Notes under the pieces: generated by a model
Seen by the model: only the letters and a program-made list of their open reading frames with translations
Database searches by the model: none
Told to the model about the DNA's origin: nothing
Shown: one piece after another, positions 1 through 64,000 of the stretch
How the letters are laid out: each line of letters begins with the position of its first letter
How positions within the stretch are numbered: position 1 is the stretch's first letter
Made by a program: the position numbers and the translations under genes
Source of the DNA: Klebsiella phage vB_KpnM_KB57
Sequence record: NC_028659.1
Direction: 5' to 3' (one strand)
Length of the DNA: 64,000 bases

Positions 1-102
1 ACGAATACTGGTGCGATGGGGGAGGATGTTATCCTGACTCTCGGTGATGGTTCCCAAATCCCTGTGCGCCCTGATACTCAAATTATCGTAACAAAGGCAC
101 AG
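1..102 (+). CDS. 3' end of an upstream gene (partial, C-terminal 33 aa)
   Basis: frame 1 is open from base 1 to TAA at 100-102. Confidence 0.35.
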
Positions 103-106
103 TAAA

Positions 107-457
107 ATGATCTGGTATTGGCTGGCGCTACTAGGCGCATCATTTGTAACAGGAGGCGGCATTTATGCCGCTTACAGATTCCGAAAAGATAAGTTGGATG
201 ATTTCTTTGACTGGGTTGCTGGAAAGGTTAAACGTCTGCTGATCATCTGGGTATTTGTTATGGGCCTTGTTACGCTGGCCCTTACTGTCCCATTATGGCA
301 TACTATGACTTGTCAGTTCGACGGCTGGGCCGCGAATACAGAGACCAGTTATTCATGGTACAAATCAACCTGCCTGTATAAAAGCAAGACAGGGGCATGG
401 CTACCTTTAGGTATCAGTCGTGATCAACCGCAAGGAGATGGTGATGCATCAAATTAA
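107..457 (+). CDS. small membrane protein (2 predicted TM helices)
   Basis: 116-aa ORF with hydrophobic segments; ATG right after upstream stop. Confidence 0.5.
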   Translation: MIWYWLALLGASFVTGGGIYAAYRFRKDKLDDFFDWVAGKVKRLLIIWVFVMGLVTLALTVPLWHTMTCQFDGWAANTETSYSWYKSTCLYKSKTGAWLPLGISRDQPQGDGDASN

Positions 458-698
458 AGAAAATACTGTAGATTTTGAAGCGCATATCTACGATTCTGCG
501 ATGAACGACAACTACAGATGGTCAATTCGTCCAGATCCTGATCTGCCAGGTTCAGTTAATCTTTCTTACAATGAGTTAGCTCATTATGACAACCGTTCTC
601 GCCAAGGCTATGAGCAGCGAGGTATGGTAGGTTTCGATAAAGAAACTTGGGAAAAAATTAAATACGCCATCGATGGTGTTTTTGAAAAAACAATTTAG
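444..698 (+). CDS. hypothetical protein
   Basis: ORF 420-698; ATG 444 sits 6 nt after AAGGAG. Confidence 0.5.
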   Translation: MHQIKENTVDFEAHIYDSAMNDNYRWSIRPDPDLPGSVNLSYNELAHYDNRSRQGYEQRGMVGFDKETWEKIKYAIDGVFEKTI

Positions 699-706
699 GA
701 GATTTA

Positions 707-1372
707 ATGAAAGAAGCTTACGAAACCCTCAACTCAATGCTGCGCCCAACCTCCCTTGTTAAGTATGCGAAACATGTGGTAGATTGGAATTCTATCGCAG
801 CTTCTGCAAAGGGTGAATTTACCCCATTGGAAAAGCAGTGGGAGTTTGTCGGAGAGGAGTTAGAAGAAACCGTTAAGGCATTAGCCGAAAATGACCGTAA
901 GGAAGTCATTGATGGGGCATGTGACTTGTTTGTTGTAGCGTCGTATGCTTATTGGTTGAGTAATAACCATTCACTATCCTTAAATTATAACCCTGATCTT
1001 AAGTTTTCGCTTGGTAAAGCTTTGGATGCTTTTGCGAATGAAGACTACGAAGAAATGCTTAAATTGAGCACAGCTTTGTTGTTTGGTATTGATATGCAAT
1101 TGGATAAGAACATGAGTAGCGTTCTTGAGTCTAACGATTCTAAATATCCAACACTTAACGAAGTTCAGTCTTTGCATAAAGATCTTGACTTGGTAAAAGC
1201 CCTTGAGGCAGAATGCGCCTGTATCGAACGGCGTAACGGTGGACGTTATGAAGGTGTTCATTTCTCGATTGTTGATGGGAATATGAAAGAAGAGCCTCGT
1301 GTCGTATTCTTCGACAAAGGTGGTAAAATCATGAAGCCTGGAACTTTCAAAAAGCCAAACATTATTGTTTGA
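707..1372 (+). CDS. MazG-like nucleoside triphosphate pyrophosphohydrolase
   Basis: EFVGEELEE...E..GDLLF-like acidic helix motif (WEFVGEELEETVKALAEN...DGACDLFVV). Confidence 0.6.
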   Translation: MKEAYETLNSMLRPTSLVKYAKHVVDWNSIAASAKGEFTPLEKQWEFVGEELEETVKALAENDRKEVIDGACDLFVVASYAYWLSNNHSLSLNYNPDLKFSLGKALDAFANEDYEEMLKLSTALLFGIDMQLDKNMSSVLESNDSKYPTLNEVQSLHKDLDLVKALEAECACIERRNGGRYEGVHFSIVDGNMKEEPRVVFFDKGGKIMKPGTFKKPNIIV

Positions 1373-1649
1373 CAATCGCATCGGGGTCTGTATGATGACC
1401 CCATCAAGACAAAAGGAGAACGAAGTGGAAGAAAATATTGATTATTCTGAAATTGTTGCCTTAGCTAATCGCCTTAAAATTACCATCATGAATCGCGGGG
1501 CATCTTCCCGTCATGTTATCCGCTTCACGATGAAGCGTCGTTGGGGCGGCGTAAAGAAATACGCTTATGAATGCACACTCGGCACACTGGTATCTCATGT
1601 CAACCAGATCGAGAGAATGGGCGGAAAAATTGTCGGCATTGACAATTGA
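1365..1649 (+). CDS. hypothetical protein
   Basis: 94-aa ORF; the ATG pair at 1392 is an alternative start. Confidence 0.4.
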   Translation: MFDNRIGVCMMTPSRQKENEVEENIDYSEIVALANRLKITIMNRGASSRHVIRFTMKRRWGGVKKYAYECTLGTLVSHVNQIERMGGKIVGIDN

Positions 1650-1652
1650 AGC

Positions 1653-1680
1653 TTGACAAATAAAACTGAACGGTTATACT
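1653..1680 (+). promoter_or_regulatory. sigma70-type promoter TTGACA-16-TATACT
   Basis: TTGACA 1653-1658, TATACT 1675-1680, followed by RBS AAAGGAG and ATG 1712. Confidence 0.6.
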
Positions 1681-1711
1681 GACCACACTAAACCAAACAA
1701 AGGAGCAATAT

Positions 1712-2071
1712 ATGCCACGTATGCCAAAAATCAAAATCGAACTGATCACCTCTCTGCCGTCTGACCCAGTTCAGCGTAAACGCCTGAAAGATAGCGTAAC
1801 TGAAGTGGTTGATCTCCAGCGTCAAATCGCTGATCTGAAAGACCAGATCAAAGACATTCGCTCTGTGGAGAAAGAGACGCATAATATCTCTCCAAAATTC
1901 TTCAATAGTTTGGTGAAGCGCGAGTATGATGTTCGCTTCGAAGCCGAAAAGAAAACTGCTGCATTAGAGGCTGAAAAAGAAGTCTTCACCGAGGCAGACA
2001 TTCTGTTTGGTCGTGGAACCCCAAATGTTGCACAGACTGAAGCCGATGATGGTGCTGAGGACACTGAATAA
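1712..2071 (+). CDS. hypothetical coiled-coil protein
   Basis: 119-aa ORF with strong RBS; heptad-like charged sequence. Confidence 0.55.
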   Translation: MPRMPKIKIELITSLPSDPVQRKRLKDSVTEVVDLQRQIADLKDQIKDIRSVEKETHNISPKFFNSLVKREYDVRFEAEKKTAALEAEKEVFTEADILFGRGTPNVAQTEADDGAEDTE

Positions 2072-2271
2072 TGAAATACTACCTGAATGGTGTTGGCCTG
2101 TTTGTCTTCATCTGTGTCGTATTCGGGTTTGGTGTTCCAACTCTGGTGTCTGCCAAAGATACAATTAGTGTTATTGGCGGGTTTACCTTAGTCTTCACTG
2201 CCCCGGTTGTCGTGTGGTACTGGTTGCGTAAGGTCTTCATTCCGAAGATAAGCGCTGAAGGAGATCGATAA
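2071..2271 (+). CDS. small membrane protein
   Basis: 66 aa, two hydrophobic helices; TAATG overlap with next gene. Confidence 0.5.
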   Translation: MKYYLNGVGLFVFICVVFGFGVPTLVSAKDTISVIGGFTLVFTAPVVVWYWLRKVFIPKISAEGDR

Positions 2272-2435
2272 TGTTGCTAAATCTGAAGGCTGCAACTTGG
2301 GAAAAGTTGCAGCACTTGGCAAAGTCCAAAGGTAAGTCTGCGGCATCTTATGTTGCAAAAATCGTAGATGACCACGTTGATGAAAACGTAAAGACTGAGT
2401 ATAAAATCAAAGAGGAGAAACAAACTAATGCTTAA
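2271..2435 (+). CDS. ribbon-helix-helix (Arc/CopG-like) small DNA-binding protein
   Basis: 54-aa ORF not in the track; KAATWEKLQHLAKSKGKSAASYVAKIV pattern; coupled starts and stops with both neighbours. Confidence 0.45.
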   Translation: MLLNLKAATWEKLQHLAKSKGKSAASYVAKIVDDHVDENVKTEYKIKEEKQTNA

Positions 2436-3318
2436 GAATATCAAACGCGTAGTATTTGCTGGTCTGATCGCCCTGGGTGCAATTGGTCTGACTGGTTGTG
2501 AACGTGCAACTGTTCCGGCGGGTTATGTGGGCGTTAAGGTTGACCTGTATGGTGATGAGAAAGGCGTTCAGCAGCAAGAAGTTGGCGTTGGTAAGTATTG
2601 GTTAACCTGGAACGAAGAGATCTATCAGTTCCCGACGTTCAACCAGTTGAACAACTACGAACAACCGTTTAACTTCCAGACCAAAGATTCTATGACGGTT
2701 ACTGCGAAGATCGGTGTTGAGTATTACGTTGACCGCTCTAAGGTTACCAAGATCTTCCAGACCTACCGTAAAGGCGTCCAGGAGATTACCGATGTCAACA
2801 TTCGTCAGAATATCTCTGATGCGTTGATCAAGGAAGCGGGTACAATGGACATTGGTACACTGGCTGGTGATGGTAAATCTCAGCTTCTGGACCGAGTGAC
2901 CAAGACCCTGAAGCAGAAACTTGACCCGGTAGGTATCGTTATTGTGAAACTGTCTTACACTGATGACCTTGGTTATCCTCCTCAGGTAACTGCGTCCATC
3001 AACGCTAAGATCGAAGCGACTCAGAAAGCGCTGCTGCGTGAAAACGAAATCCAGCAGACTAAAGCTGAAGCTCAGAAACAAATTGAAGCAGCTCGCGGTG
3101 AAGCAGAATCCCAGCGACTGCAAGCTCAGGGCCAGGCAGATGCTAAAGTAGCTCTGGCAAAAGGTGAAGCAGAATCCATCCAACTGCGTGGTGATGCTCT
3201 CCGTAAGAACCCTGAAATCATGCAACTGGAAGCGATCAACAAGTGGGACGGTAAAACCCCGACCATTATGGGTGGCAACGGTGCAGTACCTTTCGTAAAT
3301 CTGCCAGCAGGTAAGTAA
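2428..3318 (+). CDS. SPFH/band-7 (prohibitin/HflC-like) lipoprotein
   Basis: signal peptide with lipobox LTGC; SPFH-like core; coiled-coil-like C-terminal segment. Confidence 0.6.
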   Translation: MLKNIKRVVFAGLIALGAIGLTGCERATVPAGYVGVKVDLYGDEKGVQQQEVGVGKYWLTWNEEIYQFPTFNQLNNYEQPFNFQTKDSMTVTAKIGVEYYVDRSKVTKIFQTYRKGVQEITDVNIRQNISDALIKEAGTMDIGTLAGDGKSQLLDRVTKTLKQKLDPVGIVIVKLSYTDDLGYPPQVTASINAKIEATQKALLRENEIQQTKAEAQKQIEAARGEAESQRLQAQGQADAKVALAKGEAESIQLRGDALRKNPEIMQLEAINKWDGKTPTIMGGNGAVPFVNLPAGK

Positions 3319-3321
3319 AGG

Positions 3322-3350
3322 TTGACAAAAGGCCCGGTGATTAGTATCAT
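3322..3350 (+). promoter_or_regulatory. sigma70-type promoter TTGACA-17-TATCAT
   Basis: TTGACA 3322-3327, -10 at 3345-3350; upstream of RBS and ATG 3381. Confidence 0.5.
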
Positions 3351-3380
3351 CGGGTCTCTACTTACAAAAGGAGATACACA

Positions 3381-3575
3381 ATGATCCGCACAAAAATTCT
3401 TATCGCAGCATTGCTGCTCTCTTCTCCGGTATTCGCAACTGTAAACACTCTCGATTTGGTTGATGAATATACCAACGGCAGCTCTAAGGTCTGCGTTTAC
3501 AGCGACGGTCATCGAACAGAGACTGTAACAAAAGATGGCGCTGGTTCTTGTCCAAGTAAGAAAACATTTCATTGA
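3381..3575 (+). CDS. small secreted protein
   Basis: N-terminal signal peptide MIRTKILIAALLLSSPVFA; RBS AAAGGAG. Confidence 0.5.
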   Translation: MIRTKILIAALLLSSPVFATVNTLDLVDEYTNGSSKVCVYSDGHRTETVTKDGAGSCPSKKTFH

Positions 3576-3582
3576 GGGAATA

Positions 3583-4089
3583 ATGCGAGTAACTGATAAA
3601 TACGTCTTTTTCTTCACTTACCGGGATATGTTCAGTAATCACTACCGCCAAGTTATTCCTATTCGTTGTGGTGGTTACGAGTTTTTCACTGTAGAACATT
3701 ACATGATGTTCCAGAAGGCAATGCTCTTCGATGACAAAGAAATTGCTTCCCGTATCGCTACGGTTGATAACCCTAATGAGGCCAAAGCTCTTGGTCGTCA
3801 GGTAAAAGGTTTCGACAACAGCGTCTGGGAAGAAAATAGAATGGATATAGTGACTTCAGGTCTTGTATTGAAAATGAAGGCCAACAGATCTGTTCTCGAA
3901 GCTGCTCTTGGGCATCGAGATGCTGGGCGTAAGTTTGTGGAAGCCTCCCCTTATGATGCCATCTGGGGTGTTAAATTAAACGAATATGACACACGTATCG
4001 ATGACCCAACCAACTGGCGTGGTTTGAATCTTCTCGGTAAGTGCTGGGAACGAGCTATTGATATTGTTGTTGCTGCAACGTGGAGGTGA
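3583..4089 (+). CDS. NADAR (YbiA/DUF1768) domain protein
   Basis: GGYEFFTVEHYMMFQKAMLFDD...EASPYDAIWGV matches NADAR conserved blocks; start at ATG 3583 after GAGGGA. Confidence 0.65.
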   Translation: MRVTDKYVFFFTYRDMFSNHYRQVIPIRCGGYEFFTVEHYMMFQKAMLFDDKEIASRIATVDNPNEAKALGRQVKGFDNSVWEENRMDIVTSGLVLKMKANRSVLEAALGHRDAGRKFVEASPYDAIWGVKLNEYDTRIDDPTNWRGLNLLGKCWERAIDIVVAATWR

Positions 4090-4528
4090 TTTGAAATTAG
4101 AGATTGAACTAGTTCCAAAGACCGCGTGGTTTACTAATCTCCGATCTCGTCTCCCCAAAGCCCAGTGGGATGTTGTCAGAAAGAAGTGTTATGCTAAGGC
4201 CAATTATCGATGTGAAATCTGCGGGGGCAAAGGAACAAAACACCCTGTTGAATGCCATGAGAAGTGGAATTTCGGAGACGGTAAGATAACTCTGATAGGT
4301 CTAATCGCGCTATGTCCTTCCTGTCATGAAGTCAAGCATATTGGTTTGGCAGGGATCCGTGGGCGTGGTGAAATTGCCCTTCGTCACTTTATGAGAGTGA
4401 ATGAAGTTAGTCGCCCTGTGGCAGAGAAATATGTTAAGGAAGCGTTTGATTTGTATCATGAACGAAGCAAGCGCGAAAAGTGGGAATTGGATGTCCGGTA
4501 TTTGGACGAGTATTTGAGTAAAGATTGA
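4058..4528 (+). CDS. HNH endonuclease (freestanding, homing-like)
   Basis: CEICGGKG...HPVECHEKWNF...LCPSCHEVKH zinc/HNH motif; start codon uncertain (TTG candidates at 4058 and 4091). Confidence 0.6.
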   Translation: MILLLLQRGGDLKLEIELVPKTAWFTNLRSRLPKAQWDVVRKKCYAKANYRCEICGGKGTKHPVECHEKWNFGDGKITLIGLIALCPSCHEVKHIGLAGIRGRGEIALRHFMRVNEVSRPVAEKYVKEAFDLYHERSKREKWELDVRYLDEYLSKD

Positions 4529-5658
4529 GAGGGCTAGTGGGATATCCGTATGATAAAGATTGGAAAAATAAAGTCACAAAAGACTGCGTATTAGCTTTGG
4601 ATCTCGACCAGACATGCTTTGTATCAGCCGCTGGTGCTGAAAAGCGTACAATTGAGGTCACTCACATTGAGTCTGGAAGAACAAAGATTTTCAAAAACAG
4701 GACTGAGTTTTGGGGATCGACAAAGAAAGTTGTCGGTGGATGGATCAAAGACCAAAACATGAACATGGAGGCGAAGGCAAAGGCCGAAGGCCGAGTGTTT
4801 GTACCGTGGGGTAGGGATGACTTCACGATTAAAGACATTCAGGAACCGGAACCTGTAGAAAACTGCCTTCATATCCTGAAGACAAAGATCAATGCTATCT
4901 TTGAACACCTTGAGATGGAAAGCAATACAGGGATGGGTGTACTTGGTGGTGAGGGTAACTTCCGCCTTATGCTCCCAGCTCCAGAGCGTTACAAGGGTAA
5001 TCGTGAGGATACATTACGCCCACTCCTTCTTCAGGAAACAAGGGATTATGTTACCCGGAAGTATAACGCTAAGGTGATCAATGGTGTTGAAGCAGATGAC
5101 TATCTGTCTGTTCTTGCTTATATGGGGTGGGAGAATTACCAGAAGACCGGGAAGTTCAACTACATCGTGGCATCGTTTGATAAAGACCAGAAAGGAAACC
5201 CTGGGCTTATCTTCGATACTATGCGCGATTCAGAAGAGAAGACATGGAAGCACCCGATCCCTATGTTGATCGACGATTCGATGGGAGAGATCTGGATGGA
5301 AGGTAGTAAGGTCAAGGGATGGGGACGTAAGTTCTTCGGTTACCAGATGCTTTGCGGTGACAGCTCAGATAACATCAAGCCTTACCAGTGTTTCGATATC
5401 GCTGGACGTTTCGGTGATACGGCGGCATTCAATCTGATCGGACACCTTCAGGATGAGAAATCCATGTGGCAAGCGATCATTAACCAGTATAAAACCTGGT
5501 TCCCGAACGGTGTTGAGTTTACTTCGTGGGACGGCACACAACGGAAAATGAGTGCAGGCCAGTGGGCATCTATCATCTTCCAGATGGTCTACATGAAACG
5601 TTCTGCAAATGATAAGACAACCCTTTCAAGCGAGTTACGCCGTGTGGGGGTTATATGA
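4525..5658 (+). CDS. FEN-like 5'-3' exonuclease (T5 D15 / Pol I 5' nuclease family)
   Basis: YKGNR, GVEADD and GDSSDNI motifs match flap endonuclease catalytic and H3TH blocks. Confidence 0.6.
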   Translation: MRGLVGYPYDKDWKNKVTKDCVLALDLDQTCFVSAAGAEKRTIEVTHIESGRTKIFKNRTEFWGSTKKVVGGWIKDQNMNMEAKAKAEGRVFVPWGRDDFTIKDIQEPEPVENCLHILKTKINAIFEHLEMESNTGMGVLGGEGNFRLMLPAPERYKGNREDTLRPLLLQETRDYVTRKYNAKVINGVEADDYLSVLAYMGWENYQKTGKFNYIVASFDKDQKGNPGLIFDTMRDSEEKTWKHPIPMLIDDSMGEIWMEGSKVKGWGRKFFGYQMLCGDSSDNIKPYQCFDIAGRFGDTAAFNLIGHLQDEKSMWQAIINQYKTWFPNGVEFTSWDGTQRKMSAGQWASIIFQMVYMKRSANDKTTLSSELRRVGVI

Positions 5659-5975
5659 TTGATAACTTAATCATGCAGGCAGTTATGAGGGATGCTGAGG
5701 CGCTGGCTGTTCCCAGCGTCAAGGGTAAATTCTTAGTCGCCACAGGATTGTGGCGCATGGTTGAGTCTGGTGATGATTGCTATGTGATTTTCACTGATGA
5801 CTATACTGATCCGAATGTTGCATTCACCGTATTGCTTCTGGATAATTGCGAGCTGGTAGAAGGTGAGAAGCTGTTGATGTTAACAAGCGTTTTGCTAGAC
5901 ACTCAAGAATTCTCGCTTGTTGTCTTCAAGGACCAAAATGACTCGGAGGTAACCGATGAAGCTGATGTCGGTTGA
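5655..5975 (+). CDS. hypothetical protein
   Basis: 106-aa ORF, start overlaps previous stop. Confidence 0.45.
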   Translation: MIDNLIMQAVMRDAEALAVPSVKGKFLVATGLWRMVESGDDCYVIFTDDYTDPNVAFTVLLLDNCELVEGEKLLMLTSVLLDTQEFSLVVFKDQNDSEVTDEADVG

Positions 5976-6570
5976 TCAGAGTCTTAGCCATTGTGCTGTT
6001 GTCATATTCGATGATGGAGTGCCTGTTTACCGGGAAATGATCAGAACAGGCTCAAACAATAGCAAGAGCAAGAAAAACAAGGATGTTATTTATTTTGACA
6101 ATGTTCATGAACAGATTAGGTTCATTGTTGGCAGAATCCTTACTTTGGCTGAAGAACATCGGATTGACAAATATGTTATGGAGGCCCTTAGCCTTAGTTC
6201 TATCGGCAGCGCCACTCGGGATTTGGCTGGTCTGTTCTACTGTATTGTGTACGGGTTGTATCAGTCAGCAATTTTGGGGTATCAAGCGATCCATACTGTA
6301 GCCCCTACCTCTGTGAAGGCTTATGCCAGAGCACTTTTGCCTGAATCAGAACGCACAGTTGTTAAAGAAAAGGTTGACAAAAAGACCGGGAAAAAGGTAT
6401 ACTCAACAGGTCAGGTTAAAATGGAAAAATCGCACATGGTGAGAGCAGTAGATTGTGATTTTCCAGGTTGGCTTGATGGAATGACTCTTGCCGCCGGAAA
6501 GGCTGACTACGCAGATGCATATTTGATAGGGAAGAAGTTCTTGGAGGATATATCCGTAGGAAAAGAATAA
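5956..6570 (+). CDS. RuvC-like Holliday junction resolvase (putative)
   Basis: N-terminal LMSVDQSLSHCAVVIFDDG plus YVMEALSL acidic block, resembling the RuvC fold. Confidence 0.4.
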   Translation: MKLMSVDQSLSHCAVVIFDDGVPVYREMIRTGSNNSKSKKNKDVIYFDNVHEQIRFIVGRILTLAEEHRIDKYVMEALSLSSIGSATRDLAGLFYCIVYGLYQSAILGYQAIHTVAPTSVKAYARALLPESERTVVKEKVDKKTGKKVYSTGQVKMEKSHMVRAVDCDFPGWLDGMTLAAGKADYADAYLIGKKFLEDISVGKE

Positions 6571-6638
6571 AGAGTCGAGCATCCAAACCAAAAGCAAGGA
6601 AGAAGCCAGTAGTTGTACCATTAACACCGGAACTTTGG

Positions 6639-7109
6639 GTGAAAGATGCAAAGCAGATTGCTGCTTTCAGAAACAAATTGATTCTGGAGCAGCAAGGGTT
6701 AGATCCTATACTCGGCGAGCCACTTCGCAAACCGTGCTTGGATCATGACCACTTCGAAGGTAAATGCAGAGGTGTCCTTAGTCAGTGCGTGAATACTTTT
6801 GAGGGATATGTCCTGAAGGCTTGGATGAAGTACGTTTCAGAGAATACTCAGACGTCGTTATCCACCGCTCTTAGAAATTTGGCAGATTACTTAGAGCAAG
6901 ACTTCAGTGGCTATCCGCTTCACGGCGGGTTTAAGAACGATATGTTGAAGTTTTTGAGAAGATGCACCAACGAGAAGATAATTGAAAGAGCTAAGGCAGA
7001 CCTTGGCATAATTATCCCCGAAGGTACTCAGAAACAAGACAGCCTCTTGCTATACCTTACAGAGTTCGTCAAGCAGACGGAGGAAAAACATGCCAAAGAA
7101 ACCACTTAA
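6639..7109 (+). CDS. endonuclease VII-like recombination endonuclease
   Basis: CLDHDH...GKCRGVLSQCVN resembles the T4 gp49 zinc/His-box. Confidence 0.55.
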   Translation: MKDAKQIAAFRNKLILEQQGLDPILGEPLRKPCLDHDHFEGKCRGVLSQCVNTFEGYVLKAWMKYVSENTQTSLSTALRNLADYLEQDFSGYPLHGGFKNDMLKFLRRCTNEKIIERAKADLGIIIPEGTQKQDSLLLYLTEFVKQTEEKHAKETT

Positions 7110-7293
7110 GTTCTTTTACAGAAATTGGCGAGGTAAGTGCGGATATCGTACTGTAGAAGAACCCGTCATGTGGTATGGGTCTACCCAGTATCACAAGAAC
7201 TCTCAATGGTTTATTAGAGGTTATGATCTCGATAAACAAGACTTTAGAGATTTCGCTGTGAATGATATCATTGAATTCGTCCGAGAGGTGTAA
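7090..7293 (+). CDS. hypothetical protein
   Basis: 67-aa ORF. Confidence 0.4.
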   Translation: MPKKPLKFFYRNWRGKCGYRTVEEPVMWYGSTQYHKNSQWFIRGYDLDKQDFRDFAVNDIIEFVREV

Positions 7294-8234
7294 TGCTACC
7301 TGTAGATAAAAAGATTATAGAACTTCATGAAAGCGGAATGAGTAACCGTGAAATTGCTCGCACATTCCTTGGAAAAGAGTCGAGAGAGTCATACATCCGT
7401 TTGGTTCTTAAGCGTCATAGCGCAGAGTCTACGCCTTTGACAAAGTCCTTAGTATCTGATTATAAGAAAGCTAAAATCCTGTTCTTAGACATCGAGACCG
7501 CGCCGCTGAAGGGACATCTCTGGAGTCTTTGGCAGAACGGGATTGGATTGAACCAGCTGGTTTCTGACTGGTACATGCTATCTTTCGTAGCCAAATGGGC
7601 TGATCAGGACGAGGTCATTTATCGCGATATCCGTGATAACTACGATAAGGAAAGTGATGCATCTATCCTTCAAGACCTGTGGGATTTGCTTGATGAAGCG
7701 GATTTTGTTGTTGGGCATAATGTCCGTAAGTTCGACATTAAGAAGGTCAATGCTCGTTTCCTGTTGAATGGAATGGATAAGCCGTCAACTTTCCGTATTA
7801 TCGATACCATGCTTATTGCCAAAGCCCTGTTTGGATTCACCTCCAACAAGCTGGAATACTTGACAGATCGCCTGTGTACGAAATACAAGAAGTCTAAGCA
7901 TACCAAGTTCCCAGGACATCTCCTGTGGGATGAGTGCCTGAAAGGCAACCCTGAAGCTTGGGATGAGATGGAAGAGTATAACAAGTTCGACGTTTTATCG
8001 AACCAAGAGTTGTACGAAATCTTCATGCCTTGGGATTCTCGTCTGCCTAACTTCGATCTGTATGTTGATGGTGTTCTGGATATGAGTGAGTGGATCGAGG
8101 ATGGCTTCCATTACACCAACCTTGGCAAGTACCAACGTTACCGTCACAAGGTCACCGGGCAACAGCGCCGTGGGAGAACAAACCTTCTCTCGAAAGAGAA
8201 ACGAGCGCAACTGCTATCAAATATTTTGGTTTAA
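7293..8234 (+). CDS. HTH + DEDDh (DnaQ-like) 3'-5' exonuclease
   Basis: N-terminal HTH (SNREIARTF); Exo I FLDIETAP; Exo II VVGHNVRKFD; Exo III YLTD. Confidence 0.55.
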   Translation: MLPVDKKIIELHESGMSNREIARTFLGKESRESYIRLVLKRHSAESTPLTKSLVSDYKKAKILFLDIETAPLKGHLWSLWQNGIGLNQLVSDWYMLSFVAKWADQDEVIYRDIRDNYDKESDASILQDLWDLLDEADFVVGHNVRKFDIKKVNARFLLNGMDKPSTFRIIDTMLIAKALFGFTSNKLEYLTDRLCTKYKKSKHTKFPGHLLWDECLKGNPEAWDEMEEYNKFDVLSNQELYEIFMPWDSRLPNFDLYVDGVLDMSEWIEDGFHYTNLGKYQRYRHKVTGQQRRGRTNLLSKEKRAQLLSNILV

Positions 8235-8269
8235 CTTTAAGGGCTTCGGCCCTTTGCAAAGGAGATTCT

Positions 8270-8455
8270 ATGGGAAGAGAAATTGTTGTTAAAGTTCCTG
8301 ATGCCGCAGATGATGATTGGCTGCGAGAGCAGATCGAATCCTTACGTGTAAGGATCGAGGCTGTTGTAGAGGTTGAGGATAACGAAGAAAGCTTTAATAA
8401 GTTAGGGGCTTGCCTTGACATCATTGATGCACTTCAACAGTATACGGGGTACTAA
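8270..8455 (+). CDS. hypothetical small acidic protein
   Basis: ATG 8270 after AAAGGAG; the long upstream extension in the track is unlikely. Confidence 0.45.
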   Translation: MGREIVVKVPDAADDDWLREQIESLRVRIEAVVEVEDNEESFNKLGACLDIIDALQQYTGY

Positions 8456-9060
8456 TGGATATTATTGTTCTGAATGCTCCCCCACAGAGCGGTAAAGATG
8501 AGATTTCTGCGTACCTTTGTAAAGGTAACCCAAACATCAACCACGAAGAGGTAAAGGAACTCCTTTTTGAGGTTGCTATTCGTTCAGCGGGAATTTCCCG
8601 TGAGTTGTGGGATGCAATGTATACCCGTCGGTATAAAGAGATCCCAAGCCCATACCTGATGATTGATGGTGTGAATGTGTCGCCACGTCAGTGGATGATC
8701 CATTGCTCCGAAAAGGTAATCAAGCCATTGTTCGGCAAGTCAGCATTCGGTAAAGCTGCTGTGGAAAAGTTGAAGCAGACCTATGCAAATGACGAGGTGA
8801 TTGTATTCTCAGATGGTGGCTTTGCTGAGGAAATCAAAGAGTTGTCCGATTATGCATACTCGACTGGTGGTGAATTCTTCCTTGCGCGTATCCACCGAAA
8901 AGGTTATGATTGGGGGAATGACAGTCGTAACTGGTTATACCTTGACGGCATCCGAGGTCATGAACGTGACTTCGATAACAAAGAGGGCGGTATGAACGAC
9001 TGTGCAGAAGAGATCCTTGAGTGGGCAAGAACAATTAGCTATGGAGAAGACGATGCGTAA
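8455..9060 (+). CDS. deoxynucleoside monophosphate kinase-like P-loop kinase
   Basis: N-terminal IVLNAPPQSGKDE P-loop similar to the T4/T5 dNMP kinase start. Confidence 0.45.
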   Translation: MDIIVLNAPPQSGKDEISAYLCKGNPNINHEEVKELLFEVAIRSAGISRELWDAMYTRRYKEIPSPYLMIDGVNVSPRQWMIHCSEKVIKPLFGKSAFGKAAVEKLKQTYANDEVIVFSDGGFAEEIKELSDYAYSTGGEFFLARIHRKGYDWGNDSRNWLYLDGIRGHERDFDNKEGGMNDCAEEILEWARTISYGEDDA

Positions 9061-9655
9061 ACCGATGAATATAGGTATTGATGTCGACCTAACTTTTGTA
9101 GATTCTGGTACTCCTTGGCTTCATTGGTTGGAACTGATGTATGGCGTTAAGGCCGACTGTAGTTTGCCACCCCCGAACCCACAGGGGAAGACTTACTATA
9201 ATCTTTCTAAATATTTTCCACCCGCGAAGGTGAATCAATTACCTCCGTATGAGTTCTGGGAAGACCCTTATTTGTACGATAGGCTGAAACCACGCCCTGG
9301 CGCTGTTGAAGCAGTGGCCGCATTTGCTGAAGCTGGCCACTTCAACCAATTTGTATCATACTGCAAAAAGGGACACTTCTCGTCTAAGGTACGCTTCTTG
9401 AAACGTGAGACAGAAGAGTTCTTCAGCCTTGAGCCGGGTTCTGGTCATGGTTTTTATGCGACGAAGAACAAAGCCGGTCTTAAGCTTGAAGTCATTATTG
9501 ATGATCGCAATGAATTCCTGAATCAGTTCGGAGATGACGTACTTAAGATTAAGTTCTGGACGCCGTATGACCAATCTGAGGAGTTGAAAGTCTCGATTGA
9601 CCTTGAGACATCCGACTGGAGTCATATTCAGGACTTTATTCTGGACCTCTCCTGA
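9050..9655 (+). CDS. HAD-family 5'(3')-deoxyribonucleotidase
   Basis: IGIDVDLT HAD motif I (DxDxT), IIDD motif IV. Confidence 0.55.
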   Translation, partial: TMRKPMNIGIDVDLTFVDSGTPWLHWLELMYGVKADCSLPPPNPQGKTYYNLSKYFPPAKVNQLPPYEFWEDPYLYDRLKPRPGAVEAVAAFAEAGHFNQFVSYCKKGHFSSKVRFLKRETEEFFSLEPGSGHGFYATKNKAGLKLEVIIDDRNEFLNQFGDDVLKIKFWTPYDQSEELKVSIDLETSDWSHIQDFILDLS

Positions 9656-9855
9656 TGAAAAGGAATAGATGCGAGGGCGGTGATTTCATCGTCCGTCAGG
9701 GTAAGTGGTACGAAGTGTTCGATGAGAAGGATAATTTCGTGTACTCATTCAAAGCGACAAGCGACATGTGTAAGAATGTGCTTAACCGCTACTTGGTGTT
9801 CAAGGCAGACCTTGATCCAAATGTTAACTACAAAATTAAGAGGGTTGGAAAATGA
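9655..9855 (+). CDS. hypothetical protein
   Basis: 66-aa ORF. Confidence 0.4.
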   Translation: MKRNRCEGGDFIVRQGKWYEVFDEKDNFVYSFKATSDMCKNVLNRYLVFKADLDPNVNYKIKRVGK

Positions 9856-10169
9856 CAAAGGATGAAATGGCGGAACACATCCGTACACAAGCAACGGCTC
9901 GTGTGAATCGTGTTATTGAAGGGATGTTCCCAGGTACAGGACTGACTGCGGATATCATGGGAATTGATGCAGATTTTAATAAAGGTCTTTTTGATGACGT
10001 CTATCTGAACTTATTCTCTCTCAGCGAACTGGAAGAGATTATTACCCCCCAGATCAAATACAAAGGCCGTCTTGCTGAACTTGACCTGCTAGTTGAAACT
10101 GCCGTCGCCGCCCGTATGGCTGAAAACCAAGACAAGATTATTGAGAAATTAGGAGCAATGAGTGAGTAA
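9852..10169 (+). CDS. hypothetical protein
   Basis: 105-aa ORF. Confidence 0.45.
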   Translation: MTKDEMAEHIRTQATARVNRVIEGMFPGTGLTADIMGIDADFNKGLFDDVYLNLFSLSELEEIITPQIKYKGRLAELDLLVETAVAARMAENQDKIIEKLGAMSE

Positions 10170-11181
10170 TTTGATTTCCGTAAAAATTGTAGCTGACAGC
10201 ATTTCACCTTCTGGTTCTCGGATCACAACTTTCGAGCTTGAATATCCACGAATTATTCACAGTGAGTTGATGACTCACCGACTGTTAAGTAGGAATGCGA
10301 TGAGCAGTCGTGCTATTCCGATCAATAAGATGATCGACCAAGTACGTAATGACCCCGCAATGCCAGTTAAGTTCGGAAAGAATCAGCCGGGTATGCAGGA
10401 TGCTGGTGAACATGGGGCCTATGTAATGTACGAATGGGATGGCCTCACTTATGTGAATACCGCAGAAATGGCGTGGCGAGCTGCTGGACAATCTGCCTGT
10501 ATCTTTGCTGAGGCTTTCTCAAATGCGGGTTACCACAAACAGATTGCAAACCGCCTCCTAGAACCATACCAAAGGATGAAGACAGTTGTCACCGCTACAG
10601 ACTGGAATAACTTCTTCTGGTTGCGTGTTGATAAGGATGCTGATCCTACGATCTATGAACTAGCTAAGGCAATGAAAGAGGCTAGCGATAACTCTATCCC
10701 AGACCCTCTTGAACCGGGACAGTGGCATACACCATACGTTGACCACGTTTATGGCTTTGAAGATATCGACGACAAAGAGTGTGCAGTATTTGAAGGCTAT
10801 TGCGTTCTTGACGAAGAGAACAAGCCTGTAATGCTGACCCTAGAAGAGGCTTTGGCTGTTTCCGCATCTTGTTGTGCTCAGGTGTCTTATCGTGTTCTGA
10901 ATACGAGCAAAGAAAAGGCTCTGGATATCTATGAGAAGTTGGTGAGTGGTAACAAGGTTCATGCCTCTCCATTCGAACATCAGGCTACACCTATGGCAGA
11001 ATACAGGGAAATTGAGAACTCTGATTATTTAACTATCGGGCATATTAACTTTCCCCGTGATCCAAGCTCTTGGGAAGAAGGTATCACACACGCAGATCGT
11101 CAAGGGCAACTCTGGTCCGGTAACCTGCGTGGGTGGCGACAACATCGCCAGTTAGTGCCTGACAATGCAATTTCAGGTTGA
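10162..11181 (+). CDS. thyX: flavin-dependent thymidylate synthase ThyX
   Basis: THRLLSRNAMSSR fits the ThyX signature RHRxxSxxxxSxR. Confidence 0.7.
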   Translation: MSNLISVKIVADSISPSGSRITTFELEYPRIIHSELMTHRLLSRNAMSSRAIPINKMIDQVRNDPAMPVKFGKNQPGMQDAGEHGAYVMYEWDGLTYVNTAEMAWRAAGQSACIFAEAFSNAGYHKQIANRLLEPYQRMKTVVTATDWNNFFWLRVDKDADPTIYELAKAMKEASDNSIPDPLEPGQWHTPYVDHVYGFEDIDDKECAVFEGYCVLDEENKPVMLTLEEALAVSASCCAQVSYRVLNTSKEKALDIYEKLVSGNKVHASPFEHQATPMAEYREIENSDYLTIGHINFPRDPSSWEEGITHADRQGQLWSGNLRGWRQHRQLVPDNAISG

Positions 11182-11206
11182 CAAAGATATAGTTAATTCG
11201 TATCTT
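11178..11206 (+). promoter_or_regulatory. sigma70-type promoter TTGACA-17-TATCTT
   Basis: TTGACA 11178-11183 overlapping the thyX stop. Confidence 0.4.
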
Positions 11207-11261
11207 AGAAGCATATTAATTAGGGGCGATTTTGCCCCTTGTCAGGCAGAATGGAGATTAC

Positions 11262-11741
11262 ATGAGTAAAGAAAAACGCAAGCCACCCCAACACATTTCG
11301 GTCACCATTGACTTCCTGAGAACGGTCCCAGGGTTTGATGTCCAGAAAGATAATGACCTCCGCGCTGCCTTATACGCACTCGGTTTTCAGGTTACCGATA
11401 AAGATGGGAATCCTAAACACGTAACTGTGTTCCAAAACAAAAATGTAAGATGTGCCAACATGCCATCGACGTATCGTAAGACAATGATTTTTGTAGGAGA
11501 AATGCGACCTGATTATAAATACGCGAAGATATACAACGGTGTTGAAATCCTTGATGTAGGGGTTTATTCAGGCAGTGATATGGAATTTGTTTTAGATCTT
11601 CCTTACGACATCCCTGTAATTGAAAAAGTTAACACCCGCAAGTATACCAAGCGAGGTGATCGACCAGAGACATTTGAAATCACTTTCGATATTGAAGACG
11701 AAGCTCGTCTGGGCGATGTATTTGGCCTGGAGGACGAATGA
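11262..11741 (+). CDS. hypothetical protein
   Basis: ORF 11232-11741; ATG 11262 is the best start. Confidence 0.45.
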   Translation: MSKEKRKPPQHISVTIDFLRTVPGFDVQKDNDLRAALYALGFQVTDKDGNPKHVTVFQNKNVRCANMPSTYRKTMIFVGEMRPDYKYAKIYNGVEILDVGVYSGSDMEFVLDLPYDIPVIEKVNTRKYTKRGDRPETFEITFDIEDEARLGDVFGLEDE

Positions 11742-11968
11742 GTAAAGAAAAAACGAAATGGAAAGACCGTGGCTTCGATGATAAGCATCATTATGCCGGG
11801 TGGCTCTACTTCAACGATTTAACCGATGACAGTAAAATGTACGACGATGTTTACTATGATGAGTTTTCTGGTAAAATAGTTAACATCGTTGCGCCAGATC
11901 AAAACGAGAAAGACGATCAGGATGTTGACGAGGCAGATAAGTTTTTGTCTCAATTTGAAGAAGAATAA
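11738..11968 (+). CDS. hypothetical acidic protein
   Basis: 76-aa ORF. Confidence 0.45.
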   Translation: MSKEKTKWKDRGFDDKHHYAGWLYFNDLTDDSKMYDDVYYDEFSGKIVNIVAPDQNEKDDQDVDEADKFLSQFEEE

Positions 11969-11977
11969 GGGGAAAGT

Positions 11978-14287
11978 TTGATCAATACAGTTGTGAAGAG
12001 TGATGGCAGTGTGGTTCCATTTGAACCAGAACGTCTAAACAAGGCCGCTATCTTTGGTGATGACGGTAATGGTAACTGGTCGTATATCTCAATGGATGCA
12101 TATAAGCGACTGTATGACGGCTGCACCACTCGTGAAGTTAACCAGGCATTGATCGACGCCTGTGTGAGTCGTAAAGACGAAGCCCATTCACGGATGGCTG
12201 GGCGCGTCCTGATTGGACAAATCTACAAGGAAGCTTTTGGCGGATTTAAGAAAATCCCAAGCCTTACCGAGTTTTACCAGGACATGGTGATGCGTGGGTA
12301 CTGGGAAGAAATGGGCTATACTGGACCTGAGCTGTTAAACTTTGACCAAGTCATTGACCACAGTAAGGACCTGAGTTATGGGTATGCGGTTCTGAAACAG
12401 TTCCGGGATAAGTATGGCATCAAAGATAACATCAATGATATCCTGTTCGAATCCCCACAGATGATGTTCATGGGTATTGCTATGGCTGTTATGAAGAATA
12501 TGCCATTATCCCGTAGGAAGAATGACGTCATCAGACTGTATACGTATCTCTCTGATCTTAAGATCAATGCACCAACGCCGTACCTGAATGGGTTGCGTAC
12601 TGGTAAAACTGGATATGCATCCTGTTGCATTATCAAAGCAGACGATACAGCTAAAAGTATTGGTGTTGCTCGTGAGGTGGCATACACTATGACGGTAGCA
12701 CAAGCGGGGATTGGATATTATCTGTCTTCTCGTTCTATCGGCGATGGTGTTCGTGACAATACGATCAAGCATATGGGTAAACTCCCTTATTACCGTGGAA
12801 TTGATGTCGGTGTTAAGGAAAATCGCCAACAATCCCGTGGTGGTTCTGCAACGGTATCTTTCCTTGCGCTAGACCCGCAAGTTGAAGAACTGATGCGCCT
12901 TCGTAACCCGATGACGGTTACCTCAAAGCGTATAAATACGATGGACTATTCGATCGGTGTCAACCACTCGTTCATGAATCGAGTGGCTAAGAATCTGGAC
13001 TGGATGTTGGTGTCGTATAAGGATGCCCCTCAGCTGCATGAGGGTATGTTCCGAATGACAATGCAGGAGTTTGATGCTGAGGTTGCCCGTGTAGCAGCAG
13101 ATACGAAGATTCCAAAAACTTGGGTGAAGGCGCGTGATCTGGCAATGGAGCTGATCACTCAACGTGCAGAAACTGGTCGTCTTTATGTTTACTGGCCTGA
13201 CGAAATGAACCGTCATACGCCATTTCTTGAGACAATCTATTCATCTAACCTGTGTCAAGAAATCTGTCTACCAACAAAAGGGTATACAGATATGCGGAAC
13301 ATTTTCAACCCGACTGTCGATGATGGTGAAGTTGCATTGTGCTTTATCGCCTCTCTTGTTGCTGGTCGTATTTCCGAAGAAGAGTACGAGGATGTTGCTT
13401 ACTACACCGTCCTGATGATCGACAACGTTATGGATATCATGGATTATCCATATGAGAACATGAAGTACACAGCCGAATCTCGTCGTTCGATTGGTGTTGG
13501 CCTGACCAACCTTGCACACTACATCGCGAAACACAAAGTCGCGTATGGTTCTCCTGAGAGCAAACAGTTGGTTCACGATCTGGCAGAACTGCATAGCTTC
13601 AGCCTGCATAAGGCAAGTCTGCGACTGGCTAAAGAGCGTGGTGTTGCTCCGTGGATGAATAAGACTAAGTACCGCAGTTGGTTGCCTATCGATACCTATA
13701 ATAAGGCAGTTGATAGTGTTGTGAAGAATCCGAGCCTGAAGCAGGACTGGGAAACTTTGCGCCAGGAAATCATCGAAAATGGTGGTATCCGTAACAGTGT
13801 TCTGGAAGCTTATATGCCGAACGAAAGTTCATCATTGGCTACCAACACAACAAATGGCCTGTATCCGGTACGTGACCATGTGATCTTCAAGAAATCTCCT
13901 CAAGGCTCTGTGCTGTTTATCGTGCCCGAGTATGAAGAGCTGAAGGAATATTACACGTCGGCTTGGGATATCGATACGAATGACTTGATTGATATCTATG
14001 CAATCATTCAGAAGTTCGCAGGGCAAGCAATTAGTGCGGATCTTTACATCGACTATACCCAGTTACCTGATGGTAAGATTTCCATGAAACAACAACTGGG
14101 ATATCTGATCCGCGCCACGAAGATGGGGATGAAGACATGGTATTACCTGAACTCCAAGGTTGGGGCGGGAGACTCCCTCACTGAGGAACTTCATGCTAAA
14201 GCAAAAGCTGAGGAAGAGACAAGGGCTGTTGCACCACTTATCGCCGGGGATACTGAAGATCCTTATTGCGAAAGTTGTTCTTTATAA
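11978..14287 (+). CDS. nrdA: ribonucleoside-diphosphate reductase alpha subunit (class Ia)
   Basis: 769 aa; NLCQEICLPT active-site block; terminal Cys pair; TTG start. Confidence 0.9.
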   Translation: MINTVVKSDGSVVPFEPERLNKAAIFGDDGNGNWSYISMDAYKRLYDGCTTREVNQALIDACVSRKDEAHSRMAGRVLIGQIYKEAFGGFKKIPSLTEFYQDMVMRGYWEEMGYTGPELLNFDQVIDHSKDLSYGYAVLKQFRDKYGIKDNINDILFESPQMMFMGIAMAVMKNMPLSRRKNDVIRLYTYLSDLKINAPTPYLNGLRTGKTGYASCCIIKADDTAKSIGVAREVAYTMTVAQAGIGYYLSSRSIGDGVRDNTIKHMGKLPYYRGIDVGVKENRQQSRGGSATVSFLALDPQVEELMRLRNPMTVTSKRINTMDYSIGVNHSFMNRVAKNLDWMLVSYKDAPQLHEGMFRMTMQEFDAEVARVAADTKIPKTWVKARDLAMELITQRAETGRLYVYWPDEMNRHTPFLETIYSSNLCQEICLPTKGYTDMRNIFNPTVDDGEVALCFIASLVAGRISEEEYEDVAYYTVLMIDNVMDIMDYPYENMKYTAESRRSIGVGLTNLAHYIAKHKVAYGSPESKQLVHDLAELHSFSLHKASLRLAKERGVAPWMNKTKYRSWLPIDTYNKAVDSVVKNPSLKQDWETLRQEIIENGGIRNSVLEAYMPNESSSLATNTTNGLYPVRDHVIFKKSPQGSVLFIVPEYEELKEYYTSAWDIDTNDLIDIYAIIQKFAGQAISADLYIDYTQLPDGKISMKQQLGYLIRATKMGMKTWYYLNSKVGAGDSLTEELHAKAKAEEETRAVAPLIAGDTEDPYCESCSL

Positions 14288-14293
14288 GTTGTA

Positions 14294-14313
14294 GGGGCTT
14301 CGGCCCCGTTTTT
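14294..14313 (+). terminator. intrinsic terminator/attenuator between nrdA and nrdB
   Basis: GGGGCTTCGGCCCC hairpin plus GTTTTT. Confidence 0.6.
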
Positions 14314-14324
14314 GAGGAGAGAAA

Positions 14325-15413
14325 ATGGCAGTTTTTAACGTAGAAAACACCGCACATAAGACCGGGGACTACCCACTGTTCCTTGGTCAACAGATGGGGA
14401 TGTATGACTCCATCAATAAAAAGTATCCGCAACTGTTTGACCTGTATAAAAAGCAGAAAGAACAGGACTGGTCAGAAGATGAAGTTGAACTGAGCCAGTC
14501 TATCACTGACTTTGCTACTTGCAGCAAATCGACTTACGACGTCATGGTGCAGACCCTGATGTGGCAATGGGAAGCTGATAGTGTTGCAGCACAGTCTATC
14601 ATCTGTCTGTTTGCACCGTTCATCACGAATAGTGAACTGTTCGCCATGATGATGAAGCAATCAGAGATTGAAGTCCTACATGCTCTGACGTATTCTGATA
14701 TTGTTCGTCAATGTCTGCCTAATTCTCGCCAGATCATTGAAGATATTCAGAACAACCAGGCAGTCCTTGAACGCTCTGGCGTCATTGTCAAATTCATGCG
14801 TGAATTAGAGATCCTCGGTGCTCGATACCGTATTGACCCGGACTCTGTTGACAAAGAGGAAATCCGTCGAGGAATCCTGAGAGCGATGTTCTCCCTGTTG
14901 GGGCTGGAAGGTATTGAATTCATCTCTAGCTTTGCCTGTACGTTCGCTCTTGCAGAACAGGGTGTTTTTGTCCAGGTGGGGCAGCTGGTGCAGAAAATTA
15001 TGTTGGATGAGATGCTGCATACCAAGATGGATTTCGGAGTTATCGATATCCTTCTGAAAGACCCGGTATGGAAGGCCAGTTTTATCGCAATCAAGCACGA
15101 GCTGAAAGCAATTCTGGATGAAGTTCGTACCAATGAATATGGTTGGGGCGATTATCTCTTCAGTGAAGGCCGTGCGATCATCGGGTTGAACGCTCCATTG
15201 CTGAAAGATTGGACTGACTGGAACTGTGCTCCGATCTACGATTACTACGGCATTGAAAAAGATTTCGTAGCACCAAAACGTGATCCTCTCCCGTTCATGG
15301 ATGTTTGGATGAACCCTTCCAAGCAACAGAATGCGAATCAGGAACAAACAAACACTGATTATCGTCTTAATGCGACAGTCAATGACGCTGAAGATGAAGT
15401 CTGGGATTTTTAA
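14325..15413 (+). CDS. nrdB: ribonucleoside-diphosphate reductase beta subunit
   Basis: 362 aa, di-iron carboxylate helix pattern; immediately follows nrdA. Confidence 0.85.
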   Translation: MAVFNVENTAHKTGDYPLFLGQQMGMYDSINKKYPQLFDLYKKQKEQDWSEDEVELSQSITDFATCSKSTYDVMVQTLMWQWEADSVAAQSIICLFAPFITNSELFAMMMKQSEIEVLHALTYSDIVRQCLPNSRQIIEDIQNNQAVLERSGVIVKFMRELEILGARYRIDPDSVDKEEIRRGILRAMFSLLGLEGIEFISSFACTFALAEQGVFVQVGQLVQKIMLDEMLHTKMDFGVIDILLKDPVWKASFIAIKHELKAILDEVRTNEYGWGDYLFSEGRAIIGLNAPLLKDWTDWNCAPIYDYYGIEKDFVAPKRDPLPFMDVWMNPSKQQNANQEQTNTDYRLNATVNDAEDEVWDF

Positions 15414-15422
15414 GGAGTAATA

Positions 15423-15770
15423 ATGGATAGCGCCAATTTTGAATCTGTAGTATACGACCCGTCCAAGCTGGTAGTTACTTTTGGAGGCGAGCGTGTGGTA
15501 GGCTTCTCAAGTGATATGAAAATTTCCATTTCCCGTCGATTGCACGGAGTAGCTAAGGCTAAAATCTATTTACAGGCTACCAGCCCTTGGGTATTAAAGC
15601 TTAAACAGGCGCTAGGCCATCCTGCAAGGGTTGAGGCAGCGTATCCCGTTTTTGGCAGTCTATCAGAGTCCATGCGTTTCGTTGGGGACTTGGTAGTTAA
15701 AGGGTATGATGTTGACTACACATCAGAAATCCCAGTATTCACATTCCTTCTTGAATCGGAGAAACAATGA
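15423..15770 (+). CDS. hypothetical protein
   Basis: 115-aa ORF. Confidence 0.45.
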   Translation: MDSANFESVVYDPSKLVVTFGGERVVGFSSDMKISISRRLHGVAKAKIYLQATSPWVLKLKQALGHPARVEAAYPVFGSLSESMRFVGDLVVKGYDVDYTSEIPVFTFLLESEKQ

Positions 15771-16039
15771 ATCTGAAGAATTCAACCTTCACCATTTATG
15801 GTAAGGATAACTGCTTACACTGCGTCCGTGCGAAGGAGTTTGCCATTGCAAATGGGATCGAGTATATCTATCTGACACTCGGGAAGAATTACACCAAGGA
15901 AGAGCTGGTGGAGCAGTGCGCCCCGGTTATCCCTCGCACCGTCCCGCAGATTTTCCGTGAGACGGACTCCTCAACGGAGTACATTGGTGGCGCGGATGAC
16001 TTCATTGCTTTTGTGCAAAAACATATGAAATCCTGTTGA
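15767..16039 (+). CDS. glutaredoxin/NrdH-like redoxin
   Basis: YGKDNCLHCVRAKEF CxxC motif; adjacent to nrdAB. Confidence 0.6.
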   Translation: MNLKNSTFTIYGKDNCLHCVRAKEFAIANGIEYIYLTLGKNYTKEELVEQCAPVIPRTVPQIFRETDSSTEYIGGADDFIAFVQKHMKSC

Positions 16040-16064
16040 CATAGCAACCTTCTGTCTGTATGAT
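16036..16064 (+). promoter_or_regulatory. promoter TTGACA-17-TATGAT with conserved TTATGTAA downstream box
   Basis: TTGACA 16036-16041, TATGAT 16059-16064, then TTATGTAA. Confidence 0.55.
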
Positions 16065-16118
16065 TTATGTAATCCTGCCGAGAAATCTGTCCGGCGGGAA
16101 ATTTAGAGGAGAATTCGA

Positions 16119-16259
16119 ATGAGTAAAAAAGCACTGCGTAAGGCATATACCAAGGAACTGGCTCTGGAACTGCGTGGCAAAAAGCCGAAGAATAAACGCT
16201 CTTCTGATGAAGAACTTCAGCAACTTGCAGCAGACGCTGCCGCTCGCGGGGGTTACTAA
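16119..16259 (+). CDS. small basic protein (46 aa)
   Basis: AGAGGAG RBS then ATG 16119; stop overlaps next ATG (TAATG); below the track length cutoff. Confidence 0.45.
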   Translation: MSKKALRKAYTKELALELRGKKPKNKRSSDEELQQLAADAAARGGY

Positions 16260-16639
16260 TGTCAAAAAAGGCCGAAGTTGTAACCACTGACTTACGACCT
16301 TCTCTGGCAAAGGAGTTTGTTTCTCTGGTGTGGGACCGACTGATCGGGGATTTTGCTACTGGATTGCAGGTGCAGGTTGAAAGTCTCCAGAACATGGTGA
16401 AGGGAGAGAAAGACGTATATTTTGCCAAGGAAATAAAGGAGAAAAAAGAACGCCTTCGTAAAACTCTCTCTACAGGGGTTCAACAGAAAGTGTTTGATAA
16501 ATTGGTCTGCCAGTTGGCAGAGGCTTTGACAGAAGAAGAGCTGAGATACGCGATCTTCCAAGAGAAGATTACGATCAAGATTCATGGGGTAGCCTCCCAG
16601 CTCGAAGCGGCTTTTGAAGAGGCAGTGGGAGAGGCCTAA
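16259..16639 (+). CDS. hypothetical protein
   Basis: 126-aa ORF. Confidence 0.45.
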   Translation: MSKKAEVVTTDLRPSLAKEFVSLVWDRLIGDFATGLQVQVESLQNMVKGEKDVYFAKEIKEKKERLRKTLSTGVQQKVFDKLVCQLAEALTEEELRYAIFQEKITIKIHGVASQLEAAFEEAVGEA

Positions 16640-16657
16640 CCTGAAAAAGGAGGTCTT

Positions 16658-17212
16658 TTGAAACTTACGCTGGAACAACTCAACAAAATATTTCCGAATG
16701 GCGCGAAGGCTGGCAGAAATGCCAAGTTTATTGGTCCTTTGAATGATTTGTTTGAGAAGGGTGGTATTAATACTGTCAACCGCATTGCCGGATTCCTTTC
16801 CCAAATCGGTGTGGAGTCCGCAGAGTTCCTGTATACCAGAGAGCTTGGAAACAATGCCTACTTTAATAAGTATGATACCGGACCAATTGCAAAGCGACTT
16901 GGCAATACACCAGAAAAGGATGGTGACGGAGCTAAGTACAAGGGACGTGGTCTGATCCAAGTCACCGGGCTTGCAAACTACAAAGCTTGTGGTAAAGCCT
17001 TAGGGTTGGATCTCGTCAATCACCCTGAATTACTTGAACAGCCGAAATATGCAGTTGACAGCGCTGGTTGGTACTGGAACATGAGAAACATCAACGCCGC
17101 TTGCGATGCTGATGATATCACCAAAATCACCAAGCTGGTAAATGGCGGGACTAACCACCTCGCAGAAAGAACCGCATACTACAAAAAGGCAAAATCTGTT
17201 CTAACCTCTTAA
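16658..17212 (+). CDS. endolysin, glycoside hydrolase family 19-like
   Basis: YKGRGLIQVTG matches the GH19 G-R-G-x-I-Q signature; TTG start after AAGGAGG. Confidence 0.7.
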   Translation: MKLTLEQLNKIFPNGAKAGRNAKFIGPLNDLFEKGGINTVNRIAGFLSQIGVESAEFLYTRELGNNAYFNKYDTGPIAKRLGNTPEKDGDGAKYKGRGLIQVTGLANYKACGKALGLDLVNHPELLEQPKYAVDSAGWYWNMRNINAACDADDITKITKLVNGGTNHLAERTAYYKKAKSVLTS

Positions 17213-17222
17213 GGAGAACCAC

Positions 17223-18011
17223 ATGGGAAGAAGCAAAGAGGCTCGTGCAACCAAACTCAGCGTTCGCCAGCAACAACGTGCTGAGAGACAAGCCAAGCAC
17301 CACCCTAAATTCGATGAGGAAAGGAATAGCGCTCCACCGCTGACTCCTCTGAATGACAAGCAGCAAGATTACCTTCACAAGTTGCAAACTTGCAATATTG
17401 TTATCGCAAAAGGTATCTTCGGTACAGGTAAAACTTACCTGGCATCGGCCTACGCTGCTGATCTGCTCCGTAAGAATGAACTCGACAAGATCATTGTCGC
17501 TCGCCCTTATGTGCAGACGGGTAAAACCTCCGGCTTCAAACCGGGAACATCGTTGGAAAAACTCTTCCCGTATGTTCGTAACATGTTAGACACCATCCGT
17601 AAACGTATGGGCGACGGTGCCTATTACAATGCGCTTAAAGATGGTCTGAATGGGCGTATTGAAGTTCAGGAATTGGAAAGCATCCGTGGTCGTTCATTCG
17701 ATGAAAGAAGCTATCTCCTGATCGACGAAGCCCAGCAGAGTACCCCAGAGGAAATGTTGAGTATCATCACACGTATCTCTGACAACTGTACACTCGTGGT
17801 CATGGGGGATGCCTCTCAGAAAGATATCCACGGAATCTCCGGTCTGGAGTGGGTGGAAGATTTCCTGAGCCGGAACGGGATCGCGGGTGTGGGTATTGTA
17901 AACTTCGACAACCCAGATGATGACATCGTCCGTGGTGGTATGGTTCGTGACATTGCCAAGGCGTTAATCGCCGACCGTGCAGAAGGACGCTATACCCCAC
18001 TGGCTTCGTAA
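17223..18011 (+). CDS. phoH: PhoH-like ATPase
   Basis: Walker A GTGKTYLA plus DEAQ Walker B. Confidence 0.85.
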   Translation: MGRSKEARATKLSVRQQQRAERQAKHHPKFDEERNSAPPLTPLNDKQQDYLHKLQTCNIVIAKGIFGTGKTYLASAYAADLLRKNELDKIIVARPYVQTGKTSGFKPGTSLEKLFPYVRNMLDTIRKRMGDGAYYNALKDGLNGRIEVQELESIRGRSFDERSYLLIDEAQQSTPEEMLSIITRISDNCTLVVMGDASQKDIHGISGLEWVEDFLSRNGIAGVGIVNFDNPDDDIVRGGMVRDIAKALIADRAEGRYTPLAS

Positions 18012-18020
18012 CGGAGGATT

Positions 18021-18659
18021 ATGGCTTATTATACAGGCGTGGGGTCGAGGGAGACCCCTCCTGAGGTTATCAGCATCATGGAAGATGCTGGTTTCCGCCT
18101 TGCAAGGTGCGGATTCACCTTGAGAAGTGGAAAAGCAGGTGGCGCAGATGAAGCATTCCAGGTCGGAATGCAAAAATATTACGAATCTCTTGACAATGGG
18201 AAGCAAGAAGAGTATCGTACACATTTGGCGGAGATCTATATCCCCTGGGATGGATTTGCATCTGACAATGACAATCTCTGGGATTTCTGGGATTATCCTT
18301 TAGATTATCTTGATTATCTGATTCCCGACCAAAAGGTTGTACGTGAGGAACTGGTTGAGGAGATTCATCCTAATTTTGAAGCTCTTAAAAGAAAAAGAGG
18401 AGCTTTTGCGCTCCATTCTCGTAATGTGCATCAAGTCTTGGGGGCCAATATCCTCGATCCACGTCCCTCTGCATTTTGTTTGTACTATGCCAAAGAAGAT
18501 AGGAACGGAAATCCTAAGGGAGGTACTGCAACCGCAGTTAATTTAGCCAGAAAGTACGGAGTTCGGGTTCTTAACCTGAACACACCTGATAAACTAGCCT
18601 TGTTGGAGAGGTTCTTAAGATCCTTGGAGGAAAAACGTGGCATCCAGATTTCGCGATAA
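18021..18659 (+). CDS. SLOG/DprA-LOG-like Rossmann nucleotide-binding protein
   Basis: YTGVGSRETP...LRSGKAGGADEAFQVG resembles DprA/SLOG glycine-rich motifs. Confidence 0.4.
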   Translation: MAYYTGVGSRETPPEVISIMEDAGFRLARCGFTLRSGKAGGADEAFQVGMQKYYESLDNGKQEEYRTHLAEIYIPWDGFASDNDNLWDFWDYPLDYLDYLIPDQKVVREELVEEIHPNFEALKRKRGAFALHSRNVHQVLGANILDPRPSAFCLYYAKEDRNGNPKGGTATAVNLARKYGVRVLNLNTPDKLALLERFLRSLEEKRGIQISR

Positions 18660-18948
18660 GCTTAATAATTCTTATTGTCTCGTTAAAGTTGATGGGCTGG
18701 GGTGGTCAGTTGGTAAAATCGGTAACAAAGTGATTTTCATTACTTACAAGGATGGCGGGATGAAAAACATCTGTAACACAGACGATACTGATTTATTCAG
18801 ATACTTCCTGGAATCCATTGAGTATCAAAGTAAGAGAGAGTTATTCGTTGGTGACAAGGTCAACGTTGATAAGTTCGGACCGTACTATGTGGTAGATATC
18901 GGTCACCGTGAGAAAGACGGGAGTATTAAGTACCTTATAGCTCGATAG
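18637..18948 (+). CDS. hypothetical protein
   Basis: 103-aa ORF. Confidence 0.45.
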   Translation: MASRFRDKLNNSYCLVKVDGLGWSVGKIGNKVIFITYKDGGMKNICNTDDTDLFRYFLESIEYQSKRELFVGDKVNVDKFGPYYVVDIGHREKDGSIKYLIAR

Positions 18949-18955
18949 GAGGAGT

Positions 18956-19450
18956 ATGACAGTTAGTATTCATGGGATTCTTTCCCATCGGAGACTGATG
19001 GAACTGAAGAATTGTGGAGTCGTCGAGCCTGAATTTTTCGAGTCCGAGGTGACAAAGTATTACAATCTCTATCTAAAGGTTGTGGCTGAATCACTTTATA
19101 GAATGAATGACGGGTTCTTTACCCGGATGATTTATAGTCGTTCCGCTGCCGAGCGGGATGCCTCTTGGATGTTCCCGGATCGTCGTGACCTGTTGGAACA
19201 TTTGATTTACCTAGATGGAAAATCTCAGTACGTGAGTTTGACCAAAGAAGAGCTTAACCACTTTACGCTGTTGCATCAAGCGGCAGTAGCCTCAGAACGC
19301 GCCAAGAGGGTACTCCTGTGCTTTAAGTACAGCGACCAAGTCCTTGTGGATGATGATTCAGGGTTCAATATAGACTGGTTGTTACGGAATGCATATACAT
19401 TACGACAACTGATTGTAGACGCGAATGGGGAGACACAAGATGCAGAATAA
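18956..19450 (+). CDS. hypothetical protein
   Basis: 164-aa ORF. Confidence 0.45.
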   Translation: MTVSIHGILSHRRLMELKNCGVVEPEFFESEVTKYYNLYLKVVAESLYRMNDGFFTRMIYSRSAAERDASWMFPDRRDLLEHLIYLDGKSQYVSLTKEELNHFTLLHQAAVASERAKRVLLCFKYSDQVLVDDDSGFNIDWLLRNAYTLRQLIVDANGETQDAE

Positions 19451-20351
19451 CGACAAAAAGAATTACTTTGGCTTTGGCGGTGGTTTTGGTGGGGAAGGTT
19501 CTTTCTGCTATCCAATGCCCTCTCATGAGCATGTGATCTATATTCATGATTTGGATTATATGGAAGATCATTTCAATAAATTGCAACAAATACGCCAAGC
19601 CAACCCAGACGATATGGTGCGTGTTATCATCAACACTTACGGTGGACGTGTAGATATCGCAATGGCTTATGTTAGTGCGATGCGCGAGAGTCAAGCAACT
19701 GTAGTTACCCATGCAGAGGGGCAGGTGTGTTCTGCTGGAACAATCTTATGGCTGGCTTCTAAAGAGCGAACTGTCGCCCCAATGACGGAATTTATGTTCC
19801 ATAACTATCAGGGCGGGGCATTTGGTGATGGGGCTAATATTTATACCCAGGTGCTGTTCTATAAACAACACTTCGATCGCTTAATCGATTATTTCTACAA
19901 AGGTGTATTGACCGACGGGGAGATCAACACAATCAAAGGTGGTGGGCAGGTGTGGCTGGATGAAGTTGAGATCACGAAACGAACCCGCGCAGTGATTTTG
20001 GATGATAAAAATATCGAAAGGATGAAATCCGGTAAAAATCCGATCGTAACCCCTGTTGGTGTGAAAGATACCCAGAAAGAGGACACTGTTACTGGAGATC
20101 CTGACCGCAGTGTTGTCCTGAAGGTACATGTCGATGGTGAGACTTTCTCGTTGGATGTGAGAAACCTGAAGGCCTCTGATTTCGATATCTTCAACATCGA
20201 TGAGCTGCAAAGCATTCTGTCACAGGTTGGGGCTATTGCACAAGGAGAAGAAAAGGCACTGGAGATTACCTCTCGTGATCGCCAAGCACTAATCGAAGCT
20301 CTCCTGACCGCAGGTGAAGTTATCATCGATACCTTTGGGAATGCCGAGTAA
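19440..20351 (+). CDS. ClpP-like serine protease (S14 family)
   Basis: INTYGGRVD...GQVCSAGT...FHNYQGG blocks match the ClpP Ser/His catalytic regions. Confidence 0.6.
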   Translation: MQNNDKKNYFGFGGGFGGEGSFCYPMPSHEHVIYIHDLDYMEDHFNKLQQIRQANPDDMVRVIINTYGGRVDIAMAYVSAMRESQATVVTHAEGQVCSAGTILWLASKERTVAPMTEFMFHNYQGGAFGDGANIYTQVLFYKQHFDRLIDYFYKGVLTDGEINTIKGGGQVWLDEVEITKRTRAVILDDKNIERMKSGKNPIVTPVGVKDTQKEDTVTGDPDRSVVLKVHVDGETFSLDVRNLKASDFDIFNIDELQSILSQVGAIAQGEEKALEITSRDRQALIEALLTAGEVIIDTFGNAE

Positions 20352-21034
20352 TGAGTGCCCCCCTGAAGAAAAAGGGGGAACGTAGGGATTATGACGTCTA
20401 TGAGACTCCTGAATGGGCCGTACAGGCCCTTTTGGATGTTATCCCTATCAATCCCTCATGGACATACCTAGAGCCTTGTAGAGCGTCTGGGAGGTTCTAT
20501 AATCATATGCCTCTCGGTTCGGCTTGGGGTGAAATTCGTGAAGGTGTAGATTATCTCAATACCTATTATCCAAATCATGTTGATTGCATCATCACCAACC
20601 CGCCATATTCGTTGGCCCAAGAGTTTGTGACAAAAGCACTTGACGATGCAGATGTCGTGATTATGCTTTTGCGGTTAGGGTTCCTTGAGAGCATGAAGCG
20701 ATGGGAATGGTGGCAAGAGAATCCTATTACCAGTCTGATGGTGTTGTCTCAAAGACCATCGTTTACTGAAGATGGTAAAACAGACGGAAGTGGTTACGCT
20801 TACTTTATTTGGGACCGTAAGAACAGGCTGAATCTTAAGCCATTTTATTTTTTGGAGGGACAAGACGATGAGTGCCGCAAGCAAGATGCGAGGGATCGCA
20901 GAAATCGCAAACGCAGCAATCCCGCCCGAGATGAACCAGTTGTACGACAACATGGTGGAGGGGATTCACCAATGTGCCAAGAAGGGACTTTTGGGGATGG
21001 GGATGGTGATAGACCTGCCGGATCACCTGCTTGA
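20351..21034 (+). CDS. N6-adenine DNA methyltransferase
   Basis: DCIITNPPYS motif IV; C-terminal ~55 codons overlap ORF 20868-21146 in another frame, so the true 3' end is uncertain. Confidence 0.55.
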   Translation: MSAPLKKKGERRDYDVYETPEWAVQALLDVIPINPSWTYLEPCRASGRFYNHMPLGSAWGEIREGVDYLNTYYPNHVDCIITNPPYSLAQEFVTKALDDADVVIMLLRLGFLESMKRWEWWQENPITSLMVLSQRPSFTEDGKTDGSGYAYFIWDRKNRLNLKPFYFLEGQDDECRKQDARDRRNRKRSNPARDEPVVRQHGGGDSPMCQEGTFGDGDGDRPAGSPA

Positions 21035-21146
21035 TTATTTGCCTCATATTATTGCTGATCTTCGTGGTGGAGGTTTCGAGGTTGATGTCGTAGAAGTTGA
21101 ACCCTCTATGCAAGGTATTAGAGCACGATTGTATATTACATGGTAA
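20868..21146 (+). CDS. hypothetical protein
   Basis: GGAGGG RBS then ATG 20868; followed by a strong terminator. Confidence 0.45.
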   Translation: MSAASKMRGIAEIANAAIPPEMNQLYDNMVEGIHQCAKKGLLGMGMVIDLPDHLLDYLPHIIADLRGGGFEVDVVEVEPSMQGIRARLYITW

Positions 21147-21168
21147 ACCCGCTTCGGCGGGTTTTTTC
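21145..21168 (+). terminator. intrinsic terminator
   Basis: AAACCCGCTTCGGCGGGTTT hairpin plus T-run. Confidence 0.7.
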
Positions 21169-21229
21169 GTTTTTGTACTTGACTCCCTGCACAGCTTCAA
21201 TTATGCTTCTTGTATTAGAGGAGATTGCT

Positions 21230-21511
21230 ATGAAATTCTACATTTATCACCGCCCTATGCATACCATCAAATTCAAAGAGTACATGGGTGACCTGATCCA
21301 TGTTTCTTGTGAAGAGAAGGATTTTAGCCCGGATGGGGAACAATGGAAAATTAAACGTTGCAATCGTCCTGAGGCTGTGTATAATCGATTGAACAAAATG
21401 CTAGCTTCTGGCGGCGTCCCTTCAGATGGTATTTACCCATTGTCTGACAAACGCTCGCTTAAGGATCTACTTTCTTATATGAACTCTTGGGAGAAATACA
21501 ATGACCAATAA
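21230..21511 (+). CDS. hypothetical protein
   Basis: ATG 21230 after GGAGATTG; the upstream part of the track ORF spans the terminator. Confidence 0.45.
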   Translation: MKFYIYHRPMHTIKFKEYMGDLIHVSCEEKDFSPDGEQWKIKRCNRPEAVYNRLNKMLASGGVPSDGIYPLSDKRSLKDLLSYMNSWEKYNDQ

Positions 21512-21809
21512 AACTTATACCGTTATTAAAGACCTGTGTAATGAAACTGTGGGAACACCATCTACTGTTGGACAAAGGGTAACAACAGTCGTAGCAATCC
21601 CTGCCGGGACAGAAGTGGCTGTGTATTCCGATGATACGTTGTGCGGGACCTCACGCACTCTTCGGGATGTTTACTTAACCACGGGAGGAGGATCAAGAAC
21701 TTCAAGATTCGGTCAGATTGTTGATCGTACCTTTGTTGTCCGTATTGGCAATGACATGTACGAAGGTAATGATGTATATTCAGCAGAAGAGCTGGGGATT
21801 ACTGAATGA
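21501..21809 (+). CDS. hypothetical protein
   Basis: 102-aa ORF. Confidence 0.45.
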   Translation: MTNKTYTVIKDLCNETVGTPSTVGQRVTTVVAIPAGTEVAVYSDDTLCGTSRTLRDVYLTTGGGSRTSRFGQIVDRTFVVRIGNDMYEGNDVYSAEELGITE

Positions 21810-22090
21810 ATCTTTACGCAAAGCTTACTAACCCGAATGCGGGTTGGCCTTATGATGAGAAACGAGCAAAAGAGTTTTTGAAAACTCATGATGAGGAAGA
21901 AATTCTCTCGGTGCTTGAAGTCGCTATTGGTCGTAGCAGCACAGCCATAACTCTTAATGAGCATGGAAACGGCTGGAACAGTGTTCAGTTTACATTTTTC
22001 GTTGAGGGTGAAAATGGTCTTGAAGAGTACGATATCTTCATGAATAGAAACAATCTTCCCCAAATTTATAAAACTTACGTGATGTGGTGA
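21806..22090 (+). CDS. hypothetical protein
   Basis: 94-aa ORF. Confidence 0.45.
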   Translation: MNLYAKLTNPNAGWPYDEKRAKEFLKTHDEEEILSVLEVAIGRSSTAITLNEHGNGWNSVQFTFFVEGENGLEEYDIFMNRNNLPQIYKTYVMW

Positions 22091-22094
22091 GACT

Positions 22095-22361
22095 ATGAAA
22101 GTAACTGCATTTGTGAAATATGATCTGTATCCGTATTACACTGTTGTTTTGGGTGATCTGCAAGAGAATTTTGATGTGAAAACGGCATCTGGCACATACA
22201 GTCACGAAAAGGTCCTCCATGTGAGGCCGTCACATGAGATAGATGGTCATAGGAATACCCTTATTTCCATTAAAAAAGACCACGATCTTCTTTTACGGAA
22301 ATTAAAGGTTGACTTGTTGAAGAAGAACGGTATACACTTCATCAACACAGACAATTTCTAA
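22095..22361 (+). CDS. hypothetical protein
   Basis: 88-aa ORF. Confidence 0.45.
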   Translation: MKVTAFVKYDLYPYYTVVLGDLQENFDVKTASGTYSHEKVLHVRPSHEIDGHRNTLISIKKDHDLLLRKLKVDLLKKNGIHFINTDNF

Positions 22362-22370
22362 GGAGAAAAG

Positions 22371-23618
22371 ATGAAAGTATATCTGGTAGGTGGCGCTGTT
22401 CGTGATGGTCTGCTGGGTCGTCCAGTTCATGACCGTGATTACGTGGTTGTGGGTGCAACACACGAAGAGATGATTGAAAAAGGTTTCACCCAGGTTGGCG
22501 CTGCTTTCCCGGTGTACTTGCATCCTGAAACCAAAGAAGAATACGCACTGGCCCGTACTGAGCGTAAAACTGGTGAAGGCCATACTGGCTTTGAGACCTT
22601 CTTCAGCCCGGATGTAACTCTGGAAGAGGATTTATCGCGTCGTGACCTGACGATCAATGCGATGGCTAAAGACATGGAGACAGGATTTATCATTGACCCG
22701 TTCAATGGTATGCATGACCTGTCGAATATGATTCTTCGTCATACTACGTCGGCGTTCATGGATGACCCTCTGCGTATTCTGCGTCTTTTCCGTCTTAAGT
22801 CGCAGTTGGGTGAGAGTTGGTCTGTTGACCATAAAACATACACACTTATGTTTAATAATCGTCACCGTCTTGCGGAGATTAGCCCTGAGCGGAAATGGAA
22901 AGAAATGGAAAAGGCCTTAAATTCCAAAAACTTCCATAATTACGCCTACCACATGTCGATTATGGGCGAACTTCCAGAACTGGATGCCCTACGTGGAGTA
23001 GAGCAGCCACCAGAACATCACCCTGAGGGAGACGCTTTCATTCATACGTTGATGTGTCTGCAACAGGCCGATAAAACCTTTTGCTCTCCTCAGGTGAAAT
23101 TTGCGGTGCTGTGTCATGACTTTGGAAAGGCGATCACTTTCCGTAAGTACGGTAATCTTCTCGGTCATGAAGAGGCGGGTCTTGACCCTGTGCGGACGCT
23201 GTGCAGTCGAATTCGAGTTCCTAACGAATTCAGGGATATTGCACTGTACGTGACAGAGCACCATACTCGTGTGCATTGCATTTTGGGCCGTGGGAATAAT
23301 AAAGGAATCAAGCCCCGTTCCATGATGAAGCTTTTCGAGGCCGCAGGTAACGTGGCTAGTCAGAAGACACAGGATAAGGTGTTTTCCTTAGCAGACGCCT
23401 GTTTCTGCGATGCCCGTGGTCGTGGTGCCGCCCACGCAGACAAGGAATACCCTCAAGGAAAAATTCTCCTTGATGCTTTCGAGGCAGTTGTAAATATGGA
23501 CAGCAAGGCGGTATCTTCCGCAATGCTGGAGAAAGGCAAAAGCGGTAAGGAGATCGGTGAGGCGATCCGTGTTGCACGTATCGATGCAATCCGTAATGTT
23601 CTTAAGGAGAGATCATGA
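22371..23618 (+). CDS. cca: CCA-adding tRNA nucleotidyltransferase (class II NTase head + HD domain)
   Basis: YLVGGAVRDGLLGRPVHDRDYVV head motif; HD-like region later in the protein. Confidence 0.85.
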   Translation: MKVYLVGGAVRDGLLGRPVHDRDYVVVGATHEEMIEKGFTQVGAAFPVYLHPETKEEYALARTERKTGEGHTGFETFFSPDVTLEEDLSRRDLTINAMAKDMETGFIIDPFNGMHDLSNMILRHTTSAFMDDPLRILRLFRLKSQLGESWSVDHKTYTLMFNNRHRLAEISPERKWKEMEKALNSKNFHNYAYHMSIMGELPELDALRGVEQPPEHHPEGDAFIHTLMCLQQADKTFCSPQVKFAVLCHDFGKAITFRKYGNLLGHEEAGLDPVRTLCSRIRVPNEFRDIALYVTEHHTRVHCILGRGNNKGIKPRSMMKLFEAAGNVASQKTQDKVFSLADACFCDARGRGAAHADKEYPQGKILLDAFEAVVNMDSKAVSSAMLEKGKSGKEIGEAIRVARIDAIRNVLKERS

Positions 23619-24073
23619 AACTTGTAAGTCACGAAGACTTTAACCTGTGGTGGATAAGACGCTCTCCAAAGAATACTATAGACGCGAAGGCAGAGTATGC
23701 TCGACTTGTGGCGAGATGTGATTACCCGGCTTGGGAATTCCTTAAGTTCTTGGAAAAAGAGGCGAGCAACTTTAGGACCAGAAATGAAGGGAAAAGGAAA
23801 TTTCTTGTGTGGAAAAATGGAGAGCTTCCTTTCCGCATAGAGAAGGTGGAAATCTTCGATATAACTGAGTATGGGACTGATCACGCAATCAGCTTCAAAG
23901 GAATTTCTTGGGCTACTCTGTTTGAGAGAACGCTGCTCAACCATGCGTTAGCAAGACTTTTCAACCTGGCAGACAGGCTCACGGAAAAAGATGAAAAACT
24001 GCTTGAACTTGAGTCTTTCAAACAGACCAGGAATGAACTTGGGAATTGGCTGGAGGAGCAGAATAATGCCTAA
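23615..24073 (+). CDS. hypothetical protein
   Basis: 152-aa ORF. Confidence 0.45.
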   Translation: MKLVSHEDFNLWWIRRSPKNTIDAKAEYARLVARCDYPAWEFLKFLEKEASNFRTRNEGKRKFLVWKNGELPFRIEKVEIFDITEYGTDHAISFKGISWATLFERTLLNHALARLFNLADRLTEKDEKLLELESFKQTRNELGNWLEEQNNA

Positions 24074-24275
24074 GGACAAAGAAGAGTACACCTACGAGAA
24101 ACATCATTTCTTTCTGGACAAACATGCAGGGAAGCAAGTTTGTGCATGGTGCGGTTTAGTAGTCCTGCGTAACAAGGCCACAGACTGGTGTATCGAAAAA
24201 GGTTGTAATTATCGCTTGCATCCAAGCTACAAGGGTGCTATGTTTAAATACACAGAGTTCTTCAAAAAAGGATAG
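24066..24275 (+). CDS. hypothetical Cys-containing small protein
   Basis: ATG 24066 within track ORF 23991-24275. Confidence 0.4.
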   Translation: MPKDKEEYTYEKHHFFLDKHAGKQVCAWCGLVVLRNKATDWCIEKGCNYRLHPSYKGAMFKYTEFFKKG

Positions 24276-24279
24276 AAAA

Positions 24280-24591
24280 ATGAATTATATCGACGATGTT
24301 GTACTTCCTGTATGGAGATTTATCTTTAATAACGCATTCTTGCTTATGTTCGTGTTCAGCCTCCTGGCTGGGCTGGGGATTGGTATCAGTTACCGGGCAG
24401 AAGATGATACTATCTGGTACAAGTATGGCCTGCCAGCTTGCCTTGCGGTTATGTGTGGATTATTCCTTCCAGTAATTATTGCAATAGGTGTGCTACTGCT
24501 CCCTATTCTTGTGCTTGCTGCGGGGGTTGCTATCTTGGCATTAGGGGCATTCCTTCTTGGTAAGTTTTTGAAAGAAAGGAAAGAAAAATGA
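24280..24591 (+). CDS. membrane protein
   Basis: ATG 24280; multiple TM helices. Confidence 0.45.
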   Translation: MNYIDDVVLPVWRFIFNNAFLLMFVFSLLAGLGIGISYRAEDDTIWYKYGLPACLAVMCGLFLPVIIAIGVLLLPILVLAAGVAILALGAFLLGKFLKERKEK

Positions 24592-24803
24592 TTTTTGCCA
24601 TTATTTATATTGTTCTCGGTATCATCACAGCAGTGGCGATAATTTATCACATCCTTCGTGAACAAGATTTACTGAGGGTCGAAGATATTTTAATTTCCCT
24701 GATCTGTGGTGTTTTTTGGTGGTTAGCTATTTTATGCGCTATTTGTGGTTGGGTAGGGAAGCATCTGAATAGCAGGACAGTTGTGTATAGGAGAAAGAAA
24801 TAA
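24588..24803 (+). CDS. small membrane protein
   Basis: 71 aa, two TM helices. Confidence 0.45.
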   Translation: MIFAIIYIVLGIITAVAIIYHILREQDLLRVEDILISLICGVFWWLAILCAICGWVGKHLNSRTVVYRRKK

Positions 24804-25294
24804 TGAAGACACGCATGTATTGCGTAGTAAATCAGTATATTGCAGGTATCCATGCCGGAATTCAGTCTGCTCATGCCATGACAGAAGTGTTCTTAGACTA
24901 CCCACAGCGTAGGAACAAGGCCAGCAACCTTCTGTGGGACTGGGCGGATAGCGATAAGACGATGATCGTCCTTAATGGTGGTTACCAGTCAAACTTACAG
25001 GACCTTTGCTCAAAATTGAGTATTCTCAGCGGCACTTACCCGTGGGCCTTTTTCTGTGAAGAACACGATGCTCTCAACGGAGCAATGACAGCAGTTGCTG
25101 TTGTGCTGCCGGAGTATATGTACAACCCACAATACATGGAAGTTACGGATCTCGTATACCGACCAGGCCAACTCGTGGGGCCGCAGATTGCTAACCAGTA
25201 CCGTGACGAGCTGGGTAATGTGATCCACAACTACACCCAGACAGAGAAAGACCTGATCACCATGATCAAATCTTTCCGCCTGAAAGGAGAATAG
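24803..25294 (+). CDS. PTH2-family peptidyl-tRNA hydrolase-like protein
   Basis: GIHAGIQSAHAM resembles the PTH2 GKIAAQCSHAA block. Confidence 0.4.
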   Translation: MKTRMYCVVNQYIAGIHAGIQSAHAMTEVFLDYPQRRNKASNLLWDWADSDKTMIVLNGGYQSNLQDLCSKLSILSGTYPWAFFCEEHDALNGAMTAVAVVLPEYMYNPQYMEVTDLVYRPGQLVGPQIANQYRDELGNVIHNYTQTEKDLITMIKSFRLKGE

Positions 25295-25295
25295 C

Positions 25296-25670
25296 ATGAA
25301 CGATGTCCGTGGCGACACACTTAAGGTAGGTGACTCTGTTTACATCTATTTCGGGTACAATGAGCTGAAGCCTGGCATTGTAAAAGAGATCCGTGGTAAG
25401 ATGGCTAAGGTATTGGTTGATGCATACCCAAACCGGGAAGATGATGAAGACCGATATTCTTTGTCTAAGTGGAAACCTGGTATCTGCATGATCAAGGCGG
25501 AAGAGCCTACTGGTTATTATCCAGATGAGGTGATCCTTCTGCTTGAAGAGATCCGCCGTCTGCGTGACGAAGCTCCGATGAATAAAGATGGTCTGCCCAC
25601 AAAGCAACTGTGTCAGGGCCTCCTGAACTTTTGGGATATGAAACGCCCGATGAAACTGGTAACCTCCTAA
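25296..25670 (+). CDS. hypothetical protein
   Basis: 124-aa ORF. Confidence 0.45.
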   Translation: MNDVRGDTLKVGDSVYIYFGYNELKPGIVKEIRGKMAKVLVDAYPNREDDEDRYSLSKWKPGICMIKAEEPTGYYPDEVILLLEEIRRLRDEAPMNKDGLPTKQLCQGLLNFWDMKRPMKLVTS

Positions 25671-25676
25671 GGAGAG

Positions 25677-26750
25677 ATGATGGAAAATTTCGAAGTGATG
25701 CGATGCCACTCAGGAAGTTTGGCTTATGGCACAAATCTGCCAACTAGTGATGTGGATATCCGGGGTCTGTTCTGCGCCCCTCCTAAATTCATTCGCACAC
25801 CGTTCTTTAACATTAAAGAGCAAACACTGGAAGACGAAGAGGATGGAAAGATTTATGAGCTGACAAACTTCATGAAGTTGTTTGCTGAGATGAATCCTAA
25901 CATTATCGAGCTGATGTTTGTCGATGATGTGGATATCCTGCAAACCTCCGAAGTTTATGAATACCTACGCACAATGGCTCCGGCGCTGCTGACAAGTAAG
26001 GTCGCATTTTCCTTCTCTGGCTATGCGATGGCACAGCTTAAGCGTATTCGCGGTCATGATAAGTGGATCAGCAATCCTCAGCCAGAGGCAAAGCCTACGC
26101 AAAAGGAGTTCTTCCGCTTAGTTCACAACTATAGTGAGAACGAGTTCCTTGCTGGGGCAATTAAACATGATCGTTTCATGGAAGCAATGAACAATCTCAA
26201 CGATATGTGTATCCTTGTGCCTTATGGGAATGATATCTACGGGGTGATGGAAAACTTCAGCAGCTCAGGGATGTTCAATGCTGACGGTTCAATTCGCCAT
26301 GTTGACTATCAGCAACTTTCTGACTCCGACAAGCGGAGAAAACCTGTCTTTATTGTCAAATATTTGGCAGAGGAACACAAACAGGCCAAAGAGAAGCATC
26401 GTAACTATTGGACATGGAAACAGAACCGAAATGAAGTTCGTCACCAACTCGAAGTTGATTTTGGTTATGACACGAAACATGCGATGCACCTTGTACGCCT
26501 GATGCGTATGGCAGAAGAGATTCTTTCTGATGGGAAGGTCCTCGTGAAGCGTCCTGATGCTCAGGAACTTCTCGATATCCGGGCGGGTAAGTGGACGCTT
26601 GATGAGCTACTCTCATGGGCTGATGAGAAGGATCGCTATATCCGTGAGGATTTGTACAAAAAGACACAGCTTCCTAAAATGGCGGATCTCGACCTGTTTG
26701 CTAGGGTTCTCATGACGGCTCAGGATATGTGTTGGAGTAAACTGGTATGA
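25677..26750 (+). CDS. Pol-beta superfamily nucleotidyltransferase (RlaP/CD-NTase-like)
   Basis: hG[GS]x10DxD core: HSGSLAYGTNLPTSDVDIRGLF, with a downstream acidic VDDVDI. Confidence 0.55.
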   Translation: MMENFEVMRCHSGSLAYGTNLPTSDVDIRGLFCAPPKFIRTPFFNIKEQTLEDEEDGKIYELTNFMKLFAEMNPNIIELMFVDDVDILQTSEVYEYLRTMAPALLTSKVAFSFSGYAMAQLKRIRGHDKWISNPQPEAKPTQKEFFRLVHNYSENEFLAGAIKHDRFMEAMNNLNDMCILVPYGNDIYGVMENFSSSGMFNADGSIRHVDYQQLSDSDKRRKPVFIVKYLAEEHKQAKEKHRNYWTWKQNRNEVRHQLEVDFGYDTKHAMHLVRLMRMAEEILSDGKVLVKRPDAQELLDIRAGKWTLDELLSWADEKDRYIREDLYKKTQLPKMADLDLFARVLMTAQDMCWSKLV

Positions 26751-26959
26751 TTGAAGCGCTGGTAGGAATATTTGGTGTTGCATATTCAATCATAGCCGTG
26801 GTATACTCAATCAGTATGGAAAAGGACACAGTCCTGAAGCAAATCTATAAGGCCAAGACGGATCGGGATTGGTCTGAAATTTGTTTTGCCATCGGTTTTG
26901 CATGGCCCTTCGGGGCCTTAATCCACTATGTTATGAGGAGAAGAAATGCGACAGCTTGA
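26747..26959 (+). CDS. small membrane protein
   Basis: 70 aa, two TM helices. Confidence 0.45.
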   Translation: MIEALVGIFGVAYSIIAVVYSISMEKDTVLKQIYKAKTDRDWSEICFAIGFAWPFGALIHYVMRRRNATA

Positions 26960-27122
26960 GTTTATGGGTAGAATGGTAGAACTGATTTCCGAATGGCAAT
27001 CAGAATATAAAATGCACAGGAATCTCTCCGAAGAGCCTGAGAACTGGCCCGACACCAGAGATCAGGAAGATTGGTTGGAGGATTTCTTTGTTTGGCTACA
27101 ATGTAAGGGGTATACAGTATGA
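26946..27122 (+). CDS. hypothetical small protein (58 aa)
   Basis: GAGGAGAAGAA RBS then ATG 26946; ATGA overlap with next gene; not in track. Confidence 0.4.
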   Translation: MRQLEFMGRMVELISEWQSEYKMHRNLSEEPENWPDTRDQEDWLEDFFVWLQCKGYTV

Positions 27123-27349
27123 GTTATGGTCTTCTCACTCCAGAACAGGCAAAGATTATGAGAGAAAGATACTATGCCCAGCAAGGCATCGAGAAAGTTG
27201 TATGGCCTTCTTCCGGTGATACCGGAACTGTGAAGTGCTTGCATGACTCTTGTCCGAGTTGTGGTGGCACTGGTGTTAGAAAAGATGGCACGGGTTTATG
27301 CTTCCACGGCATCTCTTGTCCTTGTCCAAAGTGCAGTTTTAAGTGCTGA
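27119..27349 (+). CDS. Cys-rich small protein (zinc-ribbon-like)
   Basis: CPSCGGTG...CPCPKCSFKC. Confidence 0.45.
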   Translation: MSYGLLTPEQAKIMRERYYAQQGIEKVVWPSSGDTGTVKCLHDSCPSCGGTGVRKDGTGLCFHGISCPCPKCSFKC

Positions 27350-27421
27350 ATCGTCCCTATCTTATATGATAACCCTGTTTTTCATGATAAAATGGATCTA
27401 TCATTAAGATAGGAGGTTAGT

Positions 27422-27901
27422 ATGTTTCAAAAGATTGTACGTGAACACCCTATCCTTCGAGAGCACTGGCATACTCTGCTGGAAAAGGGTTTTATAGAAA
27501 ACTCAAAAGGTTGCATCGCTCTCGTAAGGGAGCCTGTGACAGAAGAACGAGTTCTCGTCATAAGGGATGCCAAAAACGGCATCCTTTTTTCTATCAAAGT
27601 TGGTAGTCTGGACGTCACTAGGGGTTCAAATACCATAAGACCAACAACTTACACTTTTCGTGTTGGAGACATGGGGAAGCTAGATCCAGAACATCTGGAA
27701 GAGGCCTTTGATAGTTATGAAGGGTTCGAAGCCTCTATTCGTGATCTCTATAGATCGTTGGATAGGATTATCAGTGAACACAAGAAAACGCTAGGTGTAA
27801 AATACCGAGTAAAAGACTGGTTCAGAAATTCCAATAACCGCTGGTTTCTTCTGGCGGCAGTTCTCTACGGCCTGTTAACGGTATTTCTGACCTTGCATTA
27901 A
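27422..27901 (+). CDS. hypothetical protein with C-terminal TM
   Basis: 159-aa ORF with RBS AGGAGG. Confidence 0.45.
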   Translation: MFQKIVREHPILREHWHTLLEKGFIENSKGCIALVREPVTEERVLVIRDAKNGILFSIKVGSLDVTRGSNTIRPTTYTFRVGDMGKLDPEHLEEAFDSYEGFEASIRDLYRSLDRIISEHKKTLGVKYRVKDWFRNSNNRWFLLAAVLYGLLTVFLTLH

Positions 27902-27913
27902 GAGGAGATTCTT

Positions 27914-28288
27914 ATGAGAGATCGTCAGGAGTATTATCGTCAGTATGCCGCCCGTCGTCGTGAGATTGACCGTCAACGTCGTTCCACACCGGAAGGTAAA
28001 GCAGAACAACTTCGTATCCGTCTTGCTCGTATTGAAGCAGAGAAACGTGCCACCCTTCATAGTGAGTGGGATGAGTTTGTTAGGGATGAGGCTGATCACT
28101 TGTGCTCTGTTCGTTGTGAAGATACCGGTATTAAGTGGGAACCAGACCATATGTTTCCGCTAAGGGCAACCAAAGTATCCGGCCTTAACTGTGGTGATAA
28201 TATCCAGGTGATACCTGCGACTCTCAACAGGAAGAAGAAAAACCGTATGATTTATACCGAAAGGAATGAATGGTTGAAAGATGTATAG
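27914..28288 (+). CDS. HNH-like endonuclease (putative)
   Basis: EPDHMFPL...GLNCGDNIQVIPATLNRKK resembles an HNH His-Asn box. Confidence 0.4.
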   Translation: MRDRQEYYRQYAARRREIDRQRRSTPEGKAEQLRIRLARIEAEKRATLHSEWDEFVRDEADHLCSVRCEDTGIKWEPDHMFPLRATKVSGLNCGDNIQVIPATLNRKKKNRMIYTERNEWLKDV

Positions 28289-28314
28289 AAGAAACCCGGC
28301 GATTGCCGGGTTTT

Positions 28315-28611
28315 TTATTGACCTTTTGATAGCCTTTCTATCACGAGATGATCTGAATCATCGAGGTGCATCAGGTGATCAACCCGGATATCATGCAGAT
28401 ATGGAAGTCCATCAACGTGGCAAAGAAACCAAGATTCGTTACGAGGGTAATACCCATTTACGCCAAGGACGGTCTTCTCCAGCACAAGACAACGTTTTCC
28501 GTTAAGGATATTATCCTCAGAGAATCCATACAACAGGCAGATTGAATCAACACAAACCTTATGGTCTGGCTCATTACGATCAGGCATACCACTATCTTCT
28601 AATTTCAGCAT
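28315..28611 (-). CDS. hypothetical protein
   Basis: 98-aa minus-strand ORF in the endonuclease island. Confidence 0.4.
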   Translation of the reverse strand: MLKLEDSGMPDRNEPDHKVCVDSICLLYGFSEDNILNGKRCLVLEKTVLGVNGYYPRNESWFLCHVDGLPYLHDIRVDHLMHLDDSDHLVIERLSKGQ

Positions 28612-28844
28612 TTTTTATCTCCAAAGTTAAGTTCACCATTTAGCTTTTGTACACGGTGCGGGAGAATCTCCTCGTACCACCAATCCTTCTCGTGAAGACG
28701 ATAAGACACATAGACCTCTACGGTATCCTCGTCCTTGCGGACAGTCCGGGTAAAGATATCCCGAATGGTTGCTTCGAATTGACCGTCAACAAGGACGACT
28801 TCGTAAATTTTGTACTTATCTTGTTCAAGAACTTGTTCTGACAT
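28605..28844 (-). CDS. hypothetical protein
   Basis: 79-aa ORF. Confidence 0.4.
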   Translation of the reverse strand: MSEQVLEQDKYKIYEVVLVDGQFEATIRDIFTRTVRKDEDTVEVYVSYRLHEKDWWYEEILPHRVQKLNGELNFGDKKC

Positions 28845-28852
28845 TTTATCCC

Positions 28853-30499
28853 CTATTTGATTCTTTTTCCACCATGTTTTTCATAAATGGCGATGACTTT
28901 TTCTAAGTCTAGCACAGAAACGGTCTCTGTCCAACCATCTTTCATCTCACGAGCAGAAAGAACACCTGTTTTCAGAGTTTGTTTACACTCTTCTTCTGCC
29001 AGCCTACATATATGTACAGAGGAAAACTCCCAAACACCTAAATTCTCACAATGGAATATACTTTTTAAATTCTGCTGCTTTATTCGCACCCTGTAGTCTT
29101 TGGCTATACCGATCTTTAATGCTACAGCCGAATCTGAATCAAAAACAATATTCACATAGGCTTGAGTTTGAATTTGTCCAGCGCACATTTTACAGCCTCG
29201 GCCTCTAATATGGCTCTCAGCCAACTGTTCAAAAACACCATGAGTCTTGCAAATTATTTTAACCTTCTTTCTTGCGGTTTTGTAATCCACAAGGCTGTAG
29301 TCGTATGTCTCTCCGTGAACAGTCTTAGCCTCTTGGATAAATTTAATGACCCCCTTATTTGTGTTCCGTACCCCACATCTAGGGCAACCAGCCCCCTGGC
29401 GGACTGAAGAATACTTGGTTGTGAAAACACCATGAATACTGCAACGCTGCATCACGACTGCATCCACCCAAGATTTGGTGTCTTTAGACACTGATATAAA
29501 ATCCAGATGGTGTTTCAGTGCATTGGCACGACACCTGTCTTCTACTTGGCTTTGCTTAAACCTTAAAAATCCAGATGTGTGAGAATCAGCACATTTAGGA
29601 CAACCGTGTTTTGCCTTTTTAATTTGTTGGATCTGTGTCTCAAAGAACCCATGCAACTTACATTCCAAAGTGACTGGCGTTTTTGCACCATTAAAATCCC
29701 CCGTCGCAACCAGTCTGAACGCCAAACCCTTCTTTTTTAGAATGTTTTTTACAACGAACGCCACATCTTCGGTTTTTTTGTATTTTTTGGTAACACATCT
29801 GCAAGGCATCTTACCAGCCTTTAAATTATCCCTTGAGGATGTGAAAATCCCAGAGCATAAACCACTTGAGACAAACTCATCTTCACTGCATACCGGGCAT
29901 CTATAAGACCACATATCCTTTTTCCCTAGAGATCTCCCAAATATGGTTCCCTCTTTAAACATCCCTGTATTGTAAAAATCCGAAATGTGGTCTTCATCTT
30001 TCTGGAATTTACTCCTAGATATATTTAATCCTTTACATGACGGGCACTTATAGCCTTTTTTTAGAAATTTAAACTCCTGTGTGAAAGATCCATGCAATGC
30101 ACAACCCCTTTTGACAAGCGTGTTCTGACCTAAAAATTCACCTTGAAGACCCTCGAAAGGATGCTCCGAATCTTTGCATAACCTTAAGGAGAGTGTTTTA
30201 ACTCCTTGCTCTGTATAACGTGGGTTTTTTGAGCAATAGCAGGGGAGATAACCAAGTTGAAGAGATCTTTTTTCAGAGTAAAAAACACCATCCCCATGTA
30301 ACTCAGGGTCCATAGAACATGTGCTACAAGAAAGTATATAGCGCTGCCTATTCCTACCTTTAGAGCTAACCCAGATCAACCCTACAACCTTCAACACCCC
30401 ACCCTTCGGTGTCTCGAATGTTGGTCTTGTCAAACTCCATTCATCCTGTTCAAGGTCTTCTGCACAAGTAACACCAAAATCACTGTAGTTCAAAATCAA
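28853..30499 (-). CDS. multi-zinc-ribbon + T5orf172 (GIY-YIG-like) domain protein, homing-endonuclease-like
   Basis: at least 4 repeats of Cx2HGxF...GxGCPxC; C-terminus YVNIVFDSDSAVALKIGIAKDYRVRI...DGWTE matches the T5orf172 domain; TTG start (30499 or 30493). Confidence 0.6.
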   Translation of the reverse strand: MILNYSDFGVTCAEDLEQDEWSLTRPTFETPKGGVLKVVGLIWVSSKGRNRQRYILSCSTCSMDPELHGDGVFYSEKRSLQLGYLPCYCSKNPRYTEQGVKTLSLRLCKDSEHPFEGLQGEFLGQNTLVKRGCALHGSFTQEFKFLKKGYKCPSCKGLNISRSKFQKDEDHISDFYNTGMFKEGTIFGRSLGKKDMWSYRCPVCSEDEFVSSGLCSGIFTSSRDNLKAGKMPCRCVTKKYKKTEDVAFVVKNILKKKGLAFRLVATGDFNGAKTPVTLECKLHGFFETQIQQIKKAKHGCPKCADSHTSGFLRFKQSQVEDRCRANALKHHLDFISVSKDTKSWVDAVVMQRCSIHGVFTTKYSSVRQGAGCPRCGVRNTNKGVIKFIQEAKTVHGETYDYSLVDYKTARKKVKIICKTHGVFEQLAESHIRGRGCKMCAGQIQTQAYVNIVFDSDSAVALKIGIAKDYRVRIKQQNLKSIFHCENLGVWEFSSVHICRLAEEECKQTLKTGVLSAREMKDGWTETVSVLDLEKVIAIYEKHGGKRIK

Positions 30500-30522
30500 T
30501 CTCCTCTAAAATCTATACGGAG

Positions 30523-30551
30523 AGTATAACAGTAAATTTAGTTGCGATCAA
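30523..30551 (-). promoter_or_regulatory. promoter TTGATC-17-TATACT for the minus-strand island
   Basis: reverse complement of 30523-30551. Confidence 0.5.
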
Positions 30552-30554
30552 CAG

Positions 30555-30582
30555 TTGACAGCGGCTATCTTCATGTCATAAT
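30555..30582 (+). promoter_or_regulatory. promoter TTGACA-16-CATAAT (divergent)
   Basis: TTGACA 30555-30560, CATAAT 30577-30582, then RBS GAGGAG and ATG 30613. Confidence 0.55.
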
Positions 30583-30612
30583 GCCAGGATAAACAATTTC
30601 AGAGGAGAAATC

Positions 30613-30816
30613 ATGGGTAGATATGAGAAAGATCTGATTGAGATGGGTAGGCTACAAGAAAGAGGAGAAATCCTTGAGCATATTGTCAAAGCTGTCACCA
30701 ACAACCAGAGAAAGAGAGATCAGTTTGAAAGAGGATCATTAAATCGGGCAGCGCTGACAGTGGCTATCGATGAGCTTTTGTATGTTGGCGATTTTATAAT
30801 GAAGAGGGGCGCATGA
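30613..30816 (+). CDS. hypothetical protein
   Basis: 67-aa ORF. Confidence 0.45.
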   Translation: MGRYEKDLIEMGRLQERGEILEHIVKAVTNNQRKRDQFERGSLNRAALTVAIDELLYVGDFIMKRGA

Positions 30817-30962
30817 AAAAATTCTGCATCTATGGTCGGGTGAGCGTTGACAACGGCTGGTATTTGTGCAAATCTGGTATCAGTGAAGAAGAACTTGCCA
30901 AGTGGCTGGCCTATTACCGGGAAACTTGGCGTTATGTTAAGGGGATTTCTTACGATGAATAA
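30813..30962 (+). CDS. hypothetical small protein (49 aa)
   Basis: ATG 30813; ATGAATAA coupling to the next ORF; not in track. Confidence 0.35.
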   Translation: MKKFCIYGRVSVDNGWYLCKSGISEEELAKWLAYYRETWRYVKGISYDE

Positions 30963-31230
30963 ATTTAGGCTAAAATGTCAAGGTGGGCGTTGGTGGGTGC
31001 AGGAAAAATTCTTTGGGTTCCTGTGGCTAACCATTTGGAATTCCTCTTTGACGAAAGAAAGTGCAATGGCAAAGATTGCAGAGCACGTCCAGGAAAAAGA
31101 GGATGAGTGCATTTACTATCCACACGGGAAGAGATTATCGCCGCAGTCTCTGCTAAAATGTTGCGACCAGGTCCACCACCAGCCCCTCCTTCCAAGCCTT
31201 GATGAGGATAAAAAATATGATTTACGATGA
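30955..31230 (+). CDS. hypothetical protein
   Basis: ATG 30955 within track ORF 30847-31230. Confidence 0.4.
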   Translation: MNKFRLKCQGGRWWVQEKFFGFLWLTIWNSSLTKESAMAKIAEHVQEKEDECIYYPHGKRLSPQSLLKCCDQVHHQPLLPSLDEDKKYDLR

Positions 31231-31462
31231 TTTGGTTTTGATAAAGTCTGCTCTGAAGAAATCTCGAAGCAATGGAATTTACTTCAGGGACCCGAAGTGG
31301 TTGCAGGGCATTTACATCTACCTTTCTCAAAAAGGTAGTCTGTACATAGTCTACAGCTTGGGAACCATGTTTGGAGGAGAGGGCTATCGATGCACTCAGA
31401 TTAATGAGCACGTCCTCCCCAGTCTCGGCCACAAATTTGAGATTTGGGATGGTGCTTTATGA
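31217..31462 (+). CDS. hypothetical protein
   Basis: GAGGA RBS then ATG 31217. Confidence 0.4.
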   Translation: MIYDDLVLIKSALKKSRSNGIYFRDPKWLQGIYIYLSQKGSLYIVYSLGTMFGGEGYRCTQINEHVLPSLGHKFEIWDGAL

Positions 31463-31632
31463 TTGAAATCTGGAAAACCCTAGGATGTGTTTTCATGTCC
31501 TTTGTGATGGGAACCGGGCTGGCGCAAACTGCCGAGTCCCATGATTTTGTCGGGATGTTGCTGTTTGGAATGGCCTTTGCTTCTGGACTAACCTCTCCCT
31601 TCTACGTATTTTTGGCGATCATTAGGAGTTAA
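31459..31632 (+). CDS. small membrane protein
   Basis: ATG 31459; two TM helices. Confidence 0.4.
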   Translation: MIEIWKTLGCVFMSFVMGTGLAQTAESHDFVGMLLFGMAFASGLTSPFYVFLAIIRS

Positions 31633-31633
31633 T

Positions 31634-31792
31634 ATGGGAAGCACTTTTACTGTACAATACTGGACAAACGCCTACGAAGGTGAGTATAAATATTATGTAT
31701 TCTGGCAGGGCGAAAGCTTTGACGAGGCCATTCGGCAGATGGTAAAATGTAAGGACAAAGGCTACGGTTGCGTAAAGATGGAGTGGCGGTGA
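31634..31792 (+). CDS. hypothetical small protein (52 aa)
   Basis: AGGAG RBS then ATG 31634; not in track. Confidence 0.4.
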   Translation: MGSTFTVQYWTNAYEGEYKYYVFWQGESFDEAIRQMVKCKDKGYGCVKMEWR

Positions 31793-32341
31793 ATGAAGAT
31801 AGAAAGCAAAAATATGGCTATGGGAACGCAGTCTTTACAGCAGATGGCAAGAGATTACCAATGGTGGGACCCGAGTGGGACCCCCAATGGGAGATCGCTC
31901 TCAAACGAGGAGGTTATCTTTCTGAAAGCCATCAAGAAGTACACCAAATGGCCTTTGACGAAAGTAGCCGAAATGATGGGAATCTCATACCACAAGGTTA
32001 TAAAGGCCGTCAGATTAAGAGATCCTGTGCTGGTTCCTTCAAGAATCCCGGAATACTTTTATGAGGCCACGGGGATGGTGAAGGGTAAAAATGGTCCCGA
32101 AGGTACTGCTAAGAACATCAAGGCTGGAAATCAAGCACTCAGTGACGAGGATGTCGCGGTCATAAGGGAACTGCACAAGAGAGGATATGCTGTGGAAGAC
32201 ATCGCCACAGCCTTTAATAAAAGTATCGGCTACACCGGAACACTTATCAGAGGTGATAGTCGGCACTTCTTGGCCGCAGACCCTGAACGGGTGAAAGAAA
32301 GAATGGTCACCTTTGAAAAACTGCTGGGTGATCGCGTATAG
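31793..32341 (+). CDS. tandem HTH-domain transcription regulator
   Basis: two HTH-like units: LSNEEVIFLKAIKKY..LTKVAEMMGISYHKV and LSDEDVAVIRELHKRGYAVEDIATAFNKSIGY. Confidence 0.5.
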   Translation: MKIESKNMAMGTQSLQQMARDYQWWDPSGTPNGRSLSNEEVIFLKAIKKYTKWPLTKVAEMMGISYHKVIKAVRLRDPVLVPSRIPEYFYEATGMVKGKNGPEGTAKNIKAGNQALSDEDVAVIRELHKRGYAVEDIATAFNKSIGYTGTLIRGDSRHFLAADPERVKERMVTFEKLLGDRV

Positions 32342-32342
32342 G

Positions 32343-32410
32343 CGCGAAGCGCCGCGCCGTCCAAATCCAGTACCCCCCGCTACGCCGGGGCCTGGATTTT
32401 GCCGTCGATC
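32343..32410 (+). terminator. GC-rich double stem-loop, likely intrinsic terminator
   Basis: GGCGCGAAGCGCC hairpin, then AAATCCAG...CTGGATTTTG stem plus T-run; local GC far above genome average. Confidence 0.45.
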
Positions 32411-32429
32411 TTTTTGTGAAGGAGTTCTT

Positions 32430-32744
32430 GTGAAAAATTATTATGTCCTCGATGAGACATGCACGGGCCACCGCCAGCGTATCTTCCAGTTAGTGATGAG
32501 AAGTTTCAGCATCGATGCAAATACCAGAGACACCTGGTGTAGCCTGTTCAAAACTAAAGGTTATAAACGTGCAGTGGAGACCCGTAGAAAAATAAACGAA
32601 CATCTTCAGGGTGTGGTAAAAAAGGAATTTCCTGAAGTAAAATCATGGAAGATTGCAAATCTTCTCGGCAGTACAGGTATGCATGATGTAAGGGTGCGGC
32701 GGAGACAAAAATATCTCCTGGAGGTTGATGATGGAAAATGTTAA
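32430..32744 (+). CDS. hypothetical protein
   Basis: AAGGAG RBS then GTG 32430. Confidence 0.4.
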   Translation: MKNYYVLDETCTGHRQRIFQLVMRSFSIDANTRDTWCSLFKTKGYKRAVETRRKINEHLQGVVKKEFPEVKSWKIANLLGSTGMHDVRVRRRQKYLLEVDDGKC

Positions 32745-32970
32745 GAAGGCATTAGAACATCTGGAGGCAAAAAGGGGTGGTATCCGGTGGGCGGAAGGTG
32801 TTTCTCGTGGGTATCAGGGCGCACTTGAGTATGTAAAAAATATTCGTGCAGCGGCGTCGGCTTGTTGGTACATTCAGGACATGGCTGACTGGACAAAGCG
32901 GTTCGCTCTGAAGGAAAAGACGAAGGCTATTGTTGGTCATGATCGTATTCTTTTTGGAAAAGAGCCTTGA
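32725..32970 (+). CDS. hypothetical protein
   Basis: 81-aa ORF. Confidence 0.45.
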   Translation: MMMENVKKALEHLEAKRGGIRWAEGVSRGYQGALEYVKNIRAAASACWYIQDMADWTKRFALKEKTKAIVGHDRILFGKEP

Positions 32971-33022
32971 CACCTCATGGATAGTAATATATCCTCAGGG
33001 TATCTAATCAAGAGGAGGAGCT

Positions 33023-33178
33023 ATGAATTTCTGGATAATGAGAGCGATCGTCCGCGATCACTTCAATGCGGAAAGAAGCGGTGTTTATGAGAACCTCGGA
33101 TGTCTGCCTTTTATCCTGAAAGTCGTAGCCATTGTTCTCATCATCGCGGTACTTAATCACTTTGGTCTTTGGGAGTAA
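33023..33178 (+). CDS. small membrane protein (51 aa)
   Basis: AAGAGGAGGAG RBS then ATG 33023; not in track; the overlapping minus ORF 33008-33430 is likely spurious. Confidence 0.45.
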   Translation: MNFWIMRAIVRDHFNAERSGVYENLGCLPFILKVVAIVLIIAVLNHFGLWE

Positions 33179-33182
33179 TGAT

Positions 33183-33365
33183 ATGTTTGTCTTAGTATTT
33201 ACGTTTTTCTTGTTCATTTTGAACACGGTTTGCTGTGGGTTGCAGGGATTAACACTCCTGCTTCGTAAAAAAGAAGATCCGTTTGTTTTCCCTGGTCTCA
33301 TGATGATTGCCCATGCATTTCTTTCAGCATGGATGTTCAATGTTTGGTGGGAGATGACAGCATGA
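33183..33365 (+). CDS. small membrane protein
   Basis: GGGAG RBS then ATG 33183. Confidence 0.45.
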   Translation: MFVLVFTFFLFILNTVCCGLQGLTLLLRKKEDPFVFPGLMMIAHAFLSAWMFNVWWEMTA

Positions 33366-33607
33366 ATATCTTTACGGATGCACGGATGGGAACCCCAATA
33401 ACACCTGAAGAGCGTGAATGGATAAAGCAAGAAATTGCTACCACAGAGACGCTGTTAACAGATGAAGTTTGGATCGAAAACTATGTAAAGAGTTGCCATG
33501 AAGACGGCATGACATCTTTCGATCGTGAGTTGGTCATCATGTGTATTCAGGCCGACCTTTATGGTATGAAGAGATGCTTGAAGTACAATTACGTTCTTCT
33601 TTGGTGA
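33362..33607 (+). CDS. hypothetical protein
   Basis: ATG 33362. Confidence 0.4.
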   Translation: MNIFTDARMGTPITPEEREWIKQEIATTETLLTDEVWIENYVKSCHEDGMTSFDRELVIMCIQADLYGMKRCLKYNYVLLW

Positions 33608-33616
33608 GGAAAACCA

Positions 33617-33850
33617 ATGAAAGATATTGATAAGGTGGGGACACCGCACAGTGCGGGCATGGTTGGGGATATAACCATCTGTGCTACAGGCGCAAAATAC
33701 CCTCGTCTTCGCGGAATAACTCTGACTCAACCATTACACGCAAACGGTGATGATGACGATACCATCATGATCGAACTTGATGATCTTGATGAGTTCATCG
33801 CGAAGCTACAGGAAGTCAGAAAATTTTACACCGAGAACCCGAGGCTATGA
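33617..33850 (+). CDS. hypothetical protein
   Basis: 77-aa ORF. Confidence 0.45.
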   Translation: MKDIDKVGTPHSAGMVGDITICATGAKYPRLRGITLTQPLHANGDDDDTIMIELDDLDEFIAKLQEVRKFYTENPRL

Positions 33851-33851
33851 A

Positions 33852-34094
33852 ATGAATACCCTCAACACCTACACAAAAGTATTCCACTTCTGGTGGCAAA
33901 ATCTTAACCGTTCTGTTTACGGCACAAAAGATGAGGCACTTAAAGGTTGGACAGACTGTATGCTTAAGAAGCACGAAATCAATGACAAGGGGAGTATCCT
34001 CCGGGGAACAGATGCTTATTGCCTGGGATGGAATGCCGCTGTCGAGTTTATTCTTGGGGAGAATTACGATGACAAATTATCATGTTTTGAATAA
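33852..34094 (+). CDS. hypothetical protein
   Basis: ATG 33852. Confidence 0.4.
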   Translation: MNTLNTYTKVFHFWWQNLNRSVYGTKDEALKGWTDCMLKKHEINDKGSILRGTDAYCLGWNAAVEFILGENYDDKLSCFE

Positions 34095-34491
34095 GTGGGT
34101 TCTTGCAAATAGAGATGGGCCTTTGTTGGTTATTTACAAAAAGGGTTCAAAAAGCATTAAAGAATGCCTTGAGCTTACCCCGCTGGAAAGTCTACACTTC
34201 CATCACGACGGAGAGGACCTCAGGAACAGGATCTGCGGCTACCAGGTTGGTGGCATCGTTGTTGAACCGGGTGCAAATTTTGGCAAACACAACCTTCGTT
34301 ATGCCATCTCCCGTCTTCGGTCTGAAGATAATGTCTACCTTTTCCTGATGGATGAGGAACATGAGGACATATTGGAAGATATTTTTGAAGAATACTACGA
34401 GAGTGCTACAAACAAAGAGATGGTTGAGAGCCTCCGTAGCCAGATCGTAATCTATGACCCGGAGTGCTTCTATGGCCTACAGAACATTTGA
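34069..34491 (+). CDS. hypothetical protein
   Basis: ATG 34069 within track ORF 33931-34491. Confidence 0.4.
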   Translation: MTNYHVLNKWVLANRDGPLLVIYKKGSKSIKECLELTPLESLHFHHDGEDLRNRICGYQVGGIVVEPGANFGKHNLRYAISRLRSEDNVYLFLMDEEHEDILEDIFEEYYESATNKEMVESLRSQIVIYDPECFYGLQNI

Positions 34492-34675
34492 AGAATGGAA
34501 CGCCCGTGGAAGGATCGTCAAAAAGGGCGAGAAAGCTATGGGCCACCTTCTTGACGGGACTGCTCTTTTTGGAAAGGAACAGACCAAAGGGAAAAAGAGT
34601 AGAGACTGGGGAGAGGCTGATCTAGGGGATGCACCAGACTCCTGGTACATGGGTGGGCCTGAGGATTATTATTAA
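34472..34675 (+). CDS. hypothetical protein
   Basis: ATG 34472. Confidence 0.4.
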   Translation: MAYRTFEEWNARGRIVKKGEKAMGHLLDGTALFGKEQTKGKKSRDWGEADLGDAPDSWYMGGPEDYY

Positions 34676-34959
34676 TGAAACATATCCCTCTGAAGAAGTG
34701 CAAACCTATAACCTACTGCAAATTCTGCAAAGCCATTGGCATCCGCAGGCGATGCACAGTCATGACGAAATACCAACCGCCGTGGGGACTGCGTGACTGG
34801 TACAAGCACTACGCCTGTGATGAACACAAAGGCCTGATTGAAGACCCAGACCCACGGGGCATCATGGAAGCTGCTGCAAAGAACCCTGCTCCACCCCAAG
34901 AGGTTGCAAGGGAAGACCACTACACAGAAGCTGACTATCAAACCTGGATGAGGCTATAA
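34675..34959 (+). CDS. Cys-rich hypothetical protein
   Basis: CKPITYCKFC motif. Confidence 0.45.
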   Translation: MKHIPLKKCKPITYCKFCKAIGIRRRCTVMTKYQPPWGLRDWYKHYACDEHKGLIEDPDPRGIMEAAAKNPAPPQEVAREDHYTEADYQTWMRL

Positions 34960-35388
34960 ATGATAAAACATTGCCATAATTGCAGTGCCTGTTGTGAAGT
35001 TATCGCTATAGATAACATCACGCACGAAGAATTTCACGAAAAGGTCAGGACCGGAAGAGTATCGGCTATCCACGGGGAGATGATGAAACCAATCTCCAGG
35101 GACGAGGCCTACAAACGGAATCCTCTTGTTGTTACAGGTCGTGAAGAGGTTGGTAAAGGAACAAAACACTTCACCAGCTACTTTACCTGCACAAAGCTGA
35201 AAGACAACAAGTGCTCAATATACGAGGATCGCCCGTACATGTGCAGCGGATATCCGTTCTATGACCGAGGGCCTGTGGACACACAATCACATGCTTCTCT
35301 GTGCAAGACACAGCTTCGCAGGAAGGACACCCCGTACTCCTCAACATGTACGTATGTCCCAAACCTGATCGCAGTCAAGAATATCTGA
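34960..35388 (+). CDS. CxxCxxCC (YkgJ/UPF0153-like) metal-binding domain protein
   Basis: CHNCSACCE motif at the N-terminus. Confidence 0.5.
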   Translation: MIKHCHNCSACCEVIAIDNITHEEFHEKVRTGRVSAIHGEMMKPISRDEAYKRNPLVVTGREEVGKGTKHFTSYFTCTKLKDNKCSIYEDRPYMCSGYPFYDRGPVDTQSHASLCKTQLRRKDTPYSSTCTYVPNLIAVKNI

Positions 35389-35398
35389 CCCACACAAC

Positions 35399-35426
35399 AA
35401 GGGGCCTGAAGAGGCTCCTTTTCTTT
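35399..35426 (+). terminator. intrinsic terminator
   Basis: GGGGCCTGAAGAGGCTCC hairpin plus TTTTCTTTT. Confidence 0.55.
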
Positions 35427-35453
35427 TATCTAAAGTGGCACATCAATTTCTCT

Positions 35454-35481
35454 TGACCTGAAGTGTACAGTCGATTATACT
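35454..35481 (+). promoter_or_regulatory. promoter TTGACC-16-TATACT
   Basis: drives the small ORF 35511-35630. Confidence 0.55.
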
Positions 35482-35510
35482 CCTCTCATACAAAACACGA
35501 GGAGAATTCT

Positions 35511-35630
35511 ATGGACGACACGGGTTTCTTATTACTGGGGATGCTGATTACAGCGTTCCTGATCCTTATCCCTTACGGGATGATGTTGTACGTATCTATT
35601 GGGCCAGTGGCTAAGAAGGACGATTGTTGA
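35511..35630 (+). CDS. 39-aa hydrophobic peptide (single TM)
   Basis: GAGGAG RBS 6 nt before ATG 35511; MDDTGFLLLGMLITAFLILIPYGMMLYVSIGPVAKKDDC. Confidence 0.45.
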   Translation: MDDTGFLLLGMLITAFLILIPYGMMLYVSIGPVAKKDDC

Positions 35631-35670
35631 GACTGCTATGCGGCTGACCACACAAAAGGGTTGACGTAAA

Positions 35671-35699
35671 CTGTCAGCCCTGTTATGCTTTATGTAAGC
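35671..35699 (+). promoter_or_regulatory. strong promoter TTGACG-17-TATGCT with TTATGTAA box; no ORF downstream
   Basis: same extended motif CTGTTATGCTTTATGTA as the promoter at 58271. Confidence 0.55.
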
Positions 35700-36809
35700 C
35701 ACATCTCCTGAAGCTGGAGGATACAATCACCACTCCTGCGTGAAAGGTTGTACATCCTGTTAACACACAATCTGAAGTGACTTACCGATATGTCGATAAA
35801 GCACCCTTTCATAAACACATTGCCGTAACGTGTCGATGCCATAAGCATGTCTGAAGTGGCCTCCGTTTTCTCCACATAACCACCCCCGCCCCCGTGGGGA
35901 AATCAAAACATGCCCCTGCCGAAAATATCACTTGCCGAAAATATCTGTCTGGGTGTTTTGGAGCATTCGTACTGTCTGAGGTGCTAGACGGACAGCTCCG
36001 GGCGTCAACTATCTTTACGGATCTTTACAAAATATCATGGGCAAGGTCGATCCGGTCCCCGGTTCCTCGGGGCCTCTTCAGGAATGAAAGTTACTTGCCG
36101 AAACTAATAATAATCAAATGTGACAGATAGCAAGCATATGGTTTGCCAGCTTAGAGCACGATTTGCTATTGACTTGTTTATATTTGTGTGAATTACGCCA
36201 TTTAACATAAAACACGTTATACGCACTAGCTAACAACACATAGCAAGCTAATAATGCCCCAGTGTTACCAGTGTGACGCATAGGCCAGTCGCTTCAGGTC
36301 ATTACATGGTGTGACTGTTACTGTGGTGATAGTTTCATGTGTGATTATTCATGTTTTAGGGTTGTTTTGTGAATGAGACGACGAATGAGAATCATTACTA
36401 TTTCGATTTCGAATTCAATTTCGAAATGAGAATCATTCCGCAAATATAAATATTTTGTAAATTTATAAATAAAAGCTTGACAAGAGAAGAGAATCGTGTT
36501 TAGCAATACATACTCTTTGAGCATCATTATCATTTGCGACTAATTCCCATCAACCCCGTTACGGACCGGATACCCGGCAATGCTAAAGCATTGAAATAGT
36601 TACAATAAGTAACTATTTTCTTTATTGCTACGCAAGGGATTGATAGATATTTTCGATAATAAAAACACTTGACAGTTTACACTTCTTCCATGCTCAAAAT
36701 CAGGCCTTTCCATAGGCCATAGGCCCACATTAGCAAGTGATTTATTGCTATTTGTCAATCATTAAATTTCATTTAATCACATAATAATAACGGGTTGTTA
36801 CCATCACCA

Positions 36810-37013
36810 GCGACACAATAACACGGGAGCGATCACGCAGGGCGTGATCGGTGTTATCGTGGCGATGTGATAAAATAAGTTTGCTAATCATTACGGATGT
36901 AATGATCTTAATGATAACAATTTTCATTCGCTCTTAGGCGTCTACGAGCCACGATAACGCGAACGAAAATGATAAGTATTATCATTTGAGTTACTCCCGT
37001 GTTATTGTGTCGC
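36810..37013. repeat. 204-bp nested palindrome (three concentric inverted-repeat pairs around a central 8-bp hairpin)
   Basis: IR A 36810-36829 / 36994-37013, 20/20 bp; IR C 36853-36863 / 36948-36958; hairpin B 36830-36850; central palindrome ATCATTACggatGTAATGAT 36887-36906. Confidence 0.7.
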
Positions 37014-37384
37014 TCGCTACGCTCGCGCCACTCCCCACGATTACGCGAACGATTTTTATTTGACAAGATTTTATTTTTATGCTCAATAAAACCAGTTCAC
37101 ACAATAGGTTAGATGATAAAAGTTATCATTTGAGAGTGATTCTCACAGTATGCATACATAATGCTTAAAAATGCATGTTTTATTCAGTTAATAACATGCG
37201 TTATTAATTGTTGGGGTTGTTAGGTAGGGCCATACCCTTTTAAGCGCAATATGCGCCATTCTGAGAGGCTTTATCTCTTACCCTGGCTAGTGGGTTACCG
37301 CCTGGAGATCTCGATTATGCAGGTTTTAGTCACCTATCACTTTTTGATTATTGATTGATAAAACCTAAAGTATAAAAACACAAA

Positions 37385-37405
37385 AGCCGGGAGTTACCCG
37401 GCATT
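37385..37405. terminator. bidirectional intrinsic terminator
   Basis: GCCGGGAGTTACCCGGC flanked by A-run and T-run. Confidence 0.6.
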
Positions 37406-37427
37406 ATTTTTGGGGAGTGGTGGAACC

Positions 37428-37691
37428 TTACAGCGCGATTGCCAGCAGGCCAGCGACCACGAAAGGGAGATCATAACGATCTAAACGCTTAAAGCGATTA
37501 AGTTTAATCAGGGTGTAAAACGTTAATTGTAAAACATCGATCATGGTGTTAAACCCTTGCGCCGTTGTTTCCGTCGTTACCAGGCCGACAAGGCAGTTAA
37601 AACACGTATTAGACACTAAAGCAATAAGGCAAGCCAGCAGGGTAGCGCGTAAAATGCTTGTTTTGCTTACAGTGTAAATCATGTTTGTCAT
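37428..37691 (-). CDS. membrane protein
   Basis: 87 aa with TM helices. Confidence 0.5.
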   Translation of the reverse strand: MTNMIYTVSKTSILRATLLACLIALVSNTCFNCLVGLVTTETTAQGFNTMIDVLQLTFYTLIKLNRFKRLDRYDLPFVVAGLLAIAL

Positions 37692-37748
37692 TTGGTGTTA
37701 CTCGTTTAATGAAGGAGATAGAAGAATAACAGACGAAAAAGGGCGCTG

Positions 37749-37771
37749 CAATAGCGCCCCGATGTTATTTT
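37749..37771 (-). terminator. intrinsic terminator
   Basis: GGGCGCTATTGCAGCGCCC plus TTTTT on the minus strand. Confidence 0.65.
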
Positions 37772-37775
37772 GCTA

Positions 37776-37945
37776 ATTAAGCTAATTCAATCTCAAATAA
37801 AACGCCCATATAGCGATCATCACCTGAAAGCGTAGTAACAATTTTCATACATTCTTCAAAGGTCCAAGCCATTGTAGACCCCTGGCGAACATAAGACACA
37901 TAACCGGTTTTTGAAGTGCTTTTGATATTGTAGCGGATATTTGAC
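37776..37945 (-). CDS. hypothetical small protein (56 aa)
   Basis: AAGGT RBS then ATG at 37945 (minus); not in track; the overlapping track ORF 37845-38057 is likely spurious. Confidence 0.4.
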
Positions 37946-38049
37946 ATTTATTTACCTTCGGTTTTGCGGGTTGGTTATCTTCCCGCTCTGAAATAAATAA
38001 TAGTCGAAAACATCTGGCGAGGCAAGCGTTTTGCCTTTTCTTTACAACC

Positions 38050-38262
38050 TCATTCACTGATTAGTTTAAATTCCGCCTCAGGGTGATAAAGATCAGCCAT
38101 ATAGCGAGTTTTGTAATAGAAAGATACTTCCACAATGTGAGGCGCTTCGATTTCTATTTGTGTGATGAGGACGCTACCCGGCTTAAAGCCTGGTGCAATG
38201 TCCGGTAACTCAATGACCATTCCGCCTTTTAATTCCTTCGCTTTTACAGTTCTCATGATCAT
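38050..38262 (-). CDS. hypothetical protein
   Basis: 70-aa ORF. Confidence 0.4.
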   Translation of the reverse strand: MIMRTVKAKELKGGMVIELPDIAPGFKPGSVLITQIEIEAPHIVEVSFYYKTRYMADLYHPEAEFKLISE

Positions 38263-38492
38263 TAACCTTTTTTGCGTTTAATTACTTTTATTACTTTAAG
38301 GCCCTTTTGTTCTAAAAACTCCGGGCGGCGCAATTGTGCGGCGCTGCTACGGCTTTTCACCTTGTTAGACAACACGCCATAATAGCTACCGTCCTCATAC
38401 TGCCCGATGAAATAAAAATCATTTACGCCATATTTCTCATCTCCTGCCTTCTGGATGATTTCGGCTAACTTGTCAACACTAATATTAATCAT
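38262..38492 (-). CDS. hypothetical protein
   Basis: 76-aa ORF; hairpin GGGGCGCTAGCGCCCC just upstream of its RBS. Confidence 0.45.
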   Translation of the reverse strand: MINISVDKLAEIIQKAGDEKYGVNDFYFIGQYEDGSYYGVLSNKVKSRSSAAQLRRPEFLEQKGLKVIKVIKRKKG

Positions 38493-38539
38493 AATTGCTT
38501 TACCTCAAAGGATAACGGGGCGCTAGCGCCCCGGTTTGA

Positions 38540-38869
38540 TTATTTGTTAAGCTCTTTATATTCAGCGATCCAGCGGGTAAAAATCTTATGTTGCTTTTCT
38601 GCCGCCGCTTTTGTTCTATGTGAGATAGCGGTGATATACCAACAATCCGCAAGGCACCAACCGGAAGAATGAAAAATCCAAGGATAATTTGAATCCGCCG
38701 CTTTAAGTTTCACGATCTTCTCTTCTGGCTCGCTATGTGTGAAGGCCTCGATCTCGTTTGCTGTATACTGGCGATCCTGTCGCTTGATTCGATTTCCAAT
38801 ATGATCGAAAGTGTAGTTGTGTGATTCTAGATGATTATCCAGCATTTTAAAGAATTCTGATTTAGTCAT
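38540..38869 (-). CDS. hypothetical protein
   Basis: 109-aa ORF. Confidence 0.45.
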   Translation of the reverse strand: MTKSEFFKMLDNHLESHNYTFDHIGNRIKRQDRQYTANEIEAFTHSEPEEKIVKLKAADSNYPWIFHSSGWCLADCWYITAISHRTKAAAEKQHKIFTRWIAEYKELNK

Positions 38870-38944
38870 TGTTTTTTACCTCTTTTGATTGTTGGTGATA
38901 ACTTATCAAAAGGCGCTCATCTAAACGCCTTTTAATCTGTTAAC

Positions 38945-39304
38945 TTAGTTGCTTTCTGTAACGTCTACCCAAAGAGCTAAATCAATAACGCCTTTTTCTT
39001 TAATCTTTTGCAGGAGGCGATCAGCGCGATCAGAGCTATTGATATAATAATCAAAATCTTGTCCGGTCTCTTCGTCTGTCAGTGATTCAATTCTACCGAT
39101 AATCACACGATCAAGAGCATAAGTTTTGTTAGTGTACCAGTTAGTGAGACGAATTTCACATTTGTAATCGTCGCTCGGGCCGTCCAGGGTAACGACGTCG
39201 ATTAAATCGCCTTTGAAAACTGACAGTGACCACATCGGATCATGATCTACTACGCCGCCAAAATCTTTACCTTTAACAGTAGAATTCAGATTGATGATAG
39301 TCAT
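38945..39304 (-). CDS. hypothetical protein
   Basis: 119-aa ORF. Confidence 0.45.
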   Translation of the reverse strand: MTIINLNSTVKGKDFGGVVDHDPMWSLSVFKGDLIDVVTLDGPSDDYKCEIRLTNWYTNKTYALDRVIIGRIESLTDEETGQDFDYYINSSDRADRLLQKIKEKGVIDLALWVDVTESN

Positions 39305-39352
39305 TTTCGTTTACCTCGTTAAGTTGTTTTCGTTTGTTTGCCCTACGAGATA

Positions 39353-39382
39353 AATAATAATATAAGCGGGGATCGCTGTCAA
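39353..39382 (-). promoter_or_regulatory. promoter TTGACA-17/18-TATTAT (minus strand)
   Basis: reverse complement reads TTGACAGCGATCCCCGCTTATATTATTAT. Confidence 0.5.
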
Positions 39383-39569
39383 TAGCTCTTTACGTATCTT
39401 TACATTATTCACTTTTTGCATCTTTATGCATCGCTATGCAATTGATTTCATGGTGAAATTACTTTTTAGCTGTTTTCCCGTGTCAAGTTGTTTTTATATG
39501 GCCTTTAAACGTCCTGTAACGAGTTTTAAGCGGTTTTTCGTCCAGGCTGTACCCTAGTCCATTTTATCG

Positions 39570-39600
39570 GAGATCTCGCCATATTCACTATTTTGCATAA
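39570..39600. repeat. 31-nt intergenic element GAGATCTCGCCATATTCACTATTTTGCATAA (copy 1)
   Basis: identical 31-mer at 43250-43280; flanking ~150 bp also similar. Confidence 0.7.
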
Positions 39601-39750
39601 GATTTTAGGCGTTGTTGAGAGTAATTCTCATTACCGGAATAGCGGGCACCTCCGGTGACTTTCCTCCGGTGTCCATCGTTGCCGCTTCAAACAAAGAATA
39701 GCAAAAACCAGGACCGAAAGCAAGCCCTGGAATTGTAAAGATTTTACCTA

Positions 39751-40218
39751 TCATGCCAGGCCGGATCTCTTCGCCTTTGCAATGTCGGAATATAATTTTC
39801 TAAAGTATGCCGGGCCTCGCTCGTTTACTCTTACATATTCATCACGCGCCGCCACCTGGAGATCGTCGGGTAATAATCCATGATAACCACTGTTAACAAT
39901 AGCGATCCGTTTTTTGTTGCAATCATAGTAGACATATGATCCATCGGCTAGATAAATTGTGCAATTCTGCCGGATGTAGGGGATCAAATAAGCCTCGCCC
40001 TGGTGCCGGATTTTGTAAAGCGCCATTTGTCCATTGTAGATCCGGCGGACGTGATAGGGGTCATTAATTGCCCGGTGAATGTTTTCCTTCCAGGCGTTGC
40101 GAGCGTTGCCAACATTACGGATCAGCGCTTCCACCTCGGGGATCACCACGTTAGCGCGGGCGGCGGCTTTTGCCTGGTCTGATAATTCATCGTAATAAAA
40201 CATTCGTACACTAATCAT
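39751..40218 (-). CDS. hypothetical protein
   Basis: 155-aa ORF. Confidence 0.45.
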   Translation of the reverse strand: MISVRMFYYDELSDQAKAAARANVVIPEVEALIRNVGNARNAWKENIHRAINDPYHVRRIYNGQMALYKIRHQGEAYLIPYIRQNCTIYLADGSYVYYDCNKKRIAIVNSGYHGLLPDDLQVAARDEYVRVNERGPAYFRKLYSDIAKAKRSGLA

Positions 40219-40359
40219 TTTTGATTCCTATAAACGGAAAATGTGGGAGGTCGGCGGGGCGAAGGTGCTGACTTCGAACCCACTCGCCAGACATGAGGAC
40301 CAGGACACGGGAACCCCGCCAGCGGTATCGATTCCCGTTTAAAACGTTGACGTAAATGA

Positions 40360-40587
40360 TCATGCGCCGTAAAGGCCATCACCATCAAAATCATCCTGAA
40401 AAAATGACAGATATTCGAAAAACTCGAATTCCATCGCTACCGTATGTTTTACCAGATCGGTGTTTGCATATTCAGCGGGTGATAACCGGATCGGCGCGTC
40501 ACTATATAGGTCAGTAAGTTCGATGTATTCACCGACTTTTTGAGCGGTCACCGTGTTTTTCTTGTTGTTAAAAATTACTGTTTTCAT
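40360..40587 (-). CDS. hypothetical protein
   Basis: 75-aa ORF preceded by a hairpin-SD cassette. Confidence 0.45.
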   Translation of the reverse strand: MKTVIFNNKKNTVTAQKVGEYIELTDLYSDAPIRLSPAEYANTDLVKHTVAMEFEFFEYLSFFQDDFDGDGLYGA

Positions 40588-40640
40588 GGTTTACCTTCCA
40601 GGTTATGCCGGGGACGTTCCCCGGCTTGTCGGCGAGTGTA

Positions 40641-40901
40641 TTAGAGCGCTTTTTCGATATCACTTAAAATCTTTTTGGCCAGGTCATAGCCTACATTCAG
40701 ATCCCGCGTGATATCCTCGGCTAACAGTTTACGGCCTACGTTGCCGAAACTTAGCATTCTTTTAACTTCCGGTAAACACTTACCCCAATAATTATAACAG
40801 GAGTTACCGATATATTTTGAATAAAACGCGTTATCGTTGCGAACTCCACCCAAAACAGCGACATTAACAGAGATAACGTGTTTAAAATTGTGCTTTTCCA
40901 T
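40641..40901 (-). CDS. hypothetical protein
   Basis: 86-aa ORF. Confidence 0.45.
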   Translation of the reverse strand: MEKHNFKHVISVNVAVLGGVRNDNAFYSKYIGNSCYNYWGKCLPEVKRMLSFGNVGRKLLAEDITRDLNVGYDLAKKILSDIEKAL

Positions 40902-41247
40902 TTTGGTTTACCTTTTCGGCTTGCCGGGGAGGTATTCCCCGGCCTCAAAAAGATATTAACCGATCCGCGACTGGCTTGCAAGCGTTTTTATTTAATAATT
41001 ACGCCCACGTTTTAGCATAAGAAAACAGGTCAGAGACATAGCCGCGATAGCCGCCGGGGCGTTTTGCCTTTGCGTTGCGATACCATGCGACAATTACAGA
41101 TCCGCCGCTTGTCACGCCACCAAAAAACCTTTCATCTCCGCTTCGCCAGCTTCCACCCATTGCCCACGCTGTAAAGTTTTAGGATCTACGTTGTCGGCCA
41201 AAATGTTAACAGTTTTTTGATATTTAGCCATCTTTTATTTACCCCAA

Positions 41248-41571
41248 TTAGTTAGCACGGAAAACATCGTTAACAATAGCCGTTGTAAACATCCAGACTA
41301 GATCCGGGGTAGTTATAGGCAGGCTGTCAGCCTGTTTTATTGTTACTCCGCTTCTTTCAAGCGTGTAGGCGATAAAATGACGGTTTTCAAGTTTCCCGCT
41401 ATGGGATTGAATGGATTTTTCAGTGCGGATCAGGACAGTTAAACGGTCAGTTTGTTCGCTGTCATTCTCATGACAAAATACTAACATGGTTTTTTCACCC
41501 TGGCGATTAAAGTCGCAATTAACATTATCGTTAACATTTTCCAGAAAGAAAAATTTGTTTGCCTTTTCCAT
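41248..41571 (-). CDS. hypothetical protein
   Basis: 107-aa ORF. Confidence 0.45.
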   Translation of the reverse strand: MEKANKFFFLENVNDNVNCDFNRQGEKTMLVFCHENDSEQTDRLTVLIRTEKSIQSHSGKLENRHFIAYTLERSGVTIKQADSLPITTPDLVWMFTTAIVNDVFRAN

Positions 41572-41642
41572 ACTATTTTACCTTTTTGTTAGTGGGCCAA
41601 TCTTGCCCGGTCCAAGTAATATAACCTAACCGGGCCGGGGGA

Positions 41643-41846
41643 TCAATGATTATTTTCGCTTTCCGGCATCGGTTCGACTTCCGGCGATGGTATGCAGGCC
41701 GGATTAATCCAGCGCCCCTGGCGCTGATAGTCGACGGCGACGATCTCGCAAGTCAATTGATCATCATAGCTTTCTACTACATAATCATCACACTGTTTTA
41801 AAGCCAGCGCACCATAAAAGCACATACCCGCGAATACTTCAAACAT
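41643..41846 (-). CDS. hypothetical Cys-containing protein
   Basis: 67-aa ORF. Confidence 0.4.
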   Translation of the reverse strand: MFEVFAGMCFYGALALKQCDDYVVESYDDQLTCEIVAVDYQRQGRWINPACIPSPEVEPMPESENNH

Positions 41847-41856
41847 GATCGTTACC

Positions 41857-42099
41857 TTACTTTTTGAGGGTGAGAATAGGGCGCTTATCGCCTTCTTTAA
41901 CGCCGGGGTCTAACTCATCGCAGATCCCGATCTGCTCGCCTTTGCCTAACGTGTATTCGTTTTCGTACACGTTGCAAGCCTGTTCCGTGGGGAATGTTTT
42001 TTTAACATTCCAATCACATTGTAATGCCATCGAACTAACAGAAATATGACAAGCCAATATAATAAATCCAAACATGGTAGCCGCCTTAATGGGGCGCAA
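41857..42099 (-). CDS. small secreted protein
   Basis: N-terminal signal-like hydrophobic segment. Confidence 0.45.
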   Translation of the reverse strand: MRPIKAATMFGFIILACHISVSSMALQCDWNVKKTFPTEQACNVYENEYTLGKGEQIGICDELDPGVKEGDKRPILTLKK

Positions 42100-42113
42100 G
42101 GCCCCGCTATTGA

Positions 42114-42473
42114 TTATTTGTTGATCTGGTTTGTCTGATTATAGATCCCATATTGAACACGGGACACGGTAACAGATTGAGGGAGTAAGCAACGAACACG
42201 ATCCGCGCGGTTGTCATATTTTTTGATATGCGCCGGAGTATTGTTGCGGGTAAACTTCACGCGTAAACGTAATTTATTGGGATCGCGATCATCGATTCCG
42301 GTTACCACGCCAAAAGCGATTTGACCATAGTTATGATACACCATTTTACCCAGGAATTTTGATTCAAGATCGGCGATGTTAGATTTTACGTTTTGCATGT
42401 TATTTACCTTTTGGTTATTTGTTTCACTTGTCAATGTCTGGGAATTGTAAGCCCAGACATTAACCAGTGTCAA
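42114..42473 (-). CDS. hypothetical protein
   Basis: 119-aa ORF. Confidence 0.45.
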   Translation of the reverse strand: MTLVNVWAYNSQTLTSETNNQKVNNMQNVKSNIADLESKFLGKMVYHNYGQIAFGVVTGIDDRDPNKLRLRVKFTRNNTPAHIKKYDNRADRVRCLLPQSVTVSRVQYGIYNQTNQINK

Positions 42474-42476
42474 CTG

Positions 42477-42728
42477 TTATTTTACGCGTTTAACCAATTC
42501 CCAGACACTGGCCGCCTCTTTACTGTTAAAGTATTGATCCCACCAAGAAAAATCATTAACAGCAAGAGCATATTTTTCGGCGCTTTCTGCCGTGTTAAAA
42601 ACTTCGGGTGAGTACCTGCAATTACCTTTTTCATCCGTGATCAACACGTCATAAGTTCCGTCCCCAAAATCCGAGGAGATATCACGAATAACGATACCAG
42701 GTTTTTTGATTTCATTTACAATTGTCAT
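42477..42728 (-). CDS. hypothetical protein
   Basis: 83-aa ORF. Confidence 0.45.
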   Translation of the reverse strand: MTIVNEIKKPGIVIRDISSDFGDGTYDVLITDEKGNCRYSPEVFNTAESAEKYALAVNDFSWWDQYFNSKEAASVWELVKRVK

Positions 42729-42816
42729 ATCTTTACCTTCCAGCTAGTGGCGGGACCTATTCCCGCCTTATTGAGAATAATAGGCCTTTTTGTCAACAAT
42801 TAAAGACAAAATTTTT

Positions 42817-43014
42817 CTAGTTCTGACTCACGAAAAAGGAAATTATCCAGCCCTTTGCCACATTTGAGCACTCAAAAATCCATTTACCATTTGAATCTTT
42901 CCAAGCGCGATTAATCCCAACATAACAACAAAATTCAGAACTATAGGCCGTTTTATACATGTTTTGCTTTTCCATAGTGTTTACCTTTTTCAGTGTGGCG
43001 GTGAATTCCGCCAC
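42817..43014 (-). CDS. hypothetical Cys-rich protein
   Basis: 65-aa ORF. Confidence 0.4.
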   Translation of the reverse strand: MAEFTATLKKVNTMEKQNMYKTAYSSEFCCYVGINRAWKDSNGKWIFECSNVAKGWIISFFVSQN

Positions 43015-43249
43015 TGATTAAAGGATAGCATAACGCCGCCAGGATGCAACAAATATTTTTAAGAATTGTTGAGAACTGTTCTCATATGCAGTGATGTGCA
43101 TAGAAAATCGCTGTTATGCAATTAGTTTCAACCGGTAACTAAATTTGTGGCGTTTTTAGCGGGGCGCGGTTATCGGATACCATCTAAAACGCCCTCAAAT
43201 CGATTCTAAGCGCTTCAATGTGTAACCCTGGTAAGTGCATTGCTGCGCT

Positions 43250-43280
43250 GAGATCTCGCCATATTCACTATTTTGCATAA
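43250..43280. repeat. 31-nt intergenic element (copy 2)
   Basis: identical to 39570-39600; abuts the terminator hairpin 43288-43306. Confidence 0.7.
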
Positions 43281-43287
43281 AAAAGCC

Positions 43288-43306
43288 GGGGAATTATCCC
43301 CGGCCT
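43288..43306 (-). terminator. intrinsic terminator
   Basis: GCCGGGGATAATTCCCCGGC plus TTTTTT on the minus strand. Confidence 0.65.
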
Positions 43307-43308
43307 GG

Positions 43309-43524
43309 TTATTCACCTGCTACGGCGTATCGCTGCAAATTACGTTTACGATCCGCAAGGCGTTTATTCAACTTCGGATCATACTGGTCCGGCGACCATT
43401 GAACCGCGATCCGTTCCGGCTTATGCCGTTTGTTGTTACGCTCGCGCCGTTCATTAGTCTCACCAAAAGCAAGGCGATCGCGCTGGCTTGTCATCTTCTC
43501 AAAGTTGCGGCTTTTTGCTGTCAT
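43309..43524 (-). CDS. small basic protein
   Basis: 71 aa, Arg/Lys-rich. Confidence 0.45.
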   Translation of the reverse strand: MTAKSRNFEKMTSQRDRLAFGETNERRERNNKRHKPERIAVQWSPDQYDPKLNKRLADRKRNLQRYAVAGE

Positions 43525-43861
43525 ATCTTGATCCCCTGTGGTTGTATGTTTCCGCTCGCCATTCCGCGATCTGTTTTTTGCGATATTCGATCAGCTCTTC
43601 GATGTAGTCGAAGGATCCCTCTTTATGTACCAGGACCACGCCGCCCCGGTGTTTAATCTCACAAATCAGGCCGCTACCCTCCAAATCATTTAACGGCCCG
43701 GATCGCCTGGTGTGGTACTCCTCCCCCTGGAAGCGATATTCTATATAGTGGAACATTGTTTTAACCCTGTACCAGTAGTAAAACCATTTTACAACACGCC
43801 AGATCCTGGCGTGAATTTTTGCATAATAACAAAATATGAGTAGAATCAAAAATTCTTTCAT
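43499..43861 (-). CDS. hypothetical protein
   Basis: start coupled to the upstream stop; an internal ATG (43756) is an alternative. Confidence 0.35.
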   Translation of the reverse strand: MKEFLILLIFCYYAKIHARIWRVVKWFYYWYRVKTMFHYIEYRFQGEEYHTRRSGPLNDLEGSGLICEIKHRGGVVLVHKEGSFDYIEELIEYRKKQIAEWRAETYNHRGSRYDSKKPQL

Positions 43862-43862
43862 A

Positions 43863-44258
43863 TTACGCGGCGCTGTTTTTAAATGGCTTATCCCACGATC
43901 CGAACTGTAGATCGATATAGTGACCTACATTAAAATAGTCTGTCATGATGTCGCTTCTATCATAATTATCAGTGTTTAGCGCGTTGATGATTTTTTCAAG
44001 CGTTGCGGTGAACTCTTTATCACTCGAATAAGTATGAGCATGATAATGGTTAATATTGATATATGTAAAGCCGTCCGGGTATCCTTCTTTAACTGATTTA
44101 TGATCCATTTTAGACACAAGATCAAACGGCCCGGATCGGATAGTGCAAACAATAGTTGAATAGTGACGGATCGCAAATGTTGCTTTCCAACCTTTTGGCA
44201 ATACAGCTTTTACCGCTTCGACAATTTTCGCTTTCTTCTCTTTATTCATGTAGGCCAT
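43863..44258 (-). CDS. hypothetical protein
   Basis: 131-aa ORF. Confidence 0.45.
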   Translation of the reverse strand: MAYMNKEKKAKIVEAVKAVLPKGWKATFAIRHYSTIVCTIRSGPFDLVSKMDHKSVKEGYPDGFTYININHYHAHTYSSDKEFTATLEKIINALNTDNYDRSDIMTDYFNVGHYIDLQFGSWDKPFKNSAA

Positions 44259-44317
44259 TTTGTTTACCTTTTAGGTTATGCCGGGGACAATTCCCCGGCT
44301 TTAATCAGTATAGCGGT

Positions 44318-44830
44318 TTAAAGAATCTTTGCAACGTCTTTATAAGACCATGCAAAAAGAGAATTTTGTTTACCTGGTGCAACTTCCGCCAGACGTCCAG
44401 CAAATCGGGCGCGGTTATGCGGGAACTCAAAGACTACCACGCGCCCGGATATCATTTCCACGCGATCACCATTTTTCAGGATCTTGATCCGATCAATCAA
44501 TGCTTTTTGCTCTTTTTTGTATTTAGCATGTTGACGGCAAGCGGCGCGCCAATTAACGGAAAATTCATCTTTTTGCATGGATCGCTTAAGGAATTTTTCA
44601 GGACAGTTGTAATAACACGGGCCGCAAGATTCATCCATGTCTTTATAAAAAACCATACCATCTTTACGGGAAAGAATTGTAACACGAATGTAAAGACTTT
44701 CATCTTTCGCCCTTGCAAGCTGATAAACTTCATTGCCTACAATAGAAGTTTCGATCACGCGGTTATCAGTCAGATAATTTTCAACAAATTTTTTGTTATT
44801 AAGATTAGAATAAATGCCAGTCCAGCCCAT
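44318..44830 (-). CDS. hypothetical protein
   Basis: 170-aa ORF. Confidence 0.45.
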   Translation of the reverse strand: MGWTGIYSNLNNKKFVENYLTDNRVIETSIVGNEVYQLARAKDESLYIRVTILSRKDGMVFYKDMDESCGPCYYNCPEKFLKRSMQKDEFSVNWRAACRQHAKYKKEQKALIDRIKILKNGDRVEMISGRVVVFEFPHNRARFAGRLAEVAPGKQNSLFAWSYKDVAKIL

Positions 44831-44873
44831 GATATTTTACCTCGTTTAGTGTTTAGTTTGTTGGTGCCTGGTA

Positions 44874-44903
44874 ATTATAGGCCCTTTCCGGGCCTGGTGT
44901 CAA
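44874..44903 (-). promoter_or_regulatory. promoter TTGACA-18-TATAAT with a GC hairpin inside the spacer
   Basis: reverse complement reads TTGACACCAGGCCCGGAAAGGGCCTATAAT. Confidence 0.55.
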
Positions 44904-45685
44904 ATGATACGTTCGAATTTATCGAATCTTTTTGCGGATCTGCCGTGAACGTCGATCACGACGTTGGCGCGTTTACCATCGCATAAGCCGCAATCTAAGC
45001 AGCTAATATTGTGAGTGGTATTAACGCAAGTGATCTCCCCTTCCAGGCGTCGCATGTTGGGAGTTTTCACGCGAAAAGTTTTATAACCCTTGCGCCATGC
45101 TGTGATCGCTTGCTTTTCCGTATCAGCGGAGATCTGGCAAATGGTAGCGATCCGATGGTCAAAATTTTTATGGTGGATCTGGTGAGTGTACCCCGTGTTA
45201 CCTTGCGTATGGTTGATCATGTTTTGCCATACCTCAAAAGGGACCGCCGCCGGATCACCGTAGGAACCTAAACGGATATAACGCCCCGCAAAATGTACCA
45301 GATCGCGAGAATCAAGATCTTTATAGTTGCCTTTTTTGTAAGACTTCCAGACTGACAGTGGGGCCTGGTGTAACGTCACATAACAAGCGCCGTTTAAGCT
45401 GGTACGATGGGGACACATACCGCAAACGGATGAATCAAGTTTTTTCGCGCTTGCTTCCAGTGGGCTAACATCTTCTCGCATGATCCAGGTTTGAACCATG
45501 TCGCCTGTTTTATCGTTAGCGGTTGACATTGTAGCAATGACCACGATCGGGGCCTTATCCAGAACTGACGGGCCTTTATATAATACATAACCCTTTTTTG
45601 CTGTGGATTTTTTACCCGGTACACTATGCACGATCTCGGATTCTGAGTTGACAACCAGACCATTATTAAGTTTAAACGTAGACAT
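44900..45685 (-). CDS. hypothetical protein (261 aa)
   Basis: GAGGT RBS; largest gene of the cassette. Confidence 0.5.
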   Translation of the reverse strand: MSTFKLNNGLVVNSESEIVHSVPGKKSTAKKGYVLYKGPSVLDKAPIVVIATMSTANDKTGDMVQTWIMREDVSPLEASAKKLDSSVCGMCPHRTSLNGACYVTLHQAPLSVWKSYKKGNYKDLDSRDLVHFAGRYIRLGSYGDPAAVPFEVWQNMINHTQGNTGYTHQIHHKNFDHRIATICQISADTEKQAITAWRKGYKTFRVKTPNMRRLEGEITCVNTTHNISCLDCGLCDGKRANVVIDVHGRSAKRFDKFERII

Positions 45686-45778
45686 TGCTTTTTACCTCGA
45701 TTTATCGCGGCCCTTGCCGCCTGAGAAAACACTTTATCAAAGGCGCTAACTGAAAGCAAGCGCCCAGGATAAAATATT

Positions 45779-45946
45779 TTATTTAGCCAGGGATAAGGTT
45801 TTGCCGTGGTTGATCCCAGGGATAACCCATTGCCCGGCGCCATCTTTAACAGGTTGACGTAAACGCGCCGCCGTGGTTACCTTGCTGTTAACATTACGGG
45901 CAAAAGCGCGGGCCTGGTCACGGGTAGTAAAAGAAATGTTTTTCAT
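45779..45946 (-). CDS. hypothetical small protein (55 aa)
   Basis: AAGAGG RBS then ATG at 45946 (minus); not in track; the overlapping track ORF 45394-45843 is likely spurious. Confidence 0.35.
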   Translation of the reverse strand: MKNISFTTRDQARAFARNVNSKVTTAARLRQPVKDGAGQWVIPGINHGKTLSLAK

Positions 45947-46173
45947 GTTGTAGCCTCTTCAGTAGTGTAATTTTGTTTTGCCCTGGATTTTGGAGATCCT
46001 CACCTTTCCGGGCCAGATTGAATCCTCATCACTTGCGCTTTACTCCACGCCCCACTATTTCAACCGGGGGCCTTGGATTCACCCCGCCCCGGTGAGATGA
46101 ATATTAAGTGATAGCGATCCCCGCGTCAATCCCCTGGATGAAAATAAATTAAAAATATTTTGTTCGTGTGGGC

Positions 46174-46204
46174 TTGCGCCCCGGCCTGGTTAGTATACTA
46201 TATA
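46174..46204 (+). promoter_or_regulatory. promoter with GC-rich spacer (TTGCGC ... TATACT/TATATA)
   Basis: shares the spacer core GCCCCGGCCTGG with the promoter at 46439. Confidence 0.4.
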
Positions 46205-46232
46205 AGAACGCCCACAAATAAAGGTAAACGAA

Positions 46233-46418
46233 ATGGAAAACGGAAAAGTGATAACGAGTGAAACAATGGTTACCCTTTCCACCTGGGAAACGGAAAGCGC
46301 AGCGCCCCAGGTTAGGATCGTGCCTTTACCCTTCGCGTTGAAAATGTATAATGCAGGATTTACCAGGGGGAGAATTGTTGCGGAAAATGGAGAAGTGATC
46401 GCGGACTCCTGGGAGTAA
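46233..46418 (+). CDS. hypothetical protein
   Basis: AAAGGTAAAC RBS then ATG 46233. Confidence 0.45.
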   Translation: MENGKVITSETMVTLSTWETESAAPQVRIVPLPFALKMYNAGFTRGRIVAENGEVIADSWE

Positions 46419-46438
46419 AAAATATTTTATCGCGGGGC

Positions 46439-46467
46439 TTGCAAACGGCCCCGGCCTGGATTATATT
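46439..46467 (+). promoter_or_regulatory. promoter TTGCAA-17-TATATT; no ORF downstream
   Basis: spacer ACGGCCCCGGCCTGGAT. Confidence 0.5.
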
Positions 46468-46695
46468 TATCAGACAGAAGAGGAAACGCCACCCCACGGC
46501 GAAAAGGCGGGGCTAACATACCAGGCGCGGAGACCTGGTTGGAAGGTGGATCGCTGGTAGCTCGCCTTGAATAGTTTTGTAAAGAATTGTAAAGACGCTT
46601 GCAACCTGGGGCCGTGTATCCTATATTATACACATAGCGGGAACATTGAAACCGGAGTACAAAACACCGGGGGTACCTGTCATTCAGCAAATGAG

Positions 46696-46738
46696 AATGA
46701 TTATCATTCAAATAACTAAATAAGAATGCTTATCATTC
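46696..46738. repeat. twin 15-bp palindromes GAATGATTATCATTC / GAATGCTTATCATTC (Fur-box-like)
   Basis: 46696-46710 and 46724-46738; core AATGATnATCATT. Confidence 0.6.
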
Positions 46739-46755
46739 AACAAAAAATTTAAATA

Positions 46756-46784
46756 TTGACTTCTGATTTTTCATGTGAGATACT
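46756..46784 (+). promoter_or_regulatory. promoter TTGACT-17-GATACT
   Basis: just downstream of the twin palindromes. Confidence 0.45.
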
Positions 46785-46796
46785 GAACGATACCCA

Positions 46797-47005
46797 TAAA
46801 AAATTTTTTCGCGTAAGAAAACAAATACGATCTGGAAATTGAGATCTCGATCGAGAACCGGGCCGAAAAATTTTTCTAGAGAAAAAACAATTACGATCTC
46901 GATTTTGAAAAACCGATCGAGAACCCGGTTGATATAGAGAAAAATTTTTTGATAGTGAGAGCAAATACGTTTTTGAAAACGAAAAGTCGATCGAGAACCC
47001 AGAGT
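46797..47005. repeat. three ~67-bp tandem repeats (iteron-like), each with A5T5 and CGATCGAGAACC cores
   Basis: CGATCGAGAACC at 46849, 46915 and 46988; each unit starts with AAAAATTTTT. Confidence 0.7.
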
Positions 47006-47274
47006 TTTCTACCTGAAAATTTGAGATATCTTTTTCGCCTATTTGAGATAAATGTCCAATCTTGATGCCAAGATACCTATAGCAATCATACACTTGTGCA
47101 TCATTTTTCGACATAGCTTCCACAAAGGTTTGAGATAATCTACTCCCAAAACTCTTGATTTAAAATTTGCAGGGAAGATGAAATCCGTTTCAAAAACGAT
47201 TTTGAAAACCATTTCGAATTTTAAAATATCTTTGGGATATTAAATATCGTACAAATATCCCACAGTTTTGAATC

Positions 47275-48090
47275 TTATCTTGGATTGAAAATATCCTTCC
47301 ATTTAATAATATCATAGGTTGTGCCTGTAGAAATTTCATACATTTGAACCTCATCTGGAGTCGGATTACAAATGTCAATGAAAAATGTGCTCAATACAGA
47401 AATCAGGAACCGTTCTGTCTTTCCTGGGACTGTGTAAACAATACGCATATCCCCGGGAATAGGAGAAAGGACCAAGGAAGTAGGGCCATTCATAAGTGTA
47501 ACGGTATTATCAGAAATCTTGATACGACCATCGACACCATACACCAAATCATGAGCAGAAGAATAATGTGCAAGCACCTCTACTACCGGGTTACCGACAA
47601 GGTTCACGAGGTAATCAAGATACAGGTCTCGCCATCCTCGATTCTGCATCATGTACCGTATATGGGAGCCTCCATCAAACATCTCACCCAGTTGCTCTGC
47701 GATCCAGGCAACACCATTTGCAATGTCTTCTCTGTTCCAGGTATTGTCGATATCTAAGATATCCTTGCTGAACTTGTTCATGCGCCGCATGGCATTGAGT
47801 ACATACTCACCTCTTTCAACAAAGGCACGTTCAGTGTCCTTGGCATAATCGAGAAGCCCTTCAACCTCTGAACCTGTAGCGTATTGCTTAAGGTCATCAA
47901 GCACACTTTCCACGCTGGCCTTGGCCTGATTGAAAGTCCTCTCATCAGTCTCGTCAGTAGAGAATTCTACACCACCAAGGGCATATACTGCATCAAGGTA
48001 AAGCCTTTCAAGGTCGCCGCGCACGTTAGGAAAATCATAACTAACCTTGTTATGGGGGATAAGTTCGAGAGTGTTTAAAATAGTAGTCAT
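47275..48090 (-). CDS. hypothetical protein
   Basis: ATG at 48090 (minus) preferred over TTG 48111. Confidence 0.5.
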   Translation of the reverse strand: MTTILNTLELIPHNKVSYDFPNVRGDLERLYLDAVYALGGVEFSTDETDERTFNQAKASVESVLDDLKQYATGSEVEGLLDYAKDTERAFVERGEYVLNAMRRMNKFSKDILDIDNTWNREDIANGVAWIAEQLGEMFDGGSHIRYMMQNRGWRDLYLDYLVNLVGNPVVEVLAHYSSAHDLVYGVDGRIKISDNTVTLMNGPTSLVLSPIPGDMRIVYTVPGKTERFLISVLSTFFIDICNPTPDEVQMYEISTGTTYDIIKWKDIFNPR

Positions 48091-48371
48091 CGTGTAACGT
48101 CCTGTAATCAATCCTGAGGAGTTTTATGAAAAGGCAGTACGTTTGCCTACCTTATGTGCTAAAAACCCCGCCTCAGCGTTTCTACGCATCATACGGGGCA
48201 TCATAGCATATGTTTTTCAGTCACGTTTCATTTGGTAGCGCATATACGCCATATTCATCTTATGTTTGACATCGTAAGTTACCGGGAGGTTTCCAAACAC
48301 CAGGTAGCAGACATCATACATGATCTCCCAGAACTTAAAAACCAAATATTTAGATCGTTTTTCCAAGCTCA

Positions 48372-48785
48372 TCATCTTACCTCCACAGGTTCAATAAAAT
48401 AGTTCTGGCCTTGTTTTGTTTGACAAAATGAACCAATGTACCAGACACCGCCGCCGCCATGCTGGGTGCTGCGGAGAATATCATACCCACCAAGATTTTC
48501 CGCTTTTTGGACATTTTCTGGTGCATCGACTATCTTCATCAGCAAATCAAAACCAGACATCGACATCAGGAACTTGTTCCCACCTTGATCGACCATTTCG
48601 ATATTAGCAGCAGAACGACCACGACTGAATCCAGTGTACTGGAGTTTCAGCTCGCGAATTTCATGACGATCGGAAACATCCACCTTATCTTCCATCTTCC
48701 AGTCATGGGCATACCCGGTATACCAAGCATTACTGCCTTTGAGGTATAGTGCGGGATATCCACGCTTTCCTAACTTAGCCATATC
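48372..48785 (-). CDS. hypothetical protein
   Basis: AGGAGG RBS then ATG at 48785 (minus). Confidence 0.5.
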   Translation of the reverse strand, partial: DMAKLGKRGYPALYLKGSNAWYTGYAHDWKMEDKVDVSDRHEIRELKLQYTGFSRGRSAANIEMVDQGGNKFLMSMSGFDLLMKIVDAPENVQKAENLGGYDILRSTQHGGGGVWYIGSFCQTKQGQNYFIEPVEVR

Positions 48786-49065
48786 TAACCTCCTGCGGGA
48801 CGGCTGCGAGCATGGCGGCGCGGCAGGATTCATACTTCGCCATCACGACCAAAACGCCATGATTCCATGCATGCTCATCAATTGAGTCGCACGTTTTACA
48901 TTCTTCAATTGCCGCTTCGAATATCGACACATCATCCGGCACTACCGGAGAGTTGCCAGCCTCATAAGCTACGCGCATCCAGTGATAAAAAGCTTCTGCG
49001 GTAACACAGCCGCAATCTACTTCAATAACCCCATCTTGTTGCGATAACCATTCTTCGAATTTCAT
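48775..49065 (-). CDS. hypothetical protein
   Basis: 96-aa ORF. Confidence 0.45.
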   Translation of the reverse strand: MKFEEWLSQQDGVIEVDCGCVTAEAFYHWMRVAYEAGNSPVVPDDVSIFEAAIEECKTCDSIDEHAWNHGVLVVMAKYESCRAAMLAAVPQEVRYG

Positions 49066-49409
49066 GGCTTACCCTCGTTCTTTTCAATACCAAGGATCAT
49101 ACCCTGGAGTTGTTGTTTCATTGGAATCAGGATTGGCATATCATCAATCCAGACATCTGGTGTCCAGCCGTTTTCTGCACACACTTGGGCCTTTTGTACA
49201 CCACCACAGTAGATTACTTTGATATCCAGCTCATTAGCCCAGAACTCAATGTCCGAGTTATTATCAGTCGGATATCGGAAGGTAACGAAACGAACATCAA
49301 AGTCACCTTCGATAATCATTAAATCAACAATGTGATGCCACATGGTGGGATTTAACGTGAAAGTATCATCGAAGTCAAGTGCTATTTTCTTTTTCTCGAA
49401 AGGTTTCAC
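49062..49409 (-). CDS. minimal HAD-like phosphatase
   Basis: IALDFDDTF (DxDxT) and VWIDDMP (motif IV). Confidence 0.45.
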   Translation of the reverse strand: MKPFEKKKIALDFDDTFTLNPTMWHHIVDLMIIEGDFDVRFVTFRYPTDNNSDIEFWANELDIKVIYCGGVQKAQVCAENGWTPDVWIDDMPILIPMKQQLQGMILGIEKNEGKP

Positions 49410-50053
49410 TTAGACTCCTTTTTATCTTCTTTTGTTTTGGCGGCTGCATCCAACTCTTCAGTATATTTCTTGATTTGAGCATCAAGATACTTGATCGTAC
49501 TGTCCGCCAGTTGTTGTGTACGTGGTGACTCAACCACATTCTGACCTACATACGCTGCCAGCATCTTATAGGCCGTCTCTTTCTGCGGCATAAAGTTAGC
49601 GTACAGGATACCTAGGAAACATATAACCATGCCAAAGACTGCAAGGCGTCGTGGACCTTTGGTCACATCTTCAATCTGTGCTGGCTGCGAGTTACCCGTA
49701 GTGTTTTGTGTAACCTTTGCAATAGTGCTTTGTTTCACATCAAAGTCTGTGCAGCGATTGTCGGGGAATTTTACCCGCACTGTATTATCAGGGTTCCACA
49801 CATCGATGATTACTATTTCAGTGCCAACTGGATATCCTTTCCATGCGCTTGTTAAGTTTAAGGTTTGCCCCTCATAGAAAGACCATTCTGCATCTTCTGT
49901 ACCTGTACGTTTATCGTGCTCATAGCATCGTTGGAATGCATACAGACCAACGAAAGCCATCCCAAATAGGAACATCAGAGCAACCCAACCACCATAATTA
50001 CCGTCTGTAGTCAGAACATCAATCACATAAATCAGAAAAGGCCATGAACCCAT
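49406..50053 (-). CDS. membrane protein with C-terminal coiled coil
   Basis: TM helices; KYLDAQIKKYTEELDAAAK. Confidence 0.5.
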   Translation of the reverse strand: MGSWPFLIYVIDVLTTDGNYGGWVALMFLFGMAFVGLYAFQRCYEHDKRTGTEDAEWSFYEGQTLNLTSAWKGYPVGTEIVIIDVWNPDNTVRVKFPDNRCTDFDVKQSTIAKVTQNTTGNSQPAQIEDVTKGPRRLAVFGMVICFLGILYANFMPQKETAYKMLAAYVGQNVVESPRTQQLADSTIKYLDAQIKKYTEELDAAAKTKEDKKESK

Positions 50054-50078
50054 TTTGTAATCTCCTCTTAAGATAACT

Positions 50079-50339
50079 TTAGTTAAGTGTTAAATTTCCA
50101 ACAGTTTCGATGAAGCCGAAGGGCATGGAAAATACCTTCACCATATAAATCTTGTCCTTACCATCTTCATAGTAAGGAACAACTACAACATCATCAGCTC
50201 CCAGAGGAAGCATAGTCATAATCATACCAGAATCTACAACGTATTCAAGCACAGCTTCTTTGGTGGCAGGAATTTCTTTCTCTGTTTGTTTGCTTTCCAA
50301 CAGGCCACCACGGTGTTGACGAATACGGATTGTTTTCAT
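50079..50339 (-). CDS. hypothetical protein
   Basis: 86-aa ORF. Confidence 0.45.
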   Translation of the reverse strand: MKTIRIRQHRGGLLESKQTEKEIPATKEAVLEYVVDSGMIMTMLPLGADDVVVVPYYEDGKDKIYMVKVFSMPFGFIETVGNLTLN

Positions 50340-50525
50340 TTATTTTCTCTCCAGCGTTGCGGGTTTTTCTTCATTGAATGCTTGGCGGATGCCCATATCG
50401 TATCCAACACGGAGAATCTCTCTTTCGATCAGGAACTCTATATCGTGTTTTAACTTATCATATACCGCATCAGGAAGTCTTTCAACAACCCAGCTTGCAC
50501 CTTGAGAGAGAGTAAGTTTTGCCAT
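50340..50525 (-). CDS. hypothetical protein
   Basis: 61-aa ORF; first gene after a long structured leader. Confidence 0.4.
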   Translation of the reverse strand: MAKLTLSQGASWVVERLPDAVYDKLKHDIEFLIEREILRVGYDMGIRQAFNEEKPATLERK

Positions 50526-50697
50526 TTTCTTGTCGGCTCGCGCCGCCCCCAGTTAATCGTCGCATTTAGAAGCTCCTGTCGCCCGTGGCTCCGAACACAT
50601 TGCACTTCCACACACATCTAACACCCGTAAACGGGTTAGCTCATAGCTAATCCACTTGTGGATGACTGAAGTGATTCATCACTTCCTCTTGAAACTA

Positions 50698-50747
50698 ACT
50701 ATACACTAACTAAACCATAGATCAAGATCTTTTTATAAAGATCTATG
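50698..50747 (-). promoter_or_regulatory. promoter TTGATC-16-TATAGT overlapped by the 20-bp palindrome AGATCTTTTTATAAAGATCT
   Basis: palindrome 50725-50744 with two AGATCT half-sites. Confidence 0.45.
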
Positions 50748-50801
50748 TTTTAGGTTTTATTATCTTTATTGTTTTATTCTTTATTATGTCGTAGGTCATC
50801 C

Positions 50802-50835
50802 ATGTCCGGGGTGTCCGGTCACCAGTGTCCGGGGT
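50802..50835. repeat. three GTGTCCGG(GG) direct repeats (iterons)
   Basis: GTCCGG at 50804, 50813 and 50826, immediately 3' of the HTH gene. Confidence 0.55.
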
Positions 50836-50838
50836 TGG

Positions 50839-51135
50839 TTACTTAATAGCCACCTCATCTTTGGTGATATACAGGCTGGTTTTTCCTGGTCGGTTGACTA
50901 CCTCTAGGTATCCCAACTCTTCTAATTTCCCCATAGACCGACGAACAGTCCTTTCAGAAACACCAACCTCTTCAGAGATAGTGGTGGTTGATTCGCAAAA
51001 CTCTGAACCTTTGCTGTGAAAGAACTGCCACCTGAATTTCAAGTACAGGTAAATGCGGATATCCGTTGAAGATAACTTCAGATTGGATATCATCCCATAA
51101 GAGCATAAAACACTGAAACTCTTAGAGATTCTCAT
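50839..51135 (-). CDS. HTH_36/winged-helix DNA-binding protein
   Basis: TISEEVGVSERTVRRSMGKLEELGYLEV helix-turn-helix. Confidence 0.5.
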   Translation of the reverse strand: MRISKSFSVLCSYGMISNLKLSSTDIRIYLYLKFRWQFFHSKGSEFCESTTTISEEVGVSERTVRRSMGKLEELGYLEVVNRPGKTSLYITKDEVAIK

Positions 51136-51539
51136 GTTTCTACCTCCAGATAATTATTCAAGTGATTTTTAACAACCTCTTGGGCATACTCTTGAGATGC
51201 ATCATTGTAGTGAAGAACAGCCAGATCACATCCAAGTTTGTGCAAACTTCTCTCGAATGGAGACAAGTGTGTCATCATAACTTCGACCAGACTTAGCTCT
51301 TCTTCTGTGATATGGAGGGGATCATCCGTGAAATCCCTGGAAATGATAATCTCCCTCTCACCACCTTCTCCGGCACCATATACCTCGACAATCTTCCTGT
51401 TACAGAAGATGTCATACCTGTAGCCAGTCAGATCATGACCATTTTGTACTTCAAAGTTCACAATGAGACAACAACCAAGCCCCATCAAGTAAACCTCAAA
51501 ATCTAAATTGTGGACAACTTTCTTATTTAAAGTGCTCAT
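51132..51539 (-). CDS. hypothetical protein
   Basis: 135-aa ORF. Confidence 0.45.
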   Translation of the reverse strand: MSTLNKKVVHNLDFEVYLMGLGCCLIVNFEVQNGHDLTGYRYDIFCNRKIVEVYGAGEGGEREIIISRDFTDDPLHITEEELSLVEVMMTHLSPFERSLHKLGCDLAVLHYNDASQEYAQEVVKNHLNNYLEVET

Positions 51540-52950
51540 CCAAATCTACCGCCTTCCCGAATGGAGCTAACCAACCCTTACGACCACCGCAGATAACCCA
51601 GAGAGTGTTGTACTTACGTCCCCAGCTTGAGCCACGATGTCTCAGGTCCTCGATGTAACCATCTGTGAAGATTATAACCTCTTTTGCCTTAGGAATAAAC
51701 TCATCGATGTACTCAAAAGCACATGCCGCAGTCGTTCCACCAGTCGATGTAACTCTGTAATCCAGAATTTCCTTTATGTTGTCCTGTGTGTACACGTTGA
51801 CGTTGCCAACTTGGGTTGACCAACAGAACAATGTGATACGGAAACATTGGTACAGGGTGCTCAAAGCGATGATCTCATTAAAGATACGTGTCATTGTTTG
51901 ACGAGAGATAGAACCTGAAACGTCAAAACCGATTACGATATCTACAGTTTCTGTTCGTTTTCTACCCGGCATAACCATGAACTGTTTCTTAGTTAAAGCA
52001 CCGTGATCACGAAGAACTTTTGTCATCCCGCCGGACCGACGACCTAAAACCCGATAAGTACGATCAGATTTAACACGAGAAATCATCCGTTGCTTAATTA
52101 TTTGCAGGTAATTAATCTTCGGTTTACCTTTTTGTGCGATTAATTCTCTGGCTTCTTTCGGTCCTTCACCGCCAGCGGCTTTCATAGCGGCGTCAATCAT
52201 GTCCTCAGACCAAGACATATCCTCATCTTCCTGATCAGGAGACTTCTGTGGGTGTGGGTCTGTATACCCCAGAATATCTAGGTCTTTATCATAATCCCCG
52301 ATGTGCGCCCCCAGCGGCTTACCTTTACTATCCCCGGCTTCACCAGGCAAAAGAGCATAAATTTCTTCAGCCGTTTTCCCCTCGTACTGATAGTCACAAT
52401 AGCAGTAAGCAAGGAATCCAAATTCTTTTGACTTATCAAACACTTGTCTATGAGTGAACCATTTCAAACTCTCGGCTTTCTGGCCCAACTCCTTGACCAG
52501 ATCAGTGTTGATATAGTGATCGGCTGCGATATTGAAACGTCTACGGTCAAATGTTTTCCCACGAGACATGTGGTCGTTGGTGACATGGCGGACCTCATGC
52601 ATTAGAATAAATACAATTTCCTTCATGGTTTTTTGACGATAGAAGACATCAACATATTCTTTATATTCATCTTTTTGCTGTTGTGTCATCATCGGATGCT
52701 TGTCAATACGAGCAAAGACTTTTTTCTTGCGATCAACAGGCATACCCATAATGAACTCTGGGTTGAAGTATAGGTTGCGATGATCAGTCGCTGCGGTTGG
52801 AAGCCATGCACAGTCAACTATCAGCGGCATACCGCTTAATAGCGTCCCGTAGAATGGTCGATTAGTAAGTAAAGCGATGCGGGCAGACTGAACTTTCTTC
52901 AGTGCTTCATCAGCCAGTTCCATAATGCTTTCTTTTTCATCTGTATACAT
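51523..52950 (-). CDS. DUF2201-type putative metallopeptidase (HExxH) + VWA domain protein
   Basis: ILMHEVRHV HExxH-like block; FDVSGSI MIDAS motif; ATG at 52950 after GGAGATAAG. Confidence 0.6.
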   Translation of the reverse strand: MYTDEKESIMELADEALKKVQSARIALLTNRPFYGTLLSGMPLIVDCAWLPTAATDHRNLYFNPEFIMGMPVDRKKKVFARIDKHPMMTQQQKDEYKEYVDVFYRQKTMKEIVFILMHEVRHVTNDHMSRGKTFDRRRFNIAADHYINTDLVKELGQKAESLKWFTHRQVFDKSKEFGFLAYCYCDYQYEGKTAEEIYALLPGEAGDSKGKPLGAHIGDYDKDLDILGYTDPHPQKSPDQEDEDMSWSEDMIDAAMKAAGGEGPKEARELIAQKGKPKINYLQIIKQRMISRVKSDRTYRVLGRRSGGMTKVLRDHGALTKKQFMVMPGRKRTETVDIVIGFDVSGSISRQTMTRIFNEIIALSTLYQCFRITLFCWSTQVGNVNVYTQDNIKEILDYRVTSTGGTTAACAFEYIDEFIPKAKEVIIFTDGYIEDLRHRGSSWGRKYNTLWVICGGRKGWLAPFGKAVDLDEHFK

Positions 52951-52999
52951 TCTTATCTCCAAGAAAAAAGGCCATCAGTTACGATGGCCTTATTATAGG

Positions 53000-53260
53000 T
53001 TAATTCATCACCCTTTGCAATGCAATTTGGGGTAAAAATTCATCTATCCCTTCAATCCTGAAACCCCACGCTAATTGTGGGCCAGGCGCTCCCGGAAGGT
53101 GAGGAACAGCAAACAAGACGATCCCATCAATAGCTCCTCGAATCGCGTTCTCTGTGAAAGTCTCTACCAGATCCCCGAAACTAAGACCCGGCCTGAAGCC
53201 AGCATTCAGCATTTTTTGCTCTGGCGGGGATGCTGGCCTGCCCAAGATATCTTCGTACAT
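53000..53260 (-). CDS. hypothetical protein
   Basis: 86-aa ORF. Confidence 0.4.
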   Translation of the reverse strand: MYEDILGRPASPPEQKMLNAGFRPGLSFGDLVETFTENAIRGAIDGIVLFAVPHLPGAPGPQLAWGFRIEGIDEFLPQIALQRVMN

Positions 53261-53460
53261 TAGGTGTTCTCCTTTATTTCAACAACCTCAATGCCGCCTG
53301 TATTATCGCCTTGGTAGGTTACTTCGACATACTTTTCACCTTTATTGTATCGTATTTTGAACTCTCTTTTCTTCTTAGATAGCTCTTTTGAGTATACAAC
53401 TTCGGAGTAGTCAAAATGTCCAAGGCGATCCAGTGCGAATCGCTCAAGGATCTTATCCAT
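53260..53460 (-). CDS. hypothetical protein
   Basis: 66-aa ORF. Confidence 0.4.
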   Translation of the reverse strand: MDKILERFALDRLGHFDYSEVVYSKELSKKKREFKIRYNKGEKYVEVTYQGDNTGGIEVVEIKENT

Positions 53461-53474
53461 TTACACCACCTTGT

Positions 53475-54371
53475 TCAGCATTGCTGTAACTTTAGGTAGC
53501 TAAGACCCGTCTGGATCATCAGTTGAGTCATAGCCGTTTCCATTTTCTTGGAGACGATGATGAAATTATCTTTGGCAAAGCCAATGTTAAGATCCAGAAT
53601 CAGAATGGATTTAGGCTCACCAGTAAGCTTCTCCCCTGTCATTGCACAGGTGCTGCGAATATATTTGGCCTTGAACTGAGCATATGTCACACTTACTTTC
53701 ATACCGACATTTGCAAAAGTATTGCAGTAATTTGCATAGGCAAGCGCAACAGCTACATCTTCTGGCAGTGCAACACTGATAGCTTCTTTCGGTTCAGCCT
53801 CCACTTCCACAGGTGCAGTGGTTTCTTCTGCCGCATGGGGTTGTTTGTGTTCGTGTTCAGCAAGCTCTTTGTAGTCGGTGTTGTGATTCTTTTCTACTTT
53901 TGCCATGTGTTCTTTCATGTCCATTTTTGTCTCCTGTTGTGGGATATATTTAGTTTTCAGTTTTTCGAGATGGTCTTTAGACATATTCAGTATCATAGCC
54001 TGCACAATCTCACGGTCTAGCGGATCAATTATAGTGATGGCTGTTTTCTTGTCAACCAAACGATCTTTCAATTCATTGGCTCTTTGCAAGACAACGCATA
54101 CATTTCCACGAACATAACCTTTCTTATCGTCAATGCGCTCAACTGTCGGATACAATGGGTCTTTTTCGCCATGTACCGACCTCGTGCTAAAGTTCATATT
54201 GGTGTAGTCGCACGGGCCGATGCCCAAAAGCTTTTCTCCCATCATGAACCAGTCATCAAGGGTCAAGGAGAATTCTAAACCCCGTTTCTTTGTGCGTTCT
54301 ACCTTTTTATGATACCGTTCTTCTAGACTTTTAATCTCACTGTTGGTAAATTTCTTTTTAATATCAAACAT
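53475..54371 (-). CDS. HNH_3-like homing endonuclease (putative)
   Basis: ERIDDKKGYVRGNVCVVLQRANELK resembles the HNH_3 His/Asn box. Confidence 0.35.
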   Translation of the reverse strand: MFDIKKKFTNSEIKSLEERYHKKVERTKKRGLEFSLTLDDWFMMGEKLLGIGPCDYTNMNFSTRSVHGEKDPLYPTVERIDDKKGYVRGNVCVVLQRANELKDRLVDKKTAITIIDPLDREIVQAMILNMSKDHLEKLKTKYIPQQETKMDMKEHMAKVEKNHNTDYKELAEHEHKQPHAAEETTAPVEVEAEPKEAISVALPEDVAVALAYANYCNTFANVGMKVSVTYAQFKAKYIRSTCAMTGEKLTGEPKSILILDLNIGFAKDNFIIVSKKMETAMTQLMIQTGLSYLKLQQC

Positions 54372-54441
54372 TTCTAACTCCTTGGGTCTTACCCGTTCTT
54401 AGTAAGGTGATTATCACCATTCTGAAAAGAGTTGTCAACCC

Positions 54442-54470
54442 TTGATTTCTAAAAAGTGGCGGTGTATGTT
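54442..54470 (+). promoter_or_regulatory. promoter TTGATT-17-TATGTT
   Basis: upstream of the operon 54505-58268. Confidence 0.45.
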
Positions 54471-54504
54471 TGTTCATTATTTGTATAAGAGGGCAAGTGA
54501 GATT

Positions 54505-55482
54505 ATGAGCAAGGTAGATATTAATGTAAAACCAAACTATACTTGGAATGAGGAGCGGGATTTCATAGATAAGTTGTTACAAGGGAAGCAGGCTGCTCAA
54601 GAGAGATTTCTTTCAACTTTTGAGAGGGACAGATCTGTTGACAACCCCATCACCCGCTTTAGAGATTATCTCCAAGGGGTACAGGATTCAAACCCCATAT
54701 TGGACATATTTTTGTCATGTCTCCATAAACTTCCGGCGCATGGTGGCCCTTTTTATTGGCAATGGAATTCCGGTGATGTCCGGGAGTATGGTTCTGATAT
54801 GAGTCAGAAGCTAAATGTTTCACGTATGGAAATAGGCCACCAATCACATATTACGGGTGGTGACCCTTGGACACATCGCTTTGTAGAAACAATCTCCATC
54901 GATATTTATGGTCACGGTTGCGGTGAAGCATTTCTTGGTGGGTTCTGCAATTTTAACTACCGTACTAAGTATTTTCTTGAGTGTGTAAAGCAGCTTTTGG
55001 TGGGGATGTCACACAGGGATGCTCTCCGTTTGGCTGTCGAATACACCGGTTCCCCTGTCCAATCTTGGATGGCCCATCATGGGGAGAGATTCACCCTTAA
55101 AAATGTAAGCCTCATCAGTGGTGATTTGGTTCTTTACTCTGACTATCTTGAGCCTTCAGCGTTCGATCGTGTTTGTAGCCAACTGAATCATTCTGTTATC
55201 AACATCATGAACAGAAAGATCGCTAATAAGGCACGTAAGGCAATGTTCGTTTGTTCCCTGAAAGAAACAATGTTCCACTTGGAATATGACCCCAAGCTAC
55301 AGAGTATGATGGAGGGGGACTCCCCAACAGAAGAAGAACTGATGATGATGTCGGTCGCAGGGTATGAAGATGAATTTTGGCTTGACAACGTAAAATCTTT
55401 CGATAGACTGAACATAAAACCCTTTAACCTAGAGGAAGCTGTCAAATGGTATCAACAGACAAGAGTTGTATTCAAGCTTTAA
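54505..55482 (+). CDS. hypothetical protein (326 aa)
   Basis: ATG 54505 within track ORF 54442-55482. Confidence 0.5.
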   Translation: MSKVDINVKPNYTWNEERDFIDKLLQGKQAAQERFLSTFERDRSVDNPITRFRDYLQGVQDSNPILDIFLSCLHKLPAHGGPFYWQWNSGDVREYGSDMSQKLNVSRMEIGHQSHITGGDPWTHRFVETISIDIYGHGCGEAFLGGFCNFNYRTKYFLECVKQLLVGMSHRDALRLAVEYTGSPVQSWMAHHGERFTLKNVSLISGDLVLYSDYLEPSAFDRVCSQLNHSVINIMNRKIANKARKAMFVCSLKETMFHLEYDPKLQSMMEGDSPTEEELMMMSVAGYEDEFWLDNVKSFDRLNIKPFNLEEAVKWYQQTRVVFKL

Positions 55483-55955
55483 GTCCGGCCCAGGAATTGG
55501 CGCTGGCGATCAAAATTGCAGCAGAAGCCCACCTGAATCAGAAAGATAAGGGTGGTAACCCATACATCCTTCACCCGCTGAAGGTAATGCACTATCTGAA
55601 GACTGATGATTTTCAGCTTATGGCTATCGCCGCGCTTCATGATGTGGTTGAAGACACCGATGTTACCGCTGCGGATCTGGTTCTGCTAGGCTTCTCGAAC
55701 CGTGTGAAGGATGCTGTGGTTCTTCTGACGAAAACCCCTAATCAGACACCGGAAGAGTATTTTAACCGCCTGGCTCAAAACTATGATGCGGTACGTGTGA
55801 AGCTTGCAGACCTGCGCCATAACTCCGATGTTCGTCGTCTGAAAGGTCTGACAGATAAGGATTTGTTACGTGTTCGTAAGTATCATGACATGTATCTTCG
55901 TCTGACAAAGATGAAAGAACACCACGAAGCGATCAACATGTTGGCTACATTATGA
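55446..55955 (+). CDS. small alarmone hydrolase (RelA/SpoT-type HD (p)ppGpp hydrolase)
   Basis: NPYILHPLKV...ALHDVVEDT matches the HD hydrolase HPL / HDVVEDT signature. Confidence 0.7.
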   Translation: MVSTDKSCIQALSPAQELALAIKIAAEAHLNQKDKGGNPYILHPLKVMHYLKTDDFQLMAIAALHDVVEDTDVTAADLVLLGFSNRVKDAVVLLTKTPNQTPEEYFNRLAQNYDAVRVKLADLRHNSDVRRLKGLTDKDLLRVRKYHDMYLRLTKMKEHHEAINMLATL

Positions 55956-56137
55956 TCATTACGAAAAAATTAAATGGCCTTCCTTGGTTCGAAATGGAAA
56001 TTCCTGACAAGGTTGTAGTATGTGCGAGATGTTTTTCGACTTATAACCTGAAAGATGCTCCTGTAAAGGCCCCCGATCAGCTTCGGATTAAGGAACCTTG
56101 TTGCCCGAACTGTGGTTTTAAATGGTATTTGTCATGA
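55952..56137 (+). CDS. zinc-ribbon small protein
   Basis: CARC...CCPNCG. Confidence 0.45.
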   Translation: MIITKKLNGLPWFEMEIPDKVVVCARCFSTYNLKDAPVKAPDQLRIKEPCCPNCGFKWYLS

Positions 56138-56158
56138 ATTTCTTTAAGGAGATTTGAT

Positions 56159-56647
56159 ATGAAAAGCAAAACAAGTCAACAACTTTATGAAGAACATCTT
56201 GAGAAAGGTACGCCTATTGAGAACCTTCTCAGGGTTATGGTCAACAGAGCTGATCGTTACCAGAACTATTACAACAGTATGAAAAATCGTGTGGAAGTTT
56301 ACGAAAAGCAATATGACGAGCTACTTCGTAATACAGGCCGACTTATTACTACCAAAGTGGACCATATAGCACAAGACACATGGGGGTCATACGTATGGTA
56401 CAGGCATAACAAATACCGCTGGAATGGTAAATACTGGTATAAAACAGATGATGAAGGGCCGCATTACAACGCAAGGCACTATCATGGTAAATTTACTGTG
56501 GATATTATTCTTTCAGAAGAAGATATGCCGGAAGTTTTCATTGGTAAATGCACGGGCAGCGTCTTCGGAGAAAAGGTGATCACAGCTAAAGGGCATATGA
56601 TCGGGTACGGTGATGAATTTGAATTGAGGAAAATAACCAATGTCTAA
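56159..56647 (+). CDS. hypothetical protein
   Basis: 162-aa ORF with strong RBS. Confidence 0.5.
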   Translation: MKSKTSQQLYEEHLEKGTPIENLLRVMVNRADRYQNYYNSMKNRVEVYEKQYDELLRNTGRLITTKVDHIAQDTWGSYVWYRHNKYRWNGKYWYKTDDEGPHYNARHYHGKFTVDIILSEEDMPEVFIGKCTGSVFGEKVITAKGHMIGYGDEFELRKITNV

Positions 56648-57008
56648 CTGGAAAACTGCTCTGGATCTTCGCGACATCTGGTCTAAAAGAAATGGTGAAT
56701 GCGGTAGAGAAGACTGGACAGATAAGACGGTGCATGAGCTTGCTAAAGAGATAGCCCGTCGTCTTGAACGGAAATTCCCTACTCGGCTAGTACATCGTTA
56801 TGAATGTGATAATGTTTTGGTAGATTTAATCGGCGATTTCCGTAATGTTCCTACACATCAAGATTGGCTAGCCTCTATTGCAGAATGTGAAAATGATGGG
56901 TATGATGCTGATCCTATTCGCCATTATACACCCTTGCGGGAATTCAACGACATCATGAAAGATTTTTATGATTGGTGTGATGAAAATCGCGTATGGGTGG
57001 ATAAATAA
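56640..57008 (+). CDS. hypothetical protein
   Basis: 122-aa ORF. Confidence 0.45.
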   Translation: MSNWKTALDLRDIWSKRNGECGREDWTDKTVHELAKEIARRLERKFPTRLVHRYECDNVLVDLIGDFRNVPTHQDWLASIAECENDGYDADPIRHYTPLREFNDIMKDFYDWCDENRVWVDK

Positions 57009-57071
57009 TCATTGCAATGGGGGAGGATCAAATGTATCCTGCTCCCGAATTTCATTTACAGGAGACAAATA

Positions 57072-58268
57072 ATGTCAAGTCGCAACATCTTTTCTGGTAA
57101 CTGGATCACTTTGCGAGATCTTCCACCACTGGTGCAATTTTGCCAGCGTCACAAACGTTCACTGATGATCTTCGGTGGGGCAGGTATTGGTAAAAGTCAA
57201 GCTGTGAAGCAAATTGCGGATTCTCTTTTCGGGCCTGGTGATAACCTGGTAGACTTCCGCTTGGCTGATAAAGATAACACTGACCTCACCGGGGTGCAGA
57301 TTCCATACACCGATGACAATGGTGTTACTCGCACAGTGTACGCCTTGCCGGATTTCTGGCCCCGTGATCCTAACTGGAAAGGTATTGTGTTCCTTGACGA
57401 GCTTCTCCACGCAGAACCTTACCTTCAGAAACTAGCATTCCAAATCATGCTGGACCGTCGAATCGGGACCTACCAGTTCCCTGAAGGGGCTGTACTGGTT
57501 GCTGCGGGTAACCGTGCTGGGGATGGTACTGCCGTGACTGCACTGGAAGCTCCTTTGGCTAACCGTATGATGCTGGTAGAGCTTACCTATAGCGCATCGG
57601 TGTTCATCGAAGACTATGCCATGCAGAACGGTATTCATTCGTCAATCATTGGTTTTCTGTCGCGTAAGAACAGTGCTATTGAAAACTATGAAGAAATGCT
57701 GGATATCGGGTGTCCTTCTTTCGCCACACCGCGTACTTTAACTTACGCCAGTGATGTATTGTACGATTACGATGCTAATTTGCTGCCTGCCAACCTAGCT
57801 AAAGTGGCCCTTCAGGGCTTCATTGGCACACCTTTAATGGCTGAACTGTGGGCATACCACACCAAGATTCGTAATATGGTTCCGATCGAAGATGTTATGA
57901 ACGGTACTGCCCAATATCCTGGAGACCTTCCATCAGACAGTCTGTGGATTTTGGGTTCAGAAGGCGCCATTTGGTTGCGTAAGGCTATTGCAGATACCAA
58001 TTACACGGATGACCAGATTATTGAATTCTCTGGAAACTTCCTTCAGTATCTTTACGACCACTTTATGGACCAGAACCGAGACTTCGTAAGCTCTATCTTC
58101 CTGTCGTTCATTAAGGAAAATGCGTTTGGTAAAGCTTTGTTGACCACTGCGAGCAACCGTGACAAGCTTCCTGCACGTTTGTTGAAGGCAAAGCCTATCA
58201 TAATGAAAATTATGGCAGACTTCCAGGTCAACTACGCTGAAGATATTAAGCTTATTGAAGGAAAATAA
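57072..58268 (+). CDS. MoxR-like AAA+ ATPase (AAA_5)
   Basis: Walker A MIFGGAGIGKSQ, Walker B VFLDELLHAEP; ATG 57072 after AGGAGA. Confidence 0.7.
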   Translation: MSSRNIFSGNWITLRDLPPLVQFCQRHKRSLMIFGGAGIGKSQAVKQIADSLFGPGDNLVDFRLADKDNTDLTGVQIPYTDDNGVTRTVYALPDFWPRDPNWKGIVFLDELLHAEPYLQKLAFQIMLDRRIGTYQFPEGAVLVAAGNRAGDGTAVTALEAPLANRMMLVELTYSASVFIEDYAMQNGIHSSIIGFLSRKNSAIENYEEMLDIGCPSFATPRTLTYASDVLYDYDANLLPANLAKVALQGFIGTPLMAELWAYHTKIRNMVPIEDVMNGTAQYPGDLPSDSLWILGSEGAIWLRKAIADTNYTDDQIIEFSGNFLQYLYDHFMDQNRDFVSSIFLSFIKENAFGKALLTTASNRDKLPARLLKAKPIIMKIMADFQVNYAEDIKLIEGK

Positions 58269-58270
58269 TA

Positions 58271-58299
58271 TTGACAGCTCCTCATGGGGCTGTTATGCT
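58271..58299 (+). promoter_or_regulatory. promoter TTGACA-17-TATGCT with TTATGTA box
   Basis: near-identical extended motif to the promoter at 35671. Confidence 0.55.
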
Positions 58300-58326
58300 T
58301 TATGTATCAAACATAAGGGGAAATAC

Positions 58327-58522
58327 CGTGTATAAATTAACTTGGGAACAAGCAAAGCAGGCCATGCGTGAGGGCAAGCGTGTCCGCAATAAATGGTTTT
58401 CCGGCGATGAGTTCTTTGAAATGAAGGATGGAAAAATTGTTTGTGAAATGGGATACAACATGGCTAAGTGGTATCGCGGAGAATCTTGGCAGGACTGCTG
58501 GGGATGGAGTGTGATCGAATGA
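58327..58522 (+). CDS. DUF2829 (Tad2-like) small protein
   Basis: KLTWEQAKQAMREGKRVRNKWFSGDEFFEMKDGKIV fits the DUF2829 N-terminal pattern; GTG start after AAGGGG, downstream of the promoter. Confidence 0.45.
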
Positions 58523-58704
58523 TCAAAAGCTATCATCGATGGTTAACGATTCAAGAAAAGAATATACTCCGTGGCGTTCCTGGGTATAGCCCCAGCACTG
58601 ATGACATTCTTGATAGAATGGTTGAATTTTTTAAAGAGCCACGAGAACACCTCAAAAATGTTCTTGGAGCTTGGGATGGCACACCAGAGAGTATAAACGA
58701 ATGA
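58519..58704 (+). CDS. hypothetical protein
   Basis: ATG 58519. Confidence 0.4.
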   Translation: MIKSYHRWLTIQEKNILRGVPGYSPSTDDILDRMVEFFKEPREHLKNVLGAWDGTPESINE

Positions 58705-58853
58705 TCTACAAGAACCAATTCAGAAACACCTGGCGCAAGTTTGTTAACGGTAAAGGCTATGTGTCTGGTGACCAAGGCCTCACCTGGACAGAAAACGGTG
58801 CCCCTGAGGACTTGATCAAGCGATTACCTTATTACGTGGAGGTTAAAGTATGA
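58701..58853 (+). CDS. hypothetical small protein
   Basis: ATG 58701 coupled to the upstream stop. Confidence 0.35.
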   Translation: MIYKNQFRNTWRKFVNGKGYVSGDQGLTWTENGAPEDLIKRLPYYVEVKV

Positions 58854-59131
58854 GACGTTCACCAGGTTTTGGTTATATCTACATTCCCGATTTTACTGGG
58901 GAAGAGCGCCTTGTTAGGATCAGTGACCTTGACATCAGTGATATTGAAAACCAGGCACGATATGGACAGGCTGAAAAAGAGTGTTATCTTCGTACAGACA
59001 ATGGCTTCTGTCAGTCAGGCTGGACATCTGGCATAACTGCAATGGAAGTTCTTGAGAAGATTGCTAAACACGATAAAGATAATCTTGGAGCCTTCCGTGA
59101 TTATGCCATCGTAATCGGATTGTCCTCATGA
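58850..59131 (+). CDS. hypothetical protein
   Basis: 93-aa ORF. Confidence 0.45.
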   Translation: MRRSPGFGYIYIPDFTGEERLVRISDLDISDIENQARYGQAEKECYLRTDNGFCQSGWTSGITAMEVLEKIAKHDKDNLGAFRDYAIVIGLSS

Positions 59132-59141
59132 AGGGGGAATT

Positions 59142-59561
59142 ATGGTAAGAAACTTTTGGAATCCTGACGAGGTCGCGTTGCCTGACGAAGGTAAAGATAT
59201 CCCACCAGGGTTTACGGAATGTCTTGCATTCCAGGTCGGGTGCGACAGCATCATGAAAAGGGAAGCGTCTGTACCGATCACTGAAGCGCATTTCAAAAAT
59301 GTCGGAGGTGCTAATGACCTAGTGCAGGCATATCAGCCACACTGGTTCGATATTGAGGCGATGATCTGTTTCTTTACGCACTGTATGGTGTATGGCGACC
59401 GTGAAACTTTCCGCCCTGCATATGATCGTGTCCAACGTTTGGCTGATGAAGTGAGGGAATTCGGTTGGAATGAGGACCGTGTTCGCCGTTGCAAGGCTCT
59501 CGGAGGGCTTGAAAAAGAGGTCTATGAGGTCTACCCTCATCTTTTTGTACAACAGGGGTGA
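59142..59561 (+). CDS. hypothetical protein
   Basis: 139-aa ORF with RBS. Confidence 0.45.
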   Translation: MVRNFWNPDEVALPDEGKDIPPGFTECLAFQVGCDSIMKREASVPITEAHFKNVGGANDLVQAYQPHWFDIEAMICFFTHCMVYGDRETFRPAYDRVQRLADEVREFGWNEDRVRRCKALGGLEKEVYEVYPHLFVQQG

Positions 59562-59564
59562 TGA

Positions 59565-59873
59565 ATGAATCTTCAGAACATTGGGCCAGAGTTAACAGAA
59601 GACCAGAAAGAAGAACTGGAAAAGGTCCGTGAAGCCCTCAAAGAAATGGTTGGCGATAGAAAGATTGTTGTTCTTGGTTGTGGTAATCCTGTGGGGTACT
59701 CAACACTAGCTTCTTTGTGGGATGCAGAAACCATTTCTTTGGACGCGATATCTGCCCGTCCTGCAAACAATATCATTATGATTGATAATGATGATGTTGA
59801 CTATGCTAAGTTTAAGATCTTTAAGGGGCGTGGTCACAACAAACTAAAGAAGAAAAAGAAGAAGAGGAAATAA
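59565..59873 (+). CDS. hypothetical protein with Lys-rich tail
   Basis: C-terminal KKKKKKRK. Confidence 0.45.
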   Translation: MNLQNIGPELTEDQKEELEKVREALKEMVGDRKIVVLGCGNPVGYSTLASLWDAETISLDAISARPANNIIMIDNDDVDYAKFKIFKGRGHNKLKKKKKKRK

Positions 59874-60049
59874 TGGCAAAATTCAAATTCCCAGTTTCTG
59901 AACTAAACGAGTGTTGGTGGCTTGACACCGCCGACTGCGTTATGGCAGGATACACCTATCGACGGCATCGGGTGTTTGTTGTCTGTGCGAAAAATCGTGC
60001 GGATGCTATTGAATCCATGAAAGATTTTAAAGAGAGGAGTTGCAAATGA
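59873..60049 (+). CDS. hypothetical small protein (58 aa)
   Basis: GAAGAGGAAATA then ATG 59873; not in track. Confidence 0.35.
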   Translation: MAKFKFPVSELNECWWLDTADCVMAGYTYRRHRVFVVCAKNRADAIESMKDFKERSCK

Positions 60050-60270
60050 ATTTAGACCAGATTGTTACAGGAAGTAAGGTTAAGTTTAATCCCAATCAAG
60101 ACTGGATGGAGGAAGATTATTCTTTGGATGGTGTTTCCATCGGGGATATAGGTGTTGTTGTTGGGGTTGATTGCGGTGATGTCTTAGTTGACTTCACCCG
60201 CCAAGACGGGACTGTCTCAGAAGGTTTTTATGCTTTCCCTGAAGACTTGGAGATTGTACATGAAAGTTAA
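60040..60270 (+). CDS. hypothetical protein
   Basis: 76-aa ORF. Confidence 0.45.
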   Translation: MQMNLDQIVTGSKVKFNPNQDWMEEDYSLDGVSIGDIGVVVGVDCGDVLVDFTRQDGTVSEGFYAFPEDLEIVHES

Positions 60271-60433
60271 AATGACGAAACACTACAGCGCCCATCCTGA
60301 AGAGCCACGTTCTGGTGATATTCTTGAAGTGGTGAGTGAGAAATATAATGGCTCTTTCCTTGACCACTATATGTGTGAGTGGAAGGGGATGGATATCGTT
60401 GTCTATCCTGATGAATGTGAGGAAGTGCGATGA
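60260..60433 (+). CDS. hypothetical small protein
   Basis: ATG 60260 within track ORF 60188-60433. Confidence 0.4.
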   Translation: MKVKMTKHYSAHPEEPRSGDILEVVSEKYNGSFLDHYMCEWKGMDIVVYPDECEEVR

Positions 60434-61041
60434 GCTTCAAATACAAAGTTGGTGACCTGATCGAGGCTGCAAAAAGCGGTGAGATTAATGTCTTTGGACA
60501 TGGCTGTAACTGTTTTTGCACAATGGGGAGCGGAATCGCCCCGTTGATCAAAGAAGCATTCCCTAAGATGTACGCTGCCGATCTGAAAACTGAGAAGGGC
60601 GATAAGACCAAGCTGGGAACCTGTACAATGGCCTTTTTGAATGATGGATCTCTCGCAGGATTTAATCTGTATTCGCAATACGGCTATAATCGCCGTAAAC
60701 AGGGCCTCAGGGACCTTGATTACAATGCCCTGTACGATTCGATGGTTGAGATGAAAAAGCTCTTACAGAGCTATACAGACGGCCCTATGGACACCTATCG
60801 AATCGGGTTCCCTAAAATCGGTGCTGGCCTTGCAGGCGGTGACTGGAACGTCATCGAGGCAATGATCAAATCAATCTTCTTTGATTGTGATGTGACAGTT
60901 TATGTCTTGAAAGAATGGGAAATCCCTGGTTACTACCCTCCAGACGACGGCCCTCTGACATCAGAACAGATCGCTGCCATTCGGGAAATGACAAAATGTG
61001 GATTATCCACAGGGGGGACTGGATTATCGTGGTTAAATTGA
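60430..61041 (+). CDS. macro domain (ADP-ribose binding/hydrolase-like) protein
   Basis: NVFGHGCNCFCTMGSGIAPLIKEAFP and GFPKIGAGLAGGDW resemble macro-domain glycine-rich loops. Confidence 0.5.
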   Translation: MSFKYKVGDLIEAAKSGEINVFGHGCNCFCTMGSGIAPLIKEAFPKMYAADLKTEKGDKTKLGTCTMAFLNDGSLAGFNLYSQYGYNRRKQGLRDLDYNALYDSMVEMKKLLQSYTDGPMDTYRIGFPKIGAGLAGGDWNVIEAMIKSIFFDCDVTVYVLKEWEIPGYYPPDDGPLTSEQIAAIREMTKCGLSTGGTGLSWLN

Positions 61042-61049
61042 GAGACGGT

Positions 61050-61238
61050 ATGGTAGCACATACCAAAAAGATCGACCTTTATGTGGGTAATACGGTGTTA
61101 ACCTATAACGCCCCTCGTGGTCAGAGCTTTGCCATACTACTACTTGGGGTAGAGAAACCAAGTGGTGACGGCACGGGTATTCAGATTGACGAATGGCTGA
61201 ATAGTCGTGGCTGGAAGCTGGAGGGTCCTGATGAGTAA
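61050..61238 (+). CDS. hypothetical protein
   Basis: ATG 61050 after GAGAGACGG. Confidence 0.35.
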   Translation: MVAHTKKIDLYVGNTVLTYNAPRGQSFAILLLGVEKPSGDGTGIQIDEWLNSRGWKLEGPDE

Positions 61239-61464
61239 ATCGGTTTTTGTCATCTATGACACTGTTGACAGATGCCTCTGGAACCACAAAGCCAAGATTG
61301 GATGGATTAGCTCTGGCGCTGCCAAGAATGCGTGGAATCTTGTCCACGCAACATGGAGTGGGAAGCAGTATTTTGATGACCAACAAAGATATGTAGTTCT
61401 TGAACTTTCTGGCGGACACATTAGCAAATTATTTGAGGAGAATAAAATTGACAAAACCAATTAA
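61231..61464 (+). CDS. hypothetical protein
   Basis: GGAGGG RBS then ATG 61231. Confidence 0.4.
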   Translation: MSKSVFVIYDTVDRCLWNHKAKIGWISSGAAKNAWNLVHATWSGKQYFDDQQRYVVLELSGGHISKLFEENKIDKTN

Positions 61465-62491
61465 ATACCCAAGCACCGCACAGTTCCGTCAGGTTATCCG
61501 CACCATGCATGATAAACTGACGTTCGACGGTATTGATGAAGAGGGCAATATCAAGCGGAAGGTGTTGCCACCGGAAGCGTACCTGATCCCGTACATCGGT
61601 ACGGTTAAGCTTCACGGCACTAATGGCAGTGTGGTATTCCACTCTGAGGATGAAGTTGTCTTCCAGTCCAAAGAGCGTGTCGTGACTGTAGGTGACGATA
61701 ACAATGGCTTCGCGGCCTTCATGTCTCGAAAAGACACCGCAGAGTTGCTTTCTCAGGTTAAATATCTGTGTGAAGTCAATGACGTTGAGTTCCAGTTCCC
61801 GGTTGAAATTGCTGGTGAATGGGCTGGTCGCGGCATTCAGAAAGGTGTCGCCATCACTGAAGTAGAGCCGTTCTTTGCTATCTTCCGTGTGGCTGTGGGA
61901 CGGGATGAGGCAACGGATACCCTCAACTGGCTACCACCAACGTTCCAGTTTGGAATTGGATTGCCGGATGCTCGTATCTACAGTATCCTTGACTTTGGTT
62001 ACTGGATGGCTAATATTCCATTCAATGAGCCAGAGCTTGTCCAGAATGACCTGGCAGAACTGACTCGTGAAGTGGAAAACAAATGCCCGGCAGGTAAGTT
62101 CTTTGGCGTAGAAGGTATCGGTGAAGGCATTGTCTGGTCTCCAAAAGATCCTGAGCTTTCTAAAATCTCTGGCCTGTGGTTTAAAGTCAAGGGTGATAAA
62201 CACTCTGTATCCAAAGTTAAGACCCTGGCGGCAATCGACCCAGAACGCCTCGCAAGTATGCGTGAGTTCGTTGAGTACGCTGTGACGGAAGCACGTCTTG
62301 AGCAGGGTGTCAGCGAAGTAGGTCTTGACCAGACTAAGATCGGTGAATTCATTGGGTGGATTAACCGAGACATCAACAAGGAAGAGGGTGATGTTCTGGA
62401 AGCCAGCTCCATGACCATGAAAGATGTTGGCAAGTTTATCAGCAACAAAGCTCGTGCATGGTACATGACTCGTCTGAGTGAGGAGGGCTAA
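61448..62491 (+). CDS. Rnl2-family RNA ligase
   Basis: nucleotidyltransferase motif I VKLHGTNGSV (T4 Rnl2 has KIHGTN); GAGGAG RBS then TTG 61448. Confidence 0.6.
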   Translation: MTKPIKYPSTAQFRQVIRTMHDKLTFDGIDEEGNIKRKVLPPEAYLIPYIGTVKLHGTNGSVVFHSEDEVVFQSKERVVTVGDDNNGFAAFMSRKDTAELLSQVKYLCEVNDVEFQFPVEIAGEWAGRGIQKGVAITEVEPFFAIFRVAVGRDEATDTLNWLPPTFQFGIGLPDARIYSILDFGYWMANIPFNEPELVQNDLAELTREVENKCPAGKFFGVEGIGEGIVWSPKDPELSKISGLWFKVKGDKHSVSKVKTLAAIDPERLASMREFVEYAVTEARLEQGVSEVGLDQTKIGEFIGWINRDINKEEGDVLEASSMTMKDVGKFISNKARAWYMTRLSEEG

Positions 62492-62679
62492 TGGCCCTCA
62501 TTGTAGCCACAACGCGGTCTGTTGAAAAAAGACCTGGACATTCTTTCACCGAGTGTGATACCTTGATTTTCGAAGACGAAGAACAGGGCAAAAAGTTTGT
62601 TAAAGAGAACAAACAGTTTGTCTATCATGTCCAAAAAGCGAGGGTCATTAAGAATGGTGAGACCAGAACCGAAGTTTAA
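62491..62679 (+). CDS. hypothetical protein
   Basis: 62-aa ORF. Confidence 0.4.
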   Translation: MALIVATTRSVEKRPGHSFTECDTLIFEDEEQGKKFVKENKQFVYHVQKARVIKNGETRTEV

Positions 62680-62839
62680 AGTCGGGCAGATAGTCAAAGA
62701 TACTTGGAGCGGTAAGATAGGCCCTATTTCAACCATGTACTTTTCAGAAGGTGATGAGTACAACAAGGCCGAATGGGCATATTCTATAGACCATATCGGG
62801 TGGTTATTCCATCCAGAGTCGGACTTGGAGGCGGTTTAA
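62654..62839 (+). CDS. hypothetical protein
   Basis: ATG 62654. Confidence 0.35.
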   Translation: MVRPEPKFKVGQIVKDTWSGKIGPISTMYFSEGDEYNKAEWAYSIDHIGWLFHPESDLEAV

Positions 62840-63258
62840 TGGGTCTGCGTGAATACTTAGCAGTGAAATTAAAACATGCAAAGGAGCAATCTATGGTTAA
62901 GGTGAATGGTAATACCATCACTATCAACGGGAATACCGTGGTTAATGGTAGCATTATTGGTGGGGACTTGAGTATTTCTGCAAATGGGGATAAAATCCTC
63001 ATCAACGGAAAAGAGGTCTACGCCACTTCTGATAAAAACATCACTGTGGTCATCCACGGGAATACCGGTAGCATAAACACCACATCTGGTGGTGTGAATG
63101 TTTATGGGACAGCAGGCAATATTAAGACTGTGTCTGGTGATGTCCATGTTGAAAAAGGGGCACTTGCAGATGTGACCACCGTCTCGGGAGACGTTATAGC
63201 AGAAACCATTGAAGGTAATGTTAGAACAGTCTCAGGAGATGTCTCTCACCGTCGTTGA
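62839..63258 (+). CDS. DUF2807-like (GIN/beta-helix repeat) protein
   Basis: repeats TVSGDVHV / TTVSGDVIA / RTVSGDV and NGNTITINGNTVVNGS; GGAGG RBS then ATG 62839. Confidence 0.4.
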   Translation: MGLREYLAVKLKHAKEQSMVKVNGNTITINGNTVVNGSIIGGDLSISANGDKILINGKEVYATSDKNITVVIHGNTGSINTTSGGVNVYGTAGNIKTVSGDVHVEKGALADVTTVSGDVIAETIEGNVRTVSGDVSHRR

Positions 63259-63300
63259 TATACAGCCCCGCAATGGGGCTTTTTAATTTGGAGTGTAAAT

Positions 63301-63831
63301 TTGAAATTGAAAAATCTGATTCTGGCAACCGCCTGTGTGTTTTCTCTAGCCACCACACCTGTACTGGCTAAAGACAACGCAAAGAAGCCCAAAGTTATCC
63401 ATCTTTGTAAGAAGGATGACACAGCGGTAAACATCTTGGCATGTAATATGTATCGAGAGGCCCGTGGAGAAAGTGATTCCGGGTTAATGTCGATAGCATT
63501 TGTCACTTTGAATCGTAAGGATAACGATAAGTACCCTGGAACGGTAAAGAAGATCGTTTACCAGCCCGGACAATTCTCCTGGACATCTTCAGGAACAACG
63601 TTTAAAGTCTATGAAAAGGATCGCTGGGAGAAGGCACAAGAGTTTGCAAAAGTTCTGATCAAGATTCATAAACAAAACAGGATCGTCTACGATGCTCTGG
63701 ACATAACACATGGGGCAACCCACTACCATTCACGAAAAGTAAAACCCTACTGGACAAAGGCCATGCTACGCACAGTCAGGATCGATAACCATATATATTA
63801 TAAAGAGAAAGAAGATTCTCAGGGGGCATGA
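63301..63831 (+). CDS. secreted SleB-like cell-wall hydrolase (Hydrolase_2 family)
   Basis: signal peptide; NMYREARGESDSGLMSIAFVTLNR...YQPGQFSW matches the SleB/Hydrolase_2 core. Confidence 0.55.
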   Translation: MKLKNLILATACVFSLATTPVLAKDNAKKPKVIHLCKKDDTAVNILACNMYREARGESDSGLMSIAFVTLNRKDNDKYPGTVKKIVYQPGQFSWTSSGTTFKVYEKDRWEKAQEFAKVLIKIHKQNRIVYDALDITHGATHYHSRKVKPYWTKAMLRTVRIDNHIYYKEKEDSQGA

Positions 63832-63835
63832 ACTC

Positions 63836-63991
63836 ATGAAGAAATTCTTAGTAATATTTGTTTGCATTACCCCTCTGTGTGTGATATTGTCACTGTCACA
63901 GCCCATGTATTGGGAACAAATTTGTGGAGCATACGCAATAGGTATGGCTACAGCGGCCTTTAGACTAAATATAAATAACTGCAAAAAGTAG
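63836..63991 (+). CDS. small hydrophobic/secreted peptide (51 aa)
   Basis: ATG 63836; N-terminal hydrophobic segment; not in track. Confidence 0.35.
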   Translation: MKKFLVIFVCITPLCVILSLSQPMYWEQICGAYAIGMATAAFRLNINNCKK

Positions 63992-64000
63992 GAGAAGTAG

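Follow-up and report, generated by a model that had tools for sequence, protein, structure and literature searches.

Why a tightly packed phage genome should leave 1.8 kb free of genes is the question raised by positions 35640-37420 of the window, by which we mean the whole 64,000-nucleotide stretch of Klebsiella phage vB_KpnM_KB57 (NC_028659.1) that was analysed. The phage groups with the Mydovirus-like Vequintavirinae and shares ~96-97% identity with Klebsiella phages KpS8 and NDO71. Phages of this rV5-like kind have been isolated widely and go into cocktails for therapy and biocontrol, and their 2-kb 'non-coding' box has been unexplained since the rV5 genome paper. That paper marks the box at the homologous place (PMC3606486), where the curated PVP-SE1 record leaves 2.27 kb without annotation; in the window, it separates the ends of two convergent gene clusters. 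We found that the segment is a non-coding region holding both ends of the linear chromosome of an rV5-like (Vequintavirinae) phage.

The ends were mapped from three close relatives rather than from reads of this isolate, the window being 94-97% identical to them over the stretch concerned. The record of phage DP (OP296941) carries a repeat_region at both of its ends, in identical 514-bp copies that map to 35987-36500 of the window. The KP12 record begins with the base at 35987 and ends with the base at 35986. For KPP-1, doubled read coverage and a PhageTerm call of a T7-type direct terminal repeat (DTR) were reported at 116,316-116,829 (PMC9862379), coordinates that map base-for-base onto 35987-36500. 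The repeat edges at 35987 and 36500 thus agree across three independent sources, indicating ends that are unique and not permuted. The annotated 459-bp repeat of the Vequintavirus Gotham has its edges at homologous positions. On this mapping, 35987-36500 qualifies as a 514-bp terminal repeat with fixed T7-type ends, and the same sequence is predicted at both physical ends of the virion DNA. The terminal repeat itself is already known.

The two edges of the repeat resemble each other in inverted orientation. The left cut site, TGCTA^GACGGACA (35982-35994, + strand), lies between 35986 and 35987, as placed by the DP edge, the KP12 start and the KPP-1 coordinate. The edge reads TG(C/T)TA^GACGGAC, and Mydo-, Seuna- and Henunavirus all share TG(C/T)TAGACGGAC without change. 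The right cut site, GTGTT^TAGCA, between 36500 and 36501, was placed by repeat-edge mapping and alignment and shares the interval 36477-36505 with the first of three TTGACA modules; here CTTGACA and GTGTTTA(G/A)CA are invariant in all genera aligned. Read on the - strand, the right edge is TGCTA^AACAC, that is, the left-edge pentamer again on the opposite strand. When the two ends were aligned in inverted orientation the score was 36, against 15±7 in shuffles (5 of 1000 reached it). The pentamer common to the edges amounts to five bases only, and is weaker in Vequintavirus (TGCCT versus TGTCA).

Further boxes are mirrored about the edges. A perfect 12-bp inverted repeat has its left arm, TTTACAAAATAT, at 36024-36035, 37 nt inside the left edge, and its right arm, ATATTTTGTAAA, at 36450-36461, ending 39 nt inside the right edge; both arms are invariant across genera. 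The AAAATATC/TTTACAAAATAT boxes are arranged as mirror images about both repeat edges, and 4 of the 11 copies of AAAATATC in the 64 kb fall inside 35922-36653. The same AAAATATC set includes tandem TGCCGAAAATATC boxes on the + strand at 35917-35945 (35917-29 and 35933-45), 42-70 nt outside the left edge; TGCCGAAAATATC occurs as two copies and one variant, and all genera retain the CGAAAATATC core of the tandem boxes.

Since TGCTA^ recurs identically on the two strands, we infer that the repeat is duplicated by staggered nicks and fill-in. In the concatemer, terminase would nick the + strand after TGCTA at 35986/35987 and the - strand after TGCTA at 36501/36500, a polarity that is itself deduced, leaving 514-nt 5' overhangs; a polymerase would then fill these, giving every packaged genome a full repeat in a T7-type duplication. 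The mirrored AAAATATC/TTTACAAAATAT boxes would be protein-binding sites that position the cut reaction, and the TTGACA...ATGCTCAA modules might possibly serve in the same way. A packaging role had been among the functions originally suggested for the segment and its palindrome together. It holds for the segment as a whole, which contains the genome ends and the DTR; the palindrome at 36809-37014, to which the idea had been tied, lies 309 nt outside the repeat, and the two are separate elements.

The palindrome, described from the letters as a 204-bp nested structure, is real and slightly longer than described. Its nested repeat, its fold and compensatory changes in relatives define a 206-nt element on the + strand (36809-37014), here called S, with the form of a four-way junction. 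The outer stem consists of 21/21 perfect arms (36809-36829 and 36994-37014) with 164 nt between them, which enclose an 11-nt pair and hairpins. Hairpin A (36830-50) is followed by stem 2, of 13 bp including one T.G (36851-63 with 36948-60), which has a perfect 11-nt core at 36853-63 and 36948-58. Beyond stem 2 lies a variable apical part (36864-36947) with a hairpin at 36883-36905 inside it, and hairpin C (36962-36992) is built of AAC/GTT, a GA/GA internal loop and then 9 bp. Folded as RNA, the + strand of 36805-37018 gave -98.4 kcal/mol (z = -10.9), and folded as DNA it gave -63 kcal/mol (z = -11.5); in each case 0 of 200 shuffles were as good. The - strand of S also folds well (z = -9.8).

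As a folded element S appears to be undescribed. ARAGORN found no tRNA or tmRNA, the whole window gave no Rfam match at the gathering score, and a permissive Rfam search of 35400-37500 returned only chance-level matches (E of at least 0.4). The notion of one long structured RNA across 36500-37415 was rejected: outside S, RNAalifold gave weak consensus hairpins with no strand preference.

The palindrome is kept in relatives, present across four genera, and it is kept by pairing. Across homologs 97.6% of the S pair cells are paired, and nine pairs (42 cells) have changed on both sides. The covariation score was 0.122, against 0.053±0.005 in shuffles (0 of 500 reached it) and at most 0.038 when partners were slid. 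In the Erwinia phage pEp_SNUABM_01 the outer stem is paired 21/21 although its sequence is unrelated, a full replacement; this stem was scored by an anchor-based script, being unalignable in MAFFT, and was left out of the formal pair count. The Erwinia version of the element folds with z = -12.4. Insertions in the homologs are confined to loops or lie outside the element, loop insertions of 49-52 nt being tolerated, and the sequence of stem 2 is invariant, including its T.G. The non-Watson-Crick cells comprise 34 G.T, read on the + strand, and no A.C. Since all non-Watson-Crick pairs are G.T on the + strand, one strand folds. The + strand fold is better by 8-18.5 kcal/mol in 21 of 21 homologs; rV5-type elements favour the + strand by 6-12 kcal/mol, and all six rV5-type/pEp elements agree. 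These comparisons show a predicted four-way junction kept by compensatory substitutions, whose pairing is strand-specific.

Direct nucleotide homology of the region to rV5 is essentially none, and the rV5 analogue of S, a nested inverted repeat with 18-bp arms, was located by position and structure. Immediately upstream of the analogue, rV5 and MaxTheCat have a terminator-like hairpin with TTTCTAT. Phage FV3 is without an S analogue, one copy of a flanking 20-bp direct repeat being left.

Taken jointly, the best explanation, in which we have moderate confidence, is a genome-end region in which the DTR is duplicated by staggered nicks and S is an accessory non-coding RNA. A structured RNA locus had been among the original suggestions, and for the palindrome it is the best reading given the compensatory changes and + strand pairing; that S is a transcript belongs to the model. 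Judged from sequence comparison, S most likely acts as RNA, with displaced single-stranded DNA as the rival. Rightward transcription (+ strand) from the TTGACA modules, with trimming at the 21-bp closing stem, would yield this RNA of ~200 nt, whose role would fall early in infection and be accessory, not strictly essential. A 21-bp perfect stem in RNA would be an RNase III target, which fits processing and is unusual for a stable RNA. Our literature search found no Vequintavirinae transcriptome. More tentatively, and with less than even expectation, we propose that S and its rV5-type counterpart may represent an undescribed class of phage non-coding RNAs of 150-260 nt, lying beside the terminal repeat throughout the Vequintavirinae and acting early in trans, with a long closing helix, a three- or four-way junction and a conserved tandem G.A loop; such RNAs might, for example, be decoys for a host defence or nuclease, or help to process genome ends.

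The sites from which S might be transcribed are less like promoters than they had seemed. The modules at 36477, 36669 (36669-36699, + strand, with CAGTTTACAC and ATGCTCAAAA boxes and counterparts in rV5, ACTGTTTACATGCTCAATA) and 37060 (37060-37089, + strand, with a TATGCTCAATAAA box), the last two defined by alignment, each combine a perfect TTGACA with an A/T-rich tract upstream, and had been taken for strong promoters. The hexamers 17 nt downstream read TTAGCA, GCTCAA and TCAATA, and the promoter scan called none of the three, while genuine promoters elsewhere in the window do carry a -10 hexamer. In relatives, insertions separate TTGACA from ATGCTCAA, by 11 bp in module 2 (LNA4 and EC152) and by 53 bp in module 3 (Mydo and Ro1). 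The two are therefore not a -35/-10 pair, which would not tolerate such insertions, and the modules were rejected as ordinary promoters. TTGACA is enriched on the + strand, with 3 copies in this window and 5 in rV5. Counting against transcription of S are the modules' lack of a -10 at 16-18 nt, the absence of a terminator after S, and the terminator-like hairpin upstream of the analogue in rV5 and MaxTheCat.

One promoter-like site was called by the sigma70 scan (-35, spacer of 16-18 nt, -10 with A2 and T6). This site, TTGACG-17-TATGCT with an upstream TG (35661-35689, + strand), is conserved in Mydovirus and Seunavirus, points to the right end of the genome and is followed by no ORF. It had been described as a consensus promoter with no coding target; the site and its lack of a target stand, but the match is 9/12, good rather than consensus. 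A small hairpin follows at ~35703-35722, its pairing kept while its sequence differs (CTCC/GGAG versus GTGC/GCAC).

The alignment also revealed an invariant box, TTTGTCAA(T/C)CATTA, followed by a small sequence-variable hairpin (36751-36764), and an invariant block, CTCGCTACGCTCGCGCC...CCACGATTACGCGAACGA (37013-37052), in which the CCACGATWACGCGAACGA box, also the 3' side of stem 2, recurs in direct orientation outside S. Four members of the ATGATAAGTATTATCATTTGAG family are present. Scans for the invariant box returned 8 loci in IMG/VR and 50 in metagenomes, only 6 of the 50 being real relatives. A further motif of the original prediction, CTGAAGTG, is weak and was rejected as a signal: coding DNA all along the window is rich in CCTGAAG/CTGAAG, an abundance that probably reflects codon usage. 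GATC (Dam) sites in the segment are neither enriched nor depleted, and Dam/GATC regulation was dropped given this unremarkable frequency.

The reading of S as RNA competes most seriously with its working as DNA, which we regard as possible though rather unlikely. The + strand, displaced by rightward transcription or replication near the genome end, would fold into the junction, perhaps stabilizing an R-loop or serving as a loading or priming site for a T7-like primase-helicase; alternatively, S would be an architectural element for terminase on the next-genome side of the cut, like lambda cosB, and the TTGACA/ATGCTCAA, CAGTTYACAC and CCACGATWAC boxes would be iteron-like protein sites. Cis-acting sites would be expected at the place where S stands, 309 nt beyond the repeat edge; stem 2 does not vary in sequence, and its box recurs a third time outside S, at 37035; and TTGACA and ATGCTCAA are moved apart by insertions of 11 or 53 bp, each nearly a whole number of helical turns. 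As DNA, too, S has a highly significant fold, and its long perfect stems recall DNA hairpin signals more than typical small RNAs. Folding of a single DNA strand could account for the G.T asymmetry, and pairing through G.T alone suits a + strand of DNA no less than an RNA. In rV5 there are at least 10 iteron-like (C/A)(A/T)GTT(T/C)AC copies between the repeat edge and the S analogue, and the array is equally evident in Gotham, but just 2-3 copies occur in the window. FV3 does without an S analogue; unless that deletion arose in cloning or assembly, S is not the one indispensable origin or packaging site. Nor is the + strand at S ever exposed under the simple staggered-nick fill-in model. The turn in GC skew found here says nothing about an origin, because it coincides with the switch in transcription direction; the rV5 paper makes the same remark (PMC3606486). 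For a replication origin, another of the original suggestions, the segment thus far offers neither support nor contrary evidence.

A different account takes the palindromes, AATGA-N-TCATT and TGATAA-N-TTATCA, to be operators for Fur or a phage repressor controlling an early promoter cluster, or to be Fur titration sites. Nineteen 19-mers in the segment agree with the Fur consensus at 12/19 positions or more, where shuffles of matched composition gave 2.6±1.7, although overlapping matches inflate this count; the best match is 16/19 at 36965. Two Fur-box-like AATGAGAATCATT boxes inside the repeat (36384-36437; 36384-96 and 36425-37), with 12-13/19 consensus matches, are conserved as sequence though not as pairing, one copy being AATGATAATCATT in phage 4MG. 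The best sites, at 36965 and 37112, are however re-paired in relatives, as AATGCGA/TCGCATT, AACGATA/TATCGTT and TGAGAA/TTCTCA, and fixed Fur operators at the best palindromes were rejected since these covary off the consensus despite the enrichment. The hairpins at 36968 and 37113, the best examples of what had been called operator-like palindromes, keep their pairing and not their sequence, which is the behaviour of a folded strand and not of a fixed protein operator. The second of these, GATGATAAAAGTTATCATTT (37112-37131, + strand), persists in relatives by way of G.T pairs (+ strand) and of compensatory changes; a further + strand hairpin, TTAATAAC-ATGC-GTTATTAA (37189-37208), is compensated to TTGATAAC/GTTATCAA in Seunavirus. 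As the promoters to be controlled also lack -10 elements, we consider operators improbable.

Another hairpin has a conventional explanation. GCCGGGAGTTACCCGGC (37386-37402) is a terminator that closes the leftward gene cluster ending at 37428. Its stem covaries (CCGGG/CCCGG to CCAGG/CCTGG), and in this phage T-runs follow the hairpin on both strands; the A-run serving the - strand is universal, the + strand T-run being found in Mydovirus only.

Very improbable, in our view, is a true cruciform extruded from double-stranded DNA with both strands folded, as first proposed. The arms are perfect, inner hairpin loops of 3-4 nt could nucleate extrusion, and the - strand folds well too (z = -9.8). 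Yet the outer arms stand 164 nt apart, which is not a short spacer, and loop insertions of 49-52 nt are tolerated. The two strands do not pair equally either: each of the 34/34 non-Watson-Crick cells that is G.T on the + strand becomes an A.C mismatch in the other arm, and the invariant T.G in stem 2 has the same strand asymmetry.

Finally, the segment does contain short reading frames; the earlier statement that it has no ORF of 60 aa or more was incorrect, as ORFs of 61, 62, 64 and 78 aa overlap it. In a tblastn comparison with Seunavirus and Henunavirus, the segment ORFs (55-78 aa) gave fragmentary alignments or in-frame stops, while a flanking 87-aa gene aligned over its full length in other genera. 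Because the 61-78 aa ORFs break up in other genera with the flanking gene intact, the segment is to all appearances effectively gene-free and the overlapping short ORFs are not conserved genes; no conserved small protein gene emerges in relatives. With the palindrome conserved as well, the conditions named beforehand as refuting the original observation turned out in favour of a real feature. That small protein genes were overlooked through a length cut-off is hardly credible: mechanical ORFs of 55-78 aa are present and several GenBank records annotate 'hypothetical proteins' of 30-60 aa here, but the annotated ORFs disagree in strand and position from record to record, similar-sized flanking genes align end to end where these do not, indels among relatives are not multiples of three, and careful annotations (PVP-SE1, rV5) leave the region empty.

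The exact ends and conserved cut sites provide a rational start coordinate for genome annotation, and the placement of the ends explains assemblies that break or circularize here. The end region is also a defined DNA substrate for short-repeat duplication in a large myovirus without a T7-like RNA polymerase. For a phage non-coding feature, S has unusually clean comparative support, spanning four genera and with the strand identified, and lends itself readily to study by deletion and compensatory mutation. Should the RNA reading hold, the structured RNAs of phages would gain a new family; should S work as DNA, it would mark a cis-acting replication or packaging site.

The repeat is of the T7 type: unique and fixed, a few hundred bp long and with defined edges, it stands at both genome ends in a non-coding neighbourhood full of short repeated boxes, and its duplication would proceed from a single repeat copy in the concatemer. 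It matches the DTR of the Mydovirus KPP-1 in sequence and in coordinates. In contrast to T7, this phage is a 140-kb myovirus, and its repeat lies between two convergent gene clusters, not ahead of an early operon. No RNA polymerase gene has been reported for the phage group (PMC7344957), so the steps that depend on T7 promoters cannot operate unchanged here. The mirroring of TGCTA^ and of the 12-bp boxes, observed here, is not a described feature of T7.

The nearest counterpart is the non-coding box of rV5, which occupies the same position, between genes 163 and 164, with transcription converging on it, and which the rV5 paper only marks, without an assigned function (PMC3606486). It contains no ORFs and has homologous landmarks, namely the repeat edges, the ATTTAACATAA...GCGCAC block, CTTGACAA, ATGCTCAATA and the nested repeat with 18-bp arms. 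Nucleotide similarity between the two is, however, almost gone; the rV5 element has three arms where S in the window has four, and the long iteron-like array of rV5 is without a counterpart in the window.

Three more distant systems offer analogies. The pRNA of phi29 is a structured RNA of ~170-200 nt beside the genome end, whose 5' and 3' ends pair as a long helix and which contains a multi-helix junction. S may be likened to it in size, genome-end position, long closing helix and junction, a matter of resemblance only. Neither sequence nor Rfam comparison gave a match, and phi29, which is replicated by protein priming, does not cut terminal repeats. For S, the FV3 deletion argues against an essential role. 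At lambda cosB, and in terminase small-subunit binding arrays, same-orientation repeated boxes stand beside the cut on the next-genome side. The three TTGACA modules and the AAAATATC boxes similarly lie directly beside the cut on the next-genome side and might by analogy be bound, though the two have no homology and lambda makes 12-nt cohesive ends in place of a 514-bp repeat. Phage T5 has an injection-stop zone that is gene-free, near the genome end, inside a 10-kb terminal repeat and behind the pre-early genes. We know of no two-step DNA transfer in rV5-like phages, and no gene precedes the zone here, unlike in T5; the likeness, by analogy, would be that of 1.5-2 kb of gene-free DNA dense in direct repeats, inverted repeats and palindromes.

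The gene-free segment at 35640-37420 is real and conserved, and its general kind is known: it forms the cis-acting end region of a direct-terminal-repeat phage and holds one well-supported structured element, S. The segment sits at the convergence of two gene clusters, the + strand genes stopping at 35630 and the - strand genes at 37428, and the cumulative GC skew turns here because of this convergence. The 2.3 kb around it matches Vequintavirinae phages of Klebsiella, Proteus, Raoultella, Escherichia, Salmonella, Cronobacter and Enterobacter, the best matches being Mydovirus KpS8, NDO71 and KPP-1 at 96-97% identity. The same gap is empty in the curated PVP-SE1 record (2.27 kb), and the corresponding 2.6-kb gap of rV5, between gp158 and gp159, was already drawn in the rV5 genome paper as an empty grey box, labelled "non-coding" without explanation (PMC3606486). 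Eighteen GenBank 'Campylobacter phage' records (MG0656xx; A135, A116, A141, C9, C14, D# and others) match this rV5 non-coding region at 75-94% identity and look like mislabelled or contaminant rV5-like coliphage sequences.

The original prediction that the segment lacks ORFs of 60 aa or more was not literally correct, as ORFs of 61-78 aa overlap it, but it holds in effect, as none of them is a gene. In Seunavirus and Henunavirus these ORFs align in pieces only or with stops; the 87-aa gene alongside aligns over its whole length. Hidden small genes were rejected on these broken alignments, and no conserved small protein gene, the finding that was to count against the prediction, emerged among the segment ORFs compared with the two genera. 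At 35453-35630, a near-consensus promoter (TTGACC-17-TATACT, 10/12) stands ahead of a 39-codon ORF (ATG at 35512) encoding a hydrophobic peptide, MDDTGFLLLGMLITAFLILIPYGMMLYVSIGPVAKKDDC; no further conserved gene lies between it and the right genome end. In the leftward small-gene cluster adjoining the genome end (38000-46000), GATC density is 18-26 per 2 kb, about twice that elsewhere in the window (about 7-14 per 2 kb).

Relatives with records that start or stop inside the segment gave the decisive lead to a terminal repeat. Phage DP has a 514-bp repeat_region annotated at both record ends, the identical copies of which map to 35987-36500, and the KP12 record has the equivalent of 35987 as its first base and of 35986 as its last. 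In KPP-1, read coverage is reported to be doubled over 116,316-116,829, with 514-bp T7-type direct terminal repeats called by PhageTerm (PMC9862379); these coordinates map onto exactly the same bases, ggtgcta^GACGGACAG and GTGTT^tagcaatac (^, cut position). Vequintavirus Gotham has an annotated 459-bp repeat with edges at homologous positions, gctgcct^GGCGGACG and CTTGTC^tgaca, implying a 459-bp repeat in rV5 too. Given the evidence from DP, KP12, KPP-1 and Gotham, we take 35987-36500 to be this phage's direct terminal repeat, on the strength of close relatives rather than of this isolate's reads. The records of KP12, DP, Gotham, EdH4 and bov10K2 start at the true repeat edge.

Mydovirus, Seunavirus and Henunavirus share invariant repeat edges, TG(C/T)TA^GACGGAC (left) and GTGTT^TA(G/A)CA (right). 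On the - strand the right edge reads TGCTA^AACAC; thus, the two cuts, on opposite strands, follow the same pentamer. The arms of a perfect 12-bp inverted repeat (TTTACAAAATAT / ATATTTTGTAAA), invariant across genera, are set 37 and 39 nt in from the edges, and 4 of the 11 copies of AAAATATC in the 64-kb window fall within 35922-36653, mirror-image around the repeat. When aligned in inverted orientation, the two ends score 36, versus 15 ± 7 in shuffles. On the simplest reading, the terminase would nick opposite strands 514 bp apart, and the 5' overhangs would then be filled in to give a full repeat on each genome, although the shared pentamer is short and, in Vequintavirus, differs more between the two ends. 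A promoter-like site on the - strand (36553-36526; TTGATG-16-GATAAT, 9/12) overlaps a Fur-like 19-mer; it faces the left genome end, leading from unique sequence into the terminal repeat.

Element S is a 206-nt folded element on the + strand (36809-37014). The predicted nested palindrome proved to be real, with 21/21 arms at 36809-36829 / 36994-37014 and an inner 11-nt perfect pair plus hairpins. S folds into a four-way junction of the 21-bp outer stem, hairpin A, stem 2 (13 bp, bearing a variable apical arm) and hairpin C (invariant AAC/GTT base and GA/GA internal loop), at -98.4 kcal/mol as RNA (z = -10.9 against shuffled sequence) and -63 kcal/mol as DNA (z = -11.5). The alignment comprised 22 distinct homologs, drawn from GenBank phages, IMG/VR and metagenomes; the formal covariation count covers 21 of them, leaving out Erwinia phage pEp_SNUABM_01, which MAFFT was unable to align. 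Across these 21 sequences, 97.6% of pair cells form a standard pair and nine pairs (42 cells) changed on both sides. The covariation score was 0.122, compared with 0.053 ± 0.005 after shuffling (0/500 reached the observed value) and at most 0.038 when partners were slid by 1-3 columns; the pairing of S is, therefore, kept in related phages through compensatory changes. Variants of the outer stem are always matched (GGGAG/CTCCC, GAGGG/CCCTC, GAGAG/CTCTC, TAGGG/CCCTA, ACTATA/TATAGT), and hairpins A and C likewise covary. In the Erwinia phage the outer stem is 21/21 paired in unrelated sequence, with junction and stem 2 unchanged. Insertions of 49-52 nt are confined to loops, and one of 78 nt is located immediately beyond the left arm. 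S matched no Rfam family.

In AV124 and PVP-SE1, a 13-bp duplication of the left-arm start, GACAC(A/T)ATAACAC, flanks the 78-bp insert left of S and cuts the outer stem to 18 bp. The SalP219 record (PP595732.1) begins inside S, at about 36938 and about 27 nt off its centre, suggesting that assemblers break at the palindrome.

Outside S, the RNAalifold consensus was limited to a terminator and some small conserved hairpins (37112, 37189), with no strand preference. The terminator (37386-37402) covaries and is universal for leftward genes; a T-run able to stop rightward transcripts is found in Mydovirus only. A good sigma70-like site is present at 35661-35689. The three predicted "strong promoters", TTGACA modules 1, 2 and 3 (36477, 36669 and 37060), fell short: although TTGACA is perfect in each and preceded by an A/T-rich tract, a usable -10 hexamer, such as this phage's real promoters carry, is missing. 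The repeated boxes described in the segment are present, and the CTGAAG-type motif loses its value as a signal, since it turns up frequently in coding sequence throughout the window. Inside the repeat, two Fur-box-like AATGAGAATCATT boxes show conservation of the sequence itself, and Fur consensus matches in the segment are about sevenfold above composition-matched shuffles. The best Fur-like matches are hairpins that covary away from consensus in relatives. Possible Fur control of the segment should be read as a lead only.

Hairpin-rich cassettes of 49-95 bp are patchily present or absent between genera within the non-coding zone (Mydo locus, 5031-5079 and 5177-5229; AV124, about 2700-2786; PVP-SE1, about 2680-2762; window, 36560-36625). 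They occupy the hairpin C loop, the interval between TTGACA and ATGCTCAA of module 3, the position just left of S and the 36560-36625 block, which occurs in many Mydovirus genomes and PVP-SE1 and is missing from DP, AV124 and most Seunavirus. Several have GAGAATAATTCTC-type palindromes in common, and the cassettes have the look of miniature inserts, either mobile or carried in by recombination.

At the position equivalent to S, rV5 and four other Vequintavirus genomes have a nested inverted repeat (18/18 arms, three arms in total; rV5 fold z = -10.9), nearly invariant, with a variable upstream flank. Two copies of a 20-bp direct repeat, GCCATG(A/C)CATTCGTTTGCAT, flank this analogue (rV5 locus, 3644-3957), whereas FV3 has one copy (FV3 locus, 1105-1125) and no analogue, indicating that it was deleted, in the phage or during cloning or assembly. 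In the interval from repeat edge to folded element, rV5 (3484-3690) and Gotham (480-590) carry arrays of (C/A)(A/T)GTT(T/C)AC(A), with 6 to more than 10 copies at 13-16 nt spacing; the window has only two copies (36673, 37093). GTTTACACA of this array type matches 8/9 positions of the DnaA-box consensus, TT(A/T)TNCACA.

Among 53 pairs × 21 sequences of S, 34 cells are G.T or T.G and none is A.C or C.A, and an invariant T.G in stem 2 is C-G in the Erwinia phage. The + strand folds better by 8-18.5 kcal/mol in every S homolog, and is favoured by 6-12.5 kcal/mol in the rV5-type and Erwinia elements. This asymmetry points to S acting as one folded strand, RNA or + strand DNA. An RNA would be ahead, if not by much: the TTGACA modules share the strand of S and are enriched on it in both the window and rV5, insertions in loops are tolerated, the tandem G.A loop is conserved, and the loss from FV3 suggests an accessory, not an essential cis, role. 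The modules, however, lack -10 hexamers and, in some relatives, have 11- and 53-bp insertions between TTGACA and ATGCTCAA, no terminator follows S, and a terminator-like hairpin lies directly upstream of the rV5 and MaxTheCat analogues; the literature search found no Vequintavirinae transcriptome. Folded + strand DNA, not far behind, would suit the nearby genome end, the invariant stem 2 sequence, a third copy of whose box lies outside S, and the iteron-like array in rV5 and Gotham. On this reading the loss from FV3 could have arisen in cloning, given that palindromes in E. coli clones are lost by deletion between direct repeats. A symmetric double-stranded cruciform, as in the original prediction, is excluded as the selected form by the G.T-only pairing and the + strand preference.

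The terminal repeat is already published for the genus (PMC9862379) and annotated in two records. In the literature searched, we found no description of the mirrored cut-site architecture, of the rV5 box as genome ends, or of S, its covariation or its strand. For S, phi29 pRNA, lambda cosB and the T5 repeat-rich zone offer analogies, not families to which it belongs.

Follow-up and report, generated by a model that had tools for sequence, protein, structure and literature searches.

The 54442-58268 region of the window (the whole 64,000-nt stretch of phage DNA analyzed here) forms the head of an early transcription unit that runs rightward in a Mydovirus and is driven by a conserved sigma-70-like promoter, in a reading that we hold with reasonable though not high confidence. 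Two separable modules, a small alarmone hydrolase and a MoxR-like AAA+ ATPase with a zincin-VWA partner, would be neighbors there by descent; the hydrolase would counteract host toxins and the pair would remodel a non-virion target, as proposed below. All of the components have already been described in the literature.

Gene Content and Transcription Signals

The window belongs to a Mydovirus (an rV5-like myophage) and shows ∼97% identity to Proteus phage Mydo. The six co-oriented genes listed in an earlier note on this DNA were all confirmed (54505-58268, plus strand) and homologues were found for each of them; the plus-strand gene block continues beyond 58268 towards the window end. Table 1 lists the features.

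Table 1. Features of the hydrolase/ATPase region and of the divergent arm.
Positions	Strand	Feature	Evidence or remarks
51523..52950	-	Zincin metallopeptidase + VWA (MIDAS) protein, 475 aa	HEVRH at residue 118, DVSGS at residue 343
52968..53020	-	Promoter-like TTGCAA-17-TATAAT (53020->52992), then G+C hairpin + T run (52991->52968)	Just upstream of VWA gene RBS
53475..54371	-	Srd-like anti-sigma / HNH-like protein, first gene of leftward arm (context only)	phrog_3118 + phrog_1400, 'Srd anti-sigma factor'
54410..54438	-	Strong leftward promoter TTGACA-17-GATAAT (54438->54410)	11/12 matches
54442..54470	+	Rightward sigma-70-like promoter candidate TTGATT-17-TATGTT	8/12 consensus matches
54505..55482	+	Gene 1, 325 aa, lineage-restricted	phrog_10920
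55446..55955	+	Small alarmone hydrolase, probably Aph1/PbcSpo type (adenosine 3'-pyrophosphohydrolase), 169 aa	RelA/SpoT-type HD
55952..56137	+	Zinc ribbon, 61 aa (Phage_zn_bind_2)	Pfam PF23903, E 2e-21
56159..56647	+	ORFan, 162 aa (phrog_13383)	Matches in PHROGs only
56640..57008	+	ORFan, 122 aa (phrog_6318, rV5 gp006 homologue)	PHROGs match
57072..58268	+	MoxR-like AAA+ ATPase, 398 aa	Walker A GGAGIGKS, Walker B IVFLDE
58272..58295	+	Hairpin right after ATPase stop codon	Overlaps promoter-like TTGACA-17-TATGCT (58271-58299)

For gene 1, ATG 54505 is the most likely start; it is preceded by the RBS AAGAGGG at 54488-54494 and gives a product of 325 aa. TTG 54442 was rejected as its start (it is a mechanical ORF start only and coincides with the proposed -35 hexamer), and the 'thymidylate kinase' label of phrog_10920 was found to be without support. 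The gene had no match in Pfam, NCBIfam or PADLOC; 15 homologues were found in a word-indexed search and nine representatives among 1.84 billion proteins, and its AF2 model is poor (pLDDT 48.8). At its 3' end gene 1 shares 37 nt with the start of the hydrolase gene, and the hydrolase stop overlaps the start of the zinc ribbon (ATGA), whose earlier assignment was borne out by the Pfam match. The zinc ribbon is missing from some close relatives (L091, L094) and the 162-aa ORFan from another (L090). Both ORFans have homologues in phages only. The position of the 122-aa ORFan, shortly before the ATPase gene, is conserved among Mydo-, Seuna- and rV5-type phages, and its PVP-SE1 counterpart, gp223, is annotated as similar to rv5_gp006.

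The leftward and rightward promoters are arranged back to back. TGTCAAC of the leftward promoter is invariant across the alignment of relatives, the PVP-SE1 annotation has a promoter at the equivalent site, and the counterpart of the 53475-54371 gene is annotated as an anti-sigma factor in PVP-SE1 and Mangalyan. The rightward promoter proposed in the earlier note lies under the threshold of our promoter scan and was thus not called by it, but both hexamers are kept in Mydo, Ro1, 4MG, PVP-SE1 and L095 with a variable spacer; the equivalent position of an rV5-type genome reads TTGACT-17-TATAGT. The hairpin behind the ATPase gene is an uncertain terminator with a weak T tail. The 52968-53020 element may combine a terminator for the Srd unit that lies upstream with an overlapping promoter that belongs to the VWA gene itself.

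The Alarmone Hydrolase

The second gene had been described as a RelA/SpoT-type small ppGpp hydrolase. The family assignment was upheld by the HPL...HDVVEDT motifs, with HD and ED both present; the substrate was not, because all six residues of the Aph1 signature for (p)ppApp specificity (PMC10083569) are in place (D34, R108, D128, R131, K145 and Y146). Judged from its sequence, it is probably an Aph1-type enzyme specific for (p)ppApp rather than a ppGpp enzyme. Among solved structures it comes closest to Aph1 of Bacteroides caccae (PDB 7smg, '(p)ppApp hydrolase', E 3e-28; Ahmad et al., 2023), which shares the HD motif. Two residues of the Aph signature, D24 and R119, were shown to set adenosine specificity, and ppGpp hydrolysis by wild-type Aph1 was undetectable (PMC10083569).

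A second close comparison is gp220 of phage PVP-SE1, which is 88% identical over the full length, lies at the equivalent genome position and has G at the R96-equivalent position. This SAH of the PbcSpo subfamily neutralized all five toxSAS tested (CapRel, PhRel2, FaRel2, PhRel and FaRel) upon co-expression in E. coli (Jimmy et al., 2020; PMC7229694, Table 1), which provides an experimental basis for the counter-defence role suggested in the earlier note, as far as the hydrolase is concerned. With ATfaRel, also of the PbcSpo subfamily, pyrophosphorylated tRNA can be aminoacylated again (10.1101/2021.04.30.441581), and K. pneumoniae has a CapRel homologue (PMC9712102). [quoted passage not shown]

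The ATPase and Its Zincin-VWA Partner

The MoxR-like nature of the ATPase was supported: in fold comparisons CbbQ and NorQ came out best, and at the profile level it matches midasin, while no Pfam model reached threshold for the window's own protein. At 398 aa the Vequintavirinae ATPase is longer than the median of ∼370 aa (stop-to-stop ORFs). The divergent 475-aa protein is the cognate VWA/metallopeptidase partner, as had been supposed. It scores above the Pfam cut-offs for DUF2201_N (81.6 vs. 23.2 bits) and for the 'VWA-like' DUF2201 (41.3 vs. 26.4 bits), and HExxH and DxSGS motifs are present in 84/84 of its homologues. A VWA homologue was found downstream of the ATPase homologue and on the same strand at 65 of 80 environmental viral loci; 13 of the remaining 15 loci end at a contig edge, so that the VWA gene directly follows the ATPase gene at 65 of the 67 testable loci. 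PcCB7V, SSBI34, UPEC06, fHe-Yen9-04 and LUZ7 also have the two genes side by side, and the VWA homologue is also directly downstream in L083, L085, L086, L087 and L168.

The coupling of such a pair to alarmone hydrolysis had been considered to be without a characterized function; the PVP-SE1 toxSAS assays and two published accounts of the pair speak against this. In group 2.2 jumbo phages, a MoxR AAA+ ATPase is paired with a vWA protein that has an N-terminal metallopeptidase (Iyer et al., 2021; PMC7824862); both families are the same as in the window, and so is the domain architecture of the VWA partner. Likewise, gp24 and gp25 of N4-like phages (PMC4193335) belong to the same two protein families, and tblastn ties the window's proteins to the N4 gp24-like, gp25-like and jumbo-phage genes. 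The adjacent, one-strand arrangement spans N4-like, jumbo and other Vequintavirinae phages, whereas in the window, PVP-SE1 and rV5-type phages the pair is split, with the VWA gene on the opposite arm, 4 kb from the ATPase gene and across the divergent promoter region. For the bacterial MoxR/VWA remodeling pairs NorQ/NorD and CbbQ/CbbO (PMC13036017; PDB 9qh6, 6l1q), sequence identity is only 16-21%. NorD and CbbO function in metal insertion or rubisco activation and are without a peptidase domain, unlike the phage VWA partner, in which the conserved HExxH zincin implies proteolysis.

Alternative Readings

Many GenBank records annotate such a hydrolase as a (p)ppGpp hydrolase, with which the phage would reduce the ppGpp level of its host and so keep the stringent response down while it infects. 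We consider this unlikely for the window's protein. It does belong to the RelA/SpoT HD superfamily, with matches to Rel and SpoT hydrolase domains at E 1e-11 to 1e-8 and to TIGR00691 at E 1e-15; related proteins carry the annotation 'guanosine-3',5'-bis(diphosphate) 3'-pyrophosphohydrolase', and modest ppGpp activity was found in 2 of the 12 Aph homologues tested (PMC10083569). The match to Aph1, however, beats that to any ppGpp hydrolase by 17 orders of magnitude, and the guanine-stacking arginine pair of TtRel (R43, R44) corresponds to D34 and K35 here, in addition to the complete Aph signature. For the ATPase and VWA proteins, a chaperone-protease role in virion assembly, with structural proteins as the substrates to be processed and an incidental position in the early region, is a doubtful but more serious alternative. 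Such a role was proposed by Iyer et al. for jumbo phages (PMC7824862), in fHe-Yen9-04 the pair comes after the virion structural genes and a head-completion gene, and the core status of gp24/gp25 in N4-like phages fits a function in the phage's own development (PMC4193335). A comparable role in tail development has been shown for the archaeal Acidianus two-tailed virus (cited in PMC7824862 and PMC7159879), in which a MoxR-type ATPase works with a VWA protein; this system is tied to extracellular tail development and has no peptidase domain. The N4 gp24 and gp25 transcripts, however, are middle and not late (PMC4193335), and in Vequintavirinae, LUZ7 and L014 the genes around the pair are early, replication or takeover genes. 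No capsid, portal, terminase or tail protein was among the identifiable pair neighbors at 27 environmental loci (∼20 of 108 flanking ORFs were identifiable); those identified included thymidylate synthase, DHFR, RNase H, methyltransferases, and Macro and ART domains.

The coupling of the two modules into one counter-defence or host-manipulation machine, as the earlier note suggested, for instance one in which the pair cleaves a toxSAS or other effector and the hydrolase reverses its products, we regard as very unlikely. The hydrolase and the ATPase are indeed co-inherited: they are syntenic in every sampled Vequintavirinae clade except the rV5 type, with the hydrolase 0.4-2.2 kb upstream even where the ATPases are only 34-37% identical, and this order persists although the intervening genes vary. 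In L014 and L126, from two unrelated ATPase clades, a hydrolase again lies just upstream of the ATPase and is absent from the closest relatives; this recurrence could reflect a real hydrolase-ATPase partnership. The back-to-back start of both arms also fits a single machine. Against it, the hydrolase is missing at 79 of 80 ATPase loci, and 63 of 80 hydrolase loci have neither the ATPase nor the VWA gene. What lies between hydrolase and ATPase differs even among relatives with 99-100% identical ATPases. The split pair occurs without the hydrolase in rV5-type phages, and N4-like and jumbo phages likewise keep the pair without it. The hydrolase has a different host distribution, dominated by T4-like Aeromonas phages and Streptococcus prophages, and the PVP-SE1 hydrolase neutralizes toxSAS by itself. 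The core status of the pair in N4-like phages is untypical of accessory anti-defence genes, and a separate promoter, behind a terminator-like hairpin, seems to serve the VWA gene. The linkage is a conserved synteny within Vequintavirinae with two sporadic cases elsewhere, and we find no support for a functional link between hydrolase and ATPase.

Proposed Roles of the Two Modules

With the two modules taken as independent neighbors, the hydrolase would act on adenosine nucleotides ((pp)pApp) by removing their 3'-pyrophosphate and, to judge from its subfamily, may do the same at the pyrophosphorylated CCA end of tRNA. On the model of NorQ/NorD and further MoxR/VWA systems, a hexamer of the ATPase would grip the VWA protein, the MIDAS site of which would capture an acidic residue of the target protein; ATP hydrolysis would remodel the target, which the fused zincin would then cleave. 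The gene context suggests that the pair would act during the early or middle phase and not in late morphogenesis, with a non-virion protein complex of the phage or the host as its target. The hydrolase, for its part, would undo the effect of abortive-infection toxins of the toxSAS group (CapRel, FaRel and PhRel types) carried by enterobacterial hosts.

Gene layout and transcription signals

Over 51000-59000 the sequence shares 96-98% identity with Proteus phage Mydo and the Klebsiella phages KpS8, KPP-1 and BIS47, rV5-like myophages of ∼145 kb in the genus Mydovirus (Vequintavirinae). All seven genes described in the earlier note, six on the plus strand and the divergent one for a 475-aa protein, exist and have homologues. 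The divergent junction falls between 54371, where the leftward block ends, and ∼54505, where the rightward block begins. Gene 1, the first of the rightward genes, most likely starts at ATG 54505, which follows an AAGAGGG ribosome-binding site; TTG 54442 was discarded as merely a mechanical ORF start. The single promoter that had been placed ahead of the six genes has only 8/12 matches, too weak for listing by the scan, but both of its hexamers are kept in six of the seven genomes of an intergenic alignment (with a variable spacer), and the seventh, of rV5 type, has TTGACT-17-TATAGT at the equivalent position. This site is arranged back to back with a strong promoter pointing leftward (11/12 matches), and the rightward unit probably starts from it.

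Genes of the six-gene block overlap or are tightly packed, and a scan found no terminator-like site on the plus strand within 54500-58268. The plus-strand block runs past the ATPase gene to the window end. The hairpin and promoter-like sequence at 58271-58299 could form a boundary between transcription units. The literature yielded no usable transcript data for rV5-type phages and nothing usable from PVP-SE1 proteomics.

Features of the hydrolase/ATPase region, with two comparison records in their own coordinates
Position	Strand	Feature	Details
51523-52950	-	Zincin-VWA protein gene	475 aa
52968-53020	-	Promoter-like site and hairpin	TTGCAA-17-TATAAT, then 10-bp G+C hairpin and T6 run; VWA-gene RBS GGAG and ATG next
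54442-54470	+	Candidate promoter	TTGATT-17-TATGTT
54505-55482	+	Gene 1	325 aa
55446-55955	+	RelA/SpoT-type HD hydrolase gene	169 aa
57072-58268	+	MoxR-like ATPase gene	398 aa
58271-58299	+	Hairpin and overlapping promoter-like site	ACAGCTCC-TCAT-GGGGCTGT; TTGACA-17-TATGCT; directly 3' of ATPase stop
60430-61041	+	Macro-domain protein gene	203 aa; Pfam Macro 22.6 bits, cut-off 22
PcCB7V (L083), 5533-6774		Gene annotated 'GTP pyrophosphokinase'	HNH-like N-terminus (phrog_953, 2.7e-73) in frame with hydrolase
L014 (IMGVR_UViG_3300048042_000013), 5345-12137		1249-aa protein gene (-), then hydrolase and MoxR-like ATPase genes	T7 gp0.7-like kinase domain in the 1249-aa protein

The hydrolase

The hydrolase carries the RelA/SpoT HD hydrolase core (HD and ED motifs), its H65, D66, E69 and D70 aligning to H53, D54, E57 and D58 of Aph1; Pfam HD_4 scored 23.3 bits, under the cut-off of 27.2. 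The earlier note had read it as a ppGpp hydrolase, and this reading was not supported. The best solved relative is Aph1 (PDB 7smg, '(p)ppApp hydrolase') at E 3e-28, whereas Rel/SpoT hydrolase domains match at 1e-11 or weaker. The residues D24, R96, D116, R119, K133 and Y134 set Aph apart from ppGpp hydrolases, and Aph1 carrying D24R and R119A gains ppGpp cleavage (Ahmad et al., PMC10083569). All six are present in the window hydrolase as D34, R108, D128, R131, K145 and Y146; the count is 6/6 in SSBI34, 5/6 in both PVP-SE1 and PcCB7V, and 4/6 in the IMG/VR locus L014.

Full-length identity of the hydrolase to PVP-SE1 gp220, which occupies the equivalent genomic position, is 88%. It was reported previously that this PVP-SE1 enzyme, of the PbcSpo subfamily, neutralised 5/5 toxSAS toxins on co-expression, and it was proposed that such hydrolases let incoming phages bypass alarmone-based defence (Jimmy et al., PMC7229694). 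A PbcSpo-subfamily hydrolase restores aminoacylation of tRNA pyrophosphorylated at its CCA end (10.1101/2021.04.30.441581). CapRel systems protect enterobacteria, and a K. pneumoniae homologue exists (PMC9712102). Taken together, the Aph1 match, the complete signature, the likeness to gp220 and the toxSAS literature argue that the hydrolase is probably an adenosine 3'-pyrophosphohydrolase acting against toxSAS defences, rather than a ppGpp hydrolase. As a possible second anti-toxSAS route we considered tRNA genes; ARAGORN found none in the whole 64-kb window (1-64000).

The ATPase and its VWA partner

The residue set of an active AAA+ protein is present in the ATPase: Walker A (GGAGIGKS, residue 35), Walker B (IVFLDE, residue 105), sensor 1 and the arginines. 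K41, D109, E110, N147, R165 and R221 do not vary across 40 homologues, and among 104 relatives Walker A is found in 102 and Walker B in all. The protein had been assigned to AAA_5, yet no Pfam model matched it even at E 10, and its membership in AAA_3/AAA_5 by sequence profile is transitive, not direct: homologues at E ∼1e-36 carry AAA_3, AAA_5 and AAA (bpMoxR in 10), and a 40-sequence family profile matched the midasin AAA modules at 1.5e-22. The AF2 model is confident (pLDDT 88.9). Its top Foldseek matches are NorQ, whose structure was solved bound to the VWA domain of NorD, and CbbQ2, a MoxR protein; the predicted fold is nearest to solved MoxR proteins, with a helix-2 beta-hairpin insert and a pre-sensor-1 hairpin. 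A MoxR-like identity is thus supported by the transitive sequence evidence together with the fold. In GenBank the orthologues of PVP-SE1, rV5, Mangalyan and UPEC06 are already named 'MoxR ATPase'; the SSBI34 record labels its ATPase 'ribosomal protein uS19'.

The divergent protein is a VWA/metallopeptidase, as had been proposed. It scores above the Pfam cut-offs for DUF2201_N (putative metallopeptidase; 81.6 bits vs. 23.2) and DUF2201 (VWA-like; 41.3 bits vs. 26.4), VWA_CoxE falls slightly below its cut-off at 24.3 bits, and the sequence contains HEVRH at residue 118 and the MIDAS motif DVSGS at 343. HExxH and DxSGS occur together in 84/84 near-full-length homologues spanning 25-100% identity, which suggests that proteolysis and MIDAS binding are both under selection. 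A literature search found no experimental paper on DUF2201. NCBIfam and PADLOC scans of eight proteins gave nothing relevant; the sole match, at 22 bits, was of VWA-protein residues 110-162 to the phage-exclusion protease Lit (NCBIfam, E 7e-5, cut-off 274), a zincin, and probably reflects generic HExxH similarity only.

The expected partnership of MoxR and VWA proteins was borne out in other genomes. In 80 IMG/VR loci picked solely by presence of an ATPase homologue, a VWA homologue lies downstream on the same strand in 65, with a median alignment gap of 394 nt. Thirteen of the remaining 15 have <1.5 kb of contig left, so the pairing holds in 65 of the 67 loci where it can be tested. Five annotated phage lineages likewise have the two genes side by side, namely Certrevirus PcCB7V, SSBI34, UPEC06, jumbo phage fHe-Yen9-04 and N4-like LUZ7 (as gp24-like and gp25-like). 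The ATPase matched 798 phage records and the VWA protein 592, with parallel distributions over the same host genera. Judged by gene order and distribution, the VWA protein is the cognate partner of the ATPase.

In the window the VWA gene lies 4 kb from the ATPase gene on the opposite strand, and it sits on the leftward arm in Mydovirus, Seunavirus, Henunavirus-type and rV5-type genomes; comparative gene order indicates that it was relocated there. The 52968-53020 site looks like the terminator of the Srd unit overlapped by the VWA gene's own promoter, and this gene may be transcribed separately from the other leftward genes.

Linkage of the hydrolase to the pair

The earlier note joined the hydrolase and the ATPase/VWA pair in one module. 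Within the Vequintavirinae the synteny is real. In all sampled clades but the rV5 type, the hydrolase comes first or nearly first on the rightward arm, with the ATPase 0.4-2.2 kb downstream, at an inter-clade ATPase identity of just 34-37%. Elsewhere the modules are mostly separate: the hydrolase is present in 1/80 ATPase-centred loci, and 63/80 hydrolase-centred loci have neither ATPase nor VWA gene within up to 10 kb, so that co-inheritance across phages was not found. The hydrolase is carried by many T4-like Aeromonas phages and Streptococcus prophages. The linkage we read as shared residence at the heads of early units, inherited in the subfamily and occasionally convergent.

A true partnership would make the two modules a counter-defence island of two layers, expressed from the back-to-back early promoters. 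An early MoxR/VWA-zincin would act as an ATP-driven protease capturing host defence or takeover targets, possibly toxSAS effectors, and the hydrolase would undo damage that captured effectors had already caused. The Aph-type hydrolase just upstream of the ATPase in nearly all Vequintavirinae clades is in its favor, as is the independent recurrence of this order in L014 and L126, loci of two unrelated ATPase clades whose nearest relatives have no hydrolase. We nevertheless regard it as quite improbable, because the two modules occur apart in 79/80 and 63/80 loci, the pair is retained in rV5-type, N4-like and jumbo phages that lack the hydrolase, the genes between hydrolase and ATPase vary even where the ATPases are 99-100% identical, and the PVP-SE1 hydrolase is effective alone in E. 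coli (PMC7229694). For the hydrolase, the suggested counter-defence role has experimental backing through its PVP-SE1 orthologue.

Two cases were set aside. UPEC06 is not an example of unlinked genes: hydrolase, one gene, MoxR ATPase and VWA gene are colinear there, and its 55-85 kb region is a structural module. A 'Rosetta stone' fusion in the 413-aa protein of PcCB7V was rejected as well; the N-terminal 240 aa are HNH homing-endonuclease-like, with no homology to gene 1. More HNH genes lie between the hydrolase, ATPase and VWA genes of PcCB7V, and its cluster appears to have been invaded repeatedly by homing endonucleases. In L014 the ATPase gene is followed by a homing endonuclease and two N6-methyltransferases, and no VWA partner was found within 10 kb; the partner is present in L067, the locus with the nearest ATPase relative (76% identity).

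Possible function of the pair

The same MoxR and vWA-metallopeptidase architecture has been described in jumbo phages, with a proposed role in virion assembly with proteolytic processing (Iyer et al., PMC7824862), and N4 gp24 and gp25, two of 14 N4-like core genes, are on middle transcripts (PMC4193335). With these reports and the tested PVP-SE1 hydrolase (PMC7229694), the claim of no characterised function is not sustained. In 27 environmental loci the neighbors of the pair include thymidylate synthase, DHFR, RNase H, methyltransferases, radical SAM, Macro and ART domains, with no structural protein among those identifiable; the L014 neighbor is the T7 gp0.7-like kinase-domain protein. A check for N4-like character in the environmental loci found no helicase or polymerase of LUZ7 type close to the pair in any of them.

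By analogy to NorQD (PMC13036017), the ATPase hexamer would hold the VWA protein and remodel a target bound at the VWA MIDAS, and the zincin domain would then cleave the remodelled target. The pair's target would be a non-virion complex, and its time of action the early or middle phase of infection. What we observed are the components and how well they are conserved; the mechanism is what we infer from the analogy.

Remaining genes and annotation

Gene 1 is, by homology searches, a lineage-restricted ORFan: a deep profile search found nine representatives in one lineage only, an hhalign comparison with the gene that opens the plus arm in rV5-type phages gave 8% probability, and the AF2 model is poor (pLDDT 48.8, 15-sequence alignment). 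The labels 'thymidylate kinase' (PHROG) and 'fucosyltransferase' (GenBank) have no support. The 61-aa zinc ribbon is Phage_zn_bind_2 and may travel with the hydrolase rather than the MoxR gene; in three IMG/VR loci (L100, L101, L104) a homologue lies within ∼1.7 kb of the hydrolase with no ATPase or VWA gene nearby. The 122-aa protein (rV5 gp006 family) is the sole small gene that keeps its place beside the ATPase across genomes of the Mydo, Seuna and rV5 types. Further downstream, the Macro-domain protein is merely a 'phosphatase' in Mydo and PVP-SE1 annotation. In the equivalent genome part of relatives, RNA ligase 2, MazG-like pyrophosphatase, Sir2 and NAD-salvage genes are annotated, which suggests a takeover and counter-defence gene island around 60430-61041.

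The names 'HNH endonuclease' for the zincin-VWA family (phrog_1314) and 'thymidylate kinase' for gene 1 (phrog_10920) are misleading and are carried in the RefSeq records of Mydo, KpS8 and BIS47 (comparison record L001 is NC_048741).

Overall, the earlier observation was confirmed and its interpretation in part, the MoxR ATPase and VWA partner being retained and the ppGpp assignment and coupling not supported. The components are of known kinds, and for one of them an orthologue has been tested by experiment. Novelty is confined to four points: the pair is split, it is syntenic with the hydrolase across the subfamily, the hydrolase is probably specific for adenosine, and misleading annotations are corrected. 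The practical value lies in correcting annotations. rV5-like phages are widely considered for therapy. Their hydrolase is probably an adenosine-specific 3'-pyrophosphohydrolase directed against toxSAS abortive infection, and the labels ppGpp hydrolase, 'GTP pyrophosphokinase' and generic phosphohydrolase are probably wrong for it; the PHROG 'HNH endonuclease' gene in reality encodes the zincin-VWA protein that partners the MoxR ATPase. The pair belongs to the N4-like core genes and is found in hundreds of phage genomes with strictly conserved catalytic motifs. The split layout in the Mydovirus lineage makes the two genes addressable separately by knock-down.

Follow-up and report, generated by a model that had tools for sequence, protein, structure and literature searches.

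Organization of the locus

The window, a 64,000-nucleotide stretch of Klebsiella phage vB_KpnM_KB57 (NC_028659.1), represents a Mydovirus (Vequintavirinae) genome with 99.9% identity to Proteus phage Mydo, and all of the features listed in a preliminary description of it were found at or near the positions first given for them (Table 1). The locus is probably the front of a co-directional series of Mydovirus accessory genes that extends from a promoter at 58271 to a terminator at about 63264, and this single promoter-to-terminator block is common to the genes for ORF1, a macro-domain protein and an RNA ligase. Interspersed with ten small uncharacterised ORFs are three host-interaction genes that are independent of one another; of the small ORFs, eight, the number described earlier, separate ORF1 from the macro gene, and two further ones fall between the macro and ligase genes, as in the annotation of phages KPP-1 and Mydo. 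ORF2 is missing from phage K54_rec3, and a PDB sequence search with ORF5 returned no match. The label "baseplate wedge subunit" carried by the PHROG of ORF7 is doubtful because of the size and position of the protein, as is the label "exonuclease" given to ORF9 in some records.

Table 1. Features of the accessory block and the distant NADAR gene
Feature	Position	Strand	Remarks
NADAR-domain protein, AdfN-like	3535..4089	+	Pfam E 5.7e-35
Sigma-70-like promoter (predicted)	58271..58299	+	TTGACA-17-TATGCT with TG extension; 10/12 consensus positions
10-bp hairpin, terminator-like	58272..58295	+	in promoter spacer, directly 3' of ATPase gene
ORF1	58327..58522	+	64 aa; short protein with DUF2829/Tad2-like fold
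ORF2	58519..58704	+	61 aa; phrog_19887; ATG overlaps ORF1 stop (ATGA)
ORF3	58701..58853	+	50 aa; phrog_2381
ORF4	58850..59131	+	93 aa; phrog_12924
ORF5	59142..59561	+	139 aa; phrog_24126
ORF6	59565..59873	+	102 aa; Lys-rich tail; phrog_27594
ORF7	59873..60049	+	58 aa
ORF8	60046..60270	+	74 aa; phrog_7871
ORF9	60260..60433	+	57 aa
Macro-domain hydrolase	60430..61041	+	phage Tk.4(AdfM)/Adpp family; ALC1-like class, Gln type
ORF10	61029..61238	+	69 aa
ORF11	61231..61464	+	77 aa
Rnl2-like ATP-dependent RNA ligase	61400..62491	+	start uncertain; relatives annotated from 61448 or 61505
Strong intrinsic-terminator-like hairpin with T-run	63264..63288	+	

The conserved promoter reported at 58271 is present as a predicted element, a match to the consensus that falls within the 58-nt gap between the stop codon of an ATPase gene (58268) and the start of ORF1 (58327). 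A promoter-like site is kept there in four relatives (KPP-1, K54_rec3, K23PH08C2 and a phage of a different genus, Henunavirus), and the sequence occurs only once in the window; promoter-like sites in general were not above chance in the 9-kb region (18 versus 15.1 +/- 4.1). The same bases make up a 10-bp hairpin (dG about -16 kcal/mol, z -4), and K54_rec3, K23PH08C2 and Hena1 retain its stem despite base changes. The terminator-like hairpin downstream of the ligase gene probably closes the transcription unit.

The macro-domain protein

The assignment of a macro domain was correct: profile and fold evidence is strong, and the score against Pfam Macro (22.6 bits) lies just above the cut-off of 22. 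Profile matches include BT1257 (E 1.8e-21), SCO6735 (1.8e-18), TARG1 (1e-15) and DarG (7e-10), and the top 21 matches of its AF2 model (pLDDT 90.5) in a PDB fold search were all ALC1-like macro domains; residues 165-203 form an extra tail of low model confidence. The phage family to which it belongs is very common (2,935 phage records). Gln83 is invariant and aligns with Gln85, which is essential in SCO6735 (PMC9411070); Asn27 is likewise invariant, and His24 nearly so.

T4 Tk.4, which is AdfM, is a member of the same PHROG 335 family (35% identity over 167 aa, E 4e-28, hhalign 99.9%). Both proteins carry the motifs AHGCNCF-TMGSG, NLYxQ and P-IGAG with a Gln at the catalytic-Lys position, but the mobile loop of Tk.4 is six residues shorter and it has no C-terminal tail; NARP1 is missing in T4. 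Adpp (gp182) of Vibrio phage Gary, also of this family (38% identity over 162 aa, E 8e-36), shares the long mobile loop and has Arg in place of Thr at position 31. The phage protein stands at much the same distance from Tk.4 and Adpp. Among solved structures, the best sequence matches are the Gln-type ALC1-like proteins SCO6735 and BT1257, yet at 24-28% identity; like the phage protein, these have a long, basic mobile loop, His24 and Asn27, and Gln at the place of Lys80/Lys84, whereas Lys34 of SCO6735 is replaced by Ser in the phage protein, whose HGCNC motif is closer to that of Poa1p than to HVCND, the form found in SCO6735. The Lys-type DarG2 antitoxin and PhiKZ AdfM are of the same macro class, with fold matches to 5m3e and 5m3i, and similarity to DarG extends over the N-terminal 60 residues (PADLOC E 1.8e-9, NCBIfam E 4.6e-8). 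However, the score is far under the DarG equivalog cut-off (32.7 versus 250 bits), Gln replaces the catalytic Lys, the DarT-binding C-terminal domain is lacking, and identity to PhiKZ gp104 is 18%.

Proposed removal of ADP-ribose adducts

The macro protein would free ADP-ribose from an adduct made by host immunity. Two preprints on the phage Tk.4/Adpp family point to different substrates. Knockouts of T4 tk.4 turn sensitive to DarTG2, which is genetic evidence (bioRxiv 10.1101/2025.11.20.689424), whereas Gary Adpp turns ADPR-1P into ADPR, and NARP1-AP needs Adpp to defeat aRES (bioRxiv 10.64898/2026.01.28.702374). The substrate could thus be DarT2-made ADP-ribosyl-thymidine on phage DNA, as with Tk.4/AdfM, or aRES-made ADPR-1''-phosphate, dephosphorylation of which would allow NARP1 enzymes to rebuild NAD+, as with Gary Adpp. 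Judged from sequence, the two roles appear about equally plausible, with a slight preference for that of Adpp, and a single protein may fulfil both. SCO6735 strips ADP-ribose from DNA thymidine, neutralising DarT (PMC9411070); its Lys34, which matters for the DNA activity, is lacking in the phage protein, a point against the proposed reading. The close relative KPP-1 encodes a NARP1-like pair, one protein being 39% identical to Gary Adps (E 2e-50) and the other 37% identical to Gary Namat (E 1e-101). In Gary the Adpp gene sits between Adps and Namat, whereas in the Mydovirus lineage the macro gene does not adjoin NARP1, lying about 66-70 kb from the pair in KPP-1. The preliminary description had missed this second documented activity of the family, an ADPR-1''-phosphate phosphatase feeding NARP1 against aRES, which fits about equally well.

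The NADAR protein is 48% identical to the NADAR of E. coli Vequintavirinae phage W70 and has its domain in common with AdfN, the phage NADAR that includes that of Bas60. AdfN of Bas60 (Vequintavirinae) neutralises DarT1 and is a proven anti-DarTG1 factor (PMC11825919); by analogy, the NADAR protein would most likely take ADP-ribose off DarT1-modified guanine. Both of the ADP-ribose-processing folds ascribed to the phage are real, and the reversal of DarT-type ADP-ribosylation suggested for them is backed by experiments on their homologues, T4 Tk.4/AdfM and Bas60 AdfN.

ORF1 and its relation to Tad2

ORF1 begins with a GTG codon preceded by AAGGGG, and its homologues are 63-64 aa long. It had been described as a DUF2829 protein, and comparison with Tad2 by profile had been proposed. 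A relation by both fold and profile was found: the top 14 PDB fold matches were all Tad2 (probability 0.85-0.99), hhalign of the ORF1 family profile with that of Tad2 gave a probability of 94.6% (P 7e-8), and matches in BFVD include proteins named DUF2829 or Tad2-like. Formal membership failed in that ORF1 itself has no Pfam match, PF11195 included, which is matched by 32 of 147 representatives of its family. The N-terminal helix, G-K-x-V turn, beta-sheet and C-terminal W-x-I-V-E strand are common to ORF1 and SPO1 Tad2 (gp34.65), but the latter has 89 aa and ORF1 lacks a segment of about 25 residues comprising the beta2-beta3 loop and the alpha2 dimerisation helix. Further, the SPO1 Tad2 contact residues G24, W25, N26, T65, W73, S76, T78 and D79 are kept in 97-100% of Tad2 homologues, whereas the ORF1 family has these positions replaced (F24, S/T25, W54) or poorly kept (W48 in 35%).

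Because the gcADPR-contact residues and the alpha2 dimerisation segment are missing, the role of Thoeris sponge earlier implied for ORF1 is unsupported and only possible, and sequestration of gcADPR in the manner of SPO1 Tad2 is improbable. The Tad2 family is functionally plastic, inhibiting several signalling systems (PMC12393519), and ORF1, as a truncated protein of Tad2-like fold, may sequester a small signalling molecule. A less likely, though credible, view is that ORF1 is no immune-signal sponge and employs the DUF2829 scaffold for an unrelated early function, such as the binding of host proteins or nucleic acid. Loss of the Tad2 pocket and dimer element is consistent with this view, as are an invariant set of its own (E28, E40, G42 and W60), the finding that, of the sponge-family homologues tested, about one-quarter failed to inhibit any of seven systems (PMC12393519), and the one-time proposal of a DUF2829 protein as an anti-CRISPR (bioRxiv 10.1101/2023.05.01.538930). 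However, Tad2 is the sole fold match among solved structures, ORF1 stands first in an early-looking block near other counter-defence genes, and its strong divergence between near-identical phages (67% identity amid flanks of 99.7%) fits an arms-race gene.

The RNA ligase

The ligase is a divergent enzyme of the Rnl2 type that, by its sequence, keeps all catalytic motifs, and its earlier placement in the Rnl2 family on the basis of the KLHGTN motif was sound (Pfam RNA_ligase PF09414, E 6e-8). Like T4 Rnl2 (RnlB), it has nucleotidyltransferase motifs I, III, IIIa, IV and V, together with a C-terminal domain in which R299 and D324 are the equivalents of R266 and D292; it differs in having about 35 extra N-terminal residues, and identity is 26% over 102 aa only. 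The score is well under the cut-off of the Rnl2 equivalog TIGR02307 (20.9 versus 197 bits). Its clade comprises 154 phage records, mostly of Vequintavirinae and Thalassavirus. The enzyme would seal RNA nicks in an ATP-dependent manner, and probably mends RNA cut by host nucleases. The presence, elsewhere in the window, of genes for an RlaP nucleotidyltransferase and for a CCA-adding enzyme speaks for this role; its low equivalog score speaks against it, as does the fact that no kinase or phosphatase for end healing was identified.

It is very unlikely that the macro protein and ligase form an RNA-repair pair in which the former, like Poa1p, clears ADP-ribose-1''-phosphate produced by a Tpt1/KptA 2'-phosphotransferase during tRNA repair. 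Sealing of 3'-OH/5'-PO4 nicks by Rnl2-type ligases leaves no 2'-phosphate to process, and Tpt1/KptA was not seen in the parts examined. Moreover, tested Tk.4/Adpp members work in DarTG2 or aRES/NARP1 settings, and the Thalassavirus macro gene lies between Adps and Namat, not adjoining the ligase. In favor of such a pair, yeast Poa1p is among the best macro fold matches and shares the HxCNC motif, RlaP and the CCA-adding enzyme are encoded in the window, the macro gene is 0.4-3.5 kb from an RNA ligase gene in Mydovirus, Henunavirus, Thalassavirus and Pakpunavirus, and links of this kind have been discussed (Iyer et al. 2022; PMC9503650).

Independent genes within one block

The Tad2-like, macro and ligase genes are of known kinds, not new, and are three separate genes rather than one machine; they probably help the phage to withstand bacterial immunity. 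Gene identities, homologies and conserved residues were obtained directly and every activity and target is inferred from them; the explanation as a whole, of the block together with the roles of the macro, NADAR, ligase and ORF1 proteins, is judged reasonably probable. An integrated counter-defence cluster, with ORF1 acting as a functional Tad2 sponge for the gcADPR of Thoeris, the macro protein degrading ADPR-derived second messengers and the ligase joining them, is very unlikely. The single transcription block, the kinship of ORF1 with Tad2, the plasticity of that family and a divergence of ORF1 of the pattern seen for anti-defence genes are in its favor, but the altered contact positions, the deletion and the failed Pfam match of ORF1 weigh against it, and degradation of cyclic ADPR signals is reported for no Tk.4/Adpp member. 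The genes are read as independent modules because their adjacency is restricted to the Mydovirus lineage. The notion of a conserved functional cluster did not hold, as the macro gene is not beside a ligase gene in T4 and Phapecoctavirus, and accompanies NARP1 genes in Thalassavirus and Pakpunavirus.

Gene Order and Transcription Signals

The 4.2-kb stretch that holds ORF1 (a small Tad2-like gene), the macro-domain gene and the RNA ligase gene shares 99.9% identity with Proteus phage Mydo and 93-99% with many Klebsiella phages of the genus Mydovirus (Vequintavirinae), and the annotations of KPP-1 and Mydo give the same gene order as the window. Each of the features named in the preliminary description, namely the promoter, ORF1, the macro, ligase and NADAR genes, was found to be present (see table). 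Between 54.4 and 63.8 kb, every gene lies on the + strand, and the genes are densely packed, with ATGA start/stop overlaps in several.

Features of the window, with their positions and principal evidence
Feature	Position	Strand	Remarks
NADAR gene	3535-4089	+	Pfam NADAR domain, 121 bits (cut-off 35)
CCA-adding tRNA nucleotidyltransferase	22371-23618		with HD domain
RlaP 'RNA repair pathway' nucleotidyltransferase	25677-26750		family of T4 nrdC.11
CapR-homology/DUF723 protein	28853-30499	-	548 aa
DUF2201 metallopeptidase/VWA protein	51523-52962	-	
AAA+ ATPase	57012-58268	+	weakly Clp-like, no Pfam match
Putative sigma-70-like promoter	58271-58299	+	TTGACA-17-TATGCT with TG extension, in the 58-nt gap from ATPase stop to ORF1 start
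Hairpin in promoter spacer	58272-58295		10 bp; dG about -16 kcal/mol, z about -4
ORF1	58327-58522	+	GTG start after AAGGGG, 64 aa
ORF6 basic run	59840-59873		KKKKKKRK
Macro protein gene	60430-61041	+	C-terminal tail (residues 165-203) at 60922-61041
Rnl2-like ligase gene	61400 or 61448 to 62491	+	Pfam PF09414 RNA_ligase, E 6e-8; PHROG 548, E 4e-76
Terminator-like hairpin with T-run	63264-63288		strong

Promoter-like sites are not in excess across the region (18 versus 15.1 +/- 4.1), and a match to the consensus by itself therefore carries little weight. The site ahead of ORF1 is kept in KPP-1, K54_rec3, K23PH08C2 and Hena1, an Erwinia phage of another genus, and it occurs only once in each genome stretch examined. 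The stem of the hairpin within its spacer is preserved despite base changes, reading CTCC/GGGG in the window, TCCC/GGGG and CCCC/GGGG in relatives, and CCTC/GAGG in Hena1. Maintenance of the stem through these changes in four related phages suggests that the putative promoter may also serve the preceding ATPase gene as a terminator or RNA-processing hairpin. Together with the terminator-like hairpin downstream, the promoter would delimit a plausible transcription unit of 5 kb. Searches of the window for Rfam families and tRNA genes found none. The AAA+ ATPase and the DUF2201 metallopeptidase/VWA protein resemble a MoxR-VWA type pair.

ORF1 as a Remote Relative of Tad2

Homologues of ORF1 are 63-64 aa in length, and relatives use ATG at the same start position. 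The assignment of ORF1 to DUF2829 made in the preliminary description was not borne out by a direct family match; PF11195 was missed in Pfam scans at both E<=1 and E<=0.01, nothing was matched in NCBIfam or PADLOC, and PHROGs places the protein in phrog_3474, to which no function is assigned. A profile of eight close homologues returned weak N-terminal matches to three solved Tad2 proteins (E 0.17-0.57), all in one common register. An exhaustive search then extended the family to 245 cluster representatives, and 32 of the 147 that were scanned matched PF11195 'Tad2-like'. An HMM of close SPO1 Tad2 homologues gave just 8 bits for ORF1, and thus profile-profile comparison was needed to recover the relation: hhalign of 86 ORF1-family sequences against 97 SPO1 Tad2 homologues aligned 35 N-terminal columns with a probability of 94.6% (P 7e-8).

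The AlphaFold2 (AF2) model of ORF1 (pLDDT 84.5) likewise matches the Tad2 fold. Its best 14 matches in the PDB are all Tad2 entries (probability 0.85-0.99, TMq 0.59-0.72), after which the probability falls to 0.08, and matches among the viral structures of BFVD include proteins named DUF2829 or Tad2-like, some of them only 60-63 aa long. Given the profile, fold and hhalign evidence, the DUF2829 call stands as a distant relation. The top PDB sequence matches, LIM-homeobox fusion proteins (E 0.007-0.04), were rejected because only 26 residues aligned, the zinc-ligand pattern is absent and the fold search gave only Tad2. Longer proteins of the ORF1 family were checked for fused domains, and none was informative.

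ORF1 had also been proposed to act as a Thoeris sponge, an idea that finds no support in the residues concerned. In SPO1 Tad2, the beta2-beta3 loop carries the alpha2 helix and forms the V-shaped dimer (bioRxiv 10.1101/2023.05.01.538930). Global alignment of the ORF1 family with Tad2 places a deletion of ~25 residues across this loop, and the alpha2 helix is absent from the AF2 model. The gcADPR contacts of SPO1 Tad2 (W25, N26, W73, S76, T78 and D79) show 97-100% conservation across Tad2 homologues, whereas the aligned positions in the ORF1 family are F24, S/T25, W48 (35% conserved) and W54, such that the contact set is not retained. Peculiar to the short family is a near-invariant set comprising E28, E40, G42 and W60. 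The diversified Tad2 family is known to accommodate other ligands, among them His-ADPR, N7-cADPR and cCMP/cUMP (PMC12393519), and by analogy a role for ORF1 as a signal sponge is therefore possible, yet a gcADPR/Thoeris role cannot be inferred. This short Tad2-like family is so far uncharacterised and could bind a new ligand.

Between this phage and K54_rec3, the identity of ORF1 is as low as 67%, whereas the 3.8 kb beyond match at 99.7%; ORF2 is missing from K54_rec3 (window 58327-58704 versus K54_rec3 stretch 2316-2507). This divergence and loss present the apparent pattern of a fast-changing accessory gene. A sharp mosaic boundary between the window and K54_rec3 lies at these first two genes of the block.

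Fold and Family of the Macro Protein

The macro protein barely passes the Pfam Macro cut-off (22.6 versus 22 bits) and matches PHROG 335 with an E-value of 4e-65; its family is widespread in phages, with 2,935 records, T4-like phages included. A profile of 64 homologues matched BT1257 (1.8e-21), SCO6735 (1.8e-18) and TARG1 (1e-15) ahead of Poa1p (3e-10) and DarG (7e-10), and the best 21 PDB matches of the AF2 model (pLDDT 90.5) all belong to the ALC1-like class. The macro fold proposed earlier is thus upheld and narrowed to this class by both profile and fold search. Across the 64 homologues, His24, Asn27 and Gln83 are invariant or nearly so. The invariant Gln83 stands where DarG and TARG1 have their catalytic Lys and occupies the position of Gln85 in SCO6735, where it is essential; SCO6735 strips ADP-ribose from DNA thymidine and neutralises DarT (PMC9411070). 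The C-terminal tail of 40 residues is modelled with low pLDDT and most homologues (164 aa) are without it; as it extends into the next small ORF, the tail could have arisen recently by read-through or fusion.

Two Activities Reported for the Macro Family

Two different activities have been reported within this family. The macro protein shares 35% identity with T4 Tk.4 (E 4e-28, hhalign 99.9%), which was renamed AdfM when its loss was found to render T4 sensitive to DarTG2 (bioRxiv 10.1101/2025.11.20.689424). It also shares 38% identity (E 8e-36) with Adpp of Vibrio phage Gary, the gene for which lies between those of Adps and Namat, the two enzymes of the phage NAD+ reconstitution pathway NARP1. 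Gary Adpp is an ADPR-1''-phosphate phosphatase that lets NARP1 defeat the host defence aRES; one of the aRES systems tested was from K. pneumoniae (bioRxiv 10.64898/2026.01.28.702374). Between Tk.4 and Gary Adpp the identity is likewise 35%, and the three proteins are consequently roughly equidistant. His24, Asn27 and Gln83 are common to all three, loop length does not follow the reported function, and no residues separating an AdfM type from an Adpp type were found among the three proteins compared.

The close relative KPP-1 encodes an Adps/Namat-like pair at 68.9-71.5 kb, just upstream of the position matching the window start, and its macro gene is at 139.8 kb, about 66-70 kb away. The macro gene of KPP-1 thus does not lie inside a NARP1 operon, as it would in NARP1-AP, the form of the pathway with Adpp; the presence of the pair nevertheless makes an Adpp role in trans feasible. 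The AdfM and Adpp roles would appear about equally probable. A DarG2 antitoxin was ruled out, given Gln83 in place of the catalytic Lys (K80 in Taq DarG2), a DarG match restricted to positions 3-60 of 329, a score far below the DarG equivalog cut-off (32.7 versus 250 bits), and the absence of the DarT-binding domain, without which the protein is not a DarG.

That one macro family has two different reported activities is a point of wider interest, for which a phage with NARP1 and a macro gene elsewhere in its genome provides a good test case. A more ambitious reading, which is considered rather unlikely, would have ORF1 represent a distinct, truncated DUF2829/Tad2 branch comprising at least 245 clusters (50% identity). 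In this branch, the gcADPR pocket and dimer helix would have been lost and an invariant site of its own (F24, E28, E40 and G42) acquired, and a different, perhaps as yet undescribed, immune signal may be sequestered. Independently of this, the reading would make the Tk.4/Adpp macro family bifunctional, in that one enzyme may both erase DarT2 DNA marks and supply NARP1 with ADPR-1P.

NADAR and the NAD+/ADP-Ribose Neighbourhood

The NADAR protein is 48% identical to that of the E. coli Vequintavirinae phage W70. AdfN, the NADAR protein of the Vequintavirinae phage Bas60, has been shown to neutralise DarT1 and to rescue phages on hosts carrying DarTG1 (PMC11825919). With AdfN and T4 Tk.4/AdfM as tested homologues, the preliminary description was right to propose counter-defence against ADP-ribosylation; its wider interpretation stood as to the folds and this role, was unsupported as to the Thoeris sponge, and missed the possible ADPR-1P/NARP1 role. 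In KPP-1, the stretch just before the window start (68.9-78.4 kb) holds genes for a DNA ligase, a second RNA ligase and a Sir2-like protein besides the NARP1-like Adps/Namat pair. All of these lie upstream of the NADAR gene, at no more than 10 kb from it, and make up an NAD+/ADP-ribose-centred neighbourhood.

A large Klebsiella phage may stack several answers to NAD+/ADP-ribose-based immunity, with a NADAR and a Tk.4/Adpp-type macro protein in the window and, just outside it in close relatives, Sir2, a second RNA ligase and the NARP1-like pair. Where such phages are used in therapy of Klebsiella infections, host range would be easier to predict if it were known which of the defences DarTG1, DarTG2 and aRES this phage can beat.

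The Rnl2-Like Ligase

The ligase exceeds the PF09414 cut-off (33.4 versus 27), falls well under that of the Rnl2 equivalog NCBIfam TIGR02307 (20.9 versus 197 bits), and is just 26% identical to T4 Rnl2 across 102 aa. Its architecture, recognized earlier from motif I, is nonetheless Rnl2-like. Motif I (K70-L-H-G-T-N, of the form KxHGxN with the catalytic Lys) aligns to T4 K35; motifs III (GEWAG), IIIa (FFAIF), IV (EGIVW) and V (FKVKG) also align with T4 Rnl2, the placement of motif V being somewhat ambiguous; and R299 and D324 of the C-domain are the counterparts of T4 Rnl2 R266 and D292. Its clade comprises 154 phage records, chiefly from Vequintavirinae and Thalassavirus. A role in RNA repair may be inferred, with which RlaP, the CCA-adding enzyme and the tRNA genes of relatives (about 20) fit. 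In K23PH08C2 (vB_Kpn_K23PH08C2, OY757067.1), the Rnl2-like sequence sits under features labelled Sir2 and ATPase; the Sir2, ATPase and Nampt genes annotated as adjoining the ligase in this record were discarded because the annotation is out of register with its own sequence.

One Cluster or Separate Genes

The order ATPase, small ORFs, macro gene, small ORFs, ligase and cell-wall hydrolase is conserved in Vequintavirinae. Elsewhere, the context of the macro gene varies: it adjoins vs in T4, lies near TerC-like genes in Phapecoctavirus, and in Thalassavirus and Pakpunavirus is within or adjacent to NARP1, with RNA ligases 3-4 kb off. Iyer et al. (PMC9503650) have noted that NAD+/ADP-ribose genes and RNA ligases recur as loose neighbours in large phages, and these varied contexts point to such a neighbourhood; no fixed operon emerges that would speak for a single shared mechanism. 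Only two points go past routine annotation, namely the short Tad2-like family, which is so far uncharacterised, and the reported dual function of the macro family; ORF1, the macro gene and the ligase gene are themselves of known kinds.

ORFs 2-11, the remaining small ORFs up to the ligase gene, were without match in Pfam, NCBIfam or the PDB. Among these, 'baseplate wedge subunit' and 'exonuclease' are PHROG labels for proteins of just 57-58 aa and look spurious. The C-terminus of ORF6 consists of eight basic residues encoded by mixed AAG/AAA codons, and the end of this run partly coincides with the Shine-Dalgarno sequence of ORF7.
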